The notes under the pieces: generated by a model | What the model saw: the letters and a program-made list of their open reading frames with translations, nothing else | Told to the model about the DNA's origin: nothing | Databases searched by the model: none | Assembly (NCBI GenBank): GCA_000004985.1 | Contig: GG738886.1 | Length of the DNA: 64,000 nucleotides | Direction: 5' to 3' (one strand) | Source of the DNA: Naegleria gruberi | Taxonomy: Eukaryota | Shown: positions 1 through 64,000 of the stretch, piece by piece | Layout of the letters: every line of letters starts with the position of its first letter | Numbering within the stretch: position 1 is the stretch's first letter | Position numbers and translations under genes: made by a program

Positions 1-109
1 GAAAAAACTGGAATTGACTGAAAGAATAAGGGCAATTAATGAATCTCCACAGGCAGGAGCAGATGTATATCCATTTTCGGACTTGCTTTTGAAATTATTG
101 AAAAAATAA
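1..109 (+). CDS. 3' end of a gene that starts upstream of the window (C-terminal fragment ...LELTERIRAINESPQAGADVYPFSDLLLKLLKK, stop TAA 107..109)
   Basis: The frame is open from the window edge. The codon usage is plausible and the tail is amphipathic and helical. No homology recognised. Confidence 0.3.
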   Translation, partial: KKLELTERIRAINESPQAGADVYPFSDLLLKLLKK

Positions 110-316
110 GAATTTATTGACTTTAGAATACAGGAATTTAATTTTTAAAATGTGTTAATGGATCTTGTTAATAAGGTTGCACATCCTTATGTTTAGTCCC
201 CATAATATAAAGTTGTCCATGTTTGATTCAATCAGTTAACTTTCCAACCGGGGATCTAATATTTACAAGTATATATTTACATTCCAATAATCATCATGTT
301 ATAAATCCAAAACCTA

Positions 317-1571
317 TCAATCTCTAATATTCATAATACAATCTACGAAAGGGTTATTGCTATTGATTTGATTCAACAATCTTTCTTTGAAAATCATTCC
401 TTTTTCGCCAGATTTTTTAATCATAATGAACCCAACTTCTTCACCTGCACAGACTGAAACATCAAAGTTGGAAGGGTTGGTCTGAAATTTGTACCTATCT
501 GATACAGAAAGCAAGGGTAAAAAGTCTAATTGTAACATATTTCTTTCGTAAGAGGAATCAGAGTCTATATAGACATTACCATCATCAGCTACAGCCATCA
601 TTTTGTTTCTCAATGTGAATGCTTTGAAGGTGACATCTGGTACAGTATTGTTGCTGTAGGAGGGGAACAGGGCCAGTTTACCATTTCTATTAATGCAATA
701 TCTTCTATTGATTTGAGCACAATCTTTGTTGCATTCTTTTAAAGCTACATCATAGGTTGAATTGGCTGTGTGAAGGTAGATCTGATACACAGAATTACCA
801 ACCAAAGACATACCACAAAAAGCAAAACCCTTTGGTAAGACAGTTCTATATAAGACTCCTGGTTTAGGGTTATTTGATAATTTATCAAAACTTCCAGAAT
901 GACTCAAATAATAAGTATTAGAAATAATATCATATGTCAAGACAGCAGCATTTGAACCTCCACATCTGACATCTATAACTGTTTCATTTGGAGGTGGAAA
1001 CTTTTGCTGTCCATTACCATCTGAATAATATACTCTTCCAATTTTTCTAAAAGTGTCAGAAGAGCCAATACCTTGAGAACAACAACTTTCATTATTCCAT
1101 CCTCAAAAAAGTAAGTATTTTGATTTAAAACCTACCAGCAGAATACATTTCAAATCCGTCCGTTCCTTTAACAAGACAATAAGTAAAATTTGCTCCACAA
1201 TAAATATCCTCGATATGATCAATGTCGGCTTTCACCAATTGATCTCGTTGATTTGATTTTGGAGCAATCTTTTTCGTTAATAATTGTGTATATTCATTCC
1301 ATCCATTTCCAAAAGCTCGACCATCATTCAACAGAATAAAGGTGTGATTATCTCCACATACTACCTTTTTAATTCCCACTCTATTAATTTCATTCATTAT
1401 TTCTTCAGATTGAAAAAGAAAATGTCTTAGTGTAGGAAATTGTCCTGATCCAACATCGTTCGGATCGTGGTGTACGGAACCTTTGTAGCCAGAATAGGCC
1501 CATGATGAATAATTTCCATGAATAAATAAATATTGGGAGTGATGAGTTCCTTCAAGGTGAAGTCCTTTCAT
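317..1571 (-). CDS. RCC1-like repeat (beta-propeller) protein, about 406 aa, 2 exons (1571..1136 and 1101..317; putative 34-nt intron 1102..1135, GTAGGT..GAG)
   Basis: The ORF-track ORFs 1125..1571 and 317..940 join in frame through a GTAGGT...AG mini-intron. The protein has repeated G-x-x-HT/A-x-x-L-x-DG-x-x-x-x-G-x-N-x-x-G motifs (VVCGDNHTFILLNDGRAFGNGWNEY, RCGGSNAAVLTYD..., MAVADDGNVYIDSD) typical of RCC1/BLIP-II propeller blades. An A-rich tract precedes the ATG at 1571. The 34-nt intron is unusually short, so the exon junction is uncertain. Confidence 0.45.
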
Positions 1572-1683
1572 TTTTTTTTGATTTTACAATAATATTTCCC
1601 ACCACAATGAATATTCCATGAACTAGTAAACCCAGAAAGAAATGTATTGAAATTACACAACCTAAGATATTTGGTTTTCAGTT

Positions 1684-1800
1684 GGAAAATTTTATTTAAG
1701 CTTTTTCTTAATGATGTAAGCCTTCCTAGCTCAGTTGGCAGTAGCGCTGTCCTAGTAAGACAGAGGTCTTGGGTTCGATTCCCAAGGGAGGCATTCTTTT
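1684..1800 (+). repeat. Direct repeat copy 1 (about 117 bp): tRNA-Thr gene plus about 36 bp of 5' flank and about 8 bp of 3' flank
   Basis: The 5' flank ggaaaattttatttaagctttttcttaatgatgtaa, the tRNA, and the 3' flank ttctttta are nearly identical to 3877..3993. Confidence 0.6.
1720..1793 (+). tRNA. tRNA-Thr (anticodon AGU)
   Basis: Cloverleaf: acceptor GCCTTCC/GGGAGGC, anticodon stem CTGTC/GACAG with loop CTAGTAA (U33, AGT, A37), T-arm TTGGG-TTCGATT-CCCAA, discriminator A. TTCTTTT follows the 3' end. Confidence 0.85.
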
Positions 1801-2269
1801 AAGATACACTTGAAATTATATTATCAATGTAATATACAACCTTTTGAACGTTTAAACTTTAAGGATTTTGCTATCAATGTACCATATACCAAACACAATG
1901 TTGGGTGGGATATACGGTCCAATAAAGATGTGTATTTAAAAAACCGAGGTGGTACACATTTCAACTGTTTCTTAAAAGATAACTATACAACGGTGTGATT
2001 TACAATTTTTTATAACGTTATCTAATAAATGAAACTGTTCTTTCAAATCTTCAAATATAGTACCACACTTTTATGTAAATTGGTCGAATTCAGTACCTTA
2101 CTGTAAACATAACATGCCCAAAGATGCTAGCTTCCAAGAGACAAAGAACTAATAACGCAAATTTCGAATATTCAAAAGTCCGCAGAATATTCGAAAAGCA
2201 AGTTAACAACTGTTCAGCTTAAAAAAAAATGTTGCTATTGAATATTCAACAAGATATTCTCAAAAAAAA

Positions 2270-3874
2270 ATGAAGAAGAGCAGCAGCCACAATTTGATAA
2301 CCCTCTCACAACTCGAACAACACGACGGAGTGAAAAATTCACAACTCTGGATACTTCTCTATGGGAAAGTGTACGATATTACTGAATTTGCTGATAAACA
2401 TCCTGGTGGTCGTGAAATGATAGAAACAGCTTGTGCAAGAGATTCTACTGCACTGTTTGAATCGTATCATTTGTCATCCCATTCGATTAGTAGAATATTC
2501 TTGAGAGATGATGGGAATAATAATAATCAGTCGATGATTAAGTATATTGGTGAATTTGATGAAGAAACAAAGCAAGAAGATGTAAATGATTCCAAGATCA
2601 AGTTTAATTTCACAGATTACAAGATTGCAAAGAAACAAGAAAATAGAACGATGAATATTTATGAAATTTTGAAAGAGCAAATAAGAAATGACTTGTTTAT
2701 TCCTGCCCTTACAAGACAAGATTTTAATCTTAACATTAGAAGGGTTTCTCTCTTGAGATTGTTGAATGCAATCTTCATTTTCTCAGGGTTGTTAGCTTGT
2801 CAGCTTTTATCTCAATACTTGACAGGATTACACCTGTCACTTGCCATTATTCTAGCATTCTTGGGAGGTGTATTTCACCACTTGTCCCTTGTCCACGTTG
2901 CTCATGATGCTGGACATGGAAGTTTCACAGATTTCCCAACCTTGTGGAGAATGATTGGACATGGTTGTTCCTATTTGTTGGGACAATCATTCTATCTTTG
3001 GACCATTAGACATAACATTGCTCACCATGTGTAAGTAGCACTTAACTTTAGCAATTAGATTAACATTTATAGATATACGAATATGAGTGAAATCGATCCA
3101 GATATCAGTATTTATGAAAGAGGTAACGTAAATTCACAAGAAAGATCACTACCTGATAAAAAGTATCCTAAATCAGGAGAGAAAACCTCCACCCCAATCA
3201 AGATTATGTCTGTAACTGGTTCAATTGTATTTTTACCAATCATGTATAGTTTAGTTATTGTTTATATGCAACTTAAGGATTTGGCACATTATTGGAGGAG
3301 ACGTGTTAGTGATGGTGTTGGATTTGCATCCCCAACTTGGAGCTTTACAACATTCCATTTCTATGCAAGTAAGATTGTCTTTGTAATGTACCGATTAATC
3401 TTGCCAATGGTCCTCTTTTACTCTACAGATGGTCATTTCGGTAGAAATGCATTAGAATCTGTACTGATATTTAGTGTTACTGAAGTTGTAGCAGGTCTGT
3501 TATTTGGTTTCTTTTCTCAAATCAATCACATCTCTGAGAAGTGTAAATTCAGTCACTTGAAGGAAGGAGCCCTCAACAATAGAGACGAATTGGATTGGGC
3601 AACTATCCAAATCACAACAAGTGTCGACTATTGTCATGACAGTTATTTGTGGACCTATCTATCTGGGTTTTTGAACCACCAAGTTATTCATCACTTATTT
3701 CCAAGTATTAACCCATGGCTATATCCAAAGATTGTTCCAATCGTTAAGAAAGTCTGTAAGGAGAATAACATTGAATATACCATTTACAACAACTTTTGGG
3801 ATGCTATGACTGCTCATGTGAGACAAGTGACCAGTTTTGTGGATACCAAGAAGCTTCTTGCTGAAATAAATTAA
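2270..3874 (+). CDS. Front-end fatty acid desaturase with N-terminal cytochrome b5 domain (delta5/delta6-type); exons 2270..3030 and 3073..3874, 42-nt intron 3031..3072 (GTAAGT..ATAG)
   Basis: Cyt-b5 HPGG heme motif (EFADKHPGGREM) at the N-terminus. His boxes HDAGHGSF and HNIAHH lie in exon 1. After the in-frame intron, exon 2 carries the third box QVIHHLFP (QxxHH, diagnostic of front-end desaturases). The ATG at 2270 is preceded by caaaaaaaaa. Confidence 0.8.
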
Positions 3875-3876
3875 TT

Positions 3877-3993
3877 GGAAAATTTTATTTAAGCATTTTC
3901 TTAATAATGTGAGCCTTCCTAGCTCAGTTGGCAGTAGCGCTGTCCTAGTAAGACAGAGGTCTTGGGTTCGATTCCCAAGGGAGGCATTCTTTT
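3877..3993 (+). repeat. Direct repeat copy 2 (tRNA-Thr plus flanks), starts 2 bp after the desaturase stop codon
   Basis: See 1684..1800; the same 5' flank ggaaaattttatttaagcattttcttaataatgtga and 3' flank ttctttta. Confidence 0.6.
3913..3986 (+). tRNA. tRNA-Thr (anticodon AGU), second identical copy
   Basis: 74/74 nt identical to 1720..1793. Confidence 0.85.
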
Positions 3994-4206
3994 AAGGTAT
4001 AAGCAAACAGAATTGATATTGGATTGTGGACATCAGTTTGTTAGTTAGTAGCCCTGGTATAATACAAACCCTTTTGCACTGAAAAAGATTTTGTAAGTTG
4101 TGACGAACAACCACTCATATTTTGCTTGTGTGTATTGTATTTGTTTCGTATTTGGATGAATTAACTCATTCAAAATAAACAGTGGTCAAAGAATGAATTT
4201 AGGTTT

Positions 4207-4662
4207 TCAATATGCATTCAACTTATCATGGAAAATAGTCCTCGTATTAAGAAATAAGGAAAAAGGAACCAATGTTGCCAAGCTACTAGGAGAGAGAACC
4301 AAGTGCAGACGAAACAATTGCAACTTCAAACAGCTGGTGACAGAAACTCTTGGAGAGTAAGAGGAAAATAGCAAGTGATTGCATTGCTGGAAGAGTAATA
4401 CCAAGTCGAAATTGAAATACACACTATGGAAACAAGACGACAAACAACATGAAAGAACACAAATCAGTGGGATGGACAATGTAAATACACCACCAGATGA
4501 AGTTCCGTTAGACCTTTGAAATGTACAAGTTACAACTTGAATAGGAGAGCTCACCTCCTCGTTGAGTACCTTGTGATGACCGTATAAGATAGCAAGAAGT
4601 CCAAATTTCAACTTTGTTAGAATTTTTTCAATGTTGTCAGCACTGGTCATTCCACTAAACAA
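4207..4662 (-). CDS. Uncertain ORF. The N-terminal 35 aa (MTSADNIEKILTKLKFGLLAILYGHHKVLNEE) look protein-like (roadblock/LAMTOR-like fold?). The rest is C/S/L-rich and may be read-through of non-coding sequence or an unresolved intron.
   Basis: The ATG is preceded by an A/T-rich tract. The composition changes abruptly after about aa 37, where GTGAGC follows. No confident homology. Confidence 0.2.
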   Translation of the reverse strand: MFSGMTSADNIEKILTKLKFGLLAILYGHHKVLNEEVSSPIQVVTCTFQRSNGTSSGGVFTLSIPLICVLSCCLSSCFHSVYFNFDLVLLFQQCNHLLFSSYSPRVSVTSCLKLQLFRLHLVLSPSSLATLVPFSLFLNTRTIFHDKLNAY

Positions 4663-5133
4663 TAACCGTAGATTCTCAATAAATATCTAGATGCAAAATT
4701 GATTAGTGCATCAGGGTACGAAAATGATAGAATTTCAAACAACTGTAGATTCAAAAATAGATCATGTTCATGATGCAAACGAAAAGTCACTAATCACGAT
4801 TCACTACATTTCGGAAGAATATTCATGTTTTTGTGATCCAATGTACTCATTGAGATTGACCTTCTTTATTTACAGCTAAATTCTCTCTACGCTATTTTTA
4901 TCAGTATACTGCCGTATAAAGGTGAACTTGGAAATTAAATAAATTGTAAAGTATTAAATTGGATCAAAAAGGATAAATAGTTTCCAATAAACGCTTGATG
5001 TTTACGAATGTGAAGAGCTGTTCAGAGGCGGTTTATTTTTAAATTCATGGTCTTATCAATTTTGCTATTTCTTTACTCTTTCGGCAAGCATTATTAGAAA
5101 CAACAAGAAAAAAATTAACTAAACATCAACAAT

Positions 5134-5892
5134 ATGATAACTGCCGAACAATTTGGTTTATTAGAATCAGGCCCAACTTTCAACTATTGGATCTACGTGC
5201 CAATAGGATTAACTCTCGCTTCAATGCTCATCTCTGTCATGGCTCAATATTTTTCCTATTTTTGGCCAACCATAGAAATCAAACCACAATTCAAGAATAA
5301 GACAACACATTACGTTTTCCTTTCGTATTGTGTGAATCACTCACTTGCTGCAATTTTGACAACTTGTGTTGCTGCCTATACTTACTATTATGGTAGCTGT
5401 TATGAATCGAATATCTTTTCGATGGAACCATTCGAAATGATGTGTTATTTGATGAATGTCATGTGGTGCACCTTGCAACAGGTATTAATTTATGACTTTT
5501 TGATTTATGCTTTCCATAGATCTTGTCATACCAACAAGTGGATGTATATTCACATCCATAAATGGCATCACGAAAATAATACTCCAAATGGGGTATGTGA
5601 TGCTATTTATGGTGATGCATTTGAAGGAACTTTGGTAGCATACTTTGGAGTTGGTCAAATGATGTTCTTCTCCTTGCCAGCTAGCTCTATTTGTTTATTC
5701 TTATTCTTGATTAGTTTCTTTGTGCAATTAAATCATTGTGGACGAAAGGTCAGAATTCCATATGTTTATACTTACAAATTCCATGCTGTTCACCATAGAC
5801 ATTTCAAGTGGAATTTTGCTGAACATTTGCCTGTTTGGGATTTCTTATTTGGTACAATGAAATTGAATGAAATTAGTGATGAACAGTTTTAA
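5134..5892 (+). CDS. Fatty acid hydroxylase superfamily enzyme (sterol desaturase / sphingolipid C4-hydroxylase-like), 252 aa, single exon
   Basis: Three His boxes in the canonical order and spacing: HRSCH, HKWHH, HAVHHRH. Multiple TM helices. The ATG at 5134 is preceded by aaaaaaattaactaaacatcaacaat. Confidence 0.75.
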   Translation: MITAEQFGLLESGPTFNYWIYVPIGLTLASMLISVMAQYFSYFWPTIEIKPQFKNKTTHYVFLSYCVNHSLAAILTTCVAAYTYYYGSCYESNIFSMEPFEMMCYLMNVMWCTLQQVLIYDFLIYAFHRSCHTNKWMYIHIHKWHHENNTPNGVCDAIYGDAFEGTLVAYFGVGQMMFFSLPASSICLFLFLISFFVQLNHCGRKVRIPYVYTYKFHAVHHRHFKWNFAEHLPVWDFLFGTMKLNEISDEQF

Positions 5893-6096
5893 ATTCTATT
5901 CGAAAGGAAGAACACCAAAAATATAGAAACATGTACATAATAATAATACTAACGAGAAAGTTTCAGTGCGATAACACGGAAACAACCAAAAAACAAATAA
6001 AAACTAATTTAAATTATTAACAAAAAATTATTTTACAAATTTGGAAATATTTCTAATATAGAAATTTTTGAAAAATTACCTTCTCTGAATTGGTTC

Positions 6097-7329
6097 TTAA
6101 TAATTTCTATAATGTTCTTCTCTCTGACTTGTCAAATCTCCATTTCTCATATCATTAACATATGTTTGTCTAATATTCTCCATCATACTTTCCTCAGTTG
6201 CCTTTACAATTTGTTCCTTTTCCAATATTTTCCTCTTTCTCAGATAAGATAATGAATCAGTTGTAGATTTTCTCAGATTTGAATTATCAGATATTGAGAG
6301 AATATTCTGAGTTTGGTCACCAACTTGAGTAGTTTGTAAAATTGAAAGTGAGTAAGAGTAAGCTTGAATGGACTGAAACACTGAGGGGACAATGTCCATT
6401 CTGACAGGTTCTAGATAGGTTGGAGGTTTTGATGGAAGGAATTTCTTGACTTGAATGACATTTCCATTTTGGGAAAGTGATTGTTTGTTGAGAGAATTGT
6501 TGGATTGCAAATTATTTTTGATAAATTGCAAGATTTTCAAACTATTTACATGATTTTTGAATTCCATTGGGAAAATGATCCAATCTTGAGCTGATTTCCA
6601 AATATGGAACATTATCAACATGAATCTGATAATTAATTTTTCATTTACAGATGCATCTCTCATTTCTAATACAGCACCTGATATAAATTCAGTGAATGAA
6701 CAATAGGATTCTGTAAATATTCTGTGAATTCTTTTTCTAACTTGACCACTAATATAATTGGAATATTCATTACTTTCCATATTTGTATAATTGCTATTAT
6801 TCTCGCAAATTACTTTACAACAAGTTATAATAATTTTAGAAAATAAATACAGCATGGTTGATTGCATATTGGATCCTTCATCAACTAGAAATATTATAGG
6901 AAACGGTGCTTGACCGCCATTTTTGGAATTATCAAAATATGTTAATAAGCTCTTCATCGTATTTTTAATCAAAATGGAATTATTCTTATCCGAATCATCC
7001 AAGCATATTATTCCACCTTGATATTCCTCCATATTTAACTGCTCTTTTGATTGAAAAATCACTTTCCGAACATCTTTCGTCTGAATATTCGAAACAGCTC
7101 CATTATTTCTTGAAGAATCCAACATACTTCTCCCCGAAACACCTTTCAATTGCTGTATAGTTGCTACCTGCAAACTAAACGGTATTTCACACTCATTATT
7201 TAACCAACCAGACAACTCCGAAACGTCCAACCTCGAAATTACAAATAATTTTGTTGAATTTCTCGAAGATTTCAAGTTTCCTTGCTGATCAGAAATGTTT
7301 CCTTGATTTGCTGTTGTGTTTGAAAGCAT
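6097..7329 (-). CDS. Hypothetical protein, 410 aa, single exon
   Basis: Long uninterrupted ORF with protist-like codon use. The ATG at 7329 is preceded by an A/T tract. Ser/Asn-rich; no family recognised. Confidence 0.5.
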   Translation of the reverse strand: MLSNTTANQGNISDQQGNLKSSRNSTKLFVISRLDVSELSGWLNNECEIPFSLQVATIQQLKGVSGRSMLDSSRNNGAVSNIQTKDVRKVIFQSKEQLNMEEYQGGIICLDDSDKNNSILIKNTMKSLLTYFDNSKNGGQAPFPIIFLVDEGSNMQSTMLYLFSKIIITCCKVICENNSNYTNMESNEYSNYISGQVRKRIHRIFTESYCSFTEFISGAVLEMRDASVNEKLIIRFMLIMFHIWKSAQDWIIFPMEFKNHVNSLKILQFIKNNLQSNNSLNKQSLSQNGNVIQVKKFLPSKPPTYLEPVRMDIVPSVFQSIQAYSYSLSILQTTQVGDQTQNILSISDNSNLRKSTTDSLSYLRKRKILEKEQIVKATEESMMENIRQTYVNDMRNGDLTSQREEHYRNY

Positions 7330-8072
7330 TTTTTTTATAAAATTTGTAATTTTTCAATTGTTAATGCTGAACTCCTAAAGTTTACAAAAATAGATAGTTT
7401 ACAAAAAATAAATTCCGAAACGGCTCCTTGTGTTTCCAATTGTATTGAAGATAAATCGTTCTGTGATCTGGTAATTGATTATCTCGCGAGATTAAAGGAT
7501 GTTCTTACTAATTAGTTTAGAATACCATAAAAAACAATTTATTCGAAACTAAATCTTTGTTGGTTGACTTTCAGATTTAATATCAGGAATGATGAATGGC
7601 ATCACTGCATGAATGAGAGCACACATGTTTCGAATATGACAAATTGTAATTTAATTATTTGAGTGCGTTTTGAGTTCTGGAAAGAAAACTGAATGTTTGT
7701 AGTACAATTCTATATTGTTTTTAATTTTGATTTTTTTTCCACTTCTGTATTTCTAAATATTCAACCAAGTGAATGATTGGAAAATTCCTCATTCTCTTCT
7801 ACCAGAGTTTCTATTCAATGTGATGTCATTAATAGTTTTGTGGATTCTGGTAATTTGAGCCTTCATCCTTAATATTGGTGACATGTCAGCATTTGAGCTT
7901 TATAAAACTTATTCAGTTGGATGTTGAAGCAAGACTAAATTAGTGATTTGCCAAAAATTGGTAATGTTCAAAATAAATTTAATAAGGAAATGTAAAGCAT
8001 GGAAACATTGGTTGTGTGGTTGTTATAAAACTTCTTCAAATATTAATGCTCAACTTGAAAATTAAAATCACA

Positions 8073-8143
8073 GGGGGCGAGGGGGAATCGAACCCCCGGC
8101 CACAGCTTTGGAGGCTGCGATGTTACCATTACACCACCGCCCC
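8073..8143 (-). tRNA. tRNA-Trp (anticodon CCA)
   Basis: Reverse complement: GGGGCGG TG GTGTAATGGTAACATC GCAGC-CTCCAAA-GCTGT ... GGGGGTTCGATTCCCCC TCGCCCC C. The CUCCAAA anticodon loop is identical to eukaryotic tRNA-Trp. 71 nt. A TTTT run lies just 3' on the minus strand. Confidence 0.8.
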
Positions 8144-8205
8144 TGTACATTTGAATTCTCAAACACAATGATTTTGACCTATCCTTAACTCGTAAAAATT
8201 GTAGT

Positions 8206-9210
8206 TTATTGGATGTTCAAACCAGTTGCCAAAATTGTTTGTTGTCTCAAACTCACAACAACTCGAAGCAATTTAGTTGCCAATTTCGAAGGTTGCTTTC
8301 CACTTGCTTTCTTAGTTTCCTTTACAAGAATTAACAAATCGACTGGAAGAGCAGCAAAAGGAATCACTCCCTTAATCACCAAACTAGCCAACGACAAGGA
8401 AGCACAATAATCATTGGTCATGAGTCCTGAATTCTTGAAATCCTTCTTTTGATTACCTGTTAAAGATTGAACAAAATTGAAAACATTTACAACACAATTA
8501 TTTCCAATGCTAATCATGCAAGAATCCATTTCTGGATATTTGGATCTTATCACATAGATGTGGGAAATTATTTCATTGACCATTTGTGTGTCCTTTGCTA
8601 ACAATTCTTGAACTTGTTTGGCAGTATTCTTGGCATGTTTCCATTCTTTGAAACTGGCCACTACTGCTTCTGTTGTTCCTGATCCAATAACTAGTAATCC
8701 AGTTCCTGTAGCCACTAGAGAACCTCCAAATGTGAGTGGACTTCCCAATAATCCTCCAACTTGGAATTATTTTCATCAAATTCGATTGAGTATGTTGTAA
8801 AACTTACGAATAAGTGCTGCCCCAACAAGATTGGTAGCCGTTCCGTTTGCTTTCTTCTTTGCAGCTTCTTGTTGTTGATAATCTAATGCATGAATCATTT
8901 GTTCTAGTACTGAGATTAATCCCAATCTTTCTTGAATCCATTCTTGAGTTTTTCTTTCAACATTTGAAAGTTGTTCACTCAATAGACTATTGGTTTGATC
9001 TGGTAAGTCATATTTCACAAAAGATTGGTTGTTTGGAGTGAAAGATGGCAATGGCTCCTTTTCATATGGATTAATAACTTGCTCCCTCAACGAGTTAAAT
9101 GATGGATAGCAAACATTACCAGATAAGAGATGTGAACTCTCATTGATTAATGACGAAAGTTCTGGTGCAGGGGTTGAATCTGCATTAGTTTCAGAGTATG
9201 GATAATACAT
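8206..9210 (-). CDS. ApoL-like (apolipoprotein-L family-like) membrane-hairpin protein A; exons 9210..8808 and 8759..8206, 48-nt intron 8760..8807 (GTAAGT..CCAAG)
   Basis: Splicing restores [71 protein letters not shown]. This is collinear with the paralogue at 11765..13090 and resembles the ApoL hydrophobic hairpin plus flanking amphipathic helices (recalled ApoL1: GTTIANVVSGSL...APFTEGGSLVLL...DYGKKWW). The later ALPVDLLILVKETKKASGKQPSKLATKL resembles ApoL1 VSFFLVLDVVYLVYESKHLHEGAKSETAEEL. Confidence 0.6.
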
Positions 9211-9860
9211 GTTGTTGAAATTGATTGGCTGGTTTTTTTCTTTTTGCTATCAGTAATTGTTTGGCTGATTTGTTTTTATAGTAAGCAAGGCAACAACATA
9301 TTTTAGAATCTTAATGGAAAAGGAATATGGAATGGAGTGTAAAAATTAAAGTGCTACGAAGTGTGAAATCACCCAAAAAGGAACAAGTGCTCGCTTTTCC
9401 TGTTAATTGCAATCAACCTTTGCCGACTCGCAACAGAAAGAGATTGTAAGTGGTCCATTTTGTTTAAGGAATTCAATGATTTTCAAAGTTTCCAATTTCT
9501 GTCTTTCCAAATAGAGCTTTTCAACCATTCTCAAAATTGACAATCCATTACAATTCAATAATGAATGGAAACTTGAAAATTACAATTTTTATAAATTTTA
9601 ACTTAATTTTTGACTTATTTCAATATTCACATAAAGAAAATTCGCTTTATAATATCTCCAAATACAATCCCTTACTATGGATATTTAGGTTCATGTACTT
9701 GTTTGGCGCCAAATCACTACAAATTTTTTGTCTTTATTTAAAAAAAAATTGTGCTGGCTGTTGAGGAACATTCACGTGAAAAGCTTCCCTGAAAACGTTT
9801 TATTCTTTGTACCCACCAAGTTATTTGTATATAAATAATCGGAAAATTCTTAGAGAGGAG

Positions 9861-10043
9861 ATGGCAGATTTTACAACTGAGGAATATGTTGCTGTTGCAC
9901 TGTGTTCAGCCTTTGTGATTTCTTTGATATTGATCGTAATTTCTATTGTGGTTGGAGTAAAACTTCATGCCAGAAGAAAACTGCATCAAATTCGAGCACT
10001 TGTTGATGAACAGCAGGAATCGGAAGAAACAAAACAAAATTAA
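9861..10043 (+). CDS. Small single-pass membrane protein (60 aa; MADFTTEEYVAVALCSAFVISLILIVISIVVGVKLHARRK...)
   Basis: ATG at 9861 in good context, one clear TM helix, and a charged tail. Short, so weak. Confidence 0.3.
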   Translation: MADFTTEEYVAVALCSAFVISLILIVISIVVGVKLHARRKLHQIRALVDEQQESEETKQN

Positions 10044-10420
10044 CAAGCTAACAAATCGGAATTTTTGAATACTAGCTATAACAACGTTCTGAATTTCTTG
10101 CACTCAACATAATGAGATAGAGTTTACTATACAAAATATATTGTAGTCAAGCAAGAAAGAAAATACTAAGGAATTGAATCAATTGATCATCTCTTCGCAC
10201 ATTGAACCAAAAGAATTAACCTAAATTCGCCGAACAAATAACAATTATGGCTACCAGTTCTTGTAAGGATTGCAGAAAAAAACTTTAAAAAAATAACACA
10301 ACTTGTTCTTCTGATCTTTAGACAGGCTAATCATCAAAACGTCGTTGTCATCTAGGAAATAACACACTTTGTTATACATCATCATCCTCATCTACTTAAT
10401 ATTATCAACAAAATACAATA

Positions 10421-10924
10421 ATGGCTGAAGACGGAAGAATTCAAACAGTTTGGGTTATGATTTTATTGTTCACTTCTTGTTGTTTCTTTACATTTGTTGC
10501 TATCCTTTTCGGCATTATTGCTTCTGCAATTACCGACCCTAACGAAATGTCTAATGCCATGTCTTGTACAGTGCTGAAACCACAAGTGAATTGTAAAACA
10601 TGTGAAGGAACCCATACTTGTTGCGAAGCTATTGTAAAAGTTGCCCCTGGAACACTCTTTGCTAATGTAACCAATTTCCAACCAATAAGAACAACTGAAG
10701 AATTTAGTAGTGAATCAACCTATTATTCATATGCCGCCAATTCTACAGTAACTTGTTATGTAGGAATTGACCCAGAAAGTGAAGAGGCTCACTATGCCAA
10801 GTATGATGGACCAAAAGTTGAATTGAAGACTGTTGCTATCGTCACTGGTTGCATTGCCATTTGTTATACTGCTGGTTTGATTTTGGCCCCATTCTTCTCC
10901 AAATCTCTTCAACAAACTCACTGA
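10421..10924 (+). CDS. Cys-rich two-TM hypothetical protein, 167 aa
   Basis: The ATG at 10421 is preceded by aaaatacaata. N-terminal TM, a Cys cluster (CKTCEGTHTCCEA), and a C-terminal TM. Confidence 0.45.
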   Translation: MAEDGRIQTVWVMILLFTSCCFFTFVAILFGIIASAITDPNEMSNAMSCTVLKPQVNCKTCEGTHTCCEAIVKVAPGTLFANVTNFQPIRTTEEFSSESTYYSYAANSTVTCYVGIDPESEEAHYAKYDGPKVELKTVAIVTGCIAICYTAGLILAPFFSKSLQQTH

Positions 10925-11258
10925 GAAAACTAATTGTACATTTTGCTAATAATACTTCGTACAAACCTATTATCCAAAAATTCTATTGAATGTTATTTGG
11001 AATTTTAAATTGCAATCATGTGAAATATTTCCGAAATCAAAAATAAAAAAATAAAAAATTAATTTTAATTCAATTTGGCAATACTGCTATTTGTATGTGG
11101 TATGGGGCAGAGAACAGTGAATAATAATGGCAACTCAACTCTTACCATCAAAGTTGAACTCTAGCATCAGTAAAGTTACTGGGCTATTTCTAGCTCTTTT
11201 TATGGTAAGTTCAATAAACTTGTTCTAATACTATTTTCTAGTGAAAATTACCAAGAAA

Positions 11259-11329
11259 TCGGGTGTGGTATAGTGGTAGCATTCCAGACTGTCACTCTGG
11301 CGACCCGGGTTCAATTCCCGGCACTCGAG
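11259..11329 (+). tRNA. tRNA-Asp (anticodon GUC)
   Basis: TCGGGTG acceptor pairs with CACTCGA. Anticodon stem CCAGA/TCTGG with loop CTGTCAC (GTC). T-arm CCGGG-TTCAATT-CCCGG. Discriminator G. A T5 run follows 6 nt downstream. Confidence 0.8.
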
Positions 11330-11538
11330 ATTAATTTTTGACTCTATCTCCACTACTTAAGTTTTAATTTTTTCCTCATATGAATACTGGCATGTAATCA
11401 CCTATTTTACAATTTTCAAATCTTCATCTCCTAATTCCATAGAAAAAATAGTCAAAGGTTAAACTCTTTAATTTTTCTTTCAAAAAATAATGGATGAATT
11501 TTTTGGCGTATATCATTGGTACTGATTATTCTTGAAAA

Positions 11539-11545
11539 GGAAAAA
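11539..11545 (-). terminator. Pol III T-run (TTTTTCC on the minus strand) immediately 3' of the 5S-like gene
   Basis: The plus-strand ggaaaaa abuts the gene's 3' end. Confidence 0.4.
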
Positions 11546-11645
11546 GACTACAGCACCACAGGTTCCCAAGTTGTCTCCAACCTCAGTACTGATGTGGCTC
11601 GACGATGCTTAACTTCTCAAACGGGATGAGGTGCATTATGTAGCC
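11546..11645 (-). rRNA. 5S rRNA-like gene (100 nt; variant with shortened helix II / loop B region)
   Basis: Reverse complement: GGCTACATAATGCACCTCATCCCGTTTGAGAAGTTAAGCATCGTCGAGCCACATCAGTACTGAGGTTGGAGACAACTTGGGAACCTGTGGTGCTGTAGTC. It matches conserved 5S blocks (CATCCCGT, GAAGTTAAGC, AGTACT..GGAGAC, GGGAAyA, GTGCTGTAG). About 20 nt are missing relative to a canonical 120-nt 5S between the 5' GGCTAC and CATCCCG. Confidence 0.55.
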
Positions 11646-11764
11646 AATCATTATTTTAAAATCTTAATATTGAATAAGAAATGATTTGGATATTGTTTTA
11701 AATTTCTTTGAATCTGGTACTTGTAATTAAAATCTGGTATGATTGTGGATAAAACTACAATTTA

Positions 11765-13090
11765 TTAAGGTAAGAAAGTACCAGTTGCTTTTGTTGTTTG
11801 TGCCTTGATTGATTCCAAGATTGGTGTTAATTTGGCAGCCAATTTAGAAGGTTCCTTTCCATTTGCCTTTTTAGATTCTTCAACCAAAATAACCATATCG
11901 ACAGGAATGGAGATGATTGGTACCATACCTTTAATCATTAAACTGGTCAAACTCATAATACCTGTAGCACCATTTGTCAATCCACCACGACTATCCAATC
12001 CTTGGTGTCTATGACCAATAAGGGCATCAACAAATTGTACAACTCCAATAGTGTTTGAGCCAACAGAAATGGTACGAGTATCAATGTATGGATCAGTAAC
12101 TCTGTACTCGTAAATCTTTTTAATCATATCATTGACATATTGAGTATCCTTTGCCAAGAGTTCTTGAATTGCCTTTGCAGATTTCTTGGCATGTTTCCAT
12201 TCGACAACTGAGGCAACAACACTTGTGGTTGTACCAGCTCCAACACATCCAAGACCAGCTCCTGTAGCCAAAAGCGAACCTCCAAGTGTAAAAGGAGCTG
12301 CTACGATACCTCCCACAATCAATGAAGCACCAACAATGTTTGTGGCAGTACCACCAACTTTGGCCTTTGCTGTTTTCTTTTGTTTCTTATCCAATGCACA
12401 GATCATATCTTCAAGCATTTTAATGATTTCCATACGTTTCTTGAGCCATTCTCTGGCAGATTCTTCAACAGCAACCAATCTCATTGCTTGTATCATGTTG
12501 TTATTAATTGGTGGAGGAACAACAGTGGTTGTTTGTTGCACTACAGAAACAGGTGTCATTGGTGAGACAGTCTTTTCAACAGTTGTGGTTGTTTGTTGTA
12601 CAAATTGACCAGTTGGAGTCATTGGTTGGCCGAATTGAGATTGCATCATTTGAGGTTGTTGTTCCATGTATTGAGGATTCATACTTGGTTGTTGTGGATA
12701 GCCATGTTGCATCATTTGAGGTTGACCATATTGTGGAGGTTGTTGGTACATTCCTTGCTGTTGTGGATAACCTTGTTGGTATTGTTGATATTGTGGTTGT
12801 TGCATACCTGGTTGTTGAGGTTGTTGAGGTTGTTGTTGGTATTGTTGTGGTTGCATACCTTGTTGTTGTGGATAGCCTTGTTGTGATTGCATCATTTGAG
12901 GTTGACCATACTGGGATTGTTGCATACCTTGTTGTTGTGGATACATTCCTTGTTGAGGTTGTTGTGGATAACCTTGTTGAGGAGGGTATTGTTGATATTG
13001 TGGTTGTTGGACTCCAGGTTGACCATATTGTGGAGGTTGTTGCATACCTGGTTGAGGAGTTTGTGGAGAGTATTGTTGTGGTTGGTGCAT
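11765..13090 (-). CDS. ApoL-like protein B with prion-like Q/P-rich N-terminal extension, 441 aa, single exon
   Basis: ATG at 13090 in acaaaacaaaATG context. N-terminal about 165 aa are Q/P/Y/G repeats ([13 protein letters not shown]...). This is followed by [74 protein letters not shown] and [27 protein letters not shown], paralogous to 8206..9210 and ApoL-like. Confidence 0.65.
12600..13085. repeat. Coding low-complexity CAA/CCA(TTG/TGG)-rich repeat encoding the Q/P-rich domain of ApoL-like B
   Basis: Degenerate tandem repeats of ttgttg/tggttg on the plus strand. They generate spurious antisense ORFs (12508..13143 etc.). Confidence 0.6.
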
Positions 13091-13564
13091 TTTGTTTTGT
13101 GTTGAAAAATTATATGACTCAAGTCTGTTATTTAGCCTGTTGATTCGTATGAATTCTTTGGTCCGTTGTAACATTCGGAATGTCATTGTCCAATAAAAAT
13201 ACAATGAGAAAGTGACAGAAACAAGTTGCAAAATACAATTGTGGCAATTCAAATATGATTTGTGTGTTAATTGCCAAAAAGTCGAATTATTGTCTTACGA
13301 AAGGAAACATATGCATGTTACTTGGTTGATTTGATCAAGAAAATTGGCAATTCACATCCAAATGTGATTTGATAACTTGTTTGTGCATTCTAAAAGTATT
13401 CTGTTGTATCAACCAAGTTGCTGTTGTAAAGTCTAACTACAGTCAGAGTTGGTTTTAATTGAAGTTTTCCCATAATCCACGTACAGATTTCTTTTTAATT
13501 GCATATGGCACTTCCAAAGCTCCTCTCAATACTTTCAGAATATCAATTCCCATACTAACAAGTT

Positions 13565-14658
13565 TTAGTTTAAATCAAATATACTAGTAACTACGTACAA
13601 TATCCCAATAATACCTGCAATTTGTCCTAGTAGTCCTTCTATTGATGATGTAACCACCTCTTGAATCTTATTCTCATTCAATGAAGAATAGGCAACTGAA
13701 ATTACCACAACATGAGGATCAATCTCAGTCAATTCGACAATGGACAATAACGAATCCCATCTTACAAAAACTGTATCTGGATTTTCTACTGAGGGTTTCA
13801 GTGTTTCTGTCAAAACTTTGGTCAAGATGAAATAATTGTCAACCCCAGAAATGGCAAAATTAGTTTCTGAGAAAACTTTTGGAATGGTTCCAGGCTCATG
13901 GAAGCTTACTTGTAGACCGAATCGTGTATCTCTTTCTATTGGAACAGGAGGAACACTAAAATAGAATGAAATAGTACCAGCATATCCCGTCGCGTTGGCT
14001 TTTTGAAAGCTTAATATCAAAGATTAATAAACTACACATACCTGCAAGAAGAGATGATCCATTGTTGAATACATAGCATGAGAATAATTGACCATTCTGA
14101 AAGATGGTTACAAAATCATACGGAATTTCAAAAGTTTCAACAATTCCCAGCTCACCATTCACTTTGGAAATTAAACTTTAAGGTTAAATTACAATAGCTA
14201 CAATCAACCATAGCATTCCAGTTGCATATCGAAATGGCTGGAAAGTACAATGGCACCGACTCTACAAAGGATGTTGATGTTGTTGGATTGTTTTGAGAAG
14301 TGATGAATTGCTGAGAGGCATCTACACTATACCAAATGCATAGGGCAATTGAGATGAACCAGCCAATAATTGTTATCACTTCTCCAATAGTAAAAGGACA
14401 ACTAGCTAGCAGCCTAATGGTGGATGTCTTATTTTTCAAATCCTTCTCTTCAAAATTCGAGAAAGCTATAGGCATTGTCTTGTAATCTTTTCCTTCATCT
14501 TGATTGGTTTGATAATGCACCTGTCTGTTTCCTTCATTAACATTCATCGATGGTTGTTCCTCCTCTTGTATGTTGTTTTGTTCTACGATATTGTCATTCC
14601 GAATGATAGTATTATCAACAACATCGTCATCATGGTGAGGTTGAATTTGTTGGGACAT
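13565..14658 (-). CDS. ENaC/degenerin/ASIC-family-like channel subunit, about 336 aa, 3 exons (14658..14202, 14161..14042, 13998..13565; introns 14162..14201 of 40 nt GTAGCT..AAAG and 13999..14041 of 43 nt GTATGT..AAAG)
   Basis: TM1 is followed by PLYFPAISICNWN (family signature FPAVTxC). The spliced exon 2 gives NGELGIVETFEIPYDF...FSCYVFNNG (compare ASIC AGELLALLNNRYEIPD...GKCYTFNSG). Exon 3 has GLQVSFHEPGTIP...FAISGVDNYFIL (palm-like). It ends with EGLLGQIAGIIGILYVVTSIFDLN (compare TM2 [27 protein letters not shown]). Three ORF-track ORFs in different frames are reconciled by two short introns. Confidence 0.6.
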
Positions 14659-14733
14659 TTTATTGTAGTTGGATGGCGCGGAGCAATTGCATTATTTGGT
14701 ATCATGTGAAGTTTGCAAGTTTTCCACTTGTTG

Positions 14734-15763
14734 TTAGTTGTACAAGAGCACACCCAAATCATCAACAACCAACAGCTCACCACTATGAACATTCAAACAA
14801 CAACCAGACAATCCATAAGGTCTACAGGTATGTCTGAGCGAGAAGGAATAATCAAATCTGTGCCTCACGACAAGAGTGTTACTAGCCTTGCAAGAGATGA
14901 TGATAAAGTCTCTATCAATGGTAATGTTCAGCCATATTTTAGAGTTTACCTCCTCCTCAACTGTGAATATCTTGACTAATTCATCATCCCGAATGCACAA
15001 TACTGTGTTGCAGGTTGTGATGAAACATTCACCAACATCATTGAAAGCTAGGGACAGAGGATCTATCAATTTAACAATACCTATTGATGAGAATGTAGAA
15101 ACAAGTGTGCCATCGATTGGATTTAGTTTGACAACTCTATTGTTGCCCGTATCACAAACAAATAATGTAGATTTGTTGTTATTATCATAGTAGTCATCAT
15201 CATCAAATGGAATGCCAAACCCTTCATTGCCAGCAAACTCACATGATGAATTTCCTCGAGGGGATTTACCATGATGGTACATGGCAATACCATTCAGAAA
15301 TTTACCATTAAACCTGCTGGTCCACACGGGTGAGTGATTGGAGGTTGATAATTGTTCCTTGATATTGTACTTTAATACCTTATCATTTCTGGTGGTTACA
15401 TATAAATCATCATCGCCATCAATACACATACGCACAGGGCTGGCAAATACCTTGAGTGTGTCGGTACTCTTTCGAATGAAGGTCAAAGAATTGAATTCTC
15501 TTATTGCCACAATCACAGACGAGAATCAAGTTGTGCCACTGTGAGACTTTTACATCTGATGCAAAGTAAAATCTCTGATTGTCTCCTCCGCTATATTCTG
15601 TGCCAAGCTGACCAATTTGATTGAATTGGTAGGAGTAAGTTGGTTTTTGTTGTGGGCCGAGTTGTTGTTTCAACTTGGAAAGCAGCAGCGAAATTGATGG
15701 AGTTGATTGGACAGCATCATCCGGATGAAATATAAAAAATGTATCTACAAAACTGTTGGACAT
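14734..15763 (-). CDS. NHL-repeat protein (about 340 aa) with a frame discontinuity near 15440..15470
   Basis: NHL motifs LILVCDCGNKRIQFFD (ORF 15419..15838 frame) and RMCIDGDDDLYVTTRNDKVLKYN, LFVCDTGNNRVVKLN (ORF 14734..15516 frame). The two frames overlap by about 100 nt with no canonical intron of 30 nt or more between them. The ATG at 15763 is in aataaaATG context. Confidence 0.5.
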
Positions 15764-16423
15764 TTTATTAGAATGTTGAAGTAAATGTATGTAATGGAAC
15801 GTACCTAAAGCATCGTGATATTGAATGTTTTTTTTCAAAATTACTTTTTAATTTTTCTTTTATTTTTCAAATTTTAAAGTTTAACGGTAAATATGGGAGG
15901 TGCTGAGATTATTTTTGTTGGTAAAACCAAACAACGTTGCAATTCTCTAAAACCGATTCAATCATCATCTTGCTATACAATCACAAAGAACTCAATTCAA
16001 GGTTTAATTCATCATTAATTAAATTGAAATACCAAATGCAAGTTTTGATAGGACTTCCATTCAATGATTTACTGTTTCGACTTGCTATAGTAATCCTATA
16101 TCCCATTAAGGAATTTGGACCCCTCGTTTATCTCTCTTAATCCCATTCGGAAAGCAATCACCAAAACAACCTGAGAAACTAAGCTTTTGATCCTTAAGGA
16201 AAGCCTCAATTTCAAAAAAATTGGTGTAAGAAGAGACAGGGAGAGAATGCGATTCTTTTTGAAAAATCCAAATACTGGATATTATGATAAGGGGGCATCT
16301 ATATGTTTGTCCTTATCGGCCTTATTAGCAAGGTTGTTATCCTTATCATCATTATCTTTATTTTCAACATCAGGATTAATATCCTTAAAAAGTTGTGGTG
16401 ATGAGGAATTTTCTTCTATTAAG

Positions 16424-19400
16424 ATGCTATCATCATCACCGTCATCATTAACAAGTTTAAATAATTCTAATGGGATAAGAACAAGATCAAAGTATCATTC
16501 TTCATCATCCCTTGTACTTTTATTCATCATTATTTCAATGATACTAGTTTCATGTTTCATGTGTGAACCAATTCAGGCCATCTCTTGTAGTGGAATAGAT
16601 TCCAACGACCTCACTGCTTGCTCTGGGATGGGGACTTGTATTCAGGATGAAACATGCCAATGCCTTAACGGATATTCAGGCGCTAATTGTGAGTATGTGG
16701 AGTGTTTTGGAGTTACAAATGAACCTGGTAATGAGGTTTGCTCTCGTCACGGGCAGTGTTCATCACCAGACAATTGTCAATGCGATTCTGGGTATTATGG
16801 CTCTACATGTTCCATCACAACTTGTTTTGAGAAGTGGAGTAACTTGTCGAATAGCAACAACATTTGCTCTGGGCATGGTACTTGTTCATCATTGGACGTT
16901 TGTGAATGTAATGCTGGATACTTTGGTAGCGAATGTGAAAAGGATCTTTTCGCTGGGTACAAACTAATTAGTATTAGCCCAGTAGTGATAGCAAAAAATT
17001 CACCTGACAATGTTGAATTGAAAGCAAGTATTGCCCTTCCTTCAATGGTTCTATCCTCTGCCTACTCACACGATGGTTCACAACCTTTACCATTTGTTGT
17101 TTCCAACTCTACAACTTCTATTGTTATTACAGATACGGTAAATGATGCTTTTGGTCAATTGTTAGTTCAGGAAGCAGATAGAAAAGCAGGTGAACTTTAC
17201 AATCTTCCATGTGATTTTAACATTTCCAATCCCGACCAAGAACTCAATAGTTTGACCATCATTAGAAATGGTGGAGTCTATTGTTTTCCAAATGGTGTAA
17301 CTATAAGAGGACACACATTTATTATTGTCGGTACAGAAACAGTCCTTTTCAAATCTCCTTTTGTATATTATTATGGAGCTTCCTTTTACTATCTGGAATG
17401 TGCCTCCTATAGGAACGTTTTCTGGTTAACCTATGACCAAGGAGATAATGGAAACTTCTTTTCTGGAGATATTCATGGAACTGTTATTGGAATTTCTCCT
17501 TATCATGGAATTCAACTTTACGATAACTTGGTGGGGGCTGTATGGTACACTGGTGGAACAGATATGATTCTATTCGATGTGAATATTTTACCACCAATAA
17601 CCTTCAATTCAAATGAAAGTTTTAGTCGAGATGATTGCATGGAAACAAGTTGTTATGGAATTTCATTCCGATTGAATAATACTTGCTTTGGAAGAGGTCA
17701 TTGTGTGAAGAATGATACTTGTTTGTGCAATACGGATTCATACGGAAGTAATTGTTTAATTTCAATTTGTAATGGTGTCTACGGAAATGAAACCAATGTA
17801 TGTAGTGGTCATGGTGAATGCCAAAGTAAGGACAGTTGTGAGTGCGAAAGTGGTTATTATGGAAATTGGTGTGAATTGACCACATGTTTTGGAGTCCAGA
17901 ATGACCAGCCGAATACTTGTAATGGGCATGGATTGTGTTCCAAATTGGATACTTGTGAATGTGCTTCTGGTTTTGGATATGGTGGTTCAAGTTGTGAAAT
18001 TCCAATCTGTAATGGAACTATGGCTAATGAAAGTAGTGTTTGTCTATCAAGAGGTCATTGTGTCCAACCAAATATGTGTAGTTGCCAATCAAGTTATTCA
18101 GGGTCAAACTGTGAAATTGCTAATTGTTTTGGAATTATTTCAAATGACAGCTCAGTTTGTTCTGGTCATGGGTCTTGTAATTCTGTAGATACTTGCACTT
18201 GTTCCATTGAATACTACGGAGCCGATTGCTCACAATTTGATTGTTATGGCATTCAATCAGTGAATAGTTCTGTTTGTTATGGAAGAGGACAATGTATTAA
18301 TGTTAATACTTGTTCATGTTCACAAGGATACTATGGCAATGAATGTGAAATCTCCATGTGTGATGGTATTTTGGGCAATTCCTCCCAAGTTTGTTCTAGT
18401 TATGGACAATGCAAGGATACGGATGTGTGTGATTGCCAATTGGGCTATTTTGGTGTGTTTTGTAATGAAACAACATGTAATAGTATAGCAATGAATGACT
18501 CAACAGTATGTAATGGACAGGGAACTTGTTGGCCATTGGACACATGTGTTTGCTCCAATGGATATGATGGCTCTAATTGTCAAAATCCTATTTGCTTTGG
18601 AATTGTTTCCACTAATACCTCTGTTTGTGGAGGTCATGGAGTTTGTTCGCAACCAAATATTTGTCAATGCAACCAGGGATATTACGGATCCCAATGTGAA
18701 ATAGTCACCTGTTCTGGTATCATGTCAAATGGATCAACAGTGTGTTCAGGACAAGGGCAGTGTTCTGATATGGACATATGCCAATGCAACAACCATTACT
18801 ATGGATCTAATTGTGAAAAGTTTGATTGCTTTGGTGTATCCTCTCTCTTAAACACCTCATGCTCTGGTCATGGTACATGTCTTGATTACAATACTTGCCA
18901 ATGTTACTCTGATTATTATGGAAATAATTGTGATGTTACCAAATGTTATGGTATTTTCAGTAATTCATCCAATGTTTGTTCATCTAAGGGAAGTTGCCAT
19001 GTACGAGATACTTGTATCTGTTCGAATAATTACCACGGTTCTTATTGTAACATAACAAGTTGTAATGGAGTTTATTCTAATGATGCTTCAGTTTGTTCCG
19101 GTCATGGTTCATGTATTGGGTACGACACTTGTCAATGTTTGAGCGATTATTCTGGAAGTAATTGTCAAGGAGAAATAGTTGACCCATTTGCTGGATTTAG
19201 AATTATTTCAGATTCTTCAGTTTCAATTTCTATTGATTATTTCCTGACAGATTGGCAACCAGTTTTGCAATCCTATACTCGTTACTATGCCTCAAGTTTA
19301 CTTCTTAAAAGTATTTCCTATTTGGATTCAAATATTCAATATCTTCCACATTCGAGTGCAGTTATTCTAAACAGCACAAGTGCACAGGGCATCAATATTG

Positions 19401-22400
19401 TCAACAAGATGAAAACCATCAAGTCCCAGTTATTGGCTTCATTAACCTGCACTAAAACTTACACAAACACTAACTCTCCAAATACTTTTATAATCAAACA
19501 TGGAGGTGTAATTTGTTTCACAGGAGGAATGACATTCGGGCCAGAAAGAACTATTATCATTGTGGGAACAGAGCCTGTCATATTCAAACTCCCATCCTTG
19601 CAGTATAGTGCTCTTAATATTGTTTTTTTGGAATGTGCCTCATATAGAAACTTTTTCTGGATTTTGGATTCAAATAGTTTTATTAAGGGAGCAGATAAAA
19701 CAAAGAATTATCAACCACCAATTCATGGAACATTTATTCAACTCTCTGGAACTATTTCTTTGAGAGGTTACCTTGCAGGTAGTGTATGTGCTTCGAACAT
19801 CAATACTCTTCTCCACGAAGTCACATTTTATGATCCAACCACTTTTGACCCTTTCCAAAGTGTCACTTCACAATGTAATTACACCCTCTGTTACAACATT
19901 CTATCAAATAATCAATCAGTGTGTTCAGGTAAAGGTAATTGTTCTGATTACAACACTTGTGTTTGTAATACGGATAGTTATGGATCTGATTGTTCTTTAT
20001 TTAAGTGTAACGGAATTTTGAGTTCAAACTCAACTTTTGTTTGTAATGGAAGAGGTAAATGTGTAGGGCCAGATGTCTGTTCCTGTAATCCAGGTTATTA
20101 TGGAGATTTTTGTGAGCTGACCACATGTAATGGAATTGAAAATACCTCGCCTCTTGTTTGTAATGGAAGAGGTGCCTGTAATCATTTCAATAGCTGTTCC
20201 TGTAGCTCTACATTTGGGTATGGTGGATCAGATTGCGATATTCCAATTTGCTATCAAAAACTTGCAACCAATCGTTTAGTTTGTAGCTCAAGAGGTGATT
20301 GCTTGGGACCAAATGTTTGTAATTGTACCGAAACTTATCTTGGTGATAATTGTCAACTGACCACTTGTGCTGATATACTTTCAAACTCTTCTCTTGTTTG
20401 TTCAGGCTTTGGATCATGTGTTGGCTATAACAATTGCACCTGTCATACAGGTTTCTATGGAGAAACTTGTGCAGAATATGATTGTTTCGGAGTTAATAAG
20501 AATAATCCAAATGTTTGCTCTTCAAAAGGCGAATGTATTACTGTTAATAACTGCACATGTCAAGATGGCTTTTTGGGTAATAATTGTTCCTACACTACTT
20601 GCTTTGGAGTAAGAAGTGATTCGCCTACAGTTTGTAATTCGAAAGGTTCCTGTAGAGCCAAAGATGTTTGTGAATGTTGGAATGGATATTTCGGAAGTAA
20701 TTGTACTCTGACAAGTTGTGGAGGGATCTATTCAAATGATAGCTCTGTGTGTAATGGACATGGTTCTTGTTGGCCAGCGGAAACCTGCACTTGTTTATCT
20801 CAATATGGATATACAGGTCAATTGTGTGAAATTCCAATTTGTTATACCATAGCAGCTAGTGATCCTTTAACCTGTTCTTCTCATGGCTCCTGTGTTGGTG
20901 TCAATACATGTGAGTGCCAAGCAAATTATACTGGATCCAAGTGTCAAGTTACATCATGTCAAGGAATTCTATCAAACGGCTCACTTGTTTGTTCTGGGCA
21001 TGGTTCATGTATTGAACATGATAATTGTACATGCCTAGCTGGTTACTTTGATACCGCCTGTAATCAATTCACATGTAATGGAACCAACTCCCAAGACAGC
21101 TCAGTTTGCTCTGGAAAAGGAAGTTGCGATTCATATAATAATTGTTCTTGTCAAGCGGGCTATTATGGACCTAATTGTGAAAAGACAATGTGTAATAACA
21201 TTTTGAGTGATAATCCATCTGTGTGTACATCTCGTGGTAATTGTATTGCCCCAGAAGTTTGCAGTTGTAATGAGACTTATTTTGGTACTAATTGTGAGTT
21301 GACTACTTGCAATGGAACTGTTTCAAATAGCAGCTCGGTATGTTCAGGATCAGGAGTTTGTTGGCCATTCGATACCTGCACTTGTTACTCTGACTTGGTC
21401 AGAGAATTCGAAGGTCAATGGTGTGAAAAACGTTTGTGGGATCCTTTCGCTGGATATCGAATGGTATCTCACAATGGTTTAGTTTACCATTTTGATGATA
21501 ACAACAATTTCTACACTCCTGATATTCATACCAATACTAGATATTATCGTTCAAGTATGATTTTAGATATACTTACAAAGATAACACCTACACTCAATTA
21601 CACATCTGATAATGGAGCTCACATTGATAGTGTTAATACTCCCAAAGCATCAGCCTTGGCTGCACTTATGAAAAAGAAAGGTAATTCCATGTGGACACTT
21701 CCATGTACTAAAACAGTTAACAATTCAAGTGATTTGCCATGGATTAGTAAGAGTGAAATTATGATTCGTCACGGAGGTGTTTTCTGTTTCAATATTGAAG
21801 CTTCTTTTCACAACAATATAACCATTATCATAGTTGGAGCTGAACCTGTTGTTATGAAAGTTCCTTCAATTCAATACTCTGCAGTCAACTTTGTATTTGC
21901 AGAATGTGCTTCTTATAGAAATTTGTTTTGGTTTATCACAAGTTATAATCCAAGTTTCATTCAAGGAGGAAATAGAGGGACTGGATATGAGCCTCCAATT
22001 TATGGAACTTTCTTCCCAACCTCAGGTGGTTCCTTCCAACTTGCTGGTCCTTTTGCAGGAAGTGTTTGGGTAACCGGTAATGCATGGACTGTTTTTATTG
22101 ATGTTACTGTTTATCCACCATTGTCAACTGATCCATATGAACCAACAGTTGGTCAATTTTGTAATTATACTCAATGTTTCAATGTTAAATCTAATTTGAA
22201 TACTACATGTTCCGGTAGAGGTCAGTGCATTGATTATAATACATGTGTTTGCAATGCCGATGCTTATGGAGTTGATTGTTCAATCTCCAAGTGTAATGGC
22301 ACATTTAGTAATGTATCAACTGTTTGTAATGGACATGGTTCATGTATCGCTAAAGATACTTGCCAATGTAATACAGGATACTATGGAGAATGGTGTCAAT

Positions 22401-25400
22401 ATACAACATGTGGAGGAATTGAAAGCACTTCACCATTGACTTGTAGAGAAAGAGGTACTTGTATTGCCTATAATCAATGTTCTTGTAATGTCACCAAAGG
22501 ATACAATGGTAATGACTGTGAAATTCCTTATTGTAACAACATTTTGGGAAACACTTCAACTGTTTGCAGTGCTCATGGTTCTTGTGAATTGCCAAACACG
22601 TGCAATTGTTCAGCAAACTATTTTGGAACATTTTGCCAATATACCACTTGTGCAGGCATTGAAACATATAATTCATCAGTTTGTATTGGTAGAGGTCAAT
22701 GTACACTTTACAATAATTGTACTTGTAACTCACCTTATTATGGATCCAATTGTGAACAATTCAAGTGTTTTGGAGTGAATAACAACTCTAGTACTGTTTG
22801 TTCTGGAAGAGGTATCTGTACAGATTATAACACCTGTGTTTGTAATGCTGGATATTTAGGATCGAATTGTGAAATTTCATCCTGTTTTGGAATTTTAAGT
22901 AATGTGTCCCTTGTTTGTAAAGCTCATGGAGTTTGTGTAGCTACGAATACTTGTGTCTGTGCTGCTAATTACATGTCCAGTGATTGTTCTGTGACTTCCT
23001 GTTCAGGAATCAATTCAACTTGGTCTTCAGTATGTCATGGAAGAGGTTCATGTTGGCCTTACAATACATGTAATTGTAATGCCAAATTGGGTTACACTGG
23101 AAATGATTGTAATGAGCCAATGTGTGACGGTCTTACAAACTCTGATCCTTATGTTTGTAGCGGAAGAGGAGGTACTTGTGTTTCTCCTAATCTATGTGTC
23201 TGTAACGATCCATCAAAATATTTTGGTAAATTGTGTGAATACACCTATTGTCGAGGTGTTCCAACCAATCTTACTGACACAGCACTCTTCTGTTCTGGAA
23301 ATGGTATTTGTACAGACTATAATTACTGTTATTGTTTTAGTGGATATACAGGAACTGAGTGTGAGTTGGATATGTTTGCAGGTTACAGATTCGTCACCAA
23401 TAAGAATGTTTATGTTTTGAAGAATCAGATTTATTACTTGCCTGCCAATATCGCCATAGGCCCAATGTTGAGTGCTGCTGGGCAGAAGACATACCTTCCT
23501 TACCAACAAGCAGTGAAAACCAATTTGAGAGTTGATGCTACATTGTTGAATGAGCTCCAAATGAGAGCTATGGGTTTAAGGTATAATTTCTTCCCTTGTG
23601 AACATTATATCAAGGACGCTTCAGTATTTGGAAAGAACATAGAATTGAGGGGAGGTGTGTACTGCATTCAGAATCCATGGACAATTGATGGACATAACTT
23701 TACCGTAATTGGTAAAAAACGAACCATTTTTACACTTCCACAGCTGATATATAAATCAGCAAAGTTCACCTACTATGAATGTGCATCTTATAGAGATGTA
23801 ATATTTTATGCCGGTGAAACTACTGGCTACAGCAATTTCACAGGACCTATCGATGCAACCATTTTTGTAAATTCACCAGGTGCAGCAGATTACTACGTGA
23901 ACGGTGATATTAATGGAGCAATCTATATATTTGGAAAACTTGGATCTAACGATGCTCCACCTACTGGTACTGTCTACACTACAGATATGAAATTTATTGC
24001 ACCATACACATTTGATCCAGCTGTTAGATACATTGAATCCAAGTGTAATTATTTCACATGTTTTGGAATTGGCTCTAATATCAATACTACTTGTTCTGGA
24101 AAAGGAAAATGCATAGGCATTGATACTTGCTCATGTATTTCTGGGGCGTATGGGCCTGATTGTTCTCTCAGAATGTGTAATGGAACTTTAGGAAACTTTT
24201 CCAATGTTTGCAGTGGTCATGGTTCATGTATTTCCACTGATATTTGTCAATGTAATGCAGGATTTTATGGGCAATGGTGCCAATACACAAAGTGTTATGG
24301 ATTAGAAAATACTTCTCCAACTGTTTGTTCAGGAAGAGGTTCTTGCTTGTCTGAAAATAATTGTATTTGTAATTCTACTTATGGATACGAAGGTTCACAA
24401 TGTGAAACTCCAATTTGTGGTGGACAATTGGGTATTTGTGCTAGTTCAAGCAGAGGAAATTGTACAGCTCCTGACACTTGCTCATGTTTGGATCATTATA
24501 GTGGTCAATTTTGCCAATGGACTACTTGTAATAGCGTACCTTCTAATTCATCAAGTGTTTGTTCTGGAAGAGGAATATGTGCTGCATATAATACTTGTCA
24601 ATGTAAAGCAGGATATATTGGATCGATCTGTGAAAAGGATGTCTTTGCTGGATACAAATTAATTAGTAACAAGGCAGTTCTTTTAGCAAAGAATTCAAGA
24701 GCTAGCTCTGTGCTGGCAGCAAGTATTGCCCTTCCTTCAATGACAATTAGACCACCAACATTTTTAAATCCAGATAAGGTCTATCCATATGTTGCAAGTG
24801 GTAAGTCTGTAATTACAAAGCCAACCGATTCCTACTATCAAACTTTAATGACCGAATTATCAAAGAAATTCGATGAGCTCATGTCCGCTCCTTGTGACTA
24901 TGTAATTTCAAAACCAGATACTGAAATGGGTCAGAAAATTCTCATTGAGCATGGTGGCGTCTATTGTTTCCAGAATGGTTGGAACATTAATGGTCAAAAG
25001 TTTACAATTGTTGGAACTGAGCCAGTTATTTTCAAAGCTCCATATATCAAGTATTCTGGAGCTAACTTTGTATATTTGAAGTGTGCTTCATATAGAAACG
25101 TGTTTTGGGTCACTCAATACTACAACTTGACTGGCAGAGTAAATTGGGTTAACAGTAATTCATTTTCTGGAACAGTTCATGGCACAATAGTTGCTAGATA
25201 TGGGTATGATTATTTAGTTTCCGATGATATACAAGGAGCTATTTGGTTTTATACTCAAGAAGATGGATATATCACTTTGAAAGATGCTAAACTTACAACA
25301 CCTCCAACATTTGATCCTTACATGCCATATGTTACTGGATCTTGTGATACTTATACTTGTTTTGGTATTGATCCAACTTCGAATATGAGTTGCTCAGGTA

Positions 25401-28400
25401 GAGGTGTCTGTAAAGATTACAATACATGTACATGTCAAGATGATTCCTATGGTATTGATTGTTCCATTTCTAAATGTTATGGAATTTTTGGAAATGTGTC
25501 AATTGTTTGTTCCTCTCATGGTAATTGTACATCAAAGGATACATGTACATGTAGTGAAGGATACTTTGGAGACTTGTGTCAATACACTTCATGTGCTGGC
25601 ATTCCAAATAACTCTACAAATGTCTGTAACCAGAGAGGTGTTTGTAATATTTACAATTCTTGCACTTGTAACACAACTTTGGGTTATGATGGATCGAATT
25701 GTCATGTTCCAATATGTAATCATCTAGTAGGAACATGTACAGATCTATTCAGAGGTAACTGTACTGCTCCTAATGCATGTTCATGTGAAAATCATTATTA
25801 TGGGCCTTGGTGTGAAAAGACAACTTGTGGTGGATTTGAGTCAACTAATACACAATCTGTTTGTAATGGAAGGGGTAATTGTACAGCTTATGAAAAGTGT
25901 ACCTGTTTACATGGATATGCAGGAGCATTTTGTGAAGAGTATAGTTGTTTTGGAGTTGTGAGAACTCTTCCGTCAACTTGCTCTGGAAGAGGAGCTTGTT
26001 CTTCAATTGACCAATGTGATTGTAGCGCAAATTATTATGGATCTAATTGTGAAATTAGCAAGTGTAATGGTAAATTTGGAAATGAGTCTACAGTGTGTAG
26101 TTCTAATGGTCAGTGTATTGAGACAAATATTTGTAATTGTTCAGAGCATTATTATGGAAATTGGTGCGAAAAGACGACTTGTTTTGGAGTTGCTTCCAAT
26201 GAGTCAAATGTTTGTTCACATAGAGGACAATGTAAAGCATTCAATACTTGCCAATGCAATCAAAATTACTTTGGAGATAATTGCGAGTTGACTACTTGTA
26301 ATAATCTTGCTTCAAACTCTGGTTTGGCTTGCAATTTGGTTGGCAATTGTACAGATTACAATACATGTGTTTGTCCTTATGGATATACTGGTTCATGGTG
26401 TGAACAGACTACTTGCTTTGGTGTAGCCACAAGTTCTCCAAGTGTTTGTAATGGACATGGTAATTGTACAACTATGGATATGTGTAGTTGTGATCCTAAA
26501 TATGGTTATGGTGGAAGTAATTGTAACATTACAACATGTGATGGAGAATTGTCTACCTCTTCTCAGGTCTGTAACTCACATGGTACATGTATTGGACCAA
26601 ATCAATGTCAATGTGCTCCACATTATATTGGTGACAATTGTCAAGTGACAACTTGTTTTGGAATTCTGTACAATGACTCTAGTGTTTGCTCAGGAAAGGG
26701 TTCTTGTGATGGATTCGATAACTGTACATGTGAACTTGGTTATTCTGGAGCAGAATGCGACCAGTACACATGCAGTGGAGTTTTCAATTCAAATCCCTTA
26801 GTTTGTTTCGGTAGAGGAAACTGTACTGAATATGATATCTGTGTTTGTGAAGCAAATGCCTTTGATTTTGATTGTTCTGGTGTTTCTTGTAATGGATTTA
26901 TCAATGCAGATCCAATGGCTTGTTCTTCACATGGTTCATGTACCCAAAATCAATAGTGTAATTGCTCTGAAAATTATCATGGTGAATGGTGTGAGCTCAC
27001 AACTTGTAATGGAATTGATTCGAATAGTACTGAAGCATGTTCTGGAAGAGGAAGATGTGTAGATTATAATAGTTGTGTCTGTTCGAATGGATACTATGGG
27101 GATGACTGTCAGGATTACAATTGTTATGGTATTTCACATTTTTCAAATTTGACATGTTCCGGATATGGTAATTGTTCCGATATCGACACATGTGAATGTT
27201 TTGAAGATTCTATTGGTTTAGATTGTTCCGTCAACGTTTGCAATGGTCTTCCTATGAATTCCTCATTAGTTTGTTCAGGACTAGGCAGTTGCACTCGACC
27301 AAATTATTGCAATTGTTCAGATAACTATTTTGGAAGTAATTGTGAATGGACCACATGTTATTCCATCGCATCATTCTCTCCATCCACATGTTCTGGAAGA
27401 GGAAATTGCTCTGATTTTGATAAGTGTATATGTAATTCTGATACATTTGGTTCCGATTGCTCTCTCTTCAAATGCAACCACACCCTTGGCAATGAAACTC
27501 AAGTTTGTAGTGGACGAGGTTCATGTATTGGCACTGATGAGTGCAATTGCACTGAGAATTATCACGGAGAGTTTTGTGAATTTACTGAATGTTTCTCTCA
27601 ACTTTCTAATGAAAGTTCAGTTTGCTCTGGAAAAGGAAAATGCATTGAGTTCAATAATTGTTCATGCCAAGATGGATATTTCGATCAAGATTGTTCTCAA
27701 TTCCAATGTAATGATACCTTCAGCAATGAAACCACAGTTTGCTCCTCAAGAGGTTTTTGCATTGATTCGAACAAGTGCAATTGCTCAGAAAATTACTTTG
27801 GACTGAATTGTGAATTGAGCATTTGCTTTACAATTCTTTCTAATGACAGCAGAGTTTGTTCTAGAAGAGGAATTTGTGTTGATTATCAAAACTGCTCATG
27901 TTATGATGGATTTTATGGTGAAAGTTGTGAGTTTGCTGTAAGTGCAGTGAACAATCAATCAAATTCCACTCAATTGAATAATCAAACTATTGATTCCAGT
28001 AATGTAACCATGAATAATAATTCATCGGTGGTTTTTAACAATACTGATAACAGTACAAATACTGATAATAGTAGTGTTGTGGTCACTAATCACACAATTT
28101 CAGAAGACAATACAACACGTTCTAATTCAAATGGAACTGTTTATAATAACAATAGTACAGACCTTTCTAATGAAACAATTTCAAATAATGGAACAGTTTC
28201 TGCTAACGCAAATGTTACTATCCCTGACAATTCTACTTCTTCCACTAATCAAACTGTTTCTCCAAGTACTGATTCATCAAATGGAACTGTTTCCAATAAT
28301 ACTGTAAATGCAACAGCTTCTGATAATACTACCACTGATAATTCCAACATTACAATTTCGGATAATACCACTTCACCTGGATCCAATAATCAAACTATTT

Positions 28401-31400
28401 CTCCAAGTGTTGATTCATCAAATGGAACGATTTCAAATAACACTAATCCTTCGGTAGTTTCGAACAGCTCAACTGTTTCAAACTCTTCTTTTACTAACGG
28501 AACAGTTTCCAACAGCACAGTCACTTCAAATAGTAGCACAATTACTTATAATACCACAATTTCATCAAACGAAACAATTTCGGTTAATGTAACAAGCAAC
28601 ACATCAAAAATTACAAATTCAACCTCAATCTTGAACGAAACTGTTCCTGTAATGCCTGAGCCTGATGTTGTGGTTGCTTTGCCGGTTGCAATTATAAAAC
28701 GAATGAGCTCGAACGTGTTCAGCTCATGCGATGATATTAGAGTGGATGGCTCGCAAAGTTTCTCACAAGATTCGACCTATCTTGACTATTATTGGAATTT
28801 ATTGGAAGCAAGCTCTTTGACTAGTTTACAAAGTTTGCCTAATAGTCCAATCATTGTCATTGACTCTACATTGAAGCCAGGACAATATGTTGTTTCACTA
28901 AAAGTTGGAAATGGAAGAAATAGTTCAGTGAACTATTCGAAACCTTTCACCAAGTCAGCAAATCCACTTCCAAAGATTTATATTGCTAATTCTTTGATTG
29001 AAAAGTATGGAAATCAATTCCCAGTAACCATCAAGAAAGTTATCACAGAATCAACTTGCCAAAAGGAAAAATCAGTAATTAGTTGGAGTCAATTAAGTGG
29101 ACCAACAGTTAAATACTCAATTGACAGTTTCAGTAATCTTGCTATTGCCTCATTGACTACCTATGGTTTCCATACTTACATCTTCCAAGTTTCAGCTCAT
29201 TACCCTTCAAATCCATTAGAAAGAGTTTCTGCCAATGTAACACTTGTTACAAAATCTCCTGAATTGCAACTTGAATTATTGACAACTGATGCAAATTCTA
29301 ATTACACAACTATTGTAATTGGATACACAGATCCAGAGAGTGCTTATAATACTCTTTCTGAGGAATGGAAATGGACTTGTTTGAATAATACGAATCCAAG
29401 TTTAATTTCCTTCTTGGAATTGATTTCTAAAAACAAGCAAACTGAAGTTAGATTTGATGGTTCATCACTATTTCGTCAAAACATACCTCGCTCTATTGAA
29501 CTATCTTTAAGAATTTCCAAGTCTGATAGAACAATCTCCAAGTCAATTATAGTTTACTTTGGATTGGTTCCACCTATTGTAAATATTATTTCAGTAGAAC
29601 CAAGCACTTTGTACGTTCTTCCTGGAGAACCTCTCAGTATTCAGACATTAGTCACCAAAGGAAATGTTAATGTTACATTGAATGGACAAGTTGTTGAAGT
29701 ATCCGATCAACAGCCAACCTTGGATGTTGACACTAAACTATTAGAACAAGGTTCTGAAAATACAATTACAATCACATCGACTGATCCAGTGACTGGAATG
29801 TCTAGCTCTTCAAGCTATACTTTCAAAGTTGCTACCTATCCGAAACCATGTGCTTGTTTCATTTCTCCTTTAAGTGGAATTGCATTAGAAAGCGATTTTG
29901 AATTCTATTGTACGAATTGTAAAAATTCAGAAAATAATATTGACTATCGATATGGATTTATAGATGACAGATCCGAAACAAGAATTCTATTATTCGATTC
30001 TGGTGAAATTTATGCTTCCAAGTTGCCATCTCCATTTTCTGGAAATACTGTCAAATGTTTCTTTGATATTGTCGATACAGAGACAGGTGCTTTTACAACA
30101 GTTTACAAAAATGTCACTATAGAAAAACCTCTCGTTACAAAAGTCGAACAAGTTCAAGGACTAGTCGAATCATGGACTATTGTGGGATCCAACTATTTCA
30201 GTAATGGAGATTTCAGTAAGAGTATTTATCAATGTGCTTCAACTTCAAGAACTGATTCAGTTTTATTGAGACAGATATTAGGAAATGAATATTTAGAAAG
30301 ATCAGAAAGTATTGAATGTGAGAATGGTGTTGATATTTCAGGAGTGTGTAAATGTCATGATGGATATATTGGTAAACATTGTGATAAGGCGATTAGTGAC
30401 TTTTCTAATATTCAAGGTACTAAATTGCAAGTACTCAGAGAAATGGTGACCATTGCCAATAGCACTGGTGAAATGAATAATCAATATTTGTCATTGCTGT
30501 CATTTGCCATTGATTCGATACTTGTCAATTATCAATATTTAGATACAAATACTATATCTGAATCAATGTATACTTTGAATATGTTTTTGGAATATTCCTT
30601 ATCTGATGAAAGTTTGAGATTACCAACCGGGGTTGATAAGTTATTAGAATCTAGTCAATATTCAACATTTAATTACATTACTGATAAGCAATACCTTACT
30701 GATCAAACGTCAAATGCCTTAAAATTATTGAAATCTCTCAAATTGTCATCTCAGTTACAAGCAAGATCTGTTTCCATGTCAAATGCCAAGAGAAACATTA
30801 AGGGATCATTCTTTAGTATAGTTTTGGGTAAGAGCTTGTTAGCTGATCATCAAAATAATATTCAAGATCCCCATTCATCTTCGTCCATAAGTATGGAGAA
30901 TGGTTTCTTTGCTTATACTGCAAGATCTAAAGTTTCATCTATCAAAAAGCCATATATTTACATCCTGTCTGTGACTGATGACATTTACTCATTGGGAACT
31001 AAACTCAAAGTTGTGGAAAAGAATAACAATGTTCAAAAGGTTTCAAATTTGGTTTCTCCAATAGTTTCTGTAGATTTTGTGGATGTTGCCACTACCATGA
31101 ATCCAACAAAAATAATTTATTCGATTCCAATTAATTTGAATGGATCAACATTTGAATTGAGAAGAGGAACTTTTGATTTATCAGTCAAGACACTGGACCA
31201 GTATTGTAAAAACTTTGATGAAGGTTCTATTAAAGTTCTTTCAGACTGTACCTTAATTTCATTGACTGCAACACATGCCAAATGTCAATGCTCCAAATTT
31301 ACAAATGTATTTGTTATTGAAACAACGACCATTTCAACTTATTCCTACACCTACTTGGCAGCTATTGGTTTCTCTCTTGTAGCTGTCTGTTCCATTGGAA

Positions 31401-31924
31401 CCTTGGTAATTCTCTCAGTTTGCGTATGGTGGAAATTCAAGAAACCTAAACTTTCCAAAAAGAGAAGTCTTGTCTTTACGGATGCCTCTGAAAATGAGAT
31501 TCAACTCAGAATTCAAGAAATTATTCTCGGAGACCATACATACAGTAATTCAGAAACTAACTCTGATGATTCATTGATTATTGATGTGATAGATGATTGT
31601 CCATCAGGAGGAAGCAGTGGAACAGGTTCAAATAATGGAAGAATGAGAAGTTATTCAATGCAAGAAAGACCAACCACAATGATGAGTTCATCCTCTCCAA
31701 GAGGTGGAGTTGGTGCCAATATACTTTCATCTTCACCAAGAGGAACAAGAAATCGTTCATCTTCAGTTGCTCCATTGATTATTCAGGAAAGCCATGAATT
31801 GGATTCGAATGCATCAAGTTCTGATGAATTATTAAAGAATCATTCAGAGGGAGGTGTTAAACGATCTGGAAGTGGTATTTGGGATTTGAGAGAAGATGGC
31901 TTTCTAGAACATGAAAAATTTTAA
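16424..31924 (+). CDS. Giant (about 5,170 aa if read through) type-I membrane protein with about 100 tenascin/laminin-type EGF repeats, a mucin-like stalk, a GPS-like motif and a single C-terminal TM. Single exon; interrupted by one in-frame TAG at 26954..26956 (ORF-track ORFs 16187..26956 and 27149..31924 share one frame).
   Basis: A putative signal peptide follows the ATG at 16424 (LVLLFIIISMILVSCFMC). The repeat is C-S-G-x-G-x-C-x(5)-C-x-C-x(3)-Y-x-G-x-x-C-E with NxS/T sequons throughout. A non-EGF module (FAGYKLIS...HGGVYCF...IVGTEPVIFK...ECASYRNVFW) recurs 5x at nt about 16943, 19190, 21440, 23380 and 24640. An N/S/T-rich stalk spans 27950..28650. TM is YLAAIGFSLVAVCSIGTLVILSVCVWW (about 31345..31430), then a Ser-rich tail. 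Confidence 0.7.
27950..28650 (+). repeat. Low-complexity Asn/Ser/Thr-rich segment (dense N-glycosylation sequons) encoding the mucin-like stalk of the giant protein
   Basis: NQSNSTQLNNQTIDSSNVTMNNNSSVVFNNTDNSTNTDNSS...; imperfect repeats (SNGTVSNNT... recurs). Confidence 0.5.
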
Positions 31925-31940
31925 ACTTTTTATTACAAGC

Positions 31941-32699
31941 TCAACTGGAATAAATTCCTTCAATAACTTTCTTTAAACGTTTTTCATTGGCCTTCGTTTC
32001 CCCCTTGTCCTCCTTCAAGAAATTAAACTCATCCTTCAAATTGCAACCATTTCTATTCTTACAAATGACAAGTGCACCTTCAATGACTTCTGGAATTGAT
32101 TCCTTTTCCTTATAGCAAGGAGCTACCAATTCACAACCAAAATAATAATATTGTTGAGTGCATTTCTTAAAGATGGATCCACCTAAAGCTGAGTAATGTT
32201 TCATACAATTAACTCTACATGCAACACAATCTTTAGTTTTTGTAACTGTCTTCTTTTTGAAAAGATTCTTCTTCACTTTTTCTGTGTAAACTGAAGTGTA
32301 AGGAGTTCTGTTTTCTAGTTTGGCTTTATATGGACCAATATTTCCATTGAATACTGGTTTTGATTGATCATAGATTGATCGAATGACTTTACTTCTTGAT
32401 CTGAAAACTCTAAACAGTCTACTTAATGCTCTGGGGATGGTTCTACCAATTCTTCTTACCACTCTACTTATTCTAATCATTCTACTCATTCTTAGTTGAG
32501 AATGAGTAATTGCTTCTAATAGTTCAACGTCTTCTGCTTGGAGAGTTGCTGTGGTGGATCTCTTGACAGAAATTGAAGAAACTGTTTGATCTCTTTGACA
32601 TTCAGTGGAAGTTGCCTTGGTTGAGTGTGCAGTAAAGAAAACTAAACAACAAGCAATGAGCAAAAGAAGTTGTAATGTTTGTTTGGATGATTGGCACAT
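31941..32699 (-). CDS. Secreted Cys- and Arg-rich hypothetical protein, 252 aa
   Basis: The ATG at 32699 is preceded by aaaaATG. N-terminal signal peptide (LQLLLLIACCLVFFTAHS). Basic R-rich central region and a C-terminal Cys-rich domain. Convergent with the giant gene (17-bp gap). Confidence 0.5.
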   Translation of the reverse strand: MCQSSKQTLQLLLLIACCLVFFTAHSTKATSTECQRDQTVSSISVKRSTTATLQAEDVELLEAITHSQLRMSRMIRISRVVRRIGRTIPRALSRLFRVFRSRSKVIRSIYDQSKPVFNGNIGPYKAKLENRTPYTSVYTEKVKKNLFKKKTVTKTKDCVACRVNCMKHYSALGGSIFKKCTQQYYYFGCELVAPCYKEKESIPEVIEGALVICKNRNGCNLKDEFNFLKEDKGETKANEKRLKKVIEGIYSS

Positions 32700-35600
32700 T
32701 TTTTAAGATATAATGGTTGATGAGTTGTGTACGTCTGTCAAGTTAAGTGTGAGAAATTTTGGTCTTTAGAATATTGTTTCATTTATGAAGTGAACTACTT
32801 GATTTGCAAATTATGTGTTTCTGTTTATCCTTAAAAAAGAATGTGATTGTGATTGTGGTTTTTTGTGCTAGTAATGGTCATTTTGCTTTCTTCTTTGTTA
32901 TTCCCAATACGAAACTGAGTATTAGAAAGAGAAACTTGACTGGTGAGTTCATACGAAACAATATCCACTCCAATGGAATGATTCCTATGTAGACTCTCAT
33001 CTAATGCGAATTGGTGTGTTGAACCAATCGTTTTTGTTCAACAATATCTCGTTGCCTTCACATGGAAGAAAGTTAGAAGAGTTTCGAATTTGTACTCCAA
33101 TTGATTTGTTGAATTACATGAGAAATACAACAGGAAAACACTTGAAAATTGGAGTGGATAAGCAATATGGTTTGTTGTTTAGAGATTGTTTGGATTTTCA
33201 GAAAATTGTGATCAATGAAGATTTGAAGATGACTTCTCATGTGTTTTTCGTATAGTTTGATTCCCTTTCTATTTTTTAAAAGAAACTGTAGACCTAGACT
33301 TCCAAGAGTGTCATTCAAATTAGAGATAATCTCTTCATGGAATAGAGAAAATAATTGAAGAATCTCGCTTCTTAATTTCACTGAACGATTTCCTTGTGGA
33401 AGACGCACCATTCAACTCAAATTTGGAGTTGATGGCACTGTAGTCATCTTCAATGTCTTGAAGAATTTGCTTATTCATAGTAGAGTCACCGAATTCAGAT
33501 TTTGAGTTGAATTAATTTTTCATAGAATAGAATAGTTTCCAAACTAAATTCCTTTGTCGAAAATTCCTTAAAGATTTTCACAAAATTTTCATTGCTCCAA
33601 TTCAGATATGTTATTCTCATTCTCTTTCTTCTTAGGATGGTGTGCAAGGTTTCGAAAAATAATGTAAATCCACCACAAATACAGATAAAGATGAGACTTT
33701 CTAAAAAGAAGAAAACTCTGATTGGTATAATCGAGACTTGCATGAATAAATAGATCAATTCTAACATTAAACGGATCATCAAATCTAAGAAAACTGATTA
33801 ATCCTTTGTCTTTGATGACTTTCCAATTACACACAAAGTCAACCAATACTGTTACAATTCCAATCGTACAACCAAAGAGGATATAAATCACACAGCTGAT
33901 GGTAACAAGTGAGTTTTTGAATTGGTACGAAATTTATGAAATTCCAACCAAGAGTGTGTTATAATGGAGAAGGATTATTAGCAGGGAGCAACTAGTAATG
34001 TTGCTGAGTAAGTTACCACAAAGGAATCAAGTTTACTCATGAAAAATTAACTCAATTCGGTATGTTACATCAAATTTGGGTAAAATAATGCTTCTCCAAG
34101 AAAAATCTTCAGTGAAATTAAGCGATCAGCTTACTCTTCAATGAATCAATAAGGTAAAGAGGAGATATCTCCGTTAATAGAGTTCTTATTTGTGGCAGTG
34201 AGATTTCATTCTAAAAAGTATAATAGCCCTAAATTTCAAAAGGGATAAAAATACTCCATCTGGACTGAGACAAAACATCCTTAATAGATTGGTTATTAAT
34301 AAATATGAAATAACCAAGCTGACTTGGATTCAGAACAGAAGCCAATCATCCACATAGCAAATCTATTGTATTTTATCTACCTCACCAAGTTAGAAAATGA
34401 GTTTTAAAACACAACCAAGAAATTGACAGCTATCCTCACAGCCATTGAGAATTTCAATTGCTAGTTAAAAGTGAACTAGTTGTGAAAAAACGGAAGAATG
34501 TGAATAATTCTACTCACATTGCTACTTTTGTCTTGTTTCGTGTCGTGATTGATGGTTTTCAAAAGTTCCTGCATGGTCTACCACTCTGAGGAAGCAAGCG
34601 AGGAATGAGTACAATAACAATTTTTCTTATTGCCATAACAATCTATTGTTCTCTTGATTACGGTAATCTTTAAAAGGCTACCCGTATCCTAATTATATGC
34701 TGACATTTCGTTGTTATTGTTGAATAAGTAAAAGTGTGTTGCTTATTCGTTGAGATTATTTGTTAGGAGAGGCCCTAACATGTAAAGGGATACAGTGGTA
34801 AAGAAGAGTGTACGCTCTATTGTCCGATAGTGTGCCCTCTAAAACACAATTTTTTCATTGCTGCCCTCAACAAACAGTACAAGAAAACGTACTCGCCGTA
34901 GTCATGACAATATTAGGAAGCTCAAAAGGATTTGGATCCCTAATTACTAATCCAAAATGTTAAAATGTTGATTGGTGAAATAATATTATGTGCAATTTGT
35001 TTTAATTCAATTCTTTTGTATTTTGTTAACAAAGATTATTACTTTCTTTCCACCTGATTGTTGGTCAACCGAGTAAGACTCGTTACTTTTCTGAGAATTA
35101 CTATTATTACTATGCTCTACAAGCACATCATGTACTAATATCCAAATGTTAAAGTATAATTTCAAGAAATCAATTTTTAAAATGATAAATGGACCTTTTC
35201 AGCCAAATTTCTGTCAACTTTTTTAAGAAATTTGACAAGACATAAAACAGAAAATATTCAACATGGATTTTATAAATTATATATCAAAATGTTGTACAAG
35301 ATCTGAACAATTCAGTTATGTTGTTGATTTCAATATTTAGCCTATAGAAGCTGATCTTTGATGACATTTCAAAAATAGCAATATAGTTTTCAGAATTGTT
35401 ACAAATCTCAATGTCAAGTAATCTAAAGTGTTTCAATATTGGGTGTAATCAAAACTTACAATGAAATAATCGAAATACATTGATATCATAAAATTCCTTG
35501 TATGACATATGTACACAAATCAAGCATTTGTCCAAGAACAGCATAAAAACACTAAGGGCGATAAATTTTTGAATATTGAACAATGTTGGGGCGTTTAATT

Positions 35601-35977
35601 GTGCGTATTTTATGTCTCTTCACGGGCTAGAGTCCAACGTGTACCGTTACCCTTATTCAAACAACTGTACCCTAATTAAAAATCAACACACTTTTACTTA
35701 TTCAACAATATTGTGACCTTCACCTTTAATTTTCTTTCCTTATTGATGGTTCCTTGCGAAAATTATGTATGGACCAAAAACGCTCATTTCAAAAAAAAAA
35801 AAGATCACTCGACCCTTACCTCCTCTCACGCAACCACCGGAATTATCTTAATAGAAAACCTTAAGGAGGAATTAATTCTTCATCATCATCAGCGAGTCGA
35901 TCAATATTTTTGTTATTCAATTGGAGATTTTTACATTGTATCATACTTTCTTAATTATTGTTGTTATTAATACAATT

Positions 35978-36967
35978 ATGGGAGGTTTCTGTTCTGTATG
36001 TTTACCAGAGCATCAAGCACAACAAATCTATGATTCTGTTCAGGCTGAACCATCAACGTATATCCATCCGAGAATATTGGGAAGAAATCAATCGACAGGT
36101 TCGAGCTTGACAACCGTCTCCTCAATATATTCCTTTAGTAGCAAATCGAGTTTTACATCTTCATATAAGAGAAGAAGAATACGAGCATATAGAAGATATG
36201 GAGAAGGTAAGTGTTATTATTTAACAAAACAAGCAAGCTTAATTTGATTTCATTGACTTTTTCAAACTGTAACTTTAATCACAATAACAATAGAGGACAC
36301 TGCTTCTTCCTTTGATGATTCCAGCAATCATTTAAAACCACCTTCATTCACTGGATCACAAATCCTCGAATTTCCTCCTTCAATGAATGTAAATATTGGA
36401 TTAAAGAGAAGAGAATCTCAATCCTCCATTAACAACCTTTCCAATTCTTGCGATGAAGGAACTCTCTTACTAGGTGAATATTCAATAATCCGTCCAACAA
36501 TCCCTTCATCTCCTGTAAATAATAACATTCCACAAATCACCACTTCCCCTACCCATTCAAAAGCGTTTGAGAATCGTTCAAGTAGATCATTTGAGACCAA
36601 TGAATCTAGAAGAACCGCAGCAGTTTCATCTTCTTCACTTCATATTTCATTGTACGGTTCAGATTCTTGCTCCCAATACGGTTCACCTTCCCATTCTTCA
36701 CACTCTCCATCCCATTCTCCTTCCCATTCTCCATCATCGAGACTCTCTTCAAATCCATTCAAACCAGCAAACTCAGATGGTGAAATGCTCATGTTAAGAT
36801 TACCAACAGTGACAGACTCCAAATTTAAAAAATCAAAATCAACAGGTGAAGTTCAATACAATCTTGAAAGAAGAATGTCACTCTCTTCCAACATCATTGT
36901 TGATGGTCCTAATAGTAGATTAAATTCTCTCAAGAGTAGAAATTATCTTGTTCAACCAATAAAATAA
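35978..36967 (+). CDS. Ser-rich hypothetical protein with N-terminal MGGFCSVC (myristoylation/palmitoylation-type motif); exons 35978..36206 and 36294..36967, 87-nt intron 36207..36293 (GTAAGT..AATAG)
   Basis: An in-frame junction joins ORFs 35921..36247 and 36383..36967. Contains HSPSHSPSHSPS repeats. Confidence 0.6.
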
Positions 36968-37138
36968 TTCATTCCTATAAACACATTATGTAATCATATG
37001 ATATTATTAACTCTAAGGATAAATCATGGTATTAATAACTTTCCTCCGCTTATTCAGATCCATCCGAAAAAACATACTTAATTTGATCAGTTAATTCCTT
37101 AATAAAACGTTCCTCTGAAAATAAAAAAAAGTGATCAT

Positions 37139-38668
37139 TTACTTGTGCTTTTGAATGAGAGCTTCTAATGTTTCTGGATCAGCTCCTTGAACTTCTTCAA
37201 TCTTGGCACCATTCTTGTAGATTTGGAAAGTTGGCATACATTGAATACCACACTTGGCAGCAACTTCATTGCATTCATCAACATCAACCTTCAAAAAGAT
37301 TGCTTCAGGATAAGTTGTACTCATAGAAGCAAAGAGTGGAGCAATAAATTGGCAAGGTCTATTGTACAATATTAAATTGAAATATTATAGTATAAATATT
37401 ATAAGACAATAGACAATAGAATTAACAAACTTACCCACACCATTGTGCAGTAAAATCAACAACAACCAACTTTTCACTCTTCAAGTTAGTGTCAAATTCT
37501 TCTTGTGAGTGAATCTTGACAACATCACCCAATCTAGCCTTATCAGCAACAACTCTAATGGCTTCTCTGTCAGAACTGACACGGAGACTTTCCATCAATT
37601 TAGTTACCTTGTCAACATCTTCTTCTTCAATACTTGATTCCAACTCGGAAACAATCTTTTCCACAGCAGAAACATTTCCTTCGTCACACTTGGTCTTGAA
37701 TTCCAAATCATCCTTAGCTTCTTGGACACTGCATTCAGCTTCAAGTCTGGTTGGGAAAAAGTCGTCATACTTTTGACAGATTGGGAGATACTTGTCCAAG
37801 TCAAACTTGTTGACACAATTATCGTGCAACCAAGTCAAAATACCAGCAGCACTTCTTTCGCCATCGAATTTAATTGGATGTTCCTTCAAATCAGCTCCAG
37901 CCTTGAACAATTTCATGTTTGGAATAGTACCTTCTGGGAAGAGTTTTTCAGAATAGTCATTAAGGTCAGAATTCATCTTGGAAATGACAATATTTGGTTC
38001 ATCGGCAAGGACTTTGGCAACCTTTGCAATGAGTGGAGCAATCATTTGGCAAGGTCTATTTCCAATTAATATATAAAACGATAAGGAAGTATTAAAGAAG
38101 TATATTGAAATAGGTCAATATTATTCCAAATTAAATCGACAACTTACCCACACCAATCAGCATAGATATCAACAAAGACATCTCTAGCAGGATTCATAAC
38201 AATTTCATCAAAAGCAGAAGCAACAAGCTTGGTAAGACCCTTCTTGTCTGGGAATTCATCATTTGAAAGTCTTTCTTCAGACTTGATGGAAGGTGTAGCA
38301 GTTCCATCTTGAACAGATTGCAACCAAGTCTTGAGAGCTTCCTTATCGAGTGGTGATTTAACAGTGTTTCCAAACTTTTTACCCTTTTCTTCCAACATGA
38401 CTGCAAAAACATTTTCCTTCAAATTTTCAATATCAATACCAACAACAGCAGCAATTGATGCACCAACATAGTTGACATTTTCTTCTGGGTGAACACAACA
38501 TTTGAACCAATTAGCATTTAAAAGAACTGAATCATCTGTTGAAGTCAAGAGGGAGGAAATTTCTTCCACAACAGCATCACCAGTCTTGTAATAGACCAAA
38601 ACAGCATACTTTTCAGTGGATTCAAGTTCTGGAATATTGCTTCTATCAAGTTCAGTGAGAGTGGTCAT
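37139..38668 (-). CDS. Thioredoxin-fold / PDI-like protein with a b'-like region and two thioredoxin domains; about 453 aa; exons 38668..38148, 38055..37435, 37358..37139; introns 38056..38147 (92 nt) and 37359..37434 (76 nt)
   Basis: Both GTAAGT..ATAG introns split the active site at the same point, WCG|PC. The result is VFVDIYADWCGPCQMIAPL... and [23 protein letters not shown]...FLKVDVDE...CMPTF, a classical thioredoxin. Confidence 0.8.
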
Positions 38669-39018
38669 CTTTATATCATTCCGAATAGAATTTCATCATT
38701 TCCAATTTTAATCAATTTTAATCCAATCATTAACAATTTGTTTTAAATAGCATACATATTCAGCAACAGCATAGACATTGTAATCACACAATGATGAAAA
38801 CAACCAACCTTTTATATAACAAAAAAGTAGTTAGAGGGTTCAATATGTTGTTCTATTTTTTTCGTTTGTGTTTTGTTTCAAGTTTGTCTGGCTTAATTTA
38901 GTCTTCCAAATTGCACCTATTAATCGATGAAGGCGAAAATTGATTGTGTTGGAACTTGATGATATTAATAATAATTTCACCTTGTTCATATTTCAAATAT
39001 TAAAAGCTATAGGGTAAT

Positions 39019-39923
39019 ATGAAGGTATTGAATGAACCATCAAGAAATTATTATTTTGATGATGATCGGAATAATAATCGGGAAAAGATGAAGATTAAAA
39101 ATTTCTTTCAGAAAAAATATTACCAATTATTGGATAGGGGTTTTATGTTTGATTTTTCAAATATTACTAGATTATTACCCCTATCGATACAGAGATTAAT
39201 GTAAGTGTAATGGATTTGATGACAATTTGGACTCTTACAATTATTAGAGAAAAATTTAAAAACAATCCTAAATATTCAAAAATCATGAATTTATTGTGGT
39301 ATGCAGTGATTATCATCGGATTGGTGCCACTCTTGTTAGTCTTGTTTAAAAAGACAGATGAGGATCAACAGCAACCAGGAAATACTCAAAATGGTACCAA
39401 CAACAATACATCCAATAATACAACAGTTTCTAGGAGAGGGGATTTATCACTGAGTGGAAACAAGGTTTGCCTAAATGCCAAGGCTTTCCTTCAAGAGGAT
39501 GAATTATTTGAAAATAGAAACGATCAAAAGGAAAGTGGAGAAATCAATGATGAATTTAATAATGATGAAAGAATTAAATCATTGAAAGATTTGACCAAGT
39601 CAAATGATGTCTATCTTATCTGCCAAGTTTCATCGGATGAAGAACAAAATTATTATCAGGATTTATTAGAGACGAGATATGGATTTTTCAATCAAGTCAA
39701 GACACTTTTCTGTGAAACAAGCAAGGGTAAAATTGCATTCTGTCGTCAAATTAATCCACAATTATGTTTTGAAGTGGACAGAGAAACAACCCGAGAATTA
39801 ATCAGATTCTATCAAAATGTTTACATGATCAAAAAACAAGCCAAAAACGGATTGAATGAAGATAAAGTTTTGGAATTTTCAACCATCACAGATGCTCTCA
39901 CTAATGCATCCAAGAGAAAATAA
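39019..39923 (+). CDS. Hypothetical membrane protein (about 285 aa); exons 39019..39200 and 39248..39923, 47-nt intron 39201..39247 (GTAAGT..TTAG)
   Basis: ATG at 39019. A phase-2 junction joins ORFs 39019..39204 and 39210..39923. One TM helix (LLWYAVIIIGLVPLLLVLF). Confidence 0.5.
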
Positions 39924-40033
39924 ATTTGTAAATAAATTGAAAAGTAATTTAATTGGCTGTCATATTTCTCATAATCATGATACTGTCATTGAGATACATT
40001 GAAAACAATTTAATTGTAAATATTATTAAAAAA

Positions 40034-42457
40034 ATGGCTAAACATCCACCTTTAAAGATCAAAACACAGCATCGGAATCCCGAAGAAGTGAAAGCACTCT
40101 TTTCCGAGAATATTAAATACATTGAATCATTTCTAGATAAATTTAACATTTCACCACAAGAATCTGATTCAATAGTAGATAATTTATTTGAAAAAAACCT
40201 TTCATTGCCTCTCTTTGTTTCAATTTATGATGATACCAATAGCAAGATGAAATTTAGTAATATATTGACCTTTTTGAAATATTTATTAACTGTTGGATCT
40301 TCTGCAAAAGTTACAGGAGAGGATATTACCGAATTGATTGTAAAAGTTTCACCTTGCATTGAGTTTATTCAATATGGACTAGATAATGATATTGGAAATA
40401 GTTTTGATAAATTATTGAGTGGAAATGAACGAATTGATTTTTCATCCGATAAAATTGTTGAGGAATGGCTCGTATCAACTTACCATATCTACTTTTGCAT
40501 GATTAAACAATTCATAGCTACAGGTAAACTTTCTTTGAAAATAATTCAATATTTTAGGAAAGCACTTCTTCATTTACTAGTTATTTTGAGACATATTGGT
40601 AATAGAAAAAGAATGGCAATAATGAATGGAGACACTGATTTCAACCTTTCATTCTCAGAAAAGTCATTTATGGTTTTATGTTCTAATTTACTCAAAAAGG
40701 GATTTAAACATGGTTTTTTGCAATCCAATTATGCTCATCAAAGAGTTTTCTTGGAGGGTATCTACTATTGTTTTGATAATAGGATGAATTATGCCAAGTT
40801 TCTACACACCTTGTTAGTGTCTACAGAAAAGAGAGGATTTAGAACGATGCGTTCCTTAATAAGAAATGATATTCAAGATATTGGAGAATTGACTGGAAAT
40901 GATATTATTCCACATGGAATAAGTAAGGGTGACACTGCCACAAATGTTGCTACTAGAGCGGTCAAATTTCTATGTTCTCTGTATGGTAAAATGAAGGATA
41001 TAAATATGACACTACTTCCAGTTCTCCTTGAATTCCTACCTTTCGTGTTGAAAGTTTTGAATTGGACCTTTATCCCAGCATTTTTAAAAGAAGTTGCAAC
41101 ACAAGTTTGTGCAGTACTCGTAGGAACATTTGAACATGCAGCAACACCAACAGTGGAGAATGAACATTATCTCAACATTATCAGAGACGCCCTTCCATTC
41201 CTATTTAACTATGTTTCAACAAAGATTCAAGACCTTTCTAGTGGAACGCAAGTACTGTGCTATAATATGATTATTTGGATTGCTAAAACACGAACTTCTT
41301 TCACTATCGAACAATTGACTCCACTGCTAGAGATTTATGAACCTAAATTAATAAGTAAGAAAGAGTACTTGGAAATGATCAAATCTGTATGGGTTCGTAC
41401 CGTTGGTAGAGAACATGTTCTAAATCCATTTTTTATGAAACGATTGTCAGAAATGTCAGAAATTGAAATTCTACATGAGGAAGCCTTGCCAAGAGTGAAA
41501 ATGATTATGCATCTTTTGAATATATTTTCACAATCTATTAATAATTACATTGATTTAAAAGTAGTGGCCGCTTTAACCATTAAGAAAATTGAGGAATTTC
41601 TGAACAAGACTGAAAGCACTACTTTACAGGACTTTGATATGAGCAATACCTTCTGTAAAATTTTAATCCATTGTATTGATAACATTACAGATGTGGAGAA
41701 TATCTTTCCAATTCTACACGACCTCATTAAGGTAGCCATCAGTACTGAGCATATTCATCGAACTATCAGTTCTTCTGATATTTCTGATTTGAATGATTTT
41801 ATCTTTAGACTTTTCAAATATGAAGAGGGATACTTTTTAGATTTGGTTCGTTTATTGCATGACAGAGGTTTATTGGAAAAGTGTTGCAAGGGAGAGGAAT
41901 CAGGTGAACTCATTAATAACCTTATACTGCCCTATGTACTTGAACAATCAAAAGGTGGTGAGAGTCGTGTTCCAAGTCAAGCTACTTGGGTACTCATCAG
42001 TTTAGTTGTCTCTGATATGGTATCTTCAAGAAAACTAGTCGAAAGGATCAAGCATCACATTATAGAGAGCTGTTCCTTCCTTCGTGATGGCCCTACAAAG
42101 TTTGACTTTTTACAGAGACCTTACTACAAGGCCTTACTGAGTCTTGCCACTTTAATCTTTGCATACTATCCAGAGGAGATGATTGACTATCTACTTCCAA
42201 ATAGTCAGGTTCTATTTTCCTCTGCACTTACATCACCTGACACTAGCAATTATTTCCCACTATTGTACAATTTTACATTGAGTGCTGCAGAGTATTTTTT
42301 GGATAATGATTTACTTTCTAAAAGTCCTGAGATGTTACTTTCACTTCAAGTGCTCTTTACATTTGTTCATTACATGCCACTGAATGTATCCAATATTATT
42401 CTAGTACGTCGAGTTGTGAATAAGTTTGATTTGAGTGTTAGGGAATTTTCTTCATAG
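40034..42457 (+). CDS. Large alpha-helical hypothetical protein, about 807 aa, single exon
   Basis: ATG at 40034 (aaaaaaATGgct). The ORF track's upstream extension starts at a non-ATG codon. No motif recognised; possibly HEAT/ARM-like. Confidence 0.55.
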   Translation: MAKHPPLKIKTQHRNPEEVKALFSENIKYIESFLDKFNISPQESDSIVDNLFEKNLSLPLFVSIYDDTNSKMKFSNILTFLKYLLTVGSSAKVTGEDITELIVKVSPCIEFIQYGLDNDIGNSFDKLLSGNERIDFSSDKIVEEWLVSTYHIYFCMIKQFIATGKLSLKIIQYFRKALLHLLVILRHIGNRKRMAIMNGDTDFNLSFSEKSFMVLCSNLLKKGFKHGFLQSNYAHQRVFLEGIYYCFDNRMNYAKFLHTLLVSTEKRGFRTMRSLIRNDIQDIGELTGNDIIPHGISKGDTATNVATRAVKFLCSLYGKMKDINMTLLPVLLEFLPFVLKVLNWTFIPAFLKEVATQVCAVLVGTFEHAATPTVENEHYLNIIRDALPFLFNYVSTKIQDLSSGTQVLCYNMIIWIAKTRTSFTIEQLTPLLEIYEPKLISKKEYLEMIKSVWVRTVGREHVLNPFFMKRLSEMSEIEILHEEALPRVKMIMHLLNIFSQSINNYIDLKVVAALTIKKIEEFLNKTESTTLQDFDMSNTFCKILIHCIDNITDVENIFPILHDLIKVAISTEHIHRTISSSDISDLNDFIFRLFKYEEGYFLDLVRLLHDRGLLEKCCKGEESGELINNLILPYVLEQSKGGESRVPSQATWVLISLVVSDMVSSRKLVERIKHHIIESCSFLRDGPTKFDFLQRPYYKALLSLATLIFAYYPEEMIDYLLPNSQVLFSSALTSPDTSNYFPLLYNFTLSAAEYFLDNDLLSKSPEMLLSLQVLFTFVHYMPLNVSNIILVRRVVNKFDLSVREFSS

Positions 42458-42883
42458 AAGAATATTGGAATCGAATTGGATATTATGGCCAATAATGAAA
42501 AATAAGAGAATCATAAAATGATAAGAGAATTGAAATGAGAATTTTTTTGGAATATTCAATCTTCTCTTTAAATACAAAGATTCAACATCAAGAATTGTCA
42601 TTACTAAGATATTCATATAATACAATGAACACTCCCAATAAAGTATTCTGAATGAAAATCTACAAGGAATTTCAAATAGAAACCAATTGCTTCATAGGCT
42701 TGTAATGGACTCATTCACTCCGCCTTACTGAAAGTGGTTGTTGGATTCCAATTAGATTCTGTTTAAATGAGCTTAAAATACCTCACCAACAGCACAATCC
42801 AATTCAATTCAGCCTGAAAAAAACAAATTCAAAACGCGTTGTTTGCGCAAACCTCTGTACAAAATACAAAACACACTCGAGAT

Positions 42884-43912
42884 ATGATGGGAAAGAAATT
42901 ATTTATTGGTGGGATTATGATGATCATGATGAGCATGATGATCGTTGCTGTAGTGAGCGAGACCACAGCTATTGCTAGCTCAGCCATTGAAATTTACACC
43001 CAAATGGATAATGCTGAAAAATCCGCTGTTACTAGCACCACTGTTGCTGTCAATAATACTCAAACTGCCATTTCTCTTTATAATTATCAATATCTCACAG
43101 TCAATAGTCTTCCTGGTTATGCTTGGAATTACTATTATGTTGACTTGAATGCCAACTCTTATGTTTCCATTTCACATGCCAGTAGAAGTGGTGGTTCTAT
43201 GGAAATTTTGATGAATCACTATGATCGTCCAACTATTTACTCCTACAGCAAGAAGAATTATCTCTACACTTATCAATCTACTTTGACCAGTGACCCAAAG
43301 AGCTATTATAACAGACTTTACATTGCTGTCAGAAATACTAATTCTTATGCCAGTAATGGTTACACTTTGAGCGTTAGAATTTATACCAATACTGTCACTC
43401 CAACCCCTACACCAACCACCACCACTATTTATAGAACTAACTATGGTTTGACTCTTGGAATGGGTGTTCCTGCTTTGGTTATTACTCTCATTCTCTTCTT
43501 TGTTGTCCTTTCTCAAATTAAGAAGATTAAGCTCTTGACCTCAAGAATTGAACAACTCGAAAAGAAGTTGCAATACAACATGCAACCACTCTCTGAACAA
43601 GAAATGCCTGTCATGATGAATATTCCACTCATGTCTGCCAATACTTTACAACAAGATCATGAAGAAATTCAACAAGTTCCACAAACTCAACCAATTGTTC
43701 AACCTCCAACTATCAATGCTGTTCCAGAACAACAACCAACTACTCTTCCACATTTCTTCCCACAATTTGTTCAACAACAACAATTGCCACCTCAATTCAG
43801 AAATGCTCAACCTTATCCATTCATGTATCCACCACAAGTTGTTTTTGCTCAACAACCACAAGTTCAACCTGTTATTGCTCAACAACAAACTACTGGTCAA
43901 TCCAAACAATAA
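42884..43912 (+). CDS. Type-I membrane protein with an extracellular beta-sandwich (PPC/pre-peptidase-C-terminal-like) domain and a Q/P-rich cytoplasmic tail, about 342 aa
   Basis: ATG ATG at 42884. Signal peptide. YYYVDLNANSYVSISHASRSGGSMEILMNH...YTLSVRIY pattern. T/P linker, TM (LVITLILFFVVL), then QQ/PQ-rich tail. Confidence 0.55.
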   Translation: MMGKKLFIGGIMMIMMSMMIVAVVSETTAIASSAIEIYTQMDNAEKSAVTSTTVAVNNTQTAISLYNYQYLTVNSLPGYAWNYYYVDLNANSYVSISHASRSGGSMEILMNHYDRPTIYSYSKKNYLYTYQSTLTSDPKSYYNRLYIAVRNTNSYASNGYTLSVRIYTNTVTPTPTPTTTTIYRTNYGLTLGMGVPALVITLILFFVVLSQIKKIKLLTSRIEQLEKKLQYNMQPLSEQEMPVMMNIPLMSANTLQQDHEEIQQVPQTQPIVQPPTINAVPEQQPTTLPHFFPQFVQQQQLPPQFRNAQPYPFMYPPQVVFAQQPQVQPVIAQQQTTGQSKQ

Positions 43913-44321
43913 ATTATTAACATGTAAATATTGCTTACAATTTGCGTCTTTTTCTTATTGAAATCAGAAATTAGGTTCATTTTAGTGCCAATTACCAATA
44001 AGATCTGATAATCAGATCGAAATCTGAACACTTAATACATTTCTGATCACAGAAAGGGCTGTGAAAGGTTTACCTTCAGTCCAAGCCACCATAATAAGGC
44101 CATCAATTTTTCAACCTTATTTTTACTCTCCGTTTCTCTTGTTGAAACTTCTTAACAATTTTCATAATTACTACCCTATCAGTGCCAAGTCAATATCCAT
44201 TCTTAAACGGGTCCTCCTTTCCATTTTACAGAACTCGTTATTATTAATATTGTACTTTATTTAGAAAGTGGAATTGCTCAATAGGGACGAGGTACATTCA
44301 TTTGCCAAACCCTTAAAAAGA

Positions 44322-46127
44322 ATGGGATCAACAGCATCCACCCCAACTTCCTTCACTTCATCAAATCATAGAGTATCGACAACATCAACAGGAGAAGGAA
44401 GTACCTTAAGTGATCTATTGTCAGACTATAATATCACCACCAAGACAAGTAGAAGTAGTAACAATAATAATAATAGATCTTCATCACTCATATCGATTGA
44501 TTCTGAATCATCACTACTGGGTAATCAATCATCATTGTCAGGTAGTGAATTTCAGGATGGAAAACAGAGCTCTTCCTACTCTTCACTTCACTCCTTTCCT
44601 CCAACAAAGAGAAGAAGTGCAGCAGCCAATCCCTTATTGTTGAATAATAGCACTGGCAATGCCAAATCGTATCCCTTATTACCTGCAGTTGGTACGAGAG
44701 TGTCGACAGCTTCTTCATCGAAACGATCGGCTGCTCTTCATCAATCAGCTAATCAATTGAATTCTAATAAGCCAAGTGATGAATGCTATGGTGCTTCTTC
44801 GATACATTTGCCAACTCTAAATAGCAATTCATCATCAGCGATGAATATGATGAATATTAACAACACAGCAGCCTCAATAGGTACTTCTTCTACAAATAAT
44901 AACAACAATATTAACAGTATGATTAATAATACTGTTTCCACTGATGAAATGTATCACAACCTCCTCACCAAGTCCTCCTCTAAGAATTCCCTCCACAACA
45001 TGATGATGATGAATGCAATGAGCAATGTATCAGCTTCATCAACTTCATCATCACCTACCTCCTCCTCAATAACAATCTATTCAACGCCCAATCAACACTC
45101 CTCTCCTAAGTGGTCCAATACTTCAAAACCTCATCATCATCAACCACGAAATCATCCATCCAATAATTCCCACTCTTACATATCGACGCCTCCAGAGGAT
45201 TCCTTGCTTAATCATCCAATTACGCCAAAAGTTAAATCGCCACAATTCAATTTACAGAACAATTTCTCCAATAGTCCAATAATATCAAATCATTCAACAT
45301 CGTCGAGTAATAATGATCAGAATGATGAAACAGGTTCTATTAAATCGAATTCAACAGCTTCGACACCCTCCTCAGTGTCAAATTCTCCAAGAAGAGGTGT
45401 TTCATTGCTGCAAGTGGCTGAACAAATTCATCCCTTACAAGACTTAATTTCAGTTCCACGATTAACTCAATCAAGATCATTGGGAATACTTGAAGAATAT
45501 TTACCAGTAACATCAAGTACTAGTTCAGGTCAGTTACAATCATTGAATCCTCCTAATAGTTGTAATGGAAGCACATCTGCTCGAAGGAGTAAGAAAACTT
45601 CTACTCCCACACTTAAGGATATTCAAGATATGTGCTACAACTCTGAGAACCTTTCACAACAAATCGATATGGAAGAGGAAAAGAAGAGAAAGCTTGCAGC
45701 TCACAAGAAACGAACTGAATTGGCAGAACCGTATCGAGTTGGCACCACAGCCAACAAAACAAGAGAACCTCGTTATGGAGATACTCTTTCCTCTCAGCAA
45801 GCTAATAGAAGAAACCAATCTCGTTCGTCTTTAAGAAAAGGTCCAGACTCTGATCAATTGAAGTGTGAATTGACCAATTCACCAACAGGACTTGATGCAA
45901 TCCTCTTGAATTCCTCCAGAACTCTCACCAACTTTGGTAATGAAGCTGTTGCCATTTATGTGACATGCCCAACATGTGCACCTGAAATTAAAACACCAGC
46001 CAAGAGTATTGCTAAGGAAAAGAAGAGAAGAGTCTTAATGTTGCACCAGAAACATTCGGAGAGAAAGAACAATCAACATCAGCAGACGAGGAGATCTCAT
46101 TCGGTGATTGGAATTGTTCATCATTGA
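44322..46127 (+). CDS. Ser/Asn/Thr-rich low-complexity hypothetical protein with a basic C-terminal region; starts MGSTAS (myristoylation-type motif)
   Basis: ATG at 44322 (aaaaagaATGgga). Long uninterrupted ORF with poly-N and S tracts. C-terminal KKRK/RR basic clusters. Confidence 0.5.
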   Translation: MGSTASTPTSFTSSNHRVSTTSTGEGSTLSDLLSDYNITTKTSRSSNNNNNRSSSLISIDSESSLLGNQSSLSGSEFQDGKQSSSYSSLHSFPPTKRRSAAANPLLLNNSTGNAKSYPLLPAVGTRVSTASSSKRSAALHQSANQLNSNKPSDECYGASSIHLPTLNSNSSSAMNMMNINNTAASIGTSSTNNNNNINSMINNTVSTDEMYHNLLTKSSSKNSLHNMMMMNAMSNVSASSTSSSPTSSSITIYSTPNQHSSPKWSNTSKPHHHQPRNHPSNNSHSYISTPPEDSLLNHPITPKVKSPQFNLQNNFSNSPIISNHSTSSSNNDQNDETGSIKSNSTASTPSSVSNSPRRGVSLLQVAEQIHPLQDLISVPRLTQSRSLGILEEYLPVTSSTSSGQLQSLNPPNSCNGSTSARRSKKTSTPTLKDIQDMCYNSENLSQQIDMEEEKKRKLAAHKKRTELAEPYRVGTTANKTREPRYGDTLSSQQANRRNQSRSSLRKGPDSDQLKCELTNSPTGLDAILLNSSRTLTNFGNEAVAIYVTCPTCAPEIKTPAKSIAKEKKRRVLMLHQKHSERKNNQHQQTRRSHSVIGIVHH

Positions 46128-46275
46128 TTTGCTTATTGGAAGAAGAATTTAGAGATTTATTTGCGAGAGAATTTGATTTTTAATTTATTATTAAACTTTG
46201 TAATTTTAAATTGAAAGTATTTAAATGTAATATTTAATATATTTAAAAAAATTGTATTTAAAAATTTAAAAAAAA

Positions 46276-49200
46276 ATGTTCACCATATTCGAAGATGACG
46301 GTGCAGATGATAATATTGAAGTTGATGATCATCCGATACAATCACTCCAATATCGGGATACTAAAATTAAAGCAACATCATCATCGTTACAAATTCATCA
46401 AGACAATGATGATGAATTGGAATTGATGGAAGAAGGAGCAGGATCAATGGTAGGTGGTTTAAAACTATACAACAACCTCTATAATTTATAATTAATATTA
46501 TTATCTAGTCAATTCCTTCGGATCAATTTTCATCATCATCAGCTTTTGGAAGAACACATCAACAACAACGAAGATTTAAAATTCATTCTGATGCTGATAG
46601 AACAGAAAATTTACCACCTTCATTGGTACAATCAGCATTGAATCAATCTGCTAATAGGAGAGTATTTGGAGCTGTTTTATCGGATAGTGGTAGCTTGGAA
46701 CATTCAACAGTAGGATCATCATCTAATACTAGGCAATCTGTTGAAACTGCTAATAATAATACAACAGAAGATGAGGAGGAAAAGCCATTTGATAAATATT
46801 GGAATGTTCAGTTACCTTCTTCAAGGATTAGACCTTCGGTTTCTTCACAATTAAATACAACATTGAATAGGAGTTCGAATAGTGGTGGAGCAGTAGGAAA
46901 TGGAGCAGATTTGCTTATGAAATCACCATTGGCAGCTCGATTATTGAGTCCATCAACAAGGAATGCCATTTCAAACATTTCATCAACAAGTCTTAATGAA
47001 TCTGTCAAGAATGTTCAAGGAACAAATGATGAAAATTTCGAAAATTATGTGCATGAAACTTTCGGAACAAATTCAAATAAGAATAATCAATCGATTGTGA
47101 ATAGAAAACCTGCAATTAGTGTATTCGAGGATGAAAATATTGAAAAATCTACCATTGAGGAACAATATTTATTTGGTGCTGAGGATGAAGAACCATCGAT
47201 GGAAACTAATGTAAATAGAAACTTTGAGAAAAGACCTTCTCAACAATCCAACAATCAATTTTCTTCTCCTTTGAAAAAAAGAAAATTAGCTTCACAACAA
47301 TTAATTTCTAATGCTGGTCATACGGAAGTTGAGGATGAGGAAGAAGATTTGGCCAATTGTTCACTTGTCATTTCACCACCTCCTTTTGATGAAGAGGAAA
47401 CATCCTCTGCTGCCAATAACATGCTCTTTGGAAATGATGAAGAAAATGTGAGTGGACCAATCTTGGAAGCAGGTCTCTACACTGGACGATCCAGGGATAG
47501 AAAGAGTAGAATTAAAAGTAGTTACTATGAGCCAGGATCACCACTCAATACTGGCCTTGAGAATAATCCTTCAATGATCATTTCGAGTTCACCACTCTTG
47601 AAATATACAGTACCATCGACGGAGAGTGCCAGCAACAACAACATGCTGAATGATAGTATTACCAATAGAAGCTCTATTCTCAATGAGAGCCTCAGAGAGA
47701 GGGACGACATTATCGATCAATTGAATAATGAAGCTGAGGGAGAGAGAAGAAAACTCAAAGAATACAAGCTTCTCATCGAAAAACTTCAATCAGAGAATGC
47801 TCACCTCAAGCAACAAAACTCTTCAATCAAAAAGAAGAATGAGGAAATACTGATAGAAACAGAAAAGGAAAATAACACTAGGGAACTTGAAATTCAATCT
47901 TTGAAAGAGAAAATTGCCGAACAACAAACCACTATTAACTTACAAAATCTTTCCAAGACTCAAAAAGAATCTAAATTTACAGAAATCGAAAGTAAAATTT
48001 CTGGAATCAACAAGACTGTAGAGACTTTGAAAAGTGATATTGTACAAAAGGACATTACCATAGAAACTCTCAATAGTCAAATTGAATCAATGAACAAACA
48101 ATTGGAGGAAGCATCAACTACCAATTCTGAACTAATGACCGTCTATCACTCTCAAAAACATGAATTTAATTTATTAAGCCATGAATATGAAATACTGACA
48201 TTCAAAACTTCACAATATGATTCAAAGATTCAAGAACTTGACCAATTACAAGATGAAATCAAGACACTCAAAGCAGAGCTAAATGAAAGAAATGAGGACA
48301 AGAAAAAGATACGAATCTTGGAAGCGGAATTGCAAAAGGCCAGTGAATCTCTCCAATCACAAGAAGTTCTCAAGGAAGCCATCAAGGACTTTGAATCTGA
48401 GTTGACCAAGTTGGAAGTTCTTCGAATTGAAAATAGTTCACTCGAGTCCAAGTTGTACAATACTGAATCACTTTTAAAGAGCTGGGAAAGTGCCTTCCCT
48501 AATAATACTCCATCGGATGTAAACTACAATATCAAGTTACAAGCCAAGAAAATAACTCGCCTCGAAGAAACCATTCAAGAAGTGAATCAAGAAAAGTTTG
48601 ACATTGCCAAGCATGTGGAACGTTTAACTGTGGAGTTGGAATCAAGGGAGACAGAATGTGCCGAACTTCGAAATGAAAACAAGCAACTCGAAGAGAAACT
48701 GGCCAGCACTGAAGTAAAGCTCTTCGCTGCCAAGAACCAATTGGAGAGCTCTATGAAATTTGCTCACATCAACGACAAGGAAGAGGCTATGAATGCTGCT
48801 GCCGATGAGGAAACTAAGGAAAAGATAGGCCATCACATGAGTAGAATAGCTGCCCTTGAAAAGATCATTGAGGAGAAGGATGTAAATACTCGTGAACTAT
48901 TTGAAAGATTGGATATTTTGCAAAAACAAATAATTGACAAACAGACTCTTATCGAAAACTTTGAACATGAAGTGGAGAAGGTTAATGCTCAAAAGTTGGA
49001 AGTTCAAACCAAATCAGATGAATTACAGGTACGAGTTGAAAAATTGGAAAAGAACAGAGACGCTCTCGAATTGGAAATTGCAAACTATGAAAAGAGACTA
49101 GGAAAGGGAGAATACAATAAGGAGAAATTCAAAATTCTTCACATGAAAATCAACCCAGAAATTGAGGCCAAAAAATCCAGTGACAATGACATTGAACGAT

Positions 49201-49661
49201 TAAAGACAGAAAATAAGCTCCTCACCGAAGAAATTACCTCCCTCAAAGAGCAATTACAAATCTCCTCCAACGATAATGCCTCCAGCTCAATTAACAATCA
49301 ACGAGAAATTGAAAAGCTCAAAGAAGAAAATGCAGATGCCCAACGCAGAATTACCAAGCTCAAAGAAGTTTTCCAAAAGAGAATTAACGAATTTAGAAAA
49401 TCAATCTATCTCTTATTTGGTTTCAGAGTTGATGTCATTGAAAATAATCGATTCAGATTGAGCAGCATGTATGCAGAATCTCCAGAAGATTATCTCATCT
49501 TTGAAAGTGATGGAAATGCCATGAAACTCTTAAACTCTGAATTTGCTTGTTCACTAGAGGAAAAATCCATGAGATTTTTAAAGAATTTCAGATCCATTCC
49601 AGGATTTTTATGTTCCATTACTTTGGATTTATTCAACAAGCAAACTGTTTTCACCCAATAA
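46276..49661 (+). CDS. mad1: Mitotic spindle assembly checkpoint protein MAD1 orthologue; exons 46276..46449 and 46509..49661, 59-nt intron 46450..46508 (GTAGGT..TCTAG)
   Basis: About 600 aa of coiled coil. The C-terminal domain KLKEVFQKRINEFRKSIYLLFGFRVDVIENNRFRLSSMYAESPEDYLIFES...IPGFLCSITLDLFNKQTVF closely matches the recalled metazoan MAD1 C-terminus (KEVFQ.KIQEFRKACYTLTGYQIDI...YRLTSLYAEHPGDCLIF...IPAFLSSLTLELFSRQTV). Confidence 0.8.
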
Positions 49662-49812
49662 TAATTTTGATTCATCATTATTATTAATATAGTTAAAACT
49701 TTCATCAGTAAACAATCCAAAGTTGGAAAAACTATAAAAACATGAATATTACACAACCTTACTTTATCACCACGACATTACAATACGCACGAACAAGCCA
49801 CACAAATGATCA

Positions 49813-51302
49813 TTGTTCTCGAACAAGAGAAAACAAAACAATTGGAAGAGAAACATTGATGCAGATTCAGAGTTTGATTCATGCGGAAAAAAGAGAAAAC
49901 AAGATGAAGAATTGTTACCTGATGAAATTATAATTGAAATTGTATCATATCTTTCTAATTTTGAAGGATTCCGATTCATGTTTGTCAGTAAACAATTTAT
50001 GAAAGCTTGCCGATTAATTAGAAAATGTTTGATCACTTCTTTGGATTGCACTGCCGAATTATTAAGCCTATTTTGTGAATCACCATTCGCTGAGCAAATT
50101 CACTCCTTGGTGATTGATGTTCCAATCACTTGGGAATTCTTCAATCAAATCAAACTTAATTTTACAAATTTGAAAGAGTTGAATCTGTACGAAGTAGCAT
50201 TTCTCGATTTTTCAAATTATTTTGAAAGCAACCATTTAGAATCTTTAATAGTTCGAAACTGTAATAACATTAATCTCAATTCATTGCATTTATTCAATTT
50301 ACAACATATAGAATGTCCCCTAAAGTCATCCATGGGGTCGGTAATATCATTCATTCGAATACTTTCAGCTTAAAAAGCATTACACTGCATGGGAATGGAA
50401 ATGTGATTAAGGAGGCTCACTTGTTTAAAAATCTTCCAGCATTGGAATATCTTAAACTTGTCAGATTTAACATTCCAGTTTCACAATTTAAGGAAATATT
50501 GAATTGTAAAGGTTTAAAATCACTACATTTACAATTCATTACTAACACGAGTGCCATTCTTTTGGACCAAAAACATTCACAGTTGTTCAATTTGCCAACA
50601 TTAGAAAAATTAGAAAGTTATCGAGTAGATCTTGACCTTATGCAGATTCTTATCCAATCAATGATTGCTCCTCTATTGAAATATTTATCAATTGGGGTAA
50701 ATGGTGTCTTTAATTTTACACTTTCAAAAGCCTTTAGAGAAAATACATCTCTATCAAATATTGAAAACTTGTCTATTGAGAATCAGATAGAAAATATGGA
50801 AATAATTGAAAAAATTTGTGAAAAAATATCAAAGTTACCCTTAAACAAATTTGCCTTTTCTGGAAATTCACTATGTTTCTCAAAAATTTCAACATTTAAT
50901 TTATCAAATTTAGTTCAGTTTCGTTACAATGCATCCGAAAATGTAAAATATTTGAAAATATTCAATTCCCCTCACTTTGAAAAGTTGGAAATTTTACAAA
51001 TTAATTTTAACAATTATTCTGTAACAGATGAAGAATTAGAAGACTTTGCCAAATGCACTTCAATGCCAAATCTCACCAGACTTGAGTTTAAATATCATAA
51101 ACGACACCTATCAAAATTTACAGAGATTCTGTCAAATAATCCATGTTTCTGCAAAATTGAAATCAATTACATTTCCATTCTCAGATGTGGATGCCAAACT
51201 TCTCGTCCAAACATCCAATTATTTGAAAAAGTGTCAAGAGTTATTGTTAGAGAGCAATTTAATTTCTGCTTTTGGCAGAAAGATGTTGTACGATTCAAAT
51301 AG
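49813..51302 (+). CDS. F-box / leucine-rich-repeat protein with a frame discontinuity at about 50310..50375 (ORFs 49813..50373 and 50313..51302); start codon uncertain
   Basis: F-box LLPDEIIIEIVSYLSNF. LRR-like L-x-x-L-x-L repeats follow in both ORFs. A possible non-canonical 44-nt intron (GTCATC..TTTCAG) or a 1-nt indel in the tcccc run. Confidence 0.5.
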
Positions 51303-51455
51303 ATTTCCTGTTATTGGGTATTTTAATTTGTAATCTATAAACAATTTATTCTCTCTGTTAAATTAAATTCAAATTTATTGTGTTAGTTGAATTGTAAGGA
51401 GAAGCTGTGCTTGTGAATTCTCACAAGTTGGATAATCTAATTGCTACTGATGCTG

Positions 51456-53261
51456 TCAATAAGAAGTATAGACAGAAATGTGTTCAGTTATGAAACATCC
51501 CTTCACAAACATTGCTGTTGACAATGGAATGTACAATCCGTCAAATTCCTTCTCCAATCTCTTTTTAATCCATGAATCGACTTGATTTCTAGAAACTGAA
51601 ATAGATGGTCGAATGGTGAAAGGTAATTTCCCCTTACATGAAGAAACTGTGCATGTATGTTTCTCCACAAGATATCCAATTGACAAAGCTGCCAATTCAA
51701 TTTCTTCTTCAGATTCCGAGTTTGAATATTGTGAAATTAGTGATTCCACATTATTATTTTGTTCAATGAGATTCCTTAATATTTCAGGAGAAACACCTTT
51801 GAATTTGTTTACCAAGTTTGGGTTTCGTTCAGCCAACTTGAGCATAAATTCTTCATCATTCAAGAATGGAGATAAATTAATGTTTGGTTCCTTCTCACAG
51901 GAAACATACTTTAAAATTAATTCCTTATCAGTTCCCAATCTTCGGCTCAAATACTTGAACATTTCAGGATACTGATCTAAATATTTCATGACAAATTCCT
52001 TGTCATCTTTCAATCTGTCAGAAGCATAACAAAACAGCTCTGGAACCTTAGATAATACAAATGACATAACCTCTTCATCATCTAAAAATTGCAATCTTGT
52101 TGAACTAATACATTCAGGATGATATTTCAAACATTTCAAAACAAATTCCTTATTTTCCCTAAGATATTTAGGTGCCAAATAGATTGCACTCTTAAATCTC
52201 GACAATAAATCCCAATCTTCTTCCCTACTATTTTCTAATGGATCCAATTCAATATACTCCAAATTTCCCTCCATATATTTGATCCATTTCACTTCCTTGT
52301 CAGTGAACATTAAATATTCAGGAATGAATTGAATTAGTCTTGCATCTTTCTTGATTAATTCACGTAAGAATTCCTCATCTGATTTAAGATGTTTTGGAAG
52401 GTATTTAAATAGCTCTGGATATCCATTCAAAATCAAATTGACTCTATCTTCTGCGGAATAGTCAATTAGCTCATTGTTTCCTAAAATTCTCTCAATCATT
52501 GAAACAGTTGCATATTGAAGGAGATTCTTATCTTGTGAAATGGCTTTCAACACAATTTCTTCATCATTTCTAAACTCAATATTTGCAAATTTCAAGGCAT
52601 TTGGATTACATTCAATTGCCAATAATGTCAATTCCCTGTCACCATTCATACACAAACTAATATTCTTGCTTAATATTTCAATAACTAGCTCTCTATCGAC
52701 TTCTTTCCAATTGACAAATTTGAGAATTTCTGGATTCAATTTTACGAAATAATTCACCAAATTTTCAGGAAAAATGTCTGAATTTTCTTTTAATTTCAGA
52801 TCTGCATTTCCATATTTGAAATTAAACGAAACTGGTTCATCTTTTGGGAATAATTTTGGGAAAATTTGATGATTTGCCTTGATTGCCTTCACAATAAAGT
52901 TTGGATCTTGTCTCATCTTGTCAGGAATGTCAATTTTAATGCCAAATAAATGTTCCCTCGCTATTAGAAAGTACAAAATAAAGTCTTGATCATTTAAAAT
53001 TGATAAATTTCGCAATAGATGGGGATATTTAACAAGAATGTGGCAGTCTCGATAATATTCTAATGGAATGTATCGTGGTTGATTCTTTAATATTTCGTCT
53101 CGTTTCGAACAATATTTTAGAAAGGATTTTCTTTGATTTTTGAATTTTGAGAAAAGAAGATTTGATTTGATATTAAAATCCAAATTGATCATCACACCAG
53201 ATTCATCGTGTGTGAGATTATCAATATTATTTTCTTGCATTTTTTTACAATTTAAAAGCAA
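51456..53261 (-). CDS. DUF4116-like tandem-repeat protein, 601 aa
   Basis: Repeated about 30-aa units of form D-x-E-F-V/I-L-K-A-I...L-K/Q-F/Y-A...L-K-x-D-K/E-E (FIVKAIKANHQIF, EIVLKAISQDKNLLQYA, EFVLKCLKYHPE, EFVMKYLDQYPEMFKYL, ELILKYVS). Confidence 0.5.
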   Translation of the reverse strand: MLLNCKKMQENNIDNLTHDESGVMINLDFNIKSNLLFSKFKNQRKSFLKYCSKRDEILKNQPRYIPLEYYRDCHILVKYPHLLRNLSILNDQDFILYFLIAREHLFGIKIDIPDKMRQDPNFIVKAIKANHQIFPKLFPKDEPVSFNFKYGNADLKLKENSDIFPENLVNYFVKLNPEILKFVNWKEVDRELVIEILSKNISLCMNGDRELTLLAIECNPNALKFANIEFRNDEEIVLKAISQDKNLLQYATVSMIERILGNNELIDYSAEDRVNLILNGYPELFKYLPKHLKSDEEFLRELIKKDARLIQFIPEYLMFTDKEVKWIKYMEGNLEYIELDPLENSREEDWDLLSRFKSAIYLAPKYLRENKEFVLKCLKYHPECISSTRLQFLDDEEVMSFVLSKVPELFCYASDRLKDDKEFVMKYLDQYPEMFKYLSRRLGTDKELILKYVSCEKEPNINLSPFLNDEEFMLKLAERNPNLVNKFKGVSPEILRNLIEQNNNVESLISQYSNSESEEEIELAALSIGYLVEKHTCTVSSCKGKLPFTIRPSISVSRNQVDSWIKKRLEKEFDGLYIPLSTAMFVKGCFITEHISVYTSY

Positions 53262-53511
53262 ATTTCAAAAATATTAACTGTTATTCGTTAATTTTAGAAA
53301 GTTTATTTTGAAATTTACTAAAACGAATTCACCATAGAACAAGATTTAGAAACATCTCTATTCCATCTATTTTCCATTTTCAAAATTTTCATTATTCGAA
53401 TTGTTTCTGATATTATTTGTGGAATTTTGAAAAGTTGACAAGTTTAAAAAATGTCTGAAAAACAAGTTAGAGTGCAACTGGTCGATTTTAACATTCCGAA
53501 AGGATCATCAT

Positions 53512-54360
53512 GTGAATCCTTTCGAATATTTGAAAAGAAAGTTAAGAATTCATCTAATTAACTCATTTTCTTGCTCTTTCGATCCAGTTGCTTCTCTAGA
53601 ACGGAAAAAGGGAATGTCCTGTATACAAATCGATAGGAATTATAATCTTTTAATGATATCAAACCAACAAACTTTATTATTTTACGAGTTGGAAACTAGA
53701 CGAAAGTTATTCGATTGTCAATTTAAAAAAATTATTTATTATTTCAAAATACTTGATGGAGATTTATTTATATGTAGTTGTGAAAGAAATGCTACATCAT
53801 TCCGAATTGAAAGATATAATTTTAAACTAATTTTGAAAACTAGAAAATATTGGAAATGTTTCGTTTGGGAAAGTCGACATTTTGGACAATTTTCTGGATT
53901 CGATCTTGGACCAGATCACTTAATTTATTTGTGTGATCTCAAAACGAACAAAATAGCCACTTTAAAATACGAAACTGGCCAAGAAATAGTTTCGTTATCA
54001 GGCACAGTTTCATATTGTTCGAATCTCACTTTTTCTCCCAATGGAGATTTGTATGTTTCTGGTTTTCTAGTATTGCACCATTTAATTAGAAATCACAACA
54101 ATTTATGGCTAAGCAAGAATCAAATTGCAATTTCAATGTTAGGGAACTTTCGAATATCTTATCCTGAAGTTATTTTCTTTGAAAAATCAAGTGAGAGAAT
54201 TTACCTATCCGATAGAGAAAGAATAGTTCTAATTTTTGATAAGAATATGAAAAAAATCAATTCGAAACTTGTTGGTAGTGACATTATTGGATTAACAATT
54301 GATGAAAGAACTGGATATTGTTATGTTGCTACTGGGAAACGATTGTTTATTTACAAATGA
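53512..54360 (+). CDS. Hypothetical beta-rich protein, 282 aa (start uncertain; an overlapping 36-aa ORF at 53451 lies in another frame)
   Basis: Long ORF. Propeller-like segments (IVSLSGTVSYCSNLTFSPNGDLYVSG, GLTIDERTGYCYVATGKRLFIY). Confidence 0.4.
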   Translation: MNPFEYLKRKLRIHLINSFSCSFDPVASLERKKGMSCIQIDRNYNLLMISNQQTLLFYELETRRKLFDCQFKKIIYYFKILDGDLFICSCERNATSFRIERYNFKLILKTRKYWKCFVWESRHFGQFSGFDLGPDHLIYLCDLKTNKIATLKYETGQEIVSLSGTVSYCSNLTFSPNGDLYVSGFLVLHHLIRNHNNLWLSKNQIAISMLGNFRISYPEVIFFEKSSERIYLSDRERIVLIFDKNMKKINSKLVGSDIIGLTIDERTGYCYVATGKRLFIYK

Positions 54361-54601
54361 GATAAATTTCATTCAATTATTGATTTTTAATTTTGAATGT
54401 TGAAATAATCTTGTTTGGATTAATGTCACATGTCAATTTGTAATAAACCATTTGATTTTTTGATTGAAATGTCATGGTATACTGGCTGTGAAAGGATGAC
54501 GTTGAAATCCAGCTCATCAATAAATTACATTCAATAAATTTTTATTCGAAACTAAATTCTAATCTACATATATAGTCAACAAACACAATGAAATCATTAT
54601 T

Positions 54602-55494
54602 TTACAACAATTCACACTTTCCAGAAGCTGGTTTCTTCTCAGGTTCAGTTTGTTTAAACAAGAATGCTCGAATAGCCTCATCAAAAACTCCCTTCACACC
54701 TTGTTGAGTTTTTGCGGAACATTCGGCATATTTCAAAGCCTTGATTTCCTGTTTCAATTTCTCGCCTTGTTCAGCGCTCAATGGTTGTTTGCCCTTTTCA
54801 CGCAACTTTTGAACGGTCGATTCATTTTCACGCAAATCGACTTGAGTACCCACCAAAATGATTGGAACATTCTTGCAGTGGTGCGAGACTTCTGGGTACC
54901 ACTTCAAACGGACATTGTCGTAACTGGCTGGATTAACAACGGAGAAGCAAATTAAAAAGACGGAGGTACCTGGATAGGAGAGTGGACGCAATCGATCATA
55001 TCTGTGTTGTTGTGCGTTGTGTGTATTGATATTAATATAGGGTGGTGAGTTGGAATATTTTTGTTGGATTTGATGGTGGTATGGTTTTCGATATTATTAT
55101 GTATTTGATTCAATATTTTAAATAAATAATATTTTTTTGTTGTTGATGATGGAAATTTGTTTCATCACGTGAAGAAATATTTGTATTATTATTATAATGT
55201 GAAAGTTAATGTTCGAAACTAGAATAAATTAAATAGAAACTCACTCTTCTTGACCAGCTGTATCCCACAAACCCAAGTTGATAGTCTTACCATCAACCAT
55301 AACGTTAGCAGAGTAGTTATCAAAGACAGTTGGAACGTATCTATTAGAAACTTGTTAATAAACTATAATTTTCTATTCGAAACCTACTCTTCAGGGAAGT
55401 GATTCTTAGCATAGACGTACAAGAGACATGTCTTACCGACAGCACCATCACCAACGATAACGCATTTAATATGTTGAACGGTTGTCTTGCTCAT
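54602..55494 (-). CDS. Rac-subfamily Rho GTPase, 3 exons (55494..55388, 55340..55245, 54991..54602; introns 55341..55387 of 47 nt GTAGGT..AATAG and 54992..55244 of 253 nt GTGAGT..CACAG), CAAX end CELL
   Basis: Spliced protein [106 protein letters not shown]...[23 protein letters not shown] has the G1-G5 motifs and a Rac-type switch region. Confidence 0.85.
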
Positions 55495-56747
55495 TGTATT
55501 GTTGGAGTGTTGACAATTTTTTTTTTAAAGTTTTAAATGTGACAAGTGAATGACAGCTTGACAGAGGGCATGACTAAGGATCCCTTAACGGTGAACTGTG
55601 AAGAATGACTTGATGAACACAGAAATTGAGAATTTAAATGTAAATTGAGGTAACGTATTTTTGTTTGAGGTTTTTAAATTGATGCCTGAAAGGTGGCAGC
55701 AGTTAATTTTCAACAATGGCACAGAAGAGAAGAAAAAGGATATTGGTGCTCTTCTCTTATTCATCATCTAGATTCCCAATTGGTGTTTAGATAACCAATA
55801 GGAAGCTAGAACATGAATTACATTCGTGAAGGGAGAAGGAGGAACTCTGAAAAAGTGTTGGACCTTTCAAATTGATTGTGTTGATTCATCAGGAGCGAAG
55901 ATTGTGTTGGAAAATAAAGAGCAATTCAAGAATAAGATTTGGGTTTTGGTGTTTTGTTGATTATTTCACAAGTTGTTGCAATTTGATCATCGACAGTAAG
56001 TAATGTATAAAATGGATTGAAATAGAACATGATCATTGCTGACTAACTTCCTTTTAATGTTCTTGATATATTTCAATAGTTCAATGTTCTTGATCATGAT
56101 TCGTTACCTCAAATTCAAAATCGCTGTACCCTTTGGCGCCAAAATGAATTGTTAAACCTAAGGTAACTTTTACGAACACTAAAAACAATTCAAAAAAAAT
56201 ATATTAATCATGAAGTTGATGAAGGAAGTAATGTTTCCTTACAACAACACATGGTATAATTATAAGCCTATTTAATCCTTAATCAAATTCTTCCTAAGGT
56301 AATATTCCTTATTCTTACTTGGCAATTAACTAATTGGAAATTGAACGAGGTAAAAACACCGATCTTAACATTTTCATATTTCTCAATAATATTAAGAATT
56401 ATTTAAAATTACATTAAAGATGAATTAAATACAAATAGTACAATACAATCATCAAAAAAGTATAACAATATGGAATATTGCATCTATTGGACCTCAATAT
56501 ACAATAACCAAATATTGAAACGACAAATTAAAACATTGCCCTACTCAACATCCTGATTTGATCTCCCTTATGCAATTTCTTCCTTATTTATTCTTCATGT
56601 TATTATTTTACGGACCTTAAAAAAACACCACAACAACCTAGTACAGACATTGTCAATAGACTTTGTTAATGAGGAGCATACTAACATCAACAATTTAGCG
56701 ATAAATTCCAATGAACAAACATAGTACCAAATATTAATAATGAAATA

Positions 56748-58673
56748 ATGGGCTCTAGCACATCCATCACTCACACCAATCCATCCTTAATGGTGGTGAG
56801 GAAACATAAAAGACATTCAGCTCATCATTATGAAAAACACTCTCAACAACAAGAACATTACTCTGGGAATGTTACACAGTCCTTGAATTTATCCAATCCT
56901 TCAACTAGTTGTTCTTCACCACAACATTCGAAATATGTCCACAACAGTGTTGATGAGCTTGTCTTTTCAACGAATAAGCCACCCCTTCAGCTGAATAATA
57001 CCCAACAATTAAATACCCATAGACTTCAGCATGAGGATGATAATTATCATTCTTCGCCCAATTATAATTTGCAACACATTAATCATTCACAGCAATCACA
57101 AATTGCTTCACCGACTAGTAGTAGAGTGATGCTTAATTCACCACCAACTCCCACCACCAACAAGAAAACACTCCTAACAACTTCTATTGATGATTGTTTG
57201 CCTGATGCAGACCTAACCAGAAGAGGGCACGTTGTGTTGCCTCAAATTCAAGCAACAGCAACATCACCACAACCACCTTTAAAAATTCAAAGAGAGAATT
57301 CTATACCCACTAATAGTAAGGATTCGAATTCGCCGAAATTAACAACCTCCTTATCGAATGAAACATTCTATTCAGAGAACCACAGTGAAATAAGTCCCCC
57401 TGATCCATTTCAGTCTTCACAAAAGGGAGCTCCCTCCAAACTTTCCTCAACCAATTCTAATCAACAAGAAAAAGATTCTTCACCACCTAGTAAGGAAACC
57501 TTTACTCCAGTAGTTGCTTTTAGTCCAACCGTTACTGATATTGAAGATGATTCAAAGGCAATTTACATGCATCCATATCATGGAAGCTTACCTCCCCGTA
57601 GTCCAAGCAATTCAACATGCTCTTCAAAGACCTCTTCAAGCAATTGCAGCGCTTTTTCATCTCCTAAAGAGAAGATAACATCCCCTTCTCATTCATCATC
57701 GTACAATACCACATCAGCTACATACTCATCTTCACCATCACCATCATCAACAACATCAGGAGTTGCAACTAGCTCTTCTCCAACTACACTCATCCAACCA
57801 TCATCAACAACATCTGTTAATGCATCTAACACAACACCAGAAACTATAACATCCACACCAATAATCTCAAAAGAAACACCCAAACCAACCATTGAGATCA
57901 GTAAAATATCGAATGCTGCCCCGACTACGTCTTCGCCAATTTCTAAAGATAAATTAAAGAGAGCTAGACCTCTTTCTGCAACCAAAAATCCACTGGTTCA
58001 ATCTCTTACATTGGAAAAATTTAAAGACGATTTAGCTATTGGAAGAAAATCCAAATCAAATATCATTTCAGATAATTCAGTCAAGGTAGCATACAGCTCT
58101 TCACTAACTAGATCAGTGGAAGAACCATTTAAATTCACAAATCCTATAAAAACAAAGAACAGATCAACTAGTGTCAACTCGAGAAGTGTTGCACTGTCTC
58201 CAAAGAAGAGTTCAAAATTGTATGATGAAGATGACATGGTAATGATGGACACACCACCGGCCATGTTCAATAGATTTGAATTACAAAAACAATTAATGAA
58301 TACCGATCAAAAGAGTAAGGAAATGAAGATTGATTTGAGGAGTAGTGTCACTCTTGATAATCACCGAGACGTGTTGTCAATGTTTTCTCACAAACATCAA
58401 CAAAAGGATAAAGGAGGTGTTTCATCTCCAATTACCTCTCCAACTAGACACCATTCTCCTTTGAATTCTAGTAATGACGATTTTGAAAATATTGGCAATG
58501 AAGAGATTCGAATCTTCGTCACACCACCAACATTCCTTCCAGACTTGAGCCATTTAAATTTGACTCATTTACAATTGAGAATGTTATCGAATGAAAGATC
58601 GCAAAAGAGAAAAATGGCAAGATCCAACAAGAGAGAAAGTACCTTTAGTTTGAATGGAATAAAGTTTGATTAA
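56748..58673 (+). CDS. Ser/Thr/Pro-rich low-complexity hypothetical protein, 641 aa; starts MGSSTSI (myristoylation-type motif)
   Basis: ATG at 56748 (aataATGggc). Uninterrupted ORF with S/T/P tracts. Confidence 0.45.
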   Translation: MGSSTSITHTNPSLMVVRKHKRHSAHHYEKHSQQQEHYSGNVTQSLNLSNPSTSCSSPQHSKYVHNSVDELVFSTNKPPLQLNNTQQLNTHRLQHEDDNYHSSPNYNLQHINHSQQSQIASPTSSRVMLNSPPTPTTNKKTLLTTSIDDCLPDADLTRRGHVVLPQIQATATSPQPPLKIQRENSIPTNSKDSNSPKLTTSLSNETFYSENHSEISPPDPFQSSQKGAPSKLSSTNSNQQEKDSSPPSKETFTPVVAFSPTVTDIEDDSKAIYMHPYHGSLPPRSPSNSTCSSKTSSSNCSAFSSPKEKITSPSHSSSYNTTSATYSSSPSPSSTTSGVATSSSPTTLIQPSSTTSVNASNTTPETITSTPIISKETPKPTIEISKISNAAPTTSSPISKDKLKRARPLSATKNPLVQSLTLEKFKDDLAIGRKSKSNIISDNSVKVAYSSSLTRSVEEPFKFTNPIKTKNRSTSVNSRSVALSPKKSSKLYDEDDMVMMDTPPAMFNRFELQKQLMNTDQKSKEMKIDLRSSVTLDNHRDVLSMFSHKHQQKDKGGVSSPITSPTRHHSPLNSSNDDFENIGNEEIRIFVTPPTFLPDLSHLNLTHLQLRMLSNERSQKRKMARSNKRESTFSLNGIKFD

Positions 58674-58760
58674 ATGATGATTGTCTGACTTGGGAAAAAA
58701 TCATTAGCCTTCAAGGGGTTTATTTAATAACAACACATGAATATTGATGATTAATGTGTA

Positions 58761-58833
58761 GGGGTCTTGGCGCAGTCGGTAGCGCGTAGGTCTCATAATC
58801 CTAAGGTCGTGAGTTCGATCCTCACAGACCCCA
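58761..58833 (+). tRNA. tRNA-Met, elongator type (anticodon CAU)
   Basis: GGGGTCT acceptor pairs with AGACCCC. Anticodon stem TAGGT/TCCTA with a U31-U39 mismatch typical of elongator Met; loop CTCATAA. T-arm GTGAG-TTCGATC-CTCAC. Discriminator A. A T7 terminator lies 2 nt downstream. Confidence 0.85.
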
Positions 58834-58835
58834 AC

Positions 58836-58842
58836 TTTTTTC
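58836..58842 (+). terminator. Pol III oligo-T terminator of tRNA-Met
   Basis: TTTTTTT run beginning 3 nt after the tRNA 3' end. Confidence 0.45.
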
Positions 58843-58858
58843 ATTTGAGTTAAATTAT

Positions 58859-59137
58859 TTATAATTTTTTAATTTTAGATCCCATGTCATCTAATTGTTT
58901 GTTTGCATGGTTCAATCTTTCCGATTGTCCTTTCAATCTAGAAGCCGATTGACTTCCAACATCAATCATTTCATTACTCATTGCAATCATATTGTCCAAC
59001 ATTTGATTATTCTTATTGTAAACATTTAATATTTCGTCCAGTTTATCCATTTGTTCCTTGGAAACAACACCTTCTTTTTTCGAATCAGAATTGGTTTTTG
59101 ATTTGTTGGCACTGGTGGATGCAGACTTTTGAGACAT
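58859..59137 (-). CDS. Small coiled-coil protein, 92 aa (SNARE-motif-like heptads; possibly Bet1/Qc-SNARE-like or incomplete)
   Basis: ATG at 59137. Heptad-repeat segment LDEILNVYNKNNQMLDNMIAMSNEMIDVGSQSASRLKGQSERLNHANKQLDDMGSKI. No TM. The 3' end is overlapped on the opposite strand by tRNA-Met. Confidence 0.4.
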   Translation of the reverse strand: MSQKSASTSANKSKTNSDSKKEGVVSKEQMDKLDEILNVYNKNNQMLDNMIAMSNEMIDVGSQSASRLKGQSERLNHANKQLDDMGSKIKKL

Positions 59138-59323
59138 TTTTTTTAAATCTATAAATAAACAAGCTCACGTTTCAAAAATCTAATTACTAGTATTCTTCAG
59201 TCAATTCCCTATTCTAAACCAATAAGGATAACCAGGATTCATCAATATCTTCATTCCAATTACCATTCGGAAATCAACAGCTTGCAATAAATTGTTGAAT
59301 TTATTCCTCAACTCTTGAAAAAA

Positions 59324-60960
59324 ATGATTCAACGTGAAAGTGAACAAGATTTTGCAATTTCTTCATCATTGACAACAACAACAACAGGAAAAAGACTACT
59401 ATTGAACCATACAACAGATGCATCAACATTAATTAATTCTGATGATTCGGAAGGTGTTTGTTGTGATGTTTCCGAGTCTTTTATGGAAAATGAAGAAGAA
59501 TTTAGTTGCATGAAAGAGGAGGAGGATGAAGAATTTGCTTGGGATAAACAAGTTGATGAAGAAATTGAAGTGGAGAAGGAGGAGAAGGGAAAGTTGGGAT
59601 ATTATGATTTTTGGAGGTCGATTGGTTCTCCGAAATATGTGGTGGCTCCGATGGTGGATCAGAGTGAAATGGGTATGTTTTGATGATGGAGTTTTTTGTG
59701 TAATTATTTAACAAATTGATTGGAATTGGGTGTGAAATTGGTGGAATTGACGTTGAATTGTGGAATTTTGAATGGAAATTGATGGAAATTTGATGGAATT
59801 AATAACAATTTGATTGAATTTGATTGGAAATTAATGAAAATTGTGGAAATTCTGTGTAAATTTGTGTAAATTTTATAGCATTTCGATTGTTATCAAAGGA
59901 ATATGGAGCTACACTTGCCTATACACCCATGTTTCATGGCATGTATTTTGCATACCATAAGAAATATAGAGCTAGATTTTATCAATTTAATCCTGATTTG
60001 GAAGGACCAGTTTTTGCTCAATTCTGCACTAATGATCCAGAGACTTTTGTTCAATGTGGAAAACGTGTTTGGGATTTGAGTAAACAGAAAATTAGCGCCA
60101 TAGATTTGAATTTGGGGTGAGTATTCAATGAATTTCAATGGAATTTTACCAAAAATGTAATTAATATTTTGGATTTTAATGAAATATTCGAAAGATGTCC
60201 ACAAAGAATTGCCAGAAGAGGAAGATACGGATCATTCCTTATGGAAGATTTACAAACTGTTCATTCAATCATCAACAAGGCCCATTTGGAATTACCAATG
60301 CCAGTCACTGCAAAAATTAGAATTTTCGAAGATTTGGAATTGACCATGAATTATGTCAAGACAGTAGTTGATGCTGGTGCTCAGGTGTTATGTGTTCACG
60401 GAAGGACAAGAGAACAGAAAGGAGCCAATCAAAATTATGCTGATTGGACTGTCATTCGAGCCATCAGAGAACAATTTCCACAAATTCCAATGATTGCCAA
60501 TGGAAATATTCGTACATTCCAGGACGTGCAAGATTGTCTGGAATATACTCGAGTGGATGCAGTCATGAGTGGTGAAGGCCTCTTAGAAAATCCAGCTCTA
60601 TTCAATGGAGGTCAATTCGTCCATCCACTCGACATTTCAGACAAGTATGTCAATATTTGTAAAACTCATTTCCCACCAGATCACAACAATATTAAGAGAC
60701 ATTTATTTAGAATTTTGGATAAATACATCCCAGAAGATAGAAGTGACCTAAGAGGCATACTAGGAAAGGCCTCACTATGGGAACATTACAGAGAATTTGT
60801 GGATTATGCAAGGAAAATTGAAAATGAATTTGATTTTAAGGAATTGGAATTTGAACCATCGATTTGTGTAGTGACAGATCCAGAAAATCATCCAATTGTG
60901 AAGAAACCATTGAGAAAGAAGGATGTTGAGACGGATAGTGGAGCTGCTGATGAGGAATAA
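59324..60960 (+). CDS. dus1: tRNA-dihydrouridine synthase, DUS1-like; exons 59324..59672, 59879..60116, 60195..60960; introns 59673..59878 (206 nt) and 60117..60194 (78 nt)
   Basis: The spliced product contains [29 protein letters not shown]...FAQFCTNDPETFVQCG...[23 protein letters not shown]...CVHGRTREQKG...IANGNI, collinear with recalled DUS1L motifs ([37 protein letters not shown]). An acidic N-terminal extension is specific to this gene. Confidence 0.8.
59690..59876 (+). repeat. Microsatellite-like low-complexity intron sequence (degenerate GGAATTG / GGAAATT units)
   Basis: Inside DUS1 intron 1: gattggaattgggtgtgaaattggtggaattgacgttgaattgtggaattttgaatggaaattgatggaaatttgatggaatt... Confidence 0.45.
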
Positions 60961-61210
60961 TGGATAAATTTGTGAATTTTTTTTATTAGAAAGGGATTTT
61001 TTCTGGAAAATCTTTCTTTTCTTTTTCATTATTTAAATTGGTTTTGTATCCATGATTAATATCAGATAATTGTTTAACCAATATTTTAGTTTTTGCAATT
61101 CCATTTTGTTTTGGATAAAATAAGGAACTTGAAGAAACTTTATTGAAGGAGATTAATGTTGATTTCAACTGTTTTTCTTTTATTTGAATCTTGAATTCTA
61201 GTGTTGTGAT

Positions 61211-63901
61211 TTACTTCTTCAAAAATTTGATTCTCTTAATTTCGTGTAGTTCTTCTTCGAAAAATTCTGAAGTCATTGAGGTTCTATGTTGAGCCAATTG
61301 TTGATTCTTGGATAATAGTGCAATTAATTTCAAGTAATTTTTCAATTTTGGCTGTTGAAAAGTGTTCGATTTGGTCTGCAATTCATTTAAGGTCAAGTGT
61401 GGCTCTTGTTGGAGAGTATTTAGCATTTTCTCTTCCTTTTCTCTTGATTTCTTTTTCAAAATGTCAGCAAACACATTAATGATTGGATCTGCATGATGAG
61501 CATCAGCTTTCAACATACCAGCATAGGTATGGAATGCTGGATTTGATGGAGAATCCAATCTTACATAATTAATTAATGCAAAAATTACAGTTTTCACAGT
61601 GCTGATTATTACAGCAGTCAAGAAACCGTAAAAATAATTGGCAACAATAAGTAACAAATCCATAAATCCAAAAACGTTGGTGTGAACAAGCCAAGTTCCC
61701 TTCTTTCTCAAAAAGATGAATCGTAAAACGAATACAGTTGCCACTGTTATCAGTTTACCTGAAAGGAAGGAAACAATTCGAAATATAAGCTCCAATCCGT
61801 TCTGGAATAAAAATCCAATACCGAAGAAAATTTCATTAATGAACAAGCATACAAATCCAATAATAAGAAGGATTGCATAAATGATGAAGAAGTAAACAGC
61901 TGTTGCTACTGCATAGTGAGCTGCTTGTGAGCCAGGATAACTGGAAGCTTTGACAATTGATTGAGATTTGAGTGAAAATTGAAGAGTTCCATTTCTATAT
62001 GAATCCATCTGTTGAAATTTGGAATAATTATTAACAATATATTGTTAGAAAGAAAACTTACATGATTCTTATAATTCTTGGCAATCAATAAAGAAATTGA
62101 GAACATGGTAATGACTGTAATTACCACGGAAAGGTAATAATTTACCTCAATAACTTTGAATGCTGGAATCAGTATGTTGGTAATAGTAGCTTGACATGAA
62201 TCCGAGTTGTTCGTAAACAAGACACAAAACAAGGTAGTCAACAATAAATAAATTATGTTAATGGCAGAATACATGACATGAACAGAGAAGGCAGAGAAAG
62301 TTCCCACAATGAGTAAGCTAATCAACAAGGCAGATGACATTCCAATAATAAATCTTGATGGGAAAAAGAAGTTAGACCACTTTTCTCTTGAATAATTTTC
62401 CAAAGCTCGTTTCAGAACTGTTTACAATATAATAAATAATCATGATTAACTTATTAAAGTAAAACCTACCAATCCATTTAATTTTGGCGTAATACTTTAG
62501 TTTCAGCAATGGAATTACAATAATTCTTCTGAAAACACTTCTTTTCTTATTTTCCCAATATCTTTCAATCTTTTCATCTAATCGATCTTTAATTTCATCC
62601 GTTTCTAGTGAGCTCAATGATGTAGAGATTGCACTAGTATCAGTTGAGCTATTCTTATTTGCATAGTAAGCAAATGATCGTTTGAGCTTTTTCTTTGAAA
62701 TATTTCTCAACAAGGTTCTAACATGATAGTAATACCTCGACAATCTGTGTCGATAAAAATTGAACCAATCCTTCATTTTGAATTTGGTATAGACCTGAGC
62801 AATGGAAGAGATGAGTAAGAGAGCAATCATGAAAATTGATCCAAAAGCAAGTATCCATTGAAGAATTAAAAAACCAGAAATAAACTGGTATTGCGATTGT
62901 TGAATATTGTAAATCATATTCTTTGAAGTGGAATTGAGAAAATCGAGAAAATCTTTTGGAGACTCTATCATGTGTGTAATATTCACAAAAGTGAAATTGG
63001 TCTGTCCTGGATTCAAGTATGGATAACTTCTAGGTATGATTTCAATTGAGAACAAACTATTATGGTAGCAATTAATTGACCATATAGTTTGTGTAATATC
63101 ACATCCTAAAGCAAGTATAACTATTAGAAAAGTACAAATTCTCTTCCAAAACGGCATTTGAACTGCATTATTCAATACTGTAACTGATAGAATAAATCCA
63201 GCCATTAATGAAATTGTTGCAACTCCACTGTTAAAATTATTTAAATAATTATTTTCCAAATTATTTAAAATAAATATTATTCGAATCCTGTCAAATATTT
63301 TGAAAACCTACCTAGTATCACCAATATAATCACAACCTACAATAATATTATCCATTCTATCATCAGCAAACCACTGCCAAACTCGTGTTACATAAATTGC
63401 ACTAAAGTACAATCTTGCAAACAGAAACCACACCACAAATCTATAAAACACATTCTCATTAATCAGGTCAACCACTGGAATCCTCAAGCAACACGAACTC
63501 AAATGATAGAATATCTTCTTTGGTATACAATGTCCTACCAAACCTTCACATCCATTAAAACAAACACAACACATTCCATAACTTGTTGTTCTCCTTCTTC
63601 TATTGGTGAGATATTCCCGAACAGTAAAGTGTAAATCATCTTGTTCAGTGGAATGGGTAAGGAATTGATTCAGTGATGGACAAGGTTTTTGATGATCATC
63701 GTGATGATGATGGTGATGATGATTACTATCAATTATTACCTTGTTGTTATTACTGGCTGATTCGTAGTAGGCCGATGATGATGACGATGATGAATTATGA
63801 TAAGTATGATGATCAAAAGGCTCTTGATAGGAATGATAATCAGTGTTGGCAATGGAGGGAGATACTCCATGAGGATTGGATGATGTACTATCCATCATCA
63901 T
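61211..63901 (-). CDS. Polytopic membrane protein, about 833 aa, 4 exons (63901..63312, 63227..62470, 62417..62062, 62008..61211; introns of 84, 52 and 53 nt). N-terminal His8 tract and Cys cluster; unclassified, possibly channel/transporter-like.
   Basis: Four ORF-track ORFs on the minus strand join in phase through GTAGGT/GTAAGT..CAG introns. At least 10 predicted TM helices. HHHHHHHH and CCVCFNGCEGLVGHC near the N-terminus. Confidence 0.55.
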
Positions 63902-64000
63902 CTTCTTGTTTCTTGTTTATTCCTTTATATGAAGAGTTTGATGATGATATTTTGTTTTTTTTGATTGGAAGATTTACAAATTGCCTTCCTCTTCGGAGAA

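Follow-up and report, generated by a model that had tools for sequence, protein, structure and literature searches.

A duplicated tRNA-Thr(AGU) unit on either side of a front-end desaturase gene in Naegleria gruberi

Integrative elements and retrotransposons are generally associated with tRNA genes, and copies of tRNA genes are known to undergo gene conversion. In a survey of 74 eukaryotic genomes, N. gruberi was found to carry 924 tDNAs, including 8 parallel pairs of the same amino acid within 1 kb versus 1.0 expected (PMC2888827, supplement 2), which indicates that local duplicates of the same tRNA type recur in this organism. The flanks of active tRNA genes have been reported to be hypervariable, an effect ascribed to transcription-associated mutagenesis (Thornlow et al., 2018; PMC6130373). 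Here we describe two tRNA-Thr(AGU) genes that bracket a fatty acid desaturase gene in a 64-kb stretch of N. gruberi DNA (the window, to which all coordinates refer).

The direct duplication of the tRNA-Thr gene together with its flanks, proposed in the initial annotation of this DNA, is real and specific to this pair within the window. A repeat search revealed a 125-nt direct repeat on the plus strand, with copy R1 at 1682..1806 and copy R2 at 3875..3999, which are identical at 121 of 125 positions (97%), have a spacing of 2193 and are separated by 2068 bp of unique DNA. According to the alignment, the copies share a 5' flank of 38 nt (35/38 matching), the tRNA gene and a 3' trailer of 11-13 nt (10 nt perfect, or 13 nt with one mismatch). 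The mismatches lie at 1702, 1713 and 1718 in the 5' flank and at 1804 in the trailer, which leaves a perfect core of 85 nt (1719-1803). The duplicated flanks are therefore somewhat longer than first described, when about 36 bp upstream and about 8 bp downstream had been counted and the repeat had been given as 117 bp.

The pair is the sole long non-coding repeat in the window. A 37-nt flank pattern occurred twice in the window and 0 times in 100 shuffles, and the 5'-flank pattern of R1 and R2 is absent from the three other tRNA genes in the window, which argues for a true duplication and against a general promoter motif. The homology ends sharply at the repeat edges: upstream of them the similarity between the two sites is random (11/40), and downstream 162 of 500 dinucleotide shuffles reached at least the real local alignment score. 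A duplication longer than 125 bp, at which a MAFFT hint (1826-1846 resembling 4058-4078) had pointed, was ruled out by the same shuffles. No tandem array was detected by TRF in 1-12000, and with only two copies and unique DNA between them the pair does not form a tandem tRNA array.

ARAGORN and Rfam agree with the initial annotation on two identical tRNA-Thr genes on the plus strand, copy 1 at 1720..1793 and copy 2 at 3913..3986. For both, ARAGORN assigned the anticodon Thr(AGT) and the Rfam model RF00005 gave 53.9 bits, as compared with a gathering score of 29; their identity was confirmed by alignment. The A box TAGCTCAGTTGG and the B box GGTTCGATTCC can be read directly from the sequence, as can a T4 run at 1797..1800, 4-7 nt past the tRNA (twin at 3990-3993), which is the likely Pol III terminator; a T run is found at the same downstream place in all five tRNA genes of the window. 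Recognition by the tRNA model, the A and B boxes and the T-run terminator characterize both copies as nuclear Pol III type 2 tRNA genes, and both look functional. The plain minimum free energy fold of the tRNA-Thr gave no cloverleaf, and such folds are common among unmodified tRNA sequences. A TATA-like element, TTTTATTTAAG, is located at 1690..1700 on the plus strand (-30..-20 of copy 1; twin at 3883-3893), within the distal, invariant half of the 5' flank common to both copies. Positions -38..-19 are invariant among four sequences, namely R1, R2 and two contigs of a second strain (L008 and L009, see below), and all five variable sites fall at -18..-1; we infer from this pattern a promoter role for the conserved segment with its TATA-like element. 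A third, degenerate tRNA gene on the minus strand near 1980-2090 was also considered and rejected, since that region gave no tRNA-like match even at E<=10. The idea had come from a 22-nt inverted repeat (1795-1816/1958-1979), one pair of which is broken in the second strain by T1972C. A scan of JGI metagenomes with the 5' half of the tRNA-Thr gene returned no match.

The shared flanks also bear on the question of whether two tRNA genes of independent origin could have been made alike by gene conversion. As a process known to act on tRNA copies it would account for identical genes, but it creates no homology in unrelated flanks, where 35 of 38 upstream and 12 of 13 downstream positions match, and two fixed flank differences have been kept in both strains. 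This reading is already disfavoured and we consider it extremely improbable.

R1 occupies part of the divergent promoter region that separates an RCC1-like gene from the desaturase gene. The RCC1-like gene (NAEGRDRAFT_70818, EFC41413.1; 317..1571, minus strand) points away from copy 1, its start codon being 110 bp from the repeat. R1 is followed by a 463-bp spacer (1807..2269, plus strand), the upstream region of the desaturase gene, which is unique and has no similarity to the DNA past copy 2. The window contains exact matches to four N. gruberi NEG-M proteins (EFC41342.1, EFC41343.1, EFC41341.1 and EFC41413.1), and the third of these is the desaturase, deposited under the source name 'delta 5 fatty acid desaturase', its regioselectivity being putative. 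An earlier impression that the gene was unannotated in NEG-M, based on the lack of a listed homologue above 58% identity, was corrected by the exact look-up; the homology search had evidently overlooked the nearest cluster, which is represented by a 263-aa fragment.

The product of 2270-3874 is a front-end, cytochrome b5-fused fatty acid desaturase with an HPGG motif and three His boxes, the third of which starts with Q (Pfam PF00173, 2.3e-16; PF00487, 1.1e-24). The span of the coding sequence given in the initial annotation, 2270..3874, proved to be right, but the reading frame is not uninterrupted. Exon 1 (2270..3030, plus strand) encodes the cytochrome b5 domain with HPGG and the His boxes HDAGH and HNIAHH. 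It is followed by a 42-nt GT..AG intron (3031..3072), which is also present in the deposited model and whose splicing restores HHVYTNMSEIDPD, identical in the paralogue P0001. Exon 2 (3073..3874) encodes the third His box, QVIHH, and ends with the stop codon TAA at 3872-3874. An AATAAA hexamer is located within the last codons of exon 2. The first base of R2 directly follows this stop codon, so that the gap of 2 bp formerly placed between the stop and the second copy does not exist. The very tight limits of the duplicated unit and the 5' edge of R2 exactly past a stop codon are not explained by random segmental duplication.

The desaturase is 58% identical to P0001 of N. gruberi, which in turn shares 70% identity with its N. 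fowleri orthologue. A neighbour-joining tree placed the desaturase of the window outside the P0001/P0002/P0003 group, and it paired with P0001 in only 1 of 300 bootstraps. By these comparisons and its intron, the gene is an old resident Naegleria paralogue. In N. fowleri, the locus that carries the paralogue (L005, L006) has no tRNA gene, none was present nearby in the metagenome relative (L001-L003), the N. lovaniensis locus reached via the neighbouring hydroxylase (L007) was not syntenic, and a scan of JGI metagenomes for the desaturase gave only a 24% relative.

These features do not agree with the proposal, also made in the initial annotation, that the repeat marks a tRNA-targeted mobile insertion. 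The element in question would be an integrase-type island or a retrotransposon inserting beside tRNA genes, and such a footprint is suggested by the general association of these elements with tRNA genes. However, the ORF and Pfam analyses revealed no integrase, reverse transcriptase or transposase ORF either between the repeats or next to them, the long ORFs between the repeats being desaturase exons only and the neighbouring ORFs containing no recombinase or reverse transcriptase Pfam domains, so that the segment does not qualify as an integrative element or retrotransposon of this kind. Moreover, the locus has no LTRs or terminal inverted repeats and no target-site duplication at the repeat edges, the duplicated piece is a whole tRNA gene with 38 nt upstream and 13 nt downstream and not the 3' part of a tRNA, and the enclosed gene is old and carries an intron. 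The mobile-element reading is already contradicted by the data, and we assign it almost no probability.

The age of the duplication could be approached through a second, environmental strain, about 1% divergent from NEG-M, which is represented by contigs L008 and L009 of the metagenome run ERR1078381. Both junctions are found in this strain, that of the RCC1-like gene with R1 in L008 and that of the desaturase with R2 in L009, the latter providing independent confirmation of the position of R2. The 5' flank in L008 is of the R1 type (G at -7, A at -2) and that in L009 of the R2 type (A at -7, G at -2), differences that match those of the window. The presence of both junctions and of the same two diagnostic differences in both strains implies that the duplication is older than the strain split; the retention of these differences further implies that the flanks have undergone no homogenisation or conversion since.

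The region 1884-2269 is about 98.7% identical in the second strain at aligned positions, with one 8-bp indel. Across the two strains and three flanks compared, divergence is 4-7% within about 100 bp of the tRNA-Thr and tRNA-Asp genes, compared with about 1% in the remaining intergenic DNA. Past copy 2 the raised divergence spans about 340 bp; this flank (4000..4333, plus strand) is collinear with the DNA past the single tRNA of L008, with 204 matches, 13 substitutions and many indels. The intergenic parts of L008 differ by 6-7%, compared with about 1% elsewhere, and we therefore considered whether L008 is a deeply divergent haplotype. This idea was abandoned because divergence also reaches 4.3% in the 100 bp upstream of tRNA-Asp, as opposed to 0/234 further away; raised divergence thus seems to be general for tRNA flanks and not specific to L008.

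The strain comparison suggested in the initial annotation accordingly gave a divided answer: the second strain has both junctions, including that of the desaturase with R2, and in L008 also a desaturase-less join, which is ambiguous with an assembly misjoin. L008 joins the upstream DNA, one tRNA gene and the DNA downstream of copy 2. It could represent a real, natural desaturase-less allele if the desaturase were an excisable cassette, with homologous recombination between R1 and R2 deleting or circularising 2193 bp. Indeed, L008 matches window 1-1806 at 98.7%, continues through one tRNA-Thr gene and is then collinear with 3997-4333 and not with 1807 onward; its tRNA has an R1-type 5' flank and an R2-type 3' flank, the exact product of a crossover within the 85-nt core; and it is a k=127 contig, the identical core being shorter than k. 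Against this, L009 from the same run has the desaturase with R2 behind it. This contig ends at 3938 (3912+27-1), the point at which the repeat would halt a k=27 unitig, and starts at 1884, leaving a gap just past R1. The desaturase side would then be a dead end and the R1-spacer branch only a short tip. As we understand the behaviour of iterative de Bruijn assemblers, they would in that case connect the upstream DNA through the core to the downstream DNA even if no such molecule existed. Contigs of this organism in ERR1078381 are only 1.2-2.1 kb long, which indicates low coverage. Excision is not demonstrated, because the contig ends also fit a low-coverage de Bruijn misjoin. We regard the cassette explanation as unlikely. 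Linkage of GGTATAAGCAAACAG to a 5' flank of the R1 type (G at -7, A at -2) would correspond to the desaturase-less join, and linkage of R1 to 1804-1884 to the intact arrangement.

The recombination substrate seen in this locus by the initial annotation is thus borne out as far as anatomy goes (direct orientation, 85 nt perfect, 125 nt at 97%), but not as to excision or copy-number change, since the contig ends also fit a misjoin; the repeat pair is only a potential substrate. It appears distinctly unlikely that the desaturase is dispensable and held between tRNA genes that recombine in nature, that strains differ by its presence or absence, with L008 a true empty or deleted allele, and that an excised 2.2-kb circle with the gene and a tRNA might exist. 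N. gruberi keeps its rDNA on a circular plasmid.

The same contig can be read in the opposite direction, as an ancestral empty site, if the desaturase came with one of the tRNA copies on a segment or circle of repeat, spacer and gene by Campbell-type homologous integration at a pre-existing tRNA-Thr gene. The repeat-unique-repeat layout with homology confined to the repeat is as expected for such an arrival, and R1 and R2 differ in their flanks (3/38) to a degree comparable with strain divergence beside tRNA genes. However, with both junction types already in the second strain the event would not be recent. The gene itself, an old paralogue, has an intron and a native composition, there is no known donor locus and the evidence for an empty site comes from the same ambiguous contig. 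We therefore consider an arrival of this kind very unlikely.

Taken together, the locus is probably the result of an ordinary local, DNA-level duplication of one complete Pol III tRNA-Thr(AGU) unit in the N. gruberi lineage, which would have taken place before the split of NEG-M and the environmental strain, with the copies independent since then and the desaturase a resident and not delivered by a mobile element. The duplicated unit would comprise 125 bp, beginning at about -38 and ending a few bases beyond the T4 terminator, so that the TATA-like element and the whole gene are included, with one copy placed between the RCC1-like gene and the desaturase and the other directly past the desaturase stop. 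Copying may have proceeded, for example, by capture of a tDNA fragment in break repair or by template switching at the tDNA, and the repeats might occasionally recombine with each other.

As it stands, the tRNA-Thr pair is one more local tRNA duplication in a tRNA-rich genome (about 900 genes) and matters little; none of the genes involved is unusual, and annotation already existed for the desaturase and the protein-coding genes next to it. The duplicated piece nevertheless closely approximates the minimal Pol III unit, starting at -38 and ending shortly after the terminator, a hint as to the way in which tRNA genes multiply in this lineage, and the pattern of a variable inner flank and a conserved TBP position, known from animals and plants, is repeated in a distant protist. 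If L008 were real, it would represent a clean natural gene loss by recombination between tRNA genes, and recombination would be an observed process. If other tRNA-Thr(AGU) copies of N. gruberi have the 125-bp unit, this would point to a more specific dispersal mechanism.

Compared with known systems, the desaturase segment resembles tRNA-associated integrative elements and tRNA-targeting retrotransposons in having a tRNA gene at each boundary, but differs from them in lacking recombinase or reverse transcriptase genes, LTRs and target-site duplications, in a repeat that is a complete gene with promoter flank and in a cargo that is an old host gene with an intron. With direct-repeat-flanked genes that undergo pop-out, single-strand annealing or unequal crossing-over it shares a 2.2-kb segment between 125-bp repeats, an 85-nt core and the predicted deletion join in one contig, although at the desaturase locus such an event is only a possibility and the join in L008 may be an assembly artefact. 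As in the tandem tRNA arrays of Entamoeba (PMC2888827), tRNA genes are repeated in direct orientation; unlike those arrays, the tRNA-Thr pair has no head-to-tail units or period, but two copies with unique DNA between them. In accordance with the flank hypervariability of active tRNA genes (PMC6130373), all five variable sites of the shared 5' flank are at -18..-1, positions -38..-19 around the expected TBP position are invariant and divergence is raised near tRNA genes, whereas the raised divergence past copy 2 extends over about 340 bp compared with a few tens of bases in that study. From the local same-anticodon pairs and clusters of the eukaryotic survey the tRNA-Thr pair is set apart by its distance of 2.1 kb, outside the 1-kb definition, by a protein gene filling the gap and by a duplicated piece that is only the 125-bp transcription unit and no longer segment or array unit. 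It nevertheless resembles them as a closely spaced pair of identical tRNA genes with the same orientation, an arrangement more frequent than expected from random placement (PMC2888827).

The initial annotation described a desaturase gene bracketed by duplicated tRNA-Thr units, an arrangement borne out by a repeat search over the whole 64 kb, in which a 125-nt direct repeat (R1, 1682-1806; R2, 3875-3999; 97% identical, start-to-start spacing 2193) was the sole long repeat not internal to a coding sequence. The desaturase stop codon (3872-3874) is immediately followed by R2. Two of the five tRNA genes in the window are tRNA-Thr(AGT), on the plus strand at 1720-1793 and 3913-3986 (Rfam, 53.9 bits for each). 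Each repeat unit consists of a 38-nt 5' flank that includes a TATA-like TTTTATTTAAG at -30..-20, the 74-nt tRNA gene, in which A and B boxes can be recognised, and a trailer TTCTTTTAAG(A/G)TA, whose T4 run lies 4-7 nt past the gene. The copies differ at four positions, three in the 5' flank (1702, 1713, 1718) and one in the trailer (1804), and share an identical core of 85 nt (1719-1803). Upstream of the repeat edge the copies match at a random level (11/40 positions), and downstream no similarity above random was found, with 162 of 500 shuffles scoring equal or higher. A 37-nt flank pattern occurred twice in the window and never in 100 shuffles, and was absent from the window's Trp, Asp and Met tRNA genes; ATGT(A/G) directly precedes four of the five tRNA genes and a T run follows all five. 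As judged from sequence, the R1/R2 flank is thus specific to the tRNA-Thr pair. The R1 trailer also overlaps the first arm of a 22-nt inverted repeat (1795-1816/1958-1979, 20/22 complementary); no tRNA relic was found beside the second arm, the second strain described below carries T1972C, which breaks one pair, and the inverted repeat is probably due to chance.

The gene between the copies is interrupted by one 42-nt GT..AG intron (exons 2270-3030 and 3073-3874) and encodes a 520-aa protein with cytochrome b5 and fatty acid desaturase domains. The HPGG motif and three His boxes (HDAGH, HNIAHH, QVIHH) identify it as a front-end desaturase. That the gene might be unannotated, there being nothing closer than 58% among the homology matches, was ruled out by an exact protein look-up, which returned EFC41341.1, 'delta 5 fatty acid desaturase'. 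The cluster that contains this protein, represented by the 263-aa fragment P0068, had not come up in the homology search with the full-length desaturase, so that a missing entry there is no evidence against a close homologue. The EFC41341.1 model (506 aa) differs from ours solely by an extra 42-nt GT..AG intron at 3208-3249, which deletes 14 residues (a MSVTGSIVFLPIMY-type segment). Since these residues are conserved in the N. gruberi paralogue P0001 and its N. fowleri orthologue P0002, this intron is probably over-predicted and the protein probably comprises 520 residues.

The desaturase is 58% identical to P0001 and 53% to P0002, which are 70% identical to each other, and in a neighbour-joining tree it fell outside the group of P0001, P0002 and P0003, pairing with P0001 in 1 of 300 bootstraps; these results make it an old paralogue. 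Its base composition does not differ from that of the surrounding DNA, and no tRNA gene lies within several kb at the N. fowleri locus that carries the other paralogue. The R1 and R2 flanks differ at only 3/38 (5') and 1/13 (3') positions, from which the desaturase is much older than the tRNA duplication. On this sequence comparison, the desaturase was not created by the tRNA-copying event. The alternative raised initially, that the repeat is the footprint of a tRNA-targeted mobile insertion, was not supported: apart from the desaturase exons no long ORF lies between the copies, ORFs neighbouring the repeats contain no recombinase, reverse transcriptase or transposase domains, and neither LTRs nor terminal inverted repeats nor target-site duplications were found at R1/R2. 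Nor was a tandem array found there.

Contigs of a second N. gruberi strain were reached via upstream RCC1-like ORFs in metagenome run ERR1078381 (ENA assembly ERZ929261 and Logan contigs) and are 98.2-99.2% identical to the window. One contig (L008) matches window 1-1806 and carries the R1-type flank (G at -7, A at -2); another (L009) matches 1884-3938 and runs from the desaturase directly into the R2-type flank (A at -7, G at -2) and the tRNA start. These two fixed R1/R2 differences are common to both strains, which implies that the duplication is older than the strain split and that no homogenisation of the flanks has taken place after it. At three more positions a single sequence differs from the rest: -18 (window R1), -10 (L008) and -1 (L009). 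All five variable sites among the four sequences thus lie at -18..-1 and none at -38..-19, for which the chance under random placement among 38 positions is C(18,5)/C(38,5) = 0.017. This distribution agrees with one published for tRNA genes, in which the inner 5' flank is hypervariable and variability dips at the TBP position (PMC6130373). Next to tRNA genes (1572-1681, 3997-4333 and 11159-11258; L008 and the contig L011) the strains are 4-7% divergent and indel-rich, compared with 0.9-1.3% in other intergenic DNA and 0.3-1.1% in coding DNA. L008 diverges by 7% in 1572-1681 and by 6%, with many indels, downstream. We considered whether it represents a deep distinct haplotype; this is countered by the divergence upstream of tRNA-Asp (4.3% over 100 bp, against 0/234 further off), from which tRNA flanks in this genome seem to diverge more in general, fitting their reported hypermutability (PMC6130373).

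After its single tRNA, L008 continues not with window 1807 onward but with the DNA downstream of R2, to which it is collinear to about 4333 (204 matches, 13 substitutions, many indels). Such a join is the predicted product of an R1 x R2 crossover, and is also expected of an ancestral site that never held the desaturase. We nevertheless regard a real desaturase-less allele as unlikely. The desaturase-R2 junction is present in the same run (L009), and L009 ends at 3938 = 3912+27-1, precisely the position at which the first shared k-mer would end a k=27 unitig; k127 in the contig names is consistent with a k series of 27..127. L009 begins only at 1884, so the assembly lacks the 77 bp that follow R1. 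Given a dead end on the desaturase side and no more than a short tip leading from R1 into the spacer, an assembler of the iterative de Bruijn type would be expected to merge upstream, core and downstream sequence, and at k=77 R1 and R2 alone would still share their 84-85-nt core. Of the initial proposal that the repeats are a substrate for recombination, it stands that they are long enough; deletion or amplification of the desaturase through R1/R2 is possible in principle only.

Exact protein matches place the window on a 358,576-bp scaffold of N. gruberi NEG-M; besides the desaturase they comprise the RCC1-like gene upstream of R1 (EFC41413.1), EFC41343.1 (10421-10921) and the C-5 sterol desaturase-like EFC41342.1 (5134-5889; gene at 5134-5892, plus strand). 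The last has a 75% identical paralogue, P0060, on another N. gruberi scaffold, and the N. lovaniensis locus (L007) contains two such genes in tandem; in the window, two adjacent lipid-modifying genes thus each belong to a paralogue pair. The first 12 kb are rich in Pol III genes: two tRNA-Thr, tRNA-Trp (8073-8143), tRNA-Asp (11259-11329) and, about 220 bp from the latter, a borderline 5S rRNA match (11545-11649, minus strand; 38.4 bits, gathering score 38), making five in 10 kb if this is counted. Two minus-strand ORFs, 8206-9210 (without Pfam match) and 11765-13252 (with an additional long Q/P-rich N-terminal half), share a similar C-terminal region (…GGSL.ATG.GL…VEWKHAK…ELLAKDTQ…) and look like local paralogues, each adjoining a Pol III gene. 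At 16600-28000 (plus strand) lies a very long coding region with dozens of cysteine-rich repeats of EGF-like CxxxGxC...C pattern, spaced in multiples of 117 nt.

We propose that a minimal tRNA gene unit was copied at the DNA level into a site about 2 kb off, its orientation unchanged, and that selection has retained both copies because each is equipped with an upstream element, an internal promoter and a terminator. It is unlikely that the copying went through a processed Pol III transcript, since the unit takes in 38 nt of upstream DNA and lacks an A-tail. In other organisms, TFIIIB and TFIIIC cover a stretch of the tRNA gene that roughly corresponds to the unit limits (-38 to +87); a plausible though speculative route would be breakage, or a template switch, where this complex ends. 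Among the 924 tDNAs in the 41 Mb of N. gruberi, 77 adjacent pairs within 1 kb (39 expected) and 8 same-amino-acid parallel pairs (1.0 expected) were reported (PMC2888827), and local same-type duplicates are thus recurrent, if infrequent. The R1/R2 pair, 2.1 kb apart, falls outside the 1-kb definition of that survey; the tRNA-Thr duplication is an ordinary member of an already known kind of feature.

Follow-up and report, generated by a model that had tools for sequence, protein, structure and literature searches.

Two tandem ApoL-family paralogues of Naegleria gruberi, their putative membrane-inserting mechanism and their Pol III neighbours

The locus described here raises the question of what two similar genes of Naegleria gruberi encode, whether their products may act on membranes, and whether the Pol III genes lying directly downstream share their history. 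Both genes stand in tandem on the same strand of the window, i.e., the whole stretch of 64,000 nucleotides of contig GG738886.1 that was analysed. In our reading, which we consider fairly probable as a whole, they are tandem, anciently diverged paralogues of the apolipoprotein L (ApoL) family whose products would work by inserting into membranes, and the Pol III genes are mere neighbours.

Gene structure and paralogy

Gene 1 (9210..8206, minus strand) encodes a product of 318 aa after splicing. Its exon 1 (8808..9210, minus strand; codons 1-134 and base 1 of codon 135) was placed from the ORF list and splice reconstruction, and it encodes a short N-terminus that lacks a Q-rich tract, the initial long helix of the ApoL core and the opening part of a hydrophobic hairpin. 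The intron (8760..8807, minus strand) is 48 nt long, is of the GT-AG type (GTAAGT...AG) and sits inside the hairpin-coding region; its excision restores the frame and the collinearity with gene 2. Exon 2 with the stop codon (8206..8759, minus strand), defined by the ORF list, alignments and splice reconstruction, encodes the remainder of the hairpin, the EWKHAK helix and a second hydrophobic segment, and it also carries the motif PVDxxILVxExKKAxGKxPSKLA. The hairpin (8659..8850, minus strand; aa 121-168), located by a Kyte-Doolittle scan and alignments, is rich in Gly, Ala, Ser and Thr and has the turn motif SPLTFGGSL.

Gene 2 (11765..13090, minus strand) is a single exon encoding 441 aa, with the ATG at 13090 and the stop codon at 11765..11767. 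The orthologues of N. gruberi and N. lovaniensis have starts that match its own, MHQPQQ. The N-terminus (approximately aa 1-165) is of low complexity and rich in Q, P, Y and M, and a Thr-rich linker lies between it and the ApoL core (aa 194-441). The hydrophobic hairpin (12203..12358, minus strand; aa 245-296; hydropathy and alignments) has the turn motif APFTLGGSL, and the second hydrophobic segment (11879..11971, minus strand; aa 374-404; hydropathy and alignment) is followed by the motif [17 protein letters not shown], which is common to vertebrate and starfish ApoL proteins.

The two products share 121 identities over 245 aligned residues (49%; BLASTP, E 3e-78). This similarity is far beyond chance, and at the level of sequence the paralogy is unambiguous, as the initial annotation had claimed for two genes with a collinear core. 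No third ApoL copy was found within the window by tblastn. The duplication is old, as the identity is only 49% and gene 2 clusters with the N. gruberi orthologue and not with gene 1. Orthologues and paralogues in N. gruberi, N. fowleri and N. lovaniensis, which are hypothetical proteins (for example FDP41_001341, FDP41_005037, FDP41_005038, C9374_008068, C9374_005332, and C9374_002482), are 48-67% identical over the core, with the highest value for N. gruberi, and their number is stable at two to three copies per species. N. fowleri likewise has an ApoL-like tandem pair. The Q/P/Y-rich, low-complexity N-terminus is found in nearly all Naegleria paralogues, and across eight Naegleria-type sequences 58 columns are invariant, which indicates purifying selection. 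Gene 1 differs from the other Naegleria homologues in its long branch, its intron and the lack of a Q-rich N-terminus, and none of the homologues compared is a clear orthologue of it. Given the long branch and a Pfam score below the cut-off, gene 1 could be relaxed or neofunctionalised. The GC content of both genes is host-like.

Membership in the ApoL family

The Pfam ApoL model (PF05461) has a gathering threshold of 25.9 bits. Gene 2 exceeds it with 39.0 bits (E 8.2e-10), in a match that spans model positions 66-172 and is centred on the hairpin. Gene 1 reaches 15.4 bits, under the cut-off, and it is counted as an ApoL member because it is a 49% identical paralogue of gene 2. A profile built from the Naegleria cores, searched against 1.84 billion cluster representatives, gave 1041 matches at E<=1e-3, of which 122 reached E<=1e-10; many of the matches covered profile positions 6-240. 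The named matches come from Acrasis kona, starfish (Acanthaster, Asterias), mammals, teleosts and amphibians, and a shark "apolipoprotein L3-like" protein (E 4e-8) is among the closest homologues. Bridging relatives score 43-89 bits against PF05461 over positions 61-296 of 298. Furthermore, an alignment of 11 sequences, from Naegleria to vertebrate and starfish ApoL proteins, is collinear from end to end with motifs in common. The Naegleria proteins have the turn motif (P/F)FTxGxSL of the hairpin in common with their wider ApoL relatives, and the T, G and S of this turn are invariant in 24 sequences. In addition, the motif PxDxxxLVxxSKxLxxKxPSxLAxKI aligns with shark, axolotl, starfish and Acrasis members. 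In APOL1, the region made up of the second hydrophobic segment and an acidic/basic helix is termed the membrane-addressing domain. Some relatives are fused to RING or caspase-like Peptidase_C14 domains. The named close relatives are all eukaryotic, and so are two environmental contigs with actin and 7tm_3 receptor neighbours.

By these profile matches and alignments, both proteins are shown to belong to the ApoL domain family. The resemblance to ApoL that the initial annotation had proposed thus holds, on the score of gene 2, the paralogy, the bridging relatives and the hydrophobic hairpin found in both proteins. Its remark that ApoL genes are little described outside vertebrates applies to the literature, in which our search turned up no paper on ApoL-domain proteins of amoebae, but not to public databases, in which all but one of the listed Naegleria homologues already bear a precomputed PF05461 assignment. 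A literature search on "CtaA", the UniRef name of one Acrasis homologue, gave nothing.

Vertebrate APOL1-6 and APOLD1 carry the same domain by profile score and have the same order of elements: a long helix, a hairpin with an APFTxGxSL turn, an amphipathic helix, then a second hydrophobic segment and a D...LV..SK.L..G..S..A helix, as in Naegleria. APOL2-6 and APOLD1 have no signal peptide, like the Naegleria proteins, whereas APOL1 is secreted. The vertebrate and starfish members are approximately 20-33% identical to the Naegleria proteins, in which the vertebrate N-terminal region is replaced by the Q/P/Y-rich N-terminus and the Thr linker. No C-terminal extension of the APOL1 type was seen in them either. 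Unlike vertebrates, the host is a free-living heterolobosean amoeba without lipoprotein particles. The APOL family has been treated as arising early in vertebrates (PMC8557400). The Naegleria copies show that it is far older than the vertebrates. Together, the Naegleria and Acrasis members and the protist fusions with RING and caspase domains push the origin of the module back a very long way. In simple hosts with two or three copies, the ancestral function, be it that of a channel, a bactericidal detergent or a membrane-remodelling factor, may become approachable.

Proposed function and comparison with bacterial toxins

The core of each product comprises approximately 245 aa. It opens with a long amphipathic helix, followed by the hairpin of approximately 45 residues, rich in Gly, Ala, Ser and Thr, with the turn (P/F)(F/L)TxGGSL. 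A second long amphipathic helix begins with the invariant EWKHAK, and a variable stretch then leads to the second hydrophobic segment and the conserved PxDxxxLVxExKKxxGKxPSKLA helix. Hydropathy reveals two hydrophobic blocks, none of them N-terminal; a signal peptide is absent from both proteins by the same measure, so both are probably made in the cytosol. In the AF2 models, the long helices are confident and low confidence is confined to the two hydrophobic blocks, in which pLDDT is <50 and no helical hairpin is visible. The core is predicted to be an elongated bundle of long helices and not a compact globular domain. Fold searches returned generic helical bundles or no significant match.

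We hypothesize that the helical bundle shields the hydrophobic segments, so that the protein would be soluble or peripheral. Upon meeting a target membrane, the protein would insert its hairpin, probably together with the second hydrophobic segment, and insertion could lead to an ion-conducting or membrane-disrupting assembly. The site of action would most plausibly be internal membranes, such as those of phagosomes with ingested bacteria, or else the proteins may act in a stress or cell-death pathway. For the Naegleria ApoL proteins, insertion into membranes, the formation of pores or permeabilisation, and the place where they act are here inferred. If they hold, Naegleria, including the pathogen N. 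fowleri, would possess a candidate class of membrane-active proteins beyond the naegleriapores, which are saposin-like.

It is possible, though rather unlikely, that these are genuine ApoL proteins which act as hairpin-anchored (monotopic) regulators of organelle membrane dynamics or trafficking, and not as pores or microbicidal agents. Some intracellular vertebrate APOLs and APOLD1 have been proposed to have such a role, and some vertebrate ApoL proteins are thought to work in membrane trafficking and not as pores. The absence of a signal peptide is in line with this, the Q/P/Y-rich N-terminus resembles an interaction or condensation region more than a feature of a toxin, and two to three stable copies per species stand against the large expansions typical of immune effectors. 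On the other hand, the fusions to RING and Peptidase_C14 point to cell-death or immunity contexts and the hairpin motif is held in common with true pore-formers such as MakE; neither point is decisive.

The "colicin-like" character suggested by the initial annotation was not reproduced. Colicin pore-forming domains are the classical comparison for APOL1, and their likeness to the Naegleria proteins lies in the overall concept of a hydrophobic helical hairpin concealed by amphipathic helices; the predicted Naegleria core is elongated and not compact and globular. The sequences of all PDB chains, searched with two profiles (E up to 10 and up to 1, respectively), yielded no colicin chain and, as the only solved relatives, weak matches to MakE of Vibrio cholerae and AhlB of Aeromonas hydrophila, both of them B components of tripartite alpha-pore-forming toxins of the ClyA family. 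With a broad profile of 11 sequences, the matches were centred on the hairpin and weak (MakE, 6w08, E 3.3e-6; AhlB, 6grj, E 4.8e-4), and hhalign gave a probability of 93% for MakE, over 51 columns, and of 59% for AhlB. Judged by sequence, these matches rise above noise, if weakly. The APFTLGGSL turn of gene 2 recurs in MakE, and both toxins have Gly-rich hydrophobic arms between long helices, as in the Naegleria proteins. However, the likeness is confined to approximately 50-110 residues, the Naegleria genes lack partners for an A or C component, and the comparison of folds is non-specific. In these ClyA-family toxins, the hydrophobic head converts to a transmembrane helical hairpin, and this conversion may serve as a working model for ApoL-type insertion. 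No literature joining APOL1 with a ClyA-family toxin was found among the top-ranked papers.

A broader proposal, which we regard as unlikely but worth stating, is that ApoL is an ancient eukaryotic membrane-inserting module that shares ancestry with the hydrophobic-head B components MakE and AhlB, and perhaps with SseC-type translocators, and that the Naegleria pair are cell-autonomous pore-forming effectors. The module would then range over Heterolobosea, echinoderms, molluscs and many uncultured eukaryotes, sometimes with RING or caspase-like fusions. If so, the pair would be directed at ingested bacteria or take part in regulated cell death, and APOL-type immunity would have a counterpart that predates the metazoans.

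That the genes are instead horizontally acquired bacterial alpha-helical toxins of the MakE/AhlB kind, or relatives of SseC/SipB translocators, with the ApoL match a side effect of the shared hairpin, is very improbable. The broad-profile and hhalign matches to MakE and AhlB would fit such an origin. So would the SseC (PF04888) match of gene 2, at 15.0 bits under a gathering score of 30.2, with no match for gene 1, and the name "cell invasion protein SipB-like" given by NCBI to a starfish homologue. A MakE fragment in turn matches Pfam ApoL (17 bits, under the cut-off) and, weakly, SseC. Against this, the ApoL matches are far stronger and run from end to end, whereas the bacterial ones are restricted to the hairpin and adjoining helices and stay under the family cut-offs. 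Moreover, the named close relatives are eukaryotic throughout, both genes have host-like GC and one has a spliceosomal intron. The Pfam HBL model did not match the window proteins.

Downstream Pol III genes and sequence composition

Pol III genes lie 60-120 bp past both stop codons, as first annotated. The tRNA-Trp(CCA) gene (8073..8143, minus strand; ARAGORN and Rfam), with T-runs downstream, starts 62 nt beyond the stop of gene 1 on the same strand. A 5S-rRNA-like gene (11545..11649, minus strand) lies 115 nt beyond the stop of gene 2; it is at the threshold of Rfam (38.4 bits vs a gathering score of 38), is just 105 nt long with deletions in helices II/III, and is directly followed by a T5 run. 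The tRNA-Asp(GUC) gene (11259..11329, plus strand; ARAGORN and Rfam) lies 435 nt beyond the stop of gene 2 on the opposite strand.

The proposal that a segment including a Pol III locus was duplicated, or that a Pol III hotspot of recombination or insertion seeded the copies, is largely refuted, and we consider it highly doubtful. In its favour, both ApoL genes are followed, 62-115 nt beyond the stop, by a Pol III gene on the same strand, and five of the six Pol III genes of the window fall within its first 12 kb. By a rough ORF count, four of approximately 30 genes in the window are followed by a Pol III gene no more than 120 nt beyond the stop, so that the nominal chance of both ApoL genes being among them, C(4,2)/C(30,2), is about 1.4%, or about 7% within the tRNA-rich first 13 kb, for a pattern chosen after seeing the data. 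The adjacency itself is therefore weakly non-random at best. However, the RNA genes are of different kinds, tRNA-Trp after gene 1 and 5S-like plus tRNA-Asp after gene 2, and neither DNA similarity outside the coding cores nor flanking repeats were found. The age of the duplication, set out above, also speaks against it. Such placement is usual in the window, in which four of five Pol III loci sit 38-115 nt past some stop codon, two unrelated ORFs being arranged likewise (38 and 87 nt). No tRNA or Rfam match was found at four homologous loci (five genes) of N. fowleri and N. lovaniensis, scanned over 81 kb in total and reaching up to 10 kb to either side, and tblastn of the window ORFs against the loci of these species matched the ApoL genes alone, so that the neighbourhood is not conserved there. 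Because the flanks are dissimilar, the four homologous loci scanned have no tRNA or 5S gene and such placement is usual in the window, we judge the three RNA genes to be ordinary neighbours in a compact genome, outside the duplicated unit, and their position a coincidence that adds nothing to the ApoL story.

Finally, it is scarcely conceivable that the resemblance to ApoL arises artefactually from the composition of a hydrophobic Gly/Ala-rich stretch, as the hairpin-centred direct match of gene 2 might suggest, since vertebrate and starfish ApoL proteins align both with conserved motifs that are not hydrophobic and with the C-terminal ESKKxxGKxPSxLA helix, and the bridging sequences match both the Naegleria and the Pfam ApoL profiles over their full length.

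Two ApoL-like paralogues and their family membership

Gene 2 of the ApoL-like pair is a single minus-strand ORF of 441 aa, running from an ATG at 13090 to a stop codon at 11765..11767, and its product begins with MHQPQQ, as do the homologues in N. gruberi and N. lovaniensis. Gene 1 (9210..8206, minus strand) is split by a 48-nt intron (8807..8760, minus strand, GTAAGT...AG), the removal of which restores the frame and gives a product of 318 aa; spliceosomal introns are short in the window, where the GC content is about 34%. The two products share 49% identity over 245 aligned residues (E 3e-78), and their alignment reproduced the collinear consensus string described in the initial annotation. 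In an alignment of eight sequences, 58 columns were invariant. Both genes are intact and constrained and, judged from their sequences, look expressed. No third ApoL-like copy was found when the whole window was searched by tblastn.

The reading of the paralogues as apolipoprotein L (ApoL) proteins was borne out. Gene 2 scored 39.0 bits (E 8e-10) against Pfam ApoL (PF05461), above the gathering score of 25.9, and gene 1 fell below it with 15.4 bits. The direct Pfam match was limited to profile positions 66-172, and therefore similarity beyond the hairpin was put to the test. Eight Naegleria-type cores were combined into a profile (A2), which, when run against 1.84 billion representatives, gave 1041 matches at E<=1e-3, including 122 at E<=1e-10, many of which span profile positions 6-240. 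The named matches belong to Acrasis kona, itself a heterolobosean, to two starfish (Acanthaster and Asterias), and to three vertebrates, namely a mole, a catfish and axolotl. Patiria, the clam Mercenaria and two proteins with ApoL names, 'apolipoprotein L3-like' from a frog and 'apolipoprotein L domain-containing protein 1-like' from a sardine, came from a second, word-indexed search. These bridging proteins reached 43-89 bits against Pfam ApoL, over positions 61-296 of 298. Moreover, a broad ApoL alignment of 11 sequences (A3) was collinear from one end to the other, and its members have in common the hairpin turn (P/F)FTxGxSL, Gly-rich arms and a C-terminal motif, which in the shark protein, aligned with that of gene 2, is VVWDFYSAVSDAKDLNEGSKTEIAKKI. 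A compositional artefact as the source of the similarity was ruled out by the end-to-end A3 alignment together with the bridging matches. Membership of both genes in the ApoL family is thus secure from several independent results, namely the Pfam score, the bridging matches and the end-to-end collinearity of A3. It is not new at the database level, as PF05461 is already attached to Naegleria proteins in public databases. A literature search found no description of ApoL proteins in amoebae, and one evolutionary study places the origin of the family early in vertebrates (PMC8557400); the phyletic breadth found here is therefore under-appreciated, though on record in automated annotation.

Relatives and origin of the gene pair

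Among named proteins, the N. gruberi one comes nearest with 67% identity, and those of N. lovaniensis and N. fowleri follow at about 50%; the window is thus assigned to a Naegleria-type heterolobosean. Gene 2 is the orthologue of the N. gruberi protein, with which a neighbour-joining tree joined it at 100% bootstrap. Gene 1 is a long-branch copy, placed in the same tree at 54% bootstrap only. The fowleri/lovaniensis lineage has three genes, which in the tree come from duplications of its own. The tandem ApoL-like pair of N. fowleri (FDP41_005037 and FDP41_005038, at 10001..12727 of locus L004, VFQX01000043.1) arose independently of the pair in the window, and P0006 in nr appears to be a chimera that combines these two genes. 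The duplication in the window is old, which agrees with the lack of DNA similarity between gene 1 and gene 2 beyond the coding cores.

Fused forms of the domain occur elsewhere. On a eukaryotic environmental contig (L007), an ApoL domain is fused to a caspase-like Peptidase_C14 domain (6001..7530), and a second Peptidase_C14 gene adjoins the fusion gene. RING-fused ApoL domains are found in Acrasis kona (P0019 and P0020). The Peptidase_C14 and RING fusions hint at roles in cell death, immunity or ubiquitin-linked processes.

Hydrophobic segments and likeness to pore-forming toxins

Hydropathy analysis showed only two hydrophobic blocks in each protein, and no signal-like N-terminal one in either. 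The first is the hydrophobic hairpin (aa 245-296 in gene 2, aa 121-168 in gene 1), and the other spans aa 374-404 in gene 2 and aa 251-284 in gene 1. The AF2 models had a pLDDT of 58 when built from 8 sequences and 66 from 24; long helices were modelled confidently at core residues 4-54, 95-139 and 223-243, and pLDDT values below 50 were confined to the two hydrophobic blocks. Both proteins thus carry two hydrophobic segments set among long amphipathic helices and are without a signal peptide. The low-pLDDT blocks in the models are compatible with segments that change conformation at a membrane, which does not by itself demonstrate a helical hairpin. A Q/P/Y/M-rich low-complexity region followed by a poly-Thr linker forms the N-terminus of gene 2 and of all other Naegleria paralogues seen; gene 1 is without the Q/P/Y/M-rich region. 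The N-terminus of gene 2 (12500..13090, minus strand), which presumably resembles the GYPPQQ-type N-termini of annexin VII, is made of imperfect 9-60-nt repeats and differs by a 3-residue indel in a related assembly. The long plus-strand ORFs across it (12508..13143 and others) are antisense artefacts of CAA/CAG-rich sequence.

The 'colicin-like' label of the initial annotation was not reproduced, as two profile searches of all PDB chain sequences gave no colicin. The nearest solved relatives in these searches were the B components of tripartite ClyA-family alpha-pore-forming toxins, namely V. cholerae MakE (PDB 6w08), for which the Naegleria-only profile gave E 0.004 and the broad ApoL profile E 3e-6, and A. 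hydrophila AhlB (E 5e-4). The nonapeptide of the MakE hairpin turn, APFTLGGSL, is identical in gene 2. The MakE region compared with A3 covers residues about 202-310. By hhalign, MakE reached 93% probability, yet over 51 columns only, and AhlB 59%. In the reciprocal search, the MakE fragment scored 22 bits against Pfam SseC, a T3SS-translocator family, and 17 bits against ApoL, each below its cut-off. The likeness is a lead, which may reflect distant homology or convergence on the hairpin solution, and we make no claim of membership. None of the top-ranked papers in a literature search tied APOL to ClyA-family toxins. In a more novel reading, which seems to us rather improbable, ApoL would be a pore-forming module that is ancient in eukaryotes and has kinship with the tripartite toxins of bacteria.

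By analogy with the ApoL family and ClyA-type toxins, we hypothesize that the helical bundle would start as a soluble or peripheral form, that the hairpin would drive a switch to a membrane-inserted state, and that insertion would make the membrane conduct ions or would disrupt it. As synthesis is cytosolic, an internal membrane is the probable target, and in a bacterivorous amoeba the bacteria-containing phagosome would be an attractive one. The main rival, to which we give an appreciable minority of the probability, is that the proteins are non-lytic regulators of membrane dynamics anchored by the hairpin.

Pol III genes and other features of the window

The positions of the downstream RNA genes were confirmed by ARAGORN and Rfam for tRNA-Trp(CCA) (8073..8143, minus strand, 62 nt past the gene 1 stop) and tRNA-Asp(GUC) (11259..11329, plus strand), and by Rfam for the 5S-like gene (11545..11649, minus strand, 115 nt past the gene 2 stop). 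The latter lies at the Rfam threshold (38.4 vs 38 bits); it is only 105 nt long, with helices II/III partly deleted and a weak helix I, and is followed by a T5 terminator run. It may be the functional 5S rRNA of the organism, a variant or a pseudogene.

The ApoL half of the earlier interpretation was supported. Its Pol III half, in which a Pol III locus was duplicated with the ApoL gene or marked a hotspot, was not, as tests of flanks, placement and homologous loci all argued against a link. Gene 1 and gene 2 share no flank DNA beyond the coding cores, and the RNA genes downstream differ in kind (tRNA-Trp vs 5S-like/tRNA-Asp). Long ORFs make up 70% of the window sequence, and four of its five Pol III loci follow an ORF stop codon at a distance of 38-115 nt. 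Since these include tRNA-Thr, 38 nt past a desaturase gene, and tRNA-Met, 87 nt past an unrelated 641-aa ORF, Pol III genes just past stop codons are a general arrangement in this genome. At four homologous loci of N. fowleri and N. lovaniensis (five ApoL-like genes, 81 kb), no tRNA or any other Rfam match was found, and these loci have no other gene in common with the window. The nominal probability of coincidence is about 1.4% over the entire window and about 7% in its tRNA-rich first 13 kb; it is not persuasive, because it was computed only after the pattern had been noticed.

The tRNA-Thr(AGU) genes at 1720..1793 and 3913..3986 (both plus strand) are identical and flank a Cyt-b5 and fatty-acid desaturase gene (2270..3874). 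About 45 nt upstream (TTGGAAAATTTTATTTAAGC.TTTTCTTAAT.ATGT.A) and about 12 nt downstream are conserved between them; the tRNA could have been duplicated locally, or the upstream stretch could be a conserved promoter element for Pol III. Between the ApoL genes, on the opposite strand, lie two small ORFs (9807..10043 and 10421..10924, plus strand) whose translations, inspected by eye, contain long hydrophobic stretches and which have no Pfam matches; the second is present unchanged in a Logan assembly. Further along, teneurin-type EGF repeats (EGF_TEN, 500 bits) fill nearly the whole of a 3569-aa ORF (16247..26956, plus strand), and the next ORF (27254..31924, plus strand, 1556 aa) carries EGF and a REJ domain. 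The two form a very large surface-protein pair of an amoeba.

Follow-up and report, generated by a model that had tools for sequence, protein, structure and literature searches.

The minus strand of the Naegleria gruberi NEG-M contig GG738886.1 carries, at positions 11546-11645 of the 64,000-nt stretch of DNA analysed here (the window), a 100-nt sequence derived from 5S rRNA, which begins with GGCTAC, ends with GTAGTC and is followed directly by a run of five Ts. The question raised by this locus is what such a short copy is: a 5S gene of the organism, a small RNA that descends from one, a mobile element in the making, an error in the assembly or a dead gene. According to our analysis it is very probably a young 5S pseudogene specific to NEG-M, that is, a member of a dispersed family that was disabled by two internal deletions of 16 and 5 nt. 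The features on which the argument depends are collected in the table below.

Features of the 5S-derived copy and its neighbours (positions are those of the window)
Feature	Position	Strand	Description	Basis
TATA-like AT-rich element ATATTAAGA (putative)	11662..11670	-	at -25..-17	
Junction of deletion 1	11639..11640	-	16 nt (GGCCATATCACGATGT) absent between C11640 and A11639	pairwise and three-way alignments
Junction of deletion 2	11621..11622	-	5 nt of loop C absent, TCTGA (equivalently CTGAT)	alignments
Box A-like segment AGTTAAGCATCGTCG	11600..11614	-	fits the consensus quoted in PMC3369914	
Intermediate element (IE)	11593-11598	-		sequence
Box C-like segment GAGGTTGGAGACAACTTGG	11566..11584	-	helix V / loop E / helix IV region, intact	
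T5 run, Pol III terminator-like	11541..11545	-	directly after the 3' end	
tRNA-Asp(GUC)	11259..11329	+		ARAGORN; Rfam, 57.1 bits
Gene for a Q-rich protein with an ApoL-like domain	11765..13090	-	upstream neighbour, synteny anchor	Pfam PF05461, E = 1.1e-9
Gene annotated EFC41343.1	10421-10924			

Read from 11645 down to 11546, the minus strand gives GGCTACATAATGCACCTCATCCCGTTTGAGAAGTTAAGCATCGTCGAGCCACATCAGTACTGAGGTTGGAGACAACTTGGGAACCTGTGGTGCTGTAGTC and then TTTTTCC. An earlier note, made from the letters of the sequence, had described the locus as a 5S-derived gene of the Pol III type with an internal deletion and with an intact 3' half and terminator, and this core reading holds. The conserved blocks that it listed, namely GGCTAC...GTGCTGTAGTC, CATCCCGT, GAAGTTAAGC, AGTACTGAGGTTGGAGACAAC and GGGAAC, are all found on this strand, as is the TTTTTCC that directly follows the 5S-like block. 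It had also proposed a search with the Rfam 5S family (RF00001). This search returned a match at 11545-11649(-) with 38.4 bits, which is a marginal pass since the gathering score is 38; the E-value was 2.3e-4 over the whole 64-kb window and 1.5e-6 over the local 401 bases. In the Rfam alignment the half formed by helices IV and V and loop E is fully paired and intact, the gaps fall in the 5' strand of helix I, in the 5' strand of helix II and in loop C, and the pairs of helices II and III are flagged as broken. Scanned with Rfam at a lenient threshold, the whole window gave five tRNAs and no other RNA families, no further 5S fragments and, even at E <= 0.5, no second 5S match.

Regarding the surroundings, the window has around 34% G+C and is dense in eukaryotic genes, including one for a MAD1-like protein, and three of its ORFs are exact matches to the NEG-M proteins EFC41342.1, EFC41343.1 and EFC41349.1, all encoded on one contig of 358,576 bp; the window is thus nuclear DNA of NEG-M. 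The tRNA-Asp(GUC) gene, one of the five tRNA genes, is convergent with the 5S copy and lies about 215 bp from it, the distance given in the earlier note; we regard it as context and not as part of the element. On the other side lies the ApoL-like gene. An exact-protein look-up found no counterpart on record for its product, whose best match under the name N. gruberi is only 67% identical, and its closest match is a metagenomic protein (P0001, ENA). This protein is 100% identical to it over the queried 264 C-terminal residues and differs over the full length by one substitution and a 3-residue indel. The annotation of NEG-M may lack the ApoL-like gene or may model it differently.

Elsewhere in the window we observed two tRNA-Thr(AGU) genes (1720-1793 and 3913-3986) with identical Rfam alignments, which sit inside a 125-nt direct repeat (1682-1806 and 3875-3999, 97% identity) whose copies are 2,193 bp apart. 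The repeats bracket two ORFs, 2270-3034 and 3083-3874, both of which fall in the 90%-identity cluster of XP_002674085, a 506-aa 'delta 5 fatty acid desaturase', and therefore they probably belong to a single gene that a short intron interrupts. There are also two very long uninterrupted ORFs in tandem, 16187-26956 (+) with 3,589 aa and 27149-31924 (+) with 1,591 aa.

The comparison that decides most of the question is with the locus that encodes P0001, a 3,229-bp metagenome contig (L001, ENA ERZ929261). Aligned with window positions 11310-14385, this contig is 97.9% identical, with 19 substitutions and 9 indels in 3.1 kb, and represents the orthologous locus in a strain closely related to NEG-M, around 98% identical to it. 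Other contigs of the same run (L007 and L008, with relatives of the EFC41343.1 gene) are 98.2-98.8% identical to the window. The strain in the sample is thus 1.2-1.8% divergent from NEG-M, so the sample was not NEG-M itself. At this site L001, too, has the ApoL-like gene upstream and tRNA-Asp on the other side, and between the two it carries an intact 5S of 122 nt (2721-2842, RF00001 93.8 bits). In both the pairwise and the three-way alignments, the window copy shows no substitution relative to this intact gene and differs from it only by the loss of two blocks, one of 16 nt and one of 5 nt, and the flanks on either side of the copy are collinear with L001 and unique. The retained bases are those of the intact 5S at the orthologous locus, which establishes descent from a 5S gene; a chance match had been considered and was rejected on the same grounds, as all 101 retained bases are identical.

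We also noted where these contigs end. L001 tracks the window up to 11310 and diverges beyond this position, at or inside the tRNA-Asp gene (L001:3075-3229), and L007 and L008 both end before tRNA-Asp, L007 stopping at 11250 (the region compared was 11250-11329 of the window). The ends of L001 and L007 at tRNA-Asp are probably an assembly break induced by the repeated sequence of a multi-copy tRNA gene; in another reading, the sister strain may be arranged differently beyond tRNA-Asp.

As for the deletions themselves, the earlier note had estimated that about 20 nt were missing from the helix II / loop B segment. The size was close, the loss being 21 nt, whereas the anatomy has to be corrected, because there are two blocks, one taking in helix I, loop A and the 5' strand of helix II and the other lying in loop C. 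On the Rfam alignment of the L001 gene, the first deletion cuts 3 nt off the end of the helix I 5' strand and takes out loop A together with the 5' strand of helix II. The junctions read GGCTAC|ATAATGCACC and CATCCCGT|TTGAGAAG (in short, GGCTAC|ATAATG and CCCGT|TTGAG), with a microhomology of 0 nt at the first and 1 nt at the second. Other indels of 1-9 nt separate NEG-M from the sister strain nearby, and since indels between the strains are common here (9 in 3.1 kb), small deletions are a normal class of mutation in the region. Nevertheless, two deletions within 40 bp and with no substitutions are an unusual cluster where the background is around 9 indels per 3.1 kb, and point to a single complex event or, with less likelihood, to an artefact.

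In order to know which of the two forms is the ancestral one, a third 5S is informative. An exact-pattern scan with the 3' half of the 5S gave a single match in the JGI metagenomes (L006) and none in viral contigs or in prokaryote genomes. In L006, RF00001 finds a canonical-type 5S of 119 nt (539-657, 106.3 bits). The gene next to this 5S has its best named relatives in proteins of Willaertia magna (52%) and N. lovaniensis (58%), and therefore, as judged by this neighbour, L006 is a related heterolobosean and not N. gruberi NEG-M. The earlier note had asked for a comparison with a canonical 5S, and the matching blocks prove to be identical both in the intact 5S at the same locus of the sister strain and in that of the related heterolobosean. 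The L001 gene differs from the L006 gene in loop B by a 3-nt insertion and one change, and in loop C by a C-to-T change, which falls inside the segment deleted from the window copy. In the three-way alignment the loop B sequence is ATAATGC in the window and in L001 versus AAAGC in L006. Since this variant is common to the window and L001 and absent from L006, L001 does not owe its intact gene to a recent conversion by a canonical copy; full length is thus the ancestral state, and it was in the NEG-M lineage that the deletions occurred. In view of these alignments, we take the common ancestor of NEG-M and the sister strain to have had a full-length, slightly divergent 5S at the locus. As the intact form had already diverged (93.8 versus 106.3 bits), drift of the copy may have set in earlier than the deletions.

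The loss is also seen in the predicted structure of the RNA. The two intact 5S RNAs, from L001 and L006, both give the Y-shaped fold (-43.3 and -40.9 kcal/mol, with z = -3.0 and -2.7). The minimum-energy fold of the deleted copy has neither helix II nor the Y shape, and its -32.6 kcal/mol is no significant gain in stability over shuffled sequence (z = -1.8); the orphaned 3' strand of helix II pairs elsewhere. Thus, neither the three-way junction of 5S nor the arm of helices II and III is predicted to form in the deleted RNA. A canonical 5S has a three-way junction at loop A and a length of about 115-125 nt, whereas this copy has 100 nt and has lost loop A and the helix II 5' strand. Formation of the 5S RNP uses loop A, helix II and helix III with loop C of the 5S rRNA. 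With loop A, helix II and part of loop C gone, the RNA would be unfit as 5S rRNA, and we would expect it to be unable to enter ribosomes through the 5S RNP with uL18 (L5). A 5S pseudogene is recognised by functional 5S ancestry together with a lesion that disables the structure; here the ancestral state is preserved in L001 and the predicted fold is lost. Among the options left by the earlier note, a dispersed 5S pseudogene is therefore the one that the evidence favours.

The earlier note had considered the internal promoter regions intact, and as far as the sequence goes they are, given that box A, the IE and box C are all retained. Box A and the IE fit the consensus given in PMC3369914, the box C-like segment has two mismatches to it, and the sequences of a type-1 Pol III promoter are present. 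The box A-like segment lies at +32..+46 in the deleted copy versus +53..+67 in the intact copy at the locus, and the deletions bring it 21 bp nearer to the upstream TATA-like element. This element has a counterpart in L006 (ATTATAGAA at -24..-16), and the T5 run is also found in L001, L006 having T4 at the same place. Feng et al. (PMC3369914) reported that N. gruberi 5S genes have an upstream TATA box and an internal control region, and that TFIIIB and TFIIIC, and no TFIIIA, were found in the organism. Since the TATA-like element, box A, IE, box C and the T5 run are untouched, it is possible that Pol III still transcribes the copy, although the shortened spacing may weaken or shift initiation. 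For the 5S gene of Xenopus, Sakonju, Bogenhagen and Brown (1980) are reported to have constructed mutants with internal and 5' deletions. In Xenopus, deletions upstream of about +50 keep the control region and transcription, which starts at a fixed distance from that region. The likeness to our case is that deletions upstream of about +50 spare the internal control region. However, the Xenopus system is a vertebrate one that depends on TFIIIA, whereas in N. gruberi no TFIIIA was found and there is a TATA-like upstream element (PMC3369914); for these reasons, the outcome in Naegleria is not to be assumed from Xenopus.

We also observed a short motif, ATTGTAGTTT, three times in the window where 0.4 would be expected: 8198-8207 (+), 11752-11761 (-) and 48521-48530 (-). 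One copy lies just past the stop codon of the ApoL-like gene and another adjoins tRNA-Trp, a 30-nt inverted repeat (8196-8225 and 11734-11763) reflects this same motif, and a similar sequence, ATTGTAGTTTTAT, follows the 5S terminator in L006 (~520-535, -). The motif could be a 3'-end signal or chance.

The possibility that the short form is an artefact of assembly, cloning or sequencing, the NEG-M locus being really intact with 122 nt or else heterozygous, seems to us unlikely. The deletions are supported by one assembly only, presumably a multi-fold Sanger shotgun, and a Sanger shotgun does not typically err by leaving deletions of 16 and 5 nt in the consensus between unique flanks. The artefact would fit with the odd pattern of two deletions without substitutions, with the intact sister-strain contig and with the 5S being a repeat, of which some 279 putative copies are reported by the account in PMC3369914. 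Nevertheless, the copy is bordered on either side by unique, collinear sequence, and the other indels of 1-9 nt found nearby are real differences between the strains. We consider it very unlikely that the copy has become a functional small RNA, that is, a Pol III transcript of around 100 nt with an acquired non-ribosomal role. The promoter elements and the terminator are retained, and the half with helices IV and V and loop E still pairs. However, the gene is intact in a strain that is around 98% identical, and as no base of the copy has been substituted since the two separated, selection on such a role has had no time to act and has left no sign; the fold does not rise significantly above shuffled sequence, as given above, there is one copy within the window, and the deletions excise no clean structural domain, leaving the helix II 3' strand unpaired by its partner. 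The chance is fainter still that the deleted copy gives a stable 5S-derived RNA of about 100 nt which, for example, sequesters uL5/uL18 or acts in trans, maybe as one of a set among the listed copies of ~98-106 nt.

It is hardly credible that a retroposed 5S copy, or the progenitor of a SINE, was inserted beside the tRNA gene. 5S-derived SINEs are known in vertebrates, SINE3 of zebrafish being one, and there is another Pol III gene, tRNA-Asp, at about 215 bp. The resemblance to SINE3 is that of a 5S-related sequence with an internal Pol III promoter, whereas the NEG-M copy has no LINE-like or other tail past its T-run, where the downstream flank is collinear with L001, and it has no second copy in the window. 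The sister strain has a full-length 5S at this very site, between identical flanks, which means that the short form is the outcome of a deletion in situ rather than of an insertion. The origin as a SINE or by retroposition is thus effectively refuted by the intact gene at the same site and by the collinear flanks. A 5S-derived SINE is defined by a 5S-related head with an unrelated body or tail, by target-site duplications and by many dispersed copies of one structure, whereas the copy shows no such tail and is the only one in the window. The chance that this is the normal, naturally short 5S of N. gruberi is practically nil, given that it has in its favour the marginal pass of the Rfam threshold and nothing else. 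Against it stand the intact 5S genes of 119-122 nt, with 94-106 bits, in the sister strain and in the related heterolobosean. Furthermore, in PMC3369914 the N. gruberi 5S has 118 nt and most of the hits listed span 117 nt, so that the intact copies and the published gene together refute this explanation. Two options of the earlier note, a variant 5S of the organism and a SINE progenitor, consequently find no support, because an intact gene stands at exactly the same site, between collinear flanks, in a strain that is ~98% identical.

For the pseudogene, the course of events would have been as follows. The ancestral gene at the locus was a full-length 5S of 122 nt, slightly off the canonical sequence in loops B and C. 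The two deletions, of 16 and 5 nt, then followed in the NEG-M lineage; with these stretches of helix I, loop A, helix II and loop C gone, the three-way junction and the helix II/III arm are no longer predicted to form, and the RNA would not be assembled into ribosomes. With the TATA-like element, the internal promoter sequences and the terminator untouched, a short transcript of ~100-120 nt could still be made, and it would probably be unstable.

Similar remains of 5S genes are found in other organisms. There is a truncated pseudogene in the oocyte 5S repeat of Xenopus, and dispersed 5S genes and pseudogenes occur in Neurospora and other filamentous ascomycetes. These have in common with the NEG-M copy a disabling lesion, and scattered members of such families may escape homogenisation. 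The differences are that the NEG-M copy has two internal deletions and no point mutations, and that its intact ortholog dates the lesion as very recent. Within its own genome, it resembles the dispersed 5S family of N. gruberi in organism, sequence family, TATA-like element, box A, IE and box C, T-run and a location outside the rDNA, and it departs from that family in lacking 21 internal nt and in that the 5S fold is not predicted. Feng et al. (2012) counted 279 putative 5S genes in the NEG-M assembly (PMC3369914). In their Table S1 the entries listed are spread over many scaffolds and are mostly hits of 117 nt; around 15 of those listed have only 80-112 nt, several of them 98-106 nt. Since short entries are already in the published list, a decayed copy is to be expected in this family, and the window copy may already be one of the short entries of that table.

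The positions of these genes also appear to change quickly. We searched around 100 kb around homologous genes for 5S sequences, covering loci with homologs of the ApoL-like gene in N. lovaniensis (L002), N. fowleri (L003 and L004) and a metagenome contig (L005), and loci with homologs of the gene next to the L006 5S in N. lovaniensis (L009) and two contigs (L010 and L011). At E <= 0.1 there was no 5S in any of them. The position of the 5S is therefore not conserved between the loci compared, and the positions of 5S genes, perhaps also their copy number, seem to differ between Naegleria species. As neither the related loci of N. fowleri and N. lovaniensis nor the three related contigs have a 5S, turnover of 5S positions in Naegleria would be fast.

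Regarding annotation, the appropriate label for the locus is 5S rRNA pseudogene, or deleted variant, rather than 5S rRNA gene, even though it just passes the Rfam threshold, and in general a score just above the gathering threshold should not prompt the annotation of a functional 5S. Beyond this, the significance is small, because 5S pseudogenes are a well-known kind and finding one is ordinary. What the locus offers is a clean and datable case of decay in a dispersed 5S family, with an intact ortholog in a sister strain and no other changes. If the stable small RNA were real after all, we would be seeing a 5S gene of a protist give rise to a new Pol III small RNA. And if the pseudogene is transcribed, it would be a natural internal-deletion mutant for the choice of start site in a 5S gene with a TATA element plus an internal promoter, in an organism in which no TFIIIA has been found.

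Follow-up and report, generated by a model that had tools for sequence, protein, structure and literature searches.

A low-complexity N-terminal tail on an ApoL-like protein of Naegleria gruberi appears to be a family trait whose length varies in frame

Analysis of a 64-kb window of Naegleria gruberi DNA (the whole stretch considered here) leads, as it stands, mainly to a corrected reading of one of its genes, gene B, in which the glutamine-rich N-terminal tail appears to be a trait of a protein family, not a one-off fusion, with a length that evolves by in-frame slippage. The joining of a low-complexity N-terminal domain to an ApoL-like core, as described in the first-pass annotation, is real: the two parts lie in one reading frame, and the core matches the Pfam ApoL family (PF05461) over aa 221–324 with 39 bits against a gathering cut-off of 25.9 (E-value 8.2e-10). 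The annotation had further placed this domain in only one paralogue, which is correct within the window, where paralogue A lacks the tail, but does not extend to the genus, since Q/P/Y/M-rich tails are present in the homologues of N. fowleri and N. lovaniensis and five other members reach at least 30 Q+N per 80 aa. Judged from the predicted proteins, tails alike in composition, not in sequence, occur genus-wide in this Naegleria family, with paralogue A as the exception. The features of gene B are as follows.

11765..13090, minus strand: gene B, an open reading frame in a single exon of 441 codons plus stop, comprising tail, linker and ApoL-like core
12626..13090, minus strand: low-complexity tail, aa 1–155, delimited by composition and repeat periods
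13025..13036, minus strand: PPQY, a PPxY-type motif, aa 19–22 (regular expression and translation)
12827..12835, minus strand: 9-bp length polymorphism (Q-Q-P, a PQQ unit), missing from the metagenome contig L001 (pairwise alignment)
12728..12739, minus strand: PPQY, a PPxY-type motif, aa 118–121, belonging to the second of the two large repeat units (regular expression and translation)
12509..12625, minus strand: Thr/Val/Pro-rich linker, aa 156–194 (translation; pLDDT <50)
12365..12508, minus strand: long helix before the hairpin, aa 195–242, ending in the Lys-rich KKQKKTAK (AlphaFold2)
12203..12358, minus strand: hydrophobic hairpin of 52 residues, uncharged and Gly-rich, aa 245–296 (sequence)
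11768..12202, minus strand: C-terminal helical part of the core, aa 297–441, beginning with the invariant EWKHAKK (alignment and AlphaFold2)

The reading frame of gene B is uninterrupted on the minus strand from an ATG at position 13090 to position 11765. Five residues account for 92% of its tail (aa 1–155), with 44.5% Q, 18.1% P, 10.3% Y, 9.7% M and 9.7% G; there is a single charged residue and Asn amounts to 0.6%, and the Q/P-rich character persists past the boundary at aa 155 to approximately aa 166. The place and length previously given for a Q/P/Y-rich repeat N-terminus of ~165 aa are thereby confirmed, with aa 1–155 as the core of the tail and with Met to be added to the list of residues. 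Met is as common in the tail as Tyr and Gly, making ‘Q/P/Y/M/G-rich’ the more accurate label. At the peptide level the tail contains imperfect copies of GYPQQ (four), QYGQP, PQQQGM and QPQMMQ (three each), while Tandem Repeats Finder returned DNA repeat periods of 9, 15, 18, 21, 27 and 51 nt, and all 20 start-to-start spacings within the direct-repeat families are multiples of 3. These shorter imperfect repeats compose two larger units of ~60 aa, in which aa 17–82 align with aa 86–140. Differences among the repeat copies are confined to synonymous sites. Gln is encoded by 67 CAA and 2 CAG codons in the tail and by CAA in all 7 cases in the remainder of the gene; imperfect CAA/CCA-type repeats do encode the tail, as had been stated, but because the rest of the gene has the same CAA preference, the ‘CAA/CCA DNA repeat’ reflects ordinary codon bias and no special DNA element. 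A six-frame scan of the window detected one segment with at least 15 Q per 60 aa besides the gene B tail. In N. fowleri and N. lovaniensis, a poly-Thr stretch of the homologues occupies the position of the linker that follows; it is weaker in the N. gruberi protein P0002.

Within the collection searched, a close strain of the window was found in metagenome run ERR1078381 only, where contig L001 matches it over 3.1 kb at 97.9% identity and also encodes gene B (protein P0001). The two gene B coding sequences are separated by six substitutions (five synonymous and one conservative V>I) and by one in-frame indel, the 9-bp PQQ unit at 12827..12835, which is the sole difference inside the repeat. 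Indels in the flanking non-coding DNA are mostly of 1, 2, 4, 5, 7 or 16 bp, with one of 3 bp. A difference of one PQQ unit also separates two records from N. fowleri. The comparison of repeat length among strains that had been proposed as a check thus reveals a length that varies, in frame and by three-codon PQQ units, in both cases.

Across 12600..13090, three of the six reading frames are free of stop codons. An open frame is consequently no proof of coding by itself, and the antisense reading frames rich in Val or Leu arise from this same lack of stops.

12508..13143, plus strand: spurious antisense open reading frame of 211 aa with 65 Val and a TTG start, a by-product of the repeat
12593..12886, plus strand: second spurious antisense open reading frame, 97 aa with 43 Leu and a TTG start, a by-product of the repeat

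The earlier suspicion that such antisense frames are spurious is upheld by these two examples. For the tail itself, continuity with the conserved core, repeat periods that are all multiples of three, the in-frame strain indel and independent gene models lead us to read it as coding and in frame with the core, its start codon and translation being predicted from the DNA; the gene models of N. gruberi, N. fowleri and N. lovaniensis independently include equivalent N-termini, starting with MHQ or MQQ. An untranslated repeat, whether bypassed by initiation further downstream or spliced out as an intron, would fit the presence of several in-frame Met codons within and beyond the repeat, and the openness of half of the frames leaves room for it. 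It is nevertheless extremely improbable given the in-frame indel, the periodicity in threes and the agreement of the gene models across the three species, and given that the sole intron seen in the family here is 48 nt long, whereas the repeat spans 465 nt.

The ApoL-like core of gene B (aa 195–441) is recovered throughout the genus: all eight Naegleria homologues have a precomputed PF05461 match, their cores are 48–67% identical to that of gene B (67% in N. gruberi and ~50% in N. fowleri and N. lovaniensis), and high-scoring matches to the core are restricted to Naegleria proteins. An AlphaFold2 model of the core, based on a 62-sequence alignment, gave a helical bundle (pLDDT 71, pTM 0.66) in which the helices, unlike the hairpin, are modelled with confidence; pLDDT was 80–96 for helices 98–143 and 226–247 of the core model, in the C-terminal part, as well as for the long helix at aa 195–242, which also scored 81–88 in the full-length model. 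The hairpin, presumed to be the membrane-inserting element, shows the strongest conservation of any block in the family and lies inside the Pfam ApoL match; a weak match to Pfam SseC also overlaps it, and it is the segment aligned in weak profile matches of the core to the pore-forming toxins MakE and NheB. Its flanks are strongly basic on both sides and the gene B protein has no signal peptide, which under the positive-inside rule would place the tail on the cytosolic side of the membrane.

Paralogue A lies in the same window and differs from gene B in gene structure as well as in its N-terminus.

8206..9210, minus strand: paralogue A, 318 aa in two exons (9210..8808 and 8759..8206)
8807..8760, minus strand: intron of paralogue A, 48 nt, GT..AG (sequence reading)

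Its spliced translation restores the hairpin GAALILGGLLGSPLTFGGSL, and its core is 49% identical to the gene B core, although paralogue A by itself falls below Pfam significance. The short non-repetitive N-terminus attributed to it was verified, comprising 77 aa with 4% Q and 16% charged residues. In all other family members the N-termini span 116–198 aa, with 16–37% Q, 12–23% P and 1–7% charged residues; those of N. fowleri FDP41_005037 and FDP41_005038 and N. lovaniensis C9374_005332 contain 21–33% Q, 21–23% P, 8% Y and up to 12% Met. Counted per 80 aa, Q+N reaches 42 in gene B and 23–41 in the other members (28–29 in two beyond the five mentioned above), compared with 16 in paralogue A. The N. 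fowleri members are two tandem single-exon genes, each with a tail, and have CAA/CCACAA repeats with periods of 3, 6, 9 and 21. Neighbour-joining of the cores gave the grouping (A,(B, N. gruberi P0002)), with bootstrap values of 83% and 93.5%, and placed paralogue A within the tail-bearing Naegleria clade. This nesting makes loss or replacement of the tail in paralogue A more parsimonious than its gain in gene B, and paralogue A has most likely lost its tail. A homology search with paralogue A retrieved its own strain variant (P0009) only, and hence no A orthologue by which the loss could be dated. A member of the family can thus exist without the tail.

The N-termini of gene B and P0002 have several anchors in common (MHQ.., PGV, QPxYQxYPP and PPQY-MYPQ), and because that of P0002 is shorter, the gene B tail is best read as an expansion of an older element. 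It evidently grew from a shorter P/Q/Y-rich N-terminus by an internal duplication of ~60 aa together with codon-repeat slippage. Between species, the tails are unalignable and no conserved tail motif was found. A search with the tail alone (aa 1–166) produced 8000 word-sharing candidates, none of them at E ≤ 0.001, and missed even the strain copy P0001, so that this low-complexity query was uninformative.

Outside Naegleria, the core profile search identified 1030 cluster representatives at E ≤ 0.001, of which we inspected 146, all of them beyond the eight Naegleria sequences retrieved first, and one of them (P0009) being the strain variant of paralogue A. None of the 146 has a Q/P/Y tail, and the median N-terminal extension is 14 aa. 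The long extensions among them include RING fingers, a caspase domain and, in the heterolobosean Acrasis kona, a P/S/T-rich region. On the sequences compared, the tail architecture is specific to the Naegleria lineage. A literature search on ApoL-like proteins of Naegleria, or on prion-like proteins in this genus, yielded nothing usable.

The first-pass annotation had also described the tail as prion-like and aggregation-prone, a label that fits its composition and not its sequence. Q/N-rich domains are recognised under the Michelitsch–Weissman criterion by at least 30 Q+N in 80 residues, and with 42 the tail exceeds this value; it is also nearly uncharged and predicted to be disordered (FoldIndex −0.37, pLDDT ~32, and no secondary structure over aa 1–194 in AlphaFold2), the full-length model being poor (pLDDT 45) and used as an indicator of disorder only. 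A positive call by PLAAC is accordingly to be expected from the composition. On the other side, Pro makes up 18% of the tail and is so evenly spread that the widest Pro-free gap measures 13 residues, poly-Q runs are no longer than 3, Asn is nearly absent, and the maximum PAPA-type score, computed with our own re-implementation of PAPA, was 0.019 against a cut-off of 0.05, while a Sup35N control reached 0.10. The oligopeptide repeat of Sup35 has the sequence PQGGYQQYN. Like the Sup35 N domain, the tail is Q-rich with Tyr and Gly, near-uncharged, disordered and built of repeats; unlike that domain, it has almost no Asn, its evenly spread Pro leaves no Pro-free Q/N tract, and its PAPA-type score stays below threshold. 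It therefore resembles the repeat part of Sup35 minus the nucleating tract, and looks like a flexible disordered arm, not a true prion domain.

What such an arm might do is best approached from what the family retains. Composition is conserved and motifs are not, so the tail most likely acts through its bulk properties, and we infer a role in clustering or docking. The reading that we favour, and hold to be probable though by no means secure, is that gene B encodes an ApoL-like membrane protein anchored by its hairpin, with the disordered Q/P/Y/M/G tail as a clustering or docking arm. The protein would be made in the cytosol and anchored by the ApoL-like hairpin, and the tail would work as a flexible ‘sticker and spacer’ arm in which Tyr and Met are the stickers and Gln, Pro and Gly the spacers. 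Such an arm may promote weak, reversible clustering or the docking of partners, which could tune where, and at what density, the membrane-active core accumulates, and it would not be a self-templating amyloid. Conserved composition could also reflect mutational bias, through slippage and an AT-rich genome that prefers CAA, and not selection. Even spacing of aromatic residues was considered as selected sticker patterning and rejected: it is significant in gene B (1 of 2000 shuffles) but is a trivial result of tandem repeats, and the homologues of N. fowleri and N. lovaniensis do not show it.

A serious rival, to which we assign a real but clearly minor share of the probability, is neutral expansion, in which slippage during replication of CAA/CCA DNA, poor in stop codons, gave rise to the tail, and the tail is tolerated as a functionless spacer. 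The PQQ-unit indels between strains of two species are what slippage would leave behind, as are repeat copies so nearly identical in DNA that they must be young; tails that are unalignable between species and missing from paralogue A would also be expected of a dispensable spacer, and another Q/P-rich tail elsewhere in the 64-kb window, carried by an unrelated membrane protein, suggests that the tendency may be genome-wide. It is harder to reconcile with neutrality that so unusual a composition (Q/P/Y/M with 1–7% charged residues) is held at the same position in at least three species and several paralogues whose cores are ~50% identical, that a Met content of 9–12% is unattainable by CAA/CCA slippage alone, and that the tail is missing from every one of the 146 representatives inspected beyond the first eight Naegleria sequences. 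A more specific version of docking is rather unlikely: the tail may serve as a platform on which PPxY motifs recruit WW-domain (NEDD4-type) ligases, or YP-type motifs recruit penta-EF-hand proteins such as ALG-2, coupling the ApoL-like protein to ubiquitin/ESCRT sorting or to Ca2+-dependent membrane repair in the manner of annexin A7/A11, ALIX and PLSCR3. Two PPQY in gene B and two PPxY in P0002 are compatible with this, but shuffles give no excess of PPxY over chance (P = 0.11), and no PPxY occurs in the members from N. fowleri and N. lovaniensis, which do keep a PxxPxK motif, LPPLPMK. Gene B also has one YPx4YP (aa 35) and four GYP, the latter well above shuffles, and its composition resembles that of ALG-2-binding Pro-rich regions (PMC3397542, PMC5037681); the strict ALG-2 motifs of type 1 (PxYPx4YP) and type 2 (PxPGF) are, on the contrary, absent from gene B and from every homologue. 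Membership among ALG-2-binding regions was accordingly rejected, the YPx4YP of gene B being the relaxed form only.

Two further readings assign the tail a triggering role. In the first, an amyloid or prion switch analogous to that of HET-S, aggregation of the tail would template oligomerisation and trigger permeabilisation of the membrane by the core. Its Q+N content, near-zero charge and disorder would suit such a switch, its repeats recall those of Sup35, the linker that follows is T/V-rich and beta-prone, and an amyloid-controlled pore former has precedent (PMC3531502, PMC4518210). The Pro content, with residues never more than 13 apart, the virtual lack of Asn, the short poly-Q runs and the sub-threshold PAPA-type score all weigh against an amyloid, as does the lack of a conserved motif of ~21 residues, and we regard this reading as very unlikely. 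Little more credence is given to the second, in which the tail and the beta-prone Thr/Val linker would form a regulated clustering switch of a pore-forming executioner module, with reversible condensation, possibly sensitive to Met oxidation as in Pbp1, concentrating the glycine-zipper hairpins at a target membrane and triggering permeabilisation. The fusion of ApoL-like cores to RING or caspase domains in other lineages is in keeping with a function in cell death or defence. If true, the switch would be an independently evolved heterolobosean counterpart of those effectors of death and defence, HET-S and MLKL among them, that are gated by amyloid or by oligomerisation.

Under the favoured reading of a clustering or docking arm, a tail that tunes clustering of the core would show in simple form, in a protist, how a low-complexity domain can control an effector that acts on membranes. 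The Heterolobosea, including Acrasis and Naegleria with its pathogen N. fowleri, would bring an as yet unstudied branch into the ApoL family, whose biology bears on innate immunity and kidney disease in humans.

Comparison with known systems tempers the earlier description of a low-complexity domain on a putative pore former as an unusual combination, because precedents in kind exist in HET-S and annexin A7/A11. The core shares with the ApoL family, including human APOL1 and APOL3, a hydrophobic helical hairpin between long helices, and in these two proteins membrane insertion and pore formation are attributed to the hairpin (PMC7891394). In contrast to the human APOLs, gene B matches positions 66–172 of the 298 in the profile only, has no signal peptide, and has a low-complexity tail in place of the N-terminal part. 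The ClyA-family alpha-pore-forming toxins (MakE, NheB, NheA, PaxB and ClyA) offer a comparison for the gene B core only. HET-S of Podospora anserina likewise combines a membrane-permeabilising helical domain (HeLo) with a self-associating unstructured region (PMC3531502, PMC4344463), but its prion domain is C-terminal and consists of two copies of a 21-residue beta-solenoid motif in common with an adjacent NLR (PMC4518210), whereas the tail of gene B is N-terminal and without a conserved motif, and no NLR neighbour was present among the large open reading frames scanned (a Pfam scan of 10 window frames of 151–1591 aa detected no NACHT or NB-ARC domain).

The layout is also like that of annexin A7/A11, in which an uncharged, disordered N-terminus rich in G/Y/P/Q, with GYP-type repeats, sits on a membrane-binding core; the low-complexity domain of annexin A11 phase-separates and tethers granules to lysosomes (PMC6890474). 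Compared with annexin A7/A11, ALIX, PLSCR3 and Sec31A, the gene B tail has none of the defined ALG-2 motifs (types 1 and 2 as given in PMC3397542 and PMC4346919), contains far more Gln and Met, and shows no homology. In its Met content (~10%), as in being Q/P-rich and disordered, the tail is also similar to the Met-rich low-complexity domain of yeast Pbp1 (ataxin-2), whose condensate is dissolved by Met oxidation (reviewed in PMC8394241), a likeness that is compositional only. Gene B is accordingly not a categorically new system but a lineage-specific variant of known themes, namely low-complexity tails on membrane-binding proteins and ApoL-like cores with variable N-terminal additions.

The low-complexity tail of gene B (aa 1-155) is joined to its ApoL-like core (PF05461) by a Thr/Val-rich, beta-prone linker, and the following features of the window and of an N. 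fowleri contig were considered alongside it.

12509..12625 (-): Thr/Val-rich, beta-prone stretch between the tail and core of B, from translation and alignment
8760..8807 (-): intron of paralogue A, 48 nt, GT..AG, phase 1, within the hairpin-coding region
VFQX01000043.1, 7001..9727: N. fowleri tandem pair FDP41_005037 and FDP41_005038 (proteins compared: P0005, P0007 and P0008)
42839..43912 (+): single-pass membrane protein with a Q/P-rich C-terminal tail
16187..31924 (+): two adjacent very long ORFs, of 3589 aa then 1591 aa
46623..49661 (+): MAD1-type mitotic checkpoint protein (E 7e-56)
51456..53261 (-): DUF4116-repeat protein

Judged from the alignment, the linker is better conserved than the tail, since a poly-Thr run occupies the same position in N. 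fowleri and N. lovaniensis homologues (P0003-P0008) and is weaker in the N. gruberi homologue P0002. Unlike paralogue A, neither gene B nor either of the two N. fowleri genes has an intron. The protein P0007, from a separate N. fowleri record, is identical in its N-terminal half to FDP41_005037, apart from one additional PQQ unit, and in its C-terminal half to the neighbouring FDP41_005038. Either the tandem paralogues underwent unequal crossing-over, or the assembly collapsed here.

Besides the B tail, the sole window segment with at least 15 Q per 60 aa is the C-terminal tail of the single-pass membrane protein (which includes ..QQVPQTQPIVQPP..QFVQQQQLPPQF..YPPQVVFAQQPQVQP..), a result that hints at recurrence of Q/P-rich cytosolic tails on membrane proteins in this genome. 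No NLR-type gene, the neighbour expected for a HET-S-like amyloid switch, was seen in a Pfam scan of 10 window ORFs (151-1591 aa). The same scan identified teneurin-type EGF repeats and a REJ domain in the 1591-aa ORF, which may form a single giant polycystin-1-like surface protein with the preceding ORF. On reading of the sequence, the 3589-aa ORF is visibly full of Cys-rich EGF-like repeats. The MAD1-type and DUF4116-repeat genes are ordinary eukaryotic neighbours.

In other organisms, P0018 carries a RING finger fused to the ApoL-like core, and the metagenomic protein P0074 carries a caspase domain fused to it. The N-terminus of P0010, a member from Acrasis kona, is P/S/T-rich. This variety of N-termini suggests that the core is an effector module of defence or cell death whose N-terminal regulators can be exchanged.

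Follow-up and report, generated by a model that had tools for sequence, protein, structure and literature searches.

The gene at positions 16424–31924 of the window (the whole 64,000-nucleotide stretch of Naegleria gruberi DNA that was analysed) is best explained as encoding a surface receptor that combines EGF repeats, DUF3494 domains and a REJ domain, its in-frame TAG reflecting haplotype variation, a base error or a nonsense allele of very recent origin; taken jointly, we consider this account likely. The gene corresponds to NAEGRDRAFT_51207 (XP_002674088, P0001), publicly labeled “predicted protein”; since the databases already list it under that label, and neither domain family is new, what is gained is annotation and an architecture, not a system of a new kind. 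Five copies of DUF3494 have an unusual home here, in an adhesion-receptor architecture of metazoan style (EGF rod, REJ, GPS-like motif, transmembrane helix) belonging to a temperate amoeboflagellate, and a REJ-type receptor family is now placed in a lineage distant from animals. The public gene model is also corrected, both for a missing signal peptide and for an invented intron hiding a premature stop. Literature searches found no paper on XP_002674088/NAEGRDRAFT_51207, and none linking Naegleria with DUF3494, ice-binding, REJ or GAIN.

Domain order and higher-order repeat

The translation predicts a type I cell-surface glycoprotein, comprising a signal sequence, 66 EGF repeats with five domains of ~230 aa between them, a stalk, a REJ domain and one transmembrane helix, arranged as follows.

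16424–31924, plus strand: whole gene, ATG at 16424 to TAA at 31922–31924 (5,166 codons)
16424–16579, plus strand: start codon and N-terminal signal sequence (translation; colinearity with P0002)
16586–16936, plus strand: EGF block 0, 3 EGFs (six-Cys parse; Pfam EGF_2/EGF_TEN)
16949–17650, plus strand: module 1, DUF3494-like (diverged), FAGY motif at start, HMM E 1.5e-81
17651–19165, plus strand: EGF block 1, 13 EGFs (six-Cys parse; block comparison)
19187–19888, plus strand: module 2, DUF3494-like, FAGY motif at start, HMM E 1.9e-75
19889–21424, plus strand: EGF block 2, 13 EGFs, colinear with block 1 (offset 0 the best diagonal, mean score 113)
21446–22174, plus strand: module 3, DUF3494-like, FAGY motif at start, HMM E 1.8e-77
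22175–23362, plus strand: EGF block 3, 10 EGFs (six-Cys parse; block comparison)
23375–24058, plus strand: module 4, DUF3494-like, FAGY motif at start, HMM E 7.4e-70
24059–24631, plus strand: EGF block 4, 5 EGFs (score of 128.6 when aligned to block 3 at offset 0)
24644–25357, plus strand: module 5, DUF3494-like, FAGY motif at start, the copy used for the structure model
25358–27928, plus strand: EGF block 5, 22 EGFs (score of 116.2 when aligned to block 2 at offset 17)
26567–26956, plus strand: public-model “intron”, GT..AG, 390 nt, in frame (P0001 against window translation)
26954–26956, plus strand: in-frame TAG, immediately preceding Cys4 in EGF number 58
27929–28648, plus strand: S/N/T-rich stalk, dense in N-glycosylation sequons (sequon count)
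28514–30220, plus strand: REJ domain (PF02010; Pfam E 1.2e-14, 54.2 bits against a cut-off of 25)
30305–30391, plus strand: single membrane-proximal EGF-like unit (sub-threshold EGF_laminin and EGF_Teneurin; kept in paralogues)
30383–31345, plus strand: helical-then-beta region with terminal GPS-like motif (sub-threshold Pfam GPS)
31346–31432, plus strand: single transmembrane helix, YTYLAAIGFSLVAVCSIGTLVILSVCVWW, then KFKKPK
31433–31924, plus strand: Ser-rich cytoplasmic tail (163 aa by translation) and TAA stop

The N-terminus begins with a polar lead of ~30 aa, followed by the hydrophobic stretch LVLLFIIISMILVSCFMC and then EPIQA. The public model P0001 agrees with the window translation except that 68 N-terminal residues and the stretch 26567–26956 are missing; beginning 68 aa further in, it lacks the signal peptide. 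An environmental homologue (P0002; 48% identity, E 2e-153) is colinear over the signal sequence, three EGFs, module and following EGFs, its colinearity with the N-terminus starting at the hydrophobic segment.

Parsing by the six-Cys pattern yields 66 EGF repeats in the array, plus the one EGF-like unit near the membrane, where the original prediction had put the number at roughly 100. The 39-aa consensus is C-x10-C-x5-C-x5-C-x-C-x8-C with a 4-aa linker, most repeats bearing an N-glycan sequon, and Pfam matches to the teneurin/tenascin-type EGF families (PF07974/PF25024/PF23106) lie above threshold (EGF_2 488.6 bits; EGF_TEN 488.7; EGF_Teneurin 349.6; E about 1e-107 to 1e-150). The earlier description “tenascin-type” is only loosely apt: EGF_TEN and EGF_Teneurin are teneurin-type models, and neither FN3 nor fibrinogen was found in Pfam scans (16424–26953 at E<=0.01; the five modules and 27998–31921 at E<=1). 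The array shares with teneurins and tenascins its head-to-tail six-Cys EGFs and the EGF_TEN, EGF_Teneurin and EGF_2 families, but differs in having no FN3, fibrinogen, YD-repeat or Tox-GHH domain, in a longer and usually glycosylated loop 1 (10 residues), and in placing 66 EGF copies in one protein. Teneurins, moreover, are type II membrane proteins, whereas the orientation predicted here is type I.

A six-frame HMM scan of the window finds exactly five modules and no others (E 1e-70 to 1e-85), in agreement with the number originally proposed. Their length is nearer 230 aa than the 150 aa first suggested, the Cys-free gaps separating the EGF blocks being 232–250 aa. Modules 1 and 5, whose likeness had already been remarked upon, are indeed the closest pair, with 44% amino acid identity and ASIALPSM in both. 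The module starts are spaced by 2238, 2259, 1929 and 1269 nt, such that superunits of about 2.2 kb describe the first two intervals and not the last two; similarly, 13 EGFs per superunit is correct for two of the five, blocks 0 to 5 containing 3/13/13/10/5/22.

Internal duplication of a module with its EGFs is nevertheless real, the regular picture of five times (13 EGFs plus module) being an idealization. EGFs of the same index in different blocks score a mean of 108 against 86.5 for other pairs, a value reached in none of 5000 permutations (p<1/5000), and 8 of the 10 block pairs align best at offset 0; autocorrelation peaks at 747–761 aa and 1508 aa (about 3–5 SD over background) provide further evidence of the higher-order repeat. 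Block 4 displays secondary diagonals at +/-5 and +/-10 and is probably the ancestral 5-EGF unit, while repeats 18–22 of block 5 resemble the first five post-module EGFs, i.e., a superunit without its module. The ancestral unit thus looks, from these alignments, more like a module plus five EGFs. The block comparisons indicate that a unit of [DUF3494 + about 5 EGF] was duplicated in tandem long ago to build the array, EGFs being gained and lost afterwards. The modules share 27–44% amino acid and 57–62% DNA identity, by which the duplications are judged to be old; TRF detected no DNA-level tandem array because the repeats are too diverged.

The modules as diverged DUF3494 domains

The five modules are diverged members of the DUF3494/ice-binding-like family (Pfam PF11999), an assignment reached by profile, hhalign and fold searches. 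Searching 1.84 billion proteins with a profile of the five modules returned Naegleria relatives together with P0007 (E 4.8e-7) and P0008 (E 1.4e-5), both of which pass the 28.7-bit cut-off of Pfam Ice_binding as genuine members (393 bits for P0007, with four such domains, and 44 for P0008); P0006 and P0009 were also returned, with many short partial matches each. A second profile, built from 12 EGF-linked Naegleria modules and including no genuine ice-binding sequence, matched the DUF3494 structures 6bg8, 6a8k, 7ehk and 7bwx in the PDB at E 7e-5 to 1.4e-3. Alignment by hhalign to four genuine Ice_binding domains gave a probability of 95.6% and E 1.2e-8 over 148 columns. P0008 (XP_002675978, also P0010; PhoPQ_related plus Ice_binding) has no EGF, REJ or TM; its DUF3494 domain is less diverged and provides a bridge between the modules of the EGF proteins and canonical DUF3494.

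The DUF3494 fold is a triangular β-helix packed on one long α-helix. An AlphaFold2 model of module 5 (pLDDT 85.7, long helix at residues 68–86; five genuine Ice_binding sequences were part of its input alignment and may have influenced the outcome) is predicted to adopt this IBP-1 fold, a discontinuous right-handed β-helix with one long α-helix alongside. The top 31 Foldseek matches to the model in the PDB all belong to DUF3494 ice-binding proteins; beyond them, E jumps from 2e-4 to 0.08.

The original prediction had left the module unrecognized, implying a new domain unrelated to known families. In favor of a new domain, the Pfam Ice_binding model (gathering score 28.7 bits) matches none of the five modules at E<=1, and the five-module profile alone matches nothing among PDB sequences; the module of the paralogue P0003 is the only one to score with the Pfam model, at 18.1 bits. 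Four independent lines nonetheless converge on DUF3494 (the library-wide profile, the PDB search with Naegleria modules only, hhalign and fold comparison), and we consider a new domain very improbable, and already refuted as far as computation goes. A scan of JGI metagenomes with the module found no relative. Membership of a known domain family was the outcome that the original prediction had counted against itself; the explanation reached here is not a trivial one.

Compared with established DUF3494 proteins (IBPv 5UYT, AnpIBP 7BWX, ColAFP 3WP9, SfIBP_1 6BG8), the modules are too diverged for the Pfam model, possess a third conserved Cys (ECASYR) and a FAGY start that are Naegleria-specific, and occur as five copies scattered through a eukaryotic EGF array in a transmembrane protein. 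DUF3494 is the most widespread ice-binding protein family, whose typical ice-binding site is a flat face of small residues rich in Thr, Ser and Ala; N. gruberi is an amoeba of temperate soil and freshwater. If the modules did bind ice, the protein would serve as an ice adhesin at the cell surface or as a freeze-protection factor, akin to the bacterial DUF3494 ice adhesin SfIBP_1, a reading to which the fold and family shared with proteins of proven ice binding lend some weight, as does 6bg8, one of the best matches and the DUF3494 domain of a long-repetitive-stalk protein proposed as an ice adhesin (by a title cited in PMC11645318). We consider this quite improbable, the host being temperate, the identity to known ice-binding proteins just 10–17%, the β-strands of the modules rich in bulky aromatic and charged residues, and DUF3494 proteins coming mostly from ice-free habitats (PMC11645318). 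Ice-binding activity is not required for family membership, many members coming from ice-free habitats. According to the same recent survey, the ligands of the ice-free majority are unknown, and the eukaryotic examples described so far all come from icy habitats (PMC11645318), in contrast to the ice-free habitat of N. gruberi.

An in-frame TAG and the public gene model

A single frame does span 16424–31924, but the claim that the gene occupies one exon overlooked the TAG in the middle of EGF number 58. Beyond this codon the frame stays open through another 1,655 codons (chance about 4e-53) and every domain pattern is preserved, EGFs 55–58 each retain all six Cys, and residues one base away from TAG occupy the same position in 14 of the 65 other EGFs. 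The TAG is neither an intron nor a boundary between two genes; in this assembly the simplest accounts of it are haplotype variation, a base error or a nonsense allele of very recent date, and the full-length protein may not be made from this copy in the sequenced strain.

The public model would instead have 26567–26956 as a true 390-nt intron, a reading to which the GT..AG ends and preserved frame are favorable. We judge it improbable, given that the stretch encodes about 3.3 intact EGFs with their Cys in register and stays free of stops until its last codon, the TAG itself (chance of 129 open codons about 8e-5), that excision would create a hybrid EGF deprived of two Cys (CDGELSTSSQ joined to CNCSENYHGEWC), and that the acceptor AG is formed by the final two bases of the stop codon. 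Alternative introns that would remove the TAG together with whole EGFs (117, 234 or 351 nt ending at 26956) have no GT start at any of the three positions. We also rejected TAG as a sense codon (it is the single TAG in 5,166 codons, with no TAA or TGA besides the terminal TAA) and a division into two separate genes (what lies downstream picks up in the middle of the interrupted EGF and lacks a separate signal sequence).

A more serious contender, though in our estimation still a doubtful one, is that the gene has been freshly inactivated, the TAG lying on every NEG-M haplotype and the full-length receptor no longer being made. The stop is in frame and mid-way through an otherwise perfect EGF, the base that follows it is T with no known read-through context evident, and the public annotators needed an invented intron to pass it. 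Set against this, the 1,655 downstream codons are open, REJ, TM and every EGF Cys are intact, and seven of the nine single-base changes to the TAG give sense codons, six of the seven residues so encoded occurring at this position in other repeats. With the downstream codons and domains intact, inactivation must therefore be extremely recent, unless haplotype variation or a base error accounts for the TAG. An inactivated copy could yield at most a 3,510-aa secreted EGF/DUF3494 fragment, and the loss could be tolerable in long-term laboratory culture; the question bears on the state of the allele, not on the nature of the gene. Using the 273 aa across the TAG as a query returned distant EGF proteins only (30–38% identity) and no independent sequence for the codon, and exact look-ups of the ORFs ending at the TAG, from either candidate ATG, returned no record.

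Membrane-proximal region, proposed role and paralogues

Following the EGF array, the stalk, membrane-proximal region, single TM and Ser-rich tail are found in the order first described. The density of N-glycosylation sites attributed to the stalk is confirmed, with 39 sequons in about 320 aa (aa 3840–4160), a density of 12 per 100 aa where the EGF region has 2.7. The REJ match spans profile positions 30–445 of 452, and REJ is also detected by Pfam in the paralogues P0003 and P0004. Immediately before the membrane, the motif C-x-C-S-K-F-T-N-V-F (31283–31312) resembles a GPS, the equivalent site scoring 14–15 bits with Pfam GPS (cut-off 22.5) in three of four paralogues; a PDB profile search with the membrane-proximal region matched the ADGRL3 GPS region alone, at E 0.12. 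An AlphaFold2 model too poor to serve for the fold (a four-sequence alignment, pLDDT 40) has five long helices and then strands in this region. These matches suggest a GPS/GAIN-like element preceding the TM, with 30383–31345 possibly a GAIN-like domain; the HL/T triad reads KF/T, lacking the His, and autoproteolysis is therefore doubtful.

suREJ1 consists of EGF and lectin modules, REJ, GPS and one TM. NAEGRDRAFT_51207 is like polycystin-1, PKDREJ and suREJ in its large glycosylated ectodomain with adhesive modules and a REJ domain above the Pfam threshold, and like suREJ1 in its single TM and in the Cys-rich GPS-like motif (sub-threshold) right before the membrane. It differs from these receptors in its adhesive modules, which are DUF3494 and teneurin-type EGFs, in a GPS match that falls short of the Pfam cut-off and in lacking the His of an HL/T cleavage site; PKD/Ig repeats, a C-type lectin, PLAT and an 11-TM channel-like part were not reported. 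Neither PLAT nor PKD_channel gave a Pfam match (27998–31921, E<=1), there is one hydrophobic helix only, and no adhesion GPCR 7TM was found after the GPS-like motif. As far as can be read from the translation, the C-terminal region resembles that of single-TM suREJ1 rather than PKD1.

DUF3494 within an EGF/REJ/GPS-like/TM architecture, in a temperate host and in at least three paralogues, points to non-ice surface binding, for which the family would now have a eukaryotic model in which to test this role. The most likely role of NAEGRDRAFT_51207 is that of an adhesion or receptor protein with β-helix binding modules on an EGF rod, the adhesion or recognition function proposed earlier being a reasonable guess. 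In such a protein, the EGF array would form a long glycosylated rod, presenting the flat faces of the five β-helices as ligand- or surface-binding sites; their targets would be polymers of the substrate, of prey bacteria or of cell surfaces, not ice, and the REJ and GPS-like membrane-proximal region would transmit binding or tension to the cell in the manner of polycystin-1/suREJ-type receptors. N. gruberi is a non-aggregating heterolobosean, and dictyostelid-type expression data from aggregation or development are therefore inapplicable. More tentatively, and with somewhat less than even confidence, we propose that heteroloboseans recruited a DUF3494 β-helix, probably bacterial in origin, as the repeated ligand-binding head of REJ/GPS-type receptors with a non-ice use (e.g., prey bacteria, substrate or polysaccharide). 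If true, this would constitute a eukaryotic, ice-free, membrane-anchored use of the DUF3494 fold and a tractable system for the ligands of its very large non-ice branch.

The same predicted cassette, with one to three modules, is found in at least three N. gruberi paralogues (P0003–P0005: XP_002668922, XP_002673599 and XP_002669085). These are like NAEGRDRAFT_51207 in containing module, EGFs, REJ, GPS-like motif and TM, and unlike it in their fewer modules, far fewer EGFs and length of 1,810–2,641 aa; the portion from REJ to TM is common to the paralogues at 35–44% identity.

Reading frame and public gene model

Nucleotides 16187..31924 (plus strand) form a single reading frame interrupted by one stop codon; ORF listing splits this frame in two (16187..26956 and 27149..31924), the phase being identical and the intervening sequence reading through. 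Between ATG 16424 and the terminal TAA (31922-31924) the frame has 5,166 codons, with a TAG at 26954-26956 as the sole interruption. By exact match the locus is Naegleria gruberi NAEGRDRAFT_51207 (XP_002674088 / EFC41344 / D2VPE3), whose public record is a 4,968-aa "predicted protein" equal to our translation after two edits: use of an internal Met as the start, 68 aa further in, and excision, as an intron, of the in-frame stretch 26567-26956 (390 nt, with GT..AG ends). A hydrophobic signal sequence falls within the 68 N-terminal residues missing from the public model. ATG 16424, the probable start, was chosen by comparison with an environmental homologue (P0002, ENA ERZ929261), which at 48% identity (E 2e-153) is colinear with the N-terminus from the hydrophobic segment onward, across three EGFs, module 1 and the EGFs that follow. 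Upstream of this ATG lie 79 open codons (16187-16423, plus strand), with a further in-frame ATG at 16248.

The 3′ end of the public intron falls exactly on the TAG. Were 26567-26956 a real intron, as the public model has it, splicing would yield a hybrid EGF without two of its Cys residues; the segment codes instead for ~3.3 EGF repeats in which the six Cys all keep their register, and its 129 open codons have a chance probability of ~8e-5 at this base composition. These three features lead us to regard the public intron as a device of annotation that bypasses a premature stop. In EGF number 58 the TAG stands at the residue preceding Cys4, a position held in 14 of the 65 other EGFs by Q, K, S, Y, L or E, each one base change from TAG. 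Since the 1,655 codons downstream are open (chance ~4e-53), with the REJ domain, TM and every EGF pattern intact, the TAG would be a stop of very recent origin, a base error or an allele carried by one haplotype; a search for independent sequence covering codon 26954-26956 found none.

The recurring module and the DUF3494 family

Five Cys-poor modules interrupt the EGF array at essentially the positions originally predicted (FAGY at 16949, 19187, 21446, 23375 and 24644), and a six-frame HMM scan of the window gave no further copy. They are larger than the ~150 aa first proposed, at ~230 aa (232-250 residues between consecutive EGF blocks). Neither Pfam, even at E<=1, nor a word-indexed protein search returned a match for the module. 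An exhaustive HMM search of the five-module profile against 1.84 billion cluster representatives retrieved nine proteins: the gene itself; the environmental homologue; three N. gruberi paralogues (P0003-P0005; XP_002668922, XP_002673599, XP_002669085) that carry the module plus EGFs, REJ and one TM; N. gruberi XP_002675978 (P0008/P0010, E 1.4e-5); a prokaryotic protein (P0007, E 4.8e-7); and P0006 and P0009, matched solely via many short partial stretches. Pfam assigns four Ice_binding (PF11999, DUF3494) domains to the prokaryotic protein (393 bits), and the module of paralogue P0003 reaches a sub-threshold 18 bits for the same family. The multiple alignment is colinear from first strand to last, with G-V-Y-C, I-F-K, (G/C)-A-x-x-x-N-V-F-W and F-x-G-T-I as common motifs.

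Two controls kept genuine family members out of the query. In a PDB profile search, a profile of 12 EGF-linked Naegleria modules retrieved the DUF3494 structures 6bg8, 6a8k, 7ehk and 7bwx (E 7e-5 to 1.4e-3) and gave no other significant match; in hhalign, the same profile aligned with the four domains of the prokaryotic protein over 148 columns (probability 95.6%, E 1.2e-8). The AlphaFold2 model of module 5 (pLDDT 85.7, pTM 0.85) comprises β-strands and one long helix (residues 68-86), though its input alignment included five genuine Ice_binding sequences and could have biased the prediction toward their fold. In a Foldseek search of the PDB its best 31 matches, at E 2.5e-7 to 2e-4, all belong to the DUF3494 ice-binding proteins, and the match after them has E 0.08. 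The profile searches, controls and structural evidence taken together identify the module, not originally recognised as a known domain, as a diverged DUF3494/ice-binding-like member and not a new fold, its membership resting on profile and predicted fold and not on the Pfam model.

XP_002675978, encoded outside the window, is a 685-aa protein in which Pfam finds a PhoPQ-activated pathogenicity-related domain (PhoPQ_related) fused to an Ice_binding domain (44 bits, cut-off 28.7); this less diverged domain bridges the EGF-linked modules to the canonical family. The environmental homologue, which corresponds to the N-terminal 500 aa of the protein studied here, is encoded at 565-2229 of metagenome contig k127_130209 (L001, 3,859 nt), so the same layout (signal sequence, three EGFs, module, EGFs) is present in a related organism. 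The end of the homologue's called product is not EGF sequence, a sign of a possible intron or frame problem there.

The gene was already in public databases under a flawed model, and both domain families are well known. A literature search found no paper on this protein, or linking Naegleria with DUF3494, ice-binding, REJ or GAIN. A 2024 survey reports that all eukaryotic DUF3494 proteins found so far come from icy habitats (PMC11645318). What is new here is the setting of DUF3494, with an uncommon architecture and an uncommon host, and not the type of system.

Duplication history of the EGF array

Parsing by the six-Cys pattern counts 66 EGFs, against the ~100 originally estimated. The repeats, whose 39-aa period consists of C-x10-C-x5-C-x5-C-x-C-x8-C and a linker of 4 aa, are very regular, carry an N-glycan sequon in loop 1 in 45 of 66 cases, and fall into successive blocks of 3, 13, 13, 10, 5 and 22. 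The proposed ~2.2-kb period describes the first two module-to-module intervals (2238 and 2259 nt) but not the other two (1929 and 1269 nt).

The higher-order repeat itself is real, as judged by autocorrelation and by position-wise EGF comparison with permutation. The dominant autocorrelation period is 39 aa (117 nt); further peaks, at 747-761, 1099 and 1508 aa, do not fall on multiples of 39. EGFs of the same index after a module score a mean BLOSUM of 108, versus 86.5 for other between-block pairs; none of 5000 within-block permutations attained 108, and offset 0 is the best diagonal in eight of ten block pairs. Two features point to one module plus five EGFs as the ancestral unit: secondary diagonals lie at ±5 and ±10, and the block behind module 4 has exactly five EGFs.

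EGFs 18-22 of the last block (27356-27928) have their closest counterparts in EGFs 1-5 of blocks 2 and 3, counted from the module (mean score 116 on the offset-17 diagonal, background 88), and have the appearance of a superunit copy whose DUF3494 module was lost or never present. Identity between modules is 27-44% in protein and 57-62% in DNA, and TRF detected no DNA-level tandem array; judged by sequence, the duplications within the array are old. The module of the environmental homologue is most similar to module 1 (49%) and almost as similar to module 5 (46%).

Membrane-proximal region, proposed function and neighboring genes

Beyond the EGF array the protein continues as follows.

27929-28648, plus strand: S/N/T-rich stalk with 39 N-glycan sequons in ~320 aa
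28514-30220, plus strand: REJ domain (Pfam 54 bits, threshold 25)
After the REJ domain, plus strand: single EGF-like unit
Directly before the single TM, plus strand: ~320-aa region ending C-x-C-S-K-F-T-N-V-F

The terminal motif of the last region gives a Pfam GPS score of 14-15 bits (cut-off 22.5), seen at the equivalent position in three of four paralogues. Of the HL|T cleavage triad, the His is missing. A PDB profile search with the ~320-aa region matched solely the GPS segment of latrophilin-3 (E 0.12). The AlphaFold model is unusable (pLDDT 40), although its secondary structure, five long helices and then strands, is as expected of a GAIN domain. A GAIN/GPS element before the TM is thus plausible, not established.

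Scoring above threshold for EGF and REJ, the protein belongs to both families. Although the original prediction called it tenascin-type, it is not a tenascin (Pfam scans reported no FN3 or fibrinogen domain), nor a teneurin, nor an adhesion GPCR (no 7TM region), nor polycystin-1 proper (no 11-TM or PLAT region).

The analysis establishes in what order the domains lie and to which family each belongs, how internal duplication proceeded, and that paralogues and an environmental homologue share this layout. We infer a type I, heavily N-glycosylated cell-surface protein in which the EGF rod would act as a spacer for five β-helix modules, their flat faces being putative binding surfaces. In its combination of REJ, GPS-like motif and TM, the membrane-proximal part is like the single-TM receptors of the polycystin/suREJ family, a likeness which suggests that it would link adhesion or tension with the cell. 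A surface other than ice has likewise been suggested as the target of those bacterial DUF3494 proteins that come from ice-free habitats (PMC11645318). The natural candidate ligands in an amoeba that lives in soil and feeds on bacteria would be substrate or prey-surface polymers; ice binding by the modules is possible in principle but unlikely.

Ordinary neighbors in the window are a MAD1-type mitotic checkpoint protein (46623-49658, plus strand; E 7e-56 for Pfam MAD) and, at 51459-53261 on the minus strand, a protein that contains the DUF4116 repeat four times (E 8e-49). Pfam gave no match for several ORFs of 250-830 aa (6100-7329, minus strand; 39953-42454, 44268-46124 and 56748-58670, plus strand). 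A 495-aa ORF at 11768-13252 (minus strand) matches Pfam ApoL (apolipoprotein L; E 1.1e-9, 38.6 bits, cut-off 25.9), a family mainly discussed in animals, and this heterolobosean copy may merit attention.

Follow-up and report, generated by a model that had tools for sequence, protein, structure and literature searches.

The window analysed here, a 64,000-nucleotide stretch of contig GG738886.1 (assembly GCA_000004985.1) from Naegleria gruberi, contains a giant EGF-repeat reading frame for which a one-gene annotation, NAEGRDRAFT_51207 of N. gruberi NEG-M, already exists. Its annotated protein, XP_002674088.1 (4,968 aa; EFC41344 / XP_002674088, D2VPE3, P0074 below), was recovered by an exhaustive HMMER search and corresponds exactly to the translation of 16628..26566 joined to that of 26957..31921. 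Ten ORF-based models of the locus gave no match when looked up exactly, because the public model uses a different start and an intron. The two ORFs listed for this region (16187..26956 and 27149..31924), which the initial annotation had proposed to belong together, are one gene; their TTG 'starts' at 16187 and 27149, also taken from that list, are artefacts of bacterial-style ORF calling in a eukaryote. The features of the locus are as follows.

16424..31924, + strand: proposed full coding region of NAEGRDRAFT_51207, 5,166 codons from the ATG at 16424 to the TAA at 31922-31924
16508..16564, + strand: hydrophobic core of a probable signal peptide, SLVLLFIIISMILVSCFMC, upstream of the annotated ATG at 16628
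16949..17662, + strand: non-EGF module 1, an ice-binding-protein/DUF3494-like beta-solenoid by predicted fold
19187..19885, + strand: non-EGF module 2
21446..22165, + strand: non-EGF module 3
23375..24052, + strand: non-EGF module 4
24644..25348, + strand: non-EGF module 5, the copy used for the structure model
26567..26956, + strand: 390-nt 'intron' of the public model, read here as coding (129 EGF codons and the TAG)
26882..26998, + strand: 39-aa EGF unit holding the stop, VSCNGFINADPMACSSHGSCTQNQ before it and CNCSENYHGEWCEL after it
26954..26956, + strand: in-frame TAG, a premature termination codon, codon 3511 counted from the ATG at 16424
27935..28663, + strand: Asn/Ser/Thr-rich, cysteine-free stalk with many N-x-S/T sequons
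28508..30220, + strand: REJ domain, PF02010 (Pfam E=9.2e-14, 51.3 bits against a cut-off of 25)
30290..31342, + strand: single EGF unit, then a GAIN-like domain (five helices followed by a beta-sandwich) that ends just before the transmembrane helix
31283..31312, + strand: GPS-like motif CQCSKFTNVF, lacking the His of the canonical H-L|T cleavage site
31352..31432, + strand: single transmembrane helix (aa 5056-5082 of the frame)
After the transmembrane helix to 31921, + strand: Ser-rich cytoplasmic tail of about 163 aa

Only two strong hydrophobic segments occur in the frame when it is scanned with a 19-residue Kyte-Doolittle mean and a cut-off of 1.6. The strongest is the N-terminal core (mean 2.82), followed by the transmembrane helix (aa 5062-5080, mean 2.50), and two weak segments barely exceed the cut-off. 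The only hydrophobic segment near the N-terminus follows the ATG at 16424, and the annotated start (MGTCIQ...) sits within an EGF unit downstream of it; the public model thus probably lacks about 68 N-terminal residues, including the signal peptide.

The upstream half had been described as consisting of EGF repeats throughout, which is incorrect: five non-EGF modules of about 235 aa are interspersed among the EGF arrays. An AlphaFold2 model of the fifth (pLDDT 65.8, pTM 0.69) is a beta-solenoid with a flanking helix resembling those of solved ice-binding proteins, and its top 31 Foldseek matches in the PDB are all DUF3494 ice-binding proteins (probability 0.99-1.00, TM 0.39-0.55). By sequence the module does not match Pfam PF11999, and even at E<=10 the Pfam search returned nothing for it save a chance match to TED. 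We regard these modules as ice-binding-protein-like beta-solenoids by predicted fold.

The downstream half carries the membrane-proximal machinery, and the transmembrane helix lies only downstream of the TAG, as had been pointed out; the same is true of the REJ domain. The GAIN-like region gave a moderate-confidence AlphaFold2 model from the family alignment (pLDDT 65.7, pTM 0.63), with which the top six PDB matches found by Foldseek are GAIN domains (E 2e-11 to 2e-8), the top matches including ADGRB2, BAI3, CELSR1, ADGRL3 and CL1. The proposed GPS-like motif is weak by sequence, with Pfam GPS (PF01825) scoring E=0.93 and 10.5 bits against a cut-off of 22.5, short of a canonical GPS, and the family profile aligning to the GPS region of ADGRL3 at E=0.2-0.3; it nevertheless lies within a predicted GAIN fold, and it is kept in paralogues as C-x-C-x2-3-[LF]-[TG]-N-V-F. 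One transmembrane segment follows the GAIN-like domain, not the seven or 11 of multi-pass receptors.

That the two halves form one gene is evident from the reading frame and from the paralogues. The frame runs open from the TGA at 16172 to the TAA at 31922, and the TAG is its sole stop in 5,245 codons, as the initial annotation had noticed; each of the other five frames has 201-585 stops over the same stretch (16172-31922). Downstream of the TAG, the gene frame has no stop in 1,654 codons, against 84 and 191 in the two remaining + strand frames. From the TAG to the TTG at 27149 there are 64 codons, which are open, as claimed, and encode perfect 39-aa six-cysteine EGF units. There are at least eight paralogues in N. 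gruberi, and these join signal peptide, EGF arrays, REJ domain, GAIN-like domain and transmembrane helix in one continuous protein; P0079, for example, extends from signal peptide to transmembrane helix in 1,810 aa, and the colinearity of P0001 with the locus begins 94 aa upstream of the TAG and extends to the C-terminus. A split into two genes, one for a secreted EGF protein that terminates at the TAG and one for a membrane protein that starts downstream of it, would agree only with the ORF list, in which a 1,591-aa ORF begins at the TTG at 27149, but TTG does not serve as a start in eukaryotes, the first ATG (27254) falls within an EGF unit with no signal peptide after it, EGF units cross the junction in phase with no intergenic sequence, and the homologues are single proteins. 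The downstream half having neither a start nor a signal peptide of its own, independent transcription of the two halves, which had been named as the finding that would overturn the one-gene view, is highly improbable.

The TAG itself lies in sequence of an entirely ordinary coding type. The 39-residue EGF periodicity passes across it uninterrupted, and it occupies the last, variable position of a C-x4-X-C-x-C loop. The earlier view that this is an unremarkable variable site agrees with the spread of residues at the equivalent position of 66 repeats (T27, N10, V6, I5, S4, Q3, K3, Y2 and others), where codons one step from TAG are present (three AAG, and TAT, TAC and GAG). No other stop and no frameshift is found across the 5,245 codons. 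Repeat mis-assembly or repeat collapse was considered and rejected, the 600 nt flanking the TAG having no close copy within the window. The sequence around the TAG was sought in JGI metagenome DNA both exactly and with third codon positions free, and neither scan gave a match. Separately, an ENA metagenome contig matches a different part of the window at 98.2% identity, indicating that a second N. gruberi-like genome exists; no sequence of it covering NAEGRDRAFT_51207 was found.

The public protein does not display the stop because the 390-nt intron of the model ends in that very TAG, its last three bases. The reading of the TAG as lying in real coding sequence stands, although it had been reached in ignorance of the existing one-gene model and of the intron with which that model skips the codon. 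A genuine intron, whether ordinary or a newly 'intronized' piece of exon, would leave the TAG untranslated; in its favour are its exact use by XP_002674088.1, its GT...AG ends, the CAG|GT context of the donor and a length that is a multiple of three. Its content argues otherwise. All 129 codons are open in frame and encode bona fide EGF repeats (Pfam EGF_2, 4.2e-11; EGF_Teneurin, 1.2e-9), and its GC content (0.379) resembles that of exons (0.36) rather than that of real introns (0.17-0.26). The three verified introns of the window are 42-92 nt long and all begin with GTAAGT and end with ATAG; the modelled intron is 4-9 times as long and has the donor GTCTGT. No GTAAG or GTATG donor is present between 25204 and 27938, and among all frame-preserving GT..AG pairs spanning the TAG there is no GTAAGT-type donor and none that convincingly keeps the EGF phase. 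Left unspliced, the frame has repeat spacings of 39-44 aa in 54 of 54 cases; joining 26566 to 26957 would take out 3.33 EGF units and leave one malformed unit of 28 aa and four cysteines, and spacings of 30 or fewer are found in none of 114 in the family. The choice of the best-scoring in-frame GT upstream of the stop's own AG also looks like the ORF rescue typical of ab initio predictors. The intron is thus not credible and is most probably an annotation artefact for stepping over the stop; the chance that it is genuine is small, and the public model, which conceals an in-frame stop, probably also lacks 130 residues of genuine EGF sequence. RNA-seq data for N. gruberi form dataset PRJEB23822 (PMC6142364).

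A stop in translated sequence could in principle be decoded, and readthrough had been offered as one of three explanations. Programmed UAG readthrough would give a secreted EGF/solenoid product on termination and a membrane-anchored full-length receptor on readthrough, a pairing that makes biological sense, if speculatively, and the 1,655 codons downstream are perfectly preserved. Recency or error would preserve them equally well, however, and the remaining evidence offers readthrough no support: the context CAA-UAG-UGU-AAU is not a known leaky one, the 120 nt of RNA 3' of the stop have no notable fold (z=+0.83, with 164 of 200 shuffles folding as well), the five tRNA genes of the window include no suppressor, and the stop is not conserved. 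The corresponding EGF arrays are unbroken in P0001, P0075, P0077, P0079 and P0086, although these are protein models and so could hide stops; the models of P0001 and P0077 (XP_002669… group) begin within EGF units, and that of P0078 is missing a conserved segment. A literature search on the gene identifiers and on Naegleria readthrough found nothing relevant. We consider readthrough very improbable, and give a similarly slim chance to the broader proposition that a real stop is handled in some non-trivial way, either by splicing of the GTCTGT...TAG segment ('intronization' following a nonsense codon) or by UAG readthrough yielding secreted and anchored isoforms of a giant adhesion receptor.

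Reassignment of TAG as a sense codon in N. gruberi has nothing in its favour beyond the single in-frame TAG and is effectively refuted, its probability being negligible. There is one TAG in 5,166 codons, and standard-code translations of window ORFs match N. gruberi database proteins exactly (EFC41342 and EFC41349). The statement that all other genes in the window stop with TAA or TGA is mistaken, as TAG ends four other ORFs of at least 150 aa (39953..42457, 50313..51302, 61906..62403 and 63308..63901), a use that also counts against reassignment. Selenocysteine or pyrrolysine-type recoding and organellar RNA editing are dismissed, the codon being the wrong one and the gene nuclear.

Two of the three explanations first proposed, a recent nonsense mutation and a sequencing error, remain in the lead. 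We favour a very recent single-base nonsense mutation in a coding exon of the sequenced haplotype, making this copy a nonsense allele or nascent pseudogene of a multigene family, and give this about an even chance of being correct. The coding sequence is colinear with intact homologues apart from the in-frame stop, and with at least eight paralogues the constraint on any one copy is expected to be lower. A sequencing or consensus error over a true sense codon (e.g. TAT or TAC for Tyr, AAG for Lys, CAG for Gln or GAG for Glu), which would leave the gene with some 5,166 uninterrupted codons, is the less probable of the two, though a serious contender. Everything else about the gene is intact (frame, cysteine pattern, REJ and GAIN domains, transmembrane helix), codons one step from TAG do occur at this position in other repeats, and the lack of any secondary lesion is as compatible with an error as with a very young mutation. 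The N. gruberi reference is a draft shotgun assembly from 2010, in which a single-base consensus error would look identical; the original shotgun traces of NEG-M, whose parent strain is NEG, belong to project ACER00000000. Against an error, the region is unique, making repeat mis-assembly unlikely, and the prior of striking one of the changes that create a stop, a class comprising 5.6% of the single-base changes possible in this CDS, within about 15.5 kb would appear small compared with that of a polymorphism in a heterozygote; N. gruberi is reported as heterozygous in a passage of PMC9928731 that cites Fritz-Laylin (2010). It is rough priors of this kind, rather than data from the locus, that lead us to weight a real mutation over an error.

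If the substitution is real, the following sequence of events can be proposed. The ancestral gene would encode a giant type I surface glycoprotein that begins with a signal peptide and displays an ectodomain of EGF arrays interleaved with the five solenoids, followed by an N-glycosylated stalk and, towards the membrane, by the REJ domain, the GAIN-like domain with its GPS-like motif, one transmembrane helix and the cytoplasmic tail. A single recent base substitution, expected to have struck a codon for Tyr, Lys, Gln or Glu, would then have created the TAG at 26954 in an exon, such that translation would halt at codon 3511, with either release of an anchor-less secreted fragment of 3,510 aa or degradation of the mRNA. 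On their own the 1,655 codons downstream could not be expressed, since they lack a signal peptide and their first ATG is inside an EGF unit.

The main value of these observations is as a correction that gives NAEGRDRAFT_51207 a model of some 5,166 codons; comparative and proteomic users of XP_002674088.1 / D2VPE3 are affected both by the missing residues and by the hidden stop. The stop by itself is an ordinary finding that raises no general biological question. Should it be real, the allele that NEG-M carries of this giant surface receptor of REJ/GAIN type is null or truncated, which may bear on how the axenic laboratory strain differs from wild N. gruberi.

The locus can be compared with several known situations. 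Its annotated intron shares every feature of the introns that ab initio predictors place over in-frame stops, with a 3' AG that is the AG of the stop, a length divisible by three, coding-like content and an atypical donor, and we find no feature in which it differs. Young unitary pseudogenes and nonsense alleles likewise have a homologous coding sequence that is intact but for one in-frame stop at a variable residue, and in multigene families they too strand functional domains downstream while intact paralogues exist; the locus differs from a typical young pseudogene in lacking a second lesion. With programmed readthrough, as in tobamoviruses (UAG-CAA-UUA) and in Drosophila and mammalian extensions, it shares an in-frame UAG and a long, intact, domain-encoding extension, but here there is no leaky 3' context and no stimulatory structure, the stop is not conserved in homologues, and what would be the 'extension' is an essential part of a protein that was ancestrally single, the half that carries its anchor. 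The protein itself is most reminiscent of the REJ/GAIN receptors (polycystin-1, PKDREJ, sea-urchin REJ and the adhesion GPCRs), with which it has in common a REJ domain above the Pfam threshold, a predicted GAIN-like fold with a C-x-C...F-T-N-V-F motif adjoining the membrane, and a large repeat-rich ectodomain. Those receptors have seven or 11 transmembrane helices whereas the Naegleria protein has one, its GPS lacks the catalytic His-Leu|Thr, and its EGF arrays are of the teneurin type and are accompanied by five DUF3494-like solenoids that have no counterpart among them.

The TAG at 26954-26956 is, as the initial annotation had described, the only stop in an otherwise continuous frame, which runs for 5,245 codons from TGA 16172 to TAA 31922; a frame-by-frame count of the remaining five frames of the same stretch gives 201-585 stops. 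In the 1,654 codons 3' of the TAG, the real frame has no stops and the alternative plus-strand frames have 84 and 191, and the frame is thus open on both sides of the TAG far beyond chance. Six-cysteine EGF units of exactly 39 residues continue across the stop (VSCNGFINADPMACSSHGSCTQNQ before it, CNCSENYHGEWCEL / TTCNGIDSNSTEACSGRGRC after it), and EGF spacing is kept through the 64 open codons that separate the TAG from TTG 27149; the use of TTG codons (this one and that at 16187) as ORF starts is an artefact of bacterial-style ORF listing. The stop takes the final place in the five-residue loop C-x4-X-C-x-C, and this position is indeed highly variable among 66 repeats of the same protein (T, 27; N, 10; V, 6; I, 5; S, 4; Q, 3; K, 3; M, 2; Y, 2; and others), with codons one substitution away from TAG (AAG three times, TAT, TAC and GAG) at equivalent positions. 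That the two halves are independent genes is excluded in practice, given that no intergenic sequence separates them and that the earliest ATG downstream of the stop (27254) falls within an EGF unit, with no signal peptide after it.

The suggestion that both ORFs belong to one gene is borne out by the public annotation. With the C-terminal 941 residues as query, an exhaustive HMMER search recovered a 4,968 aa protein from the same scaffold (EFC41344.1, XP_002674088.1, UniProt D2VPE3, NAEGRDRAFT_51207; here P0074), to which the translations of 16628..26566 and 26957..31921, joined, are identical residue for residue; the two ORFs are therefore already annotated as one gene. A word-index protein search missed P0074 despite 100% identity over most of each query, and when a protein is very long or repetitive, a negative from such a search is not to be equated with 'unannotated'. 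The annotated start, ATG 16628 (MGTCIQ...), is inside an EGF unit and gives a product without a signal peptide. Another ATG of this open frame, 68 codons further upstream at 16424, comes before the only N-terminal hydrophobic segment (SLVLLFIIISMILVSCFMC) and is more likely to be the true start, so that the public model is probably 5'-truncated; from ATG 16424 the gene has 5,166 codons, of which the TAG is codon 3511.

The public model removes the TAG with a 390-nt intron (26567..26956), the final three bases of which are the TAG itself. N. gruberi has short spliceosomal introns, three of which are verified in the window:

Verified introns in the window
2270-3874 (gene), cytochrome b5-desaturase: one intron, 42 nt, GTAAGT...TATAG
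EFC41416 (three exons): two introns, 92 and 76 nt, both GTAAGT...ATAG

The modelled intron differs from these in length (390 nt versus 42-92 nt; the related N. lovaniensis has a median of 80 bp, PMC6125883), in GC content (0.379, against 0.17-0.26 in the verified introns and 0.36 in the flanking exons) and in its donor (GTCTGT rather than the GTAAGT of all three), and there is no GTAAG or GTATG donor between 25204 and 27938. In the frame of the exons, the 129 codons that it holds ahead of the TAG are open, and their translation matches Pfam EGF_2 (E=4.2e-11, above threshold) and EGF_Teneurin (1.2e-9). As 390 nt correspond to 3.33 EGF units, splicing would leave one truncated unit (TTCDGELSTSSQ joined to CNCSENYHGEWCEL) that has four cysteines and is spaced by 28 residues. 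Without splicing, the 54 spacings of the frame all fall within 39-44 residues, and the 114 spacings examined across the family include none of 30 residues or fewer. With the open EGF frame, base composition, length, donor and broken spacing all against it, we conclude that the intron is an annotation artefact and that the TAG is in coding sequence. Among frame-preserving GT..AG pairs spanning the TAG, only the donor at 26567 combines a preceding exonic CAG with a GT at +5/+6, and an ab initio predictor would presumably choose it to rescue the long ORF.

At least eight N. gruberi paralogues (P0001, P0075-P0080 and P0086; 33-48% identity) share the C-terminal stalk, REJ domain, GAIN-like region and TM helix. 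P0079 (1,810 aa) is one uninterrupted protein with signal peptide, EGF, a non-EGF module, EGF array, stalk, REJ, GAIN-like region and TM helix, and P0001 aligns colinearly with the window frame all the way from 94 residues before the TAG to the C-terminus; over this stretch the two differ by exactly one 39-aa EGF unit. The ancestral form was thus one continuous polypeptide, and the family does not conserve the stop. On other N. gruberi scaffolds, the models of P0001 and P0077 start inside EGF units without a signal peptide, and P0078 lacks approximately 50-60 residues relative to P0075, including a conserved Cys cluster; stops, frameshifts or gaps may be hidden behind model 'introns' or truncated starts in other family members. 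A 1,536-bp metagenome contig (ENA ERZ929261, run ERR1078381) is 98.2% identical to 37619-39150, and a second N. gruberi-like genome therefore exists in public metagenome data.

Other genes in the window
1720-1793, 3913-3986, 8073-8143, 11259-11329 and 58761-58833: five tRNA genes
11765-13252, minus strand: ApoL-like protein with a long Gln/Pro-rich N-terminus (PF05461, E=1.1e-9)
46623-49661, plus strand: MAD1 mitotic-checkpoint homologue (E=7.3e-56)
51456-53261, minus strand: DUF4116-repeat protein (E=7.7e-49)

Translational readthrough of the UAG, one of the explanations originally offered, finds no positive support: its context is CAA-UAG-UGU, the 120 nt 3' of the stop do not fold better than shuffled controls (z=+0.83), the five tRNA genes in the window include no suppressor, and paralogues do not conserve the stop. 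Two of these tRNA genes are tRNA-Thr(AGT) copies with identical anticodons on either side of the cytochrome b5-fatty-acid desaturase fusion gene (2270-3874); the remaining three are Trp(CCA), Asp(GTC) and Met(CAT). Either readthrough or removal of the segment by splicing in the cell, through intronization of a stop-bearing exon piece, is most improbable. Reassignment of TAG is excluded, since there is one TAG in 5,166 codons, other ORFs are terminated by TAG (four others in the window, each 150 aa or longer, contrary to the initial statement that all other genes end in TAA or TGA), and standard-code translations equal the database proteins exactly; exact protein look-ups returned EFC41342 for ORF 5134-5889 and EFC41349 for ORF 56748-58670, both on a 358,576-bp scaffold of strain NEG-M. 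Mis-assembly of repeats is unlikely, as the window contains no close copy of the 600 nt surrounding the stop (best match 70-84%, over less than 135 nt).

A premature stop in exon sequence, whether real or an error, is thus left as the highly probable reading. A real nonsense substitution and a single-base consensus error predict identical sequence. We infer about an even chance of a real, very recent nonsense allele, favoured by the size of the mutational target (in this Cys/Tyr-rich 15.5-kb CDS, a stop would result from 5.6% of the possible substitutions), by the reported heterozygosity of N. gruberi (PMC9928731, citing the genome paper), and by membership of a multigene family that can tolerate losing one member; a consensus error is rather unlikely. 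In kind, this is an ordinary premature termination codon of a gene that was already annotated, hidden by a gene-model artefact of a common type, and it does not represent a novel class of element.

The heterolobosean architecture is noteworthy apart from the stop itself. The part upstream of the stop is not composed of EGF repeats only, as first thought; teneurin-type EGF arrays (Pfam EGF_2, EGF_TEN and EGF_Teneurin) alternate in the ectodomain with five non-EGF modules:

Non-EGF modules, approximately 235 aa each
16949-17662, module 1
19187-19885, module 2
21446-22165, module 3
23375-24052, module 4
24644-25348, module 5

The modules are 27-44% identical to each other, share the motifs FAGY...GGVYCF...IIVGTEPV...ECASYRN and have no Pfam sequence match. 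EGF arrays with FAGY...CAS modules also occur in several paralogues, with similar modules in P0075, P0077 and P0079. The top 31 Foldseek PDB matches of an AlphaFold module model of moderate confidence (pLDDT 65.8, pTM 0.69) are all DUF3494 ice-binding proteins (probability 0.99-1.00, TM 0.39-0.55), and it seems unusual for a giant EGF/REJ/GAIN receptor of an amoeboflagellate to contain such predicted ice-binding-like solenoids. About eight EGF units 3' of the TAG are followed by a cysteine-free Asn/Ser/Thr-rich stalk, a REJ domain (PF02010, E=9.2e-14), a single EGF and a juxtamembrane region of approximately 330 residues (30290-31342). The family-alignment model of this region, a helical bundle plus beta-sandwich (pLDDT 65.7, pTM 0.63), matches the GAIN domains of ADGRB2, BAI3, CELSR1, ADGRL3 and CL1 (E 2e-11 to 2e-8), and the region is predicted to adopt the GAIN-domain fold. 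The motif CQCSKFTNVF, conserved in paralogues, lies shortly before the single TM helix, which with the N-terminal segment makes up the only two strongly hydrophobic segments; the motif does not have the canonical His-Leu|Thr (Pfam GPS E=0.93, below threshold), and autoproteolysis at CQCSKF-TNVF is doubtful because the catalytic His is absent.

The ectodomain of the Naegleria protein is similar to those of polycystin-1/REJ-type proteins and adhesion GPCRs, although it is accompanied by neither a multi-pass membrane region nor a canonical GPS. The combination of REJ, GAIN and a single TM helix in Heterolobosea may be of interest for studies of how polycystin and adhesion-GPCR ectodomains originated.
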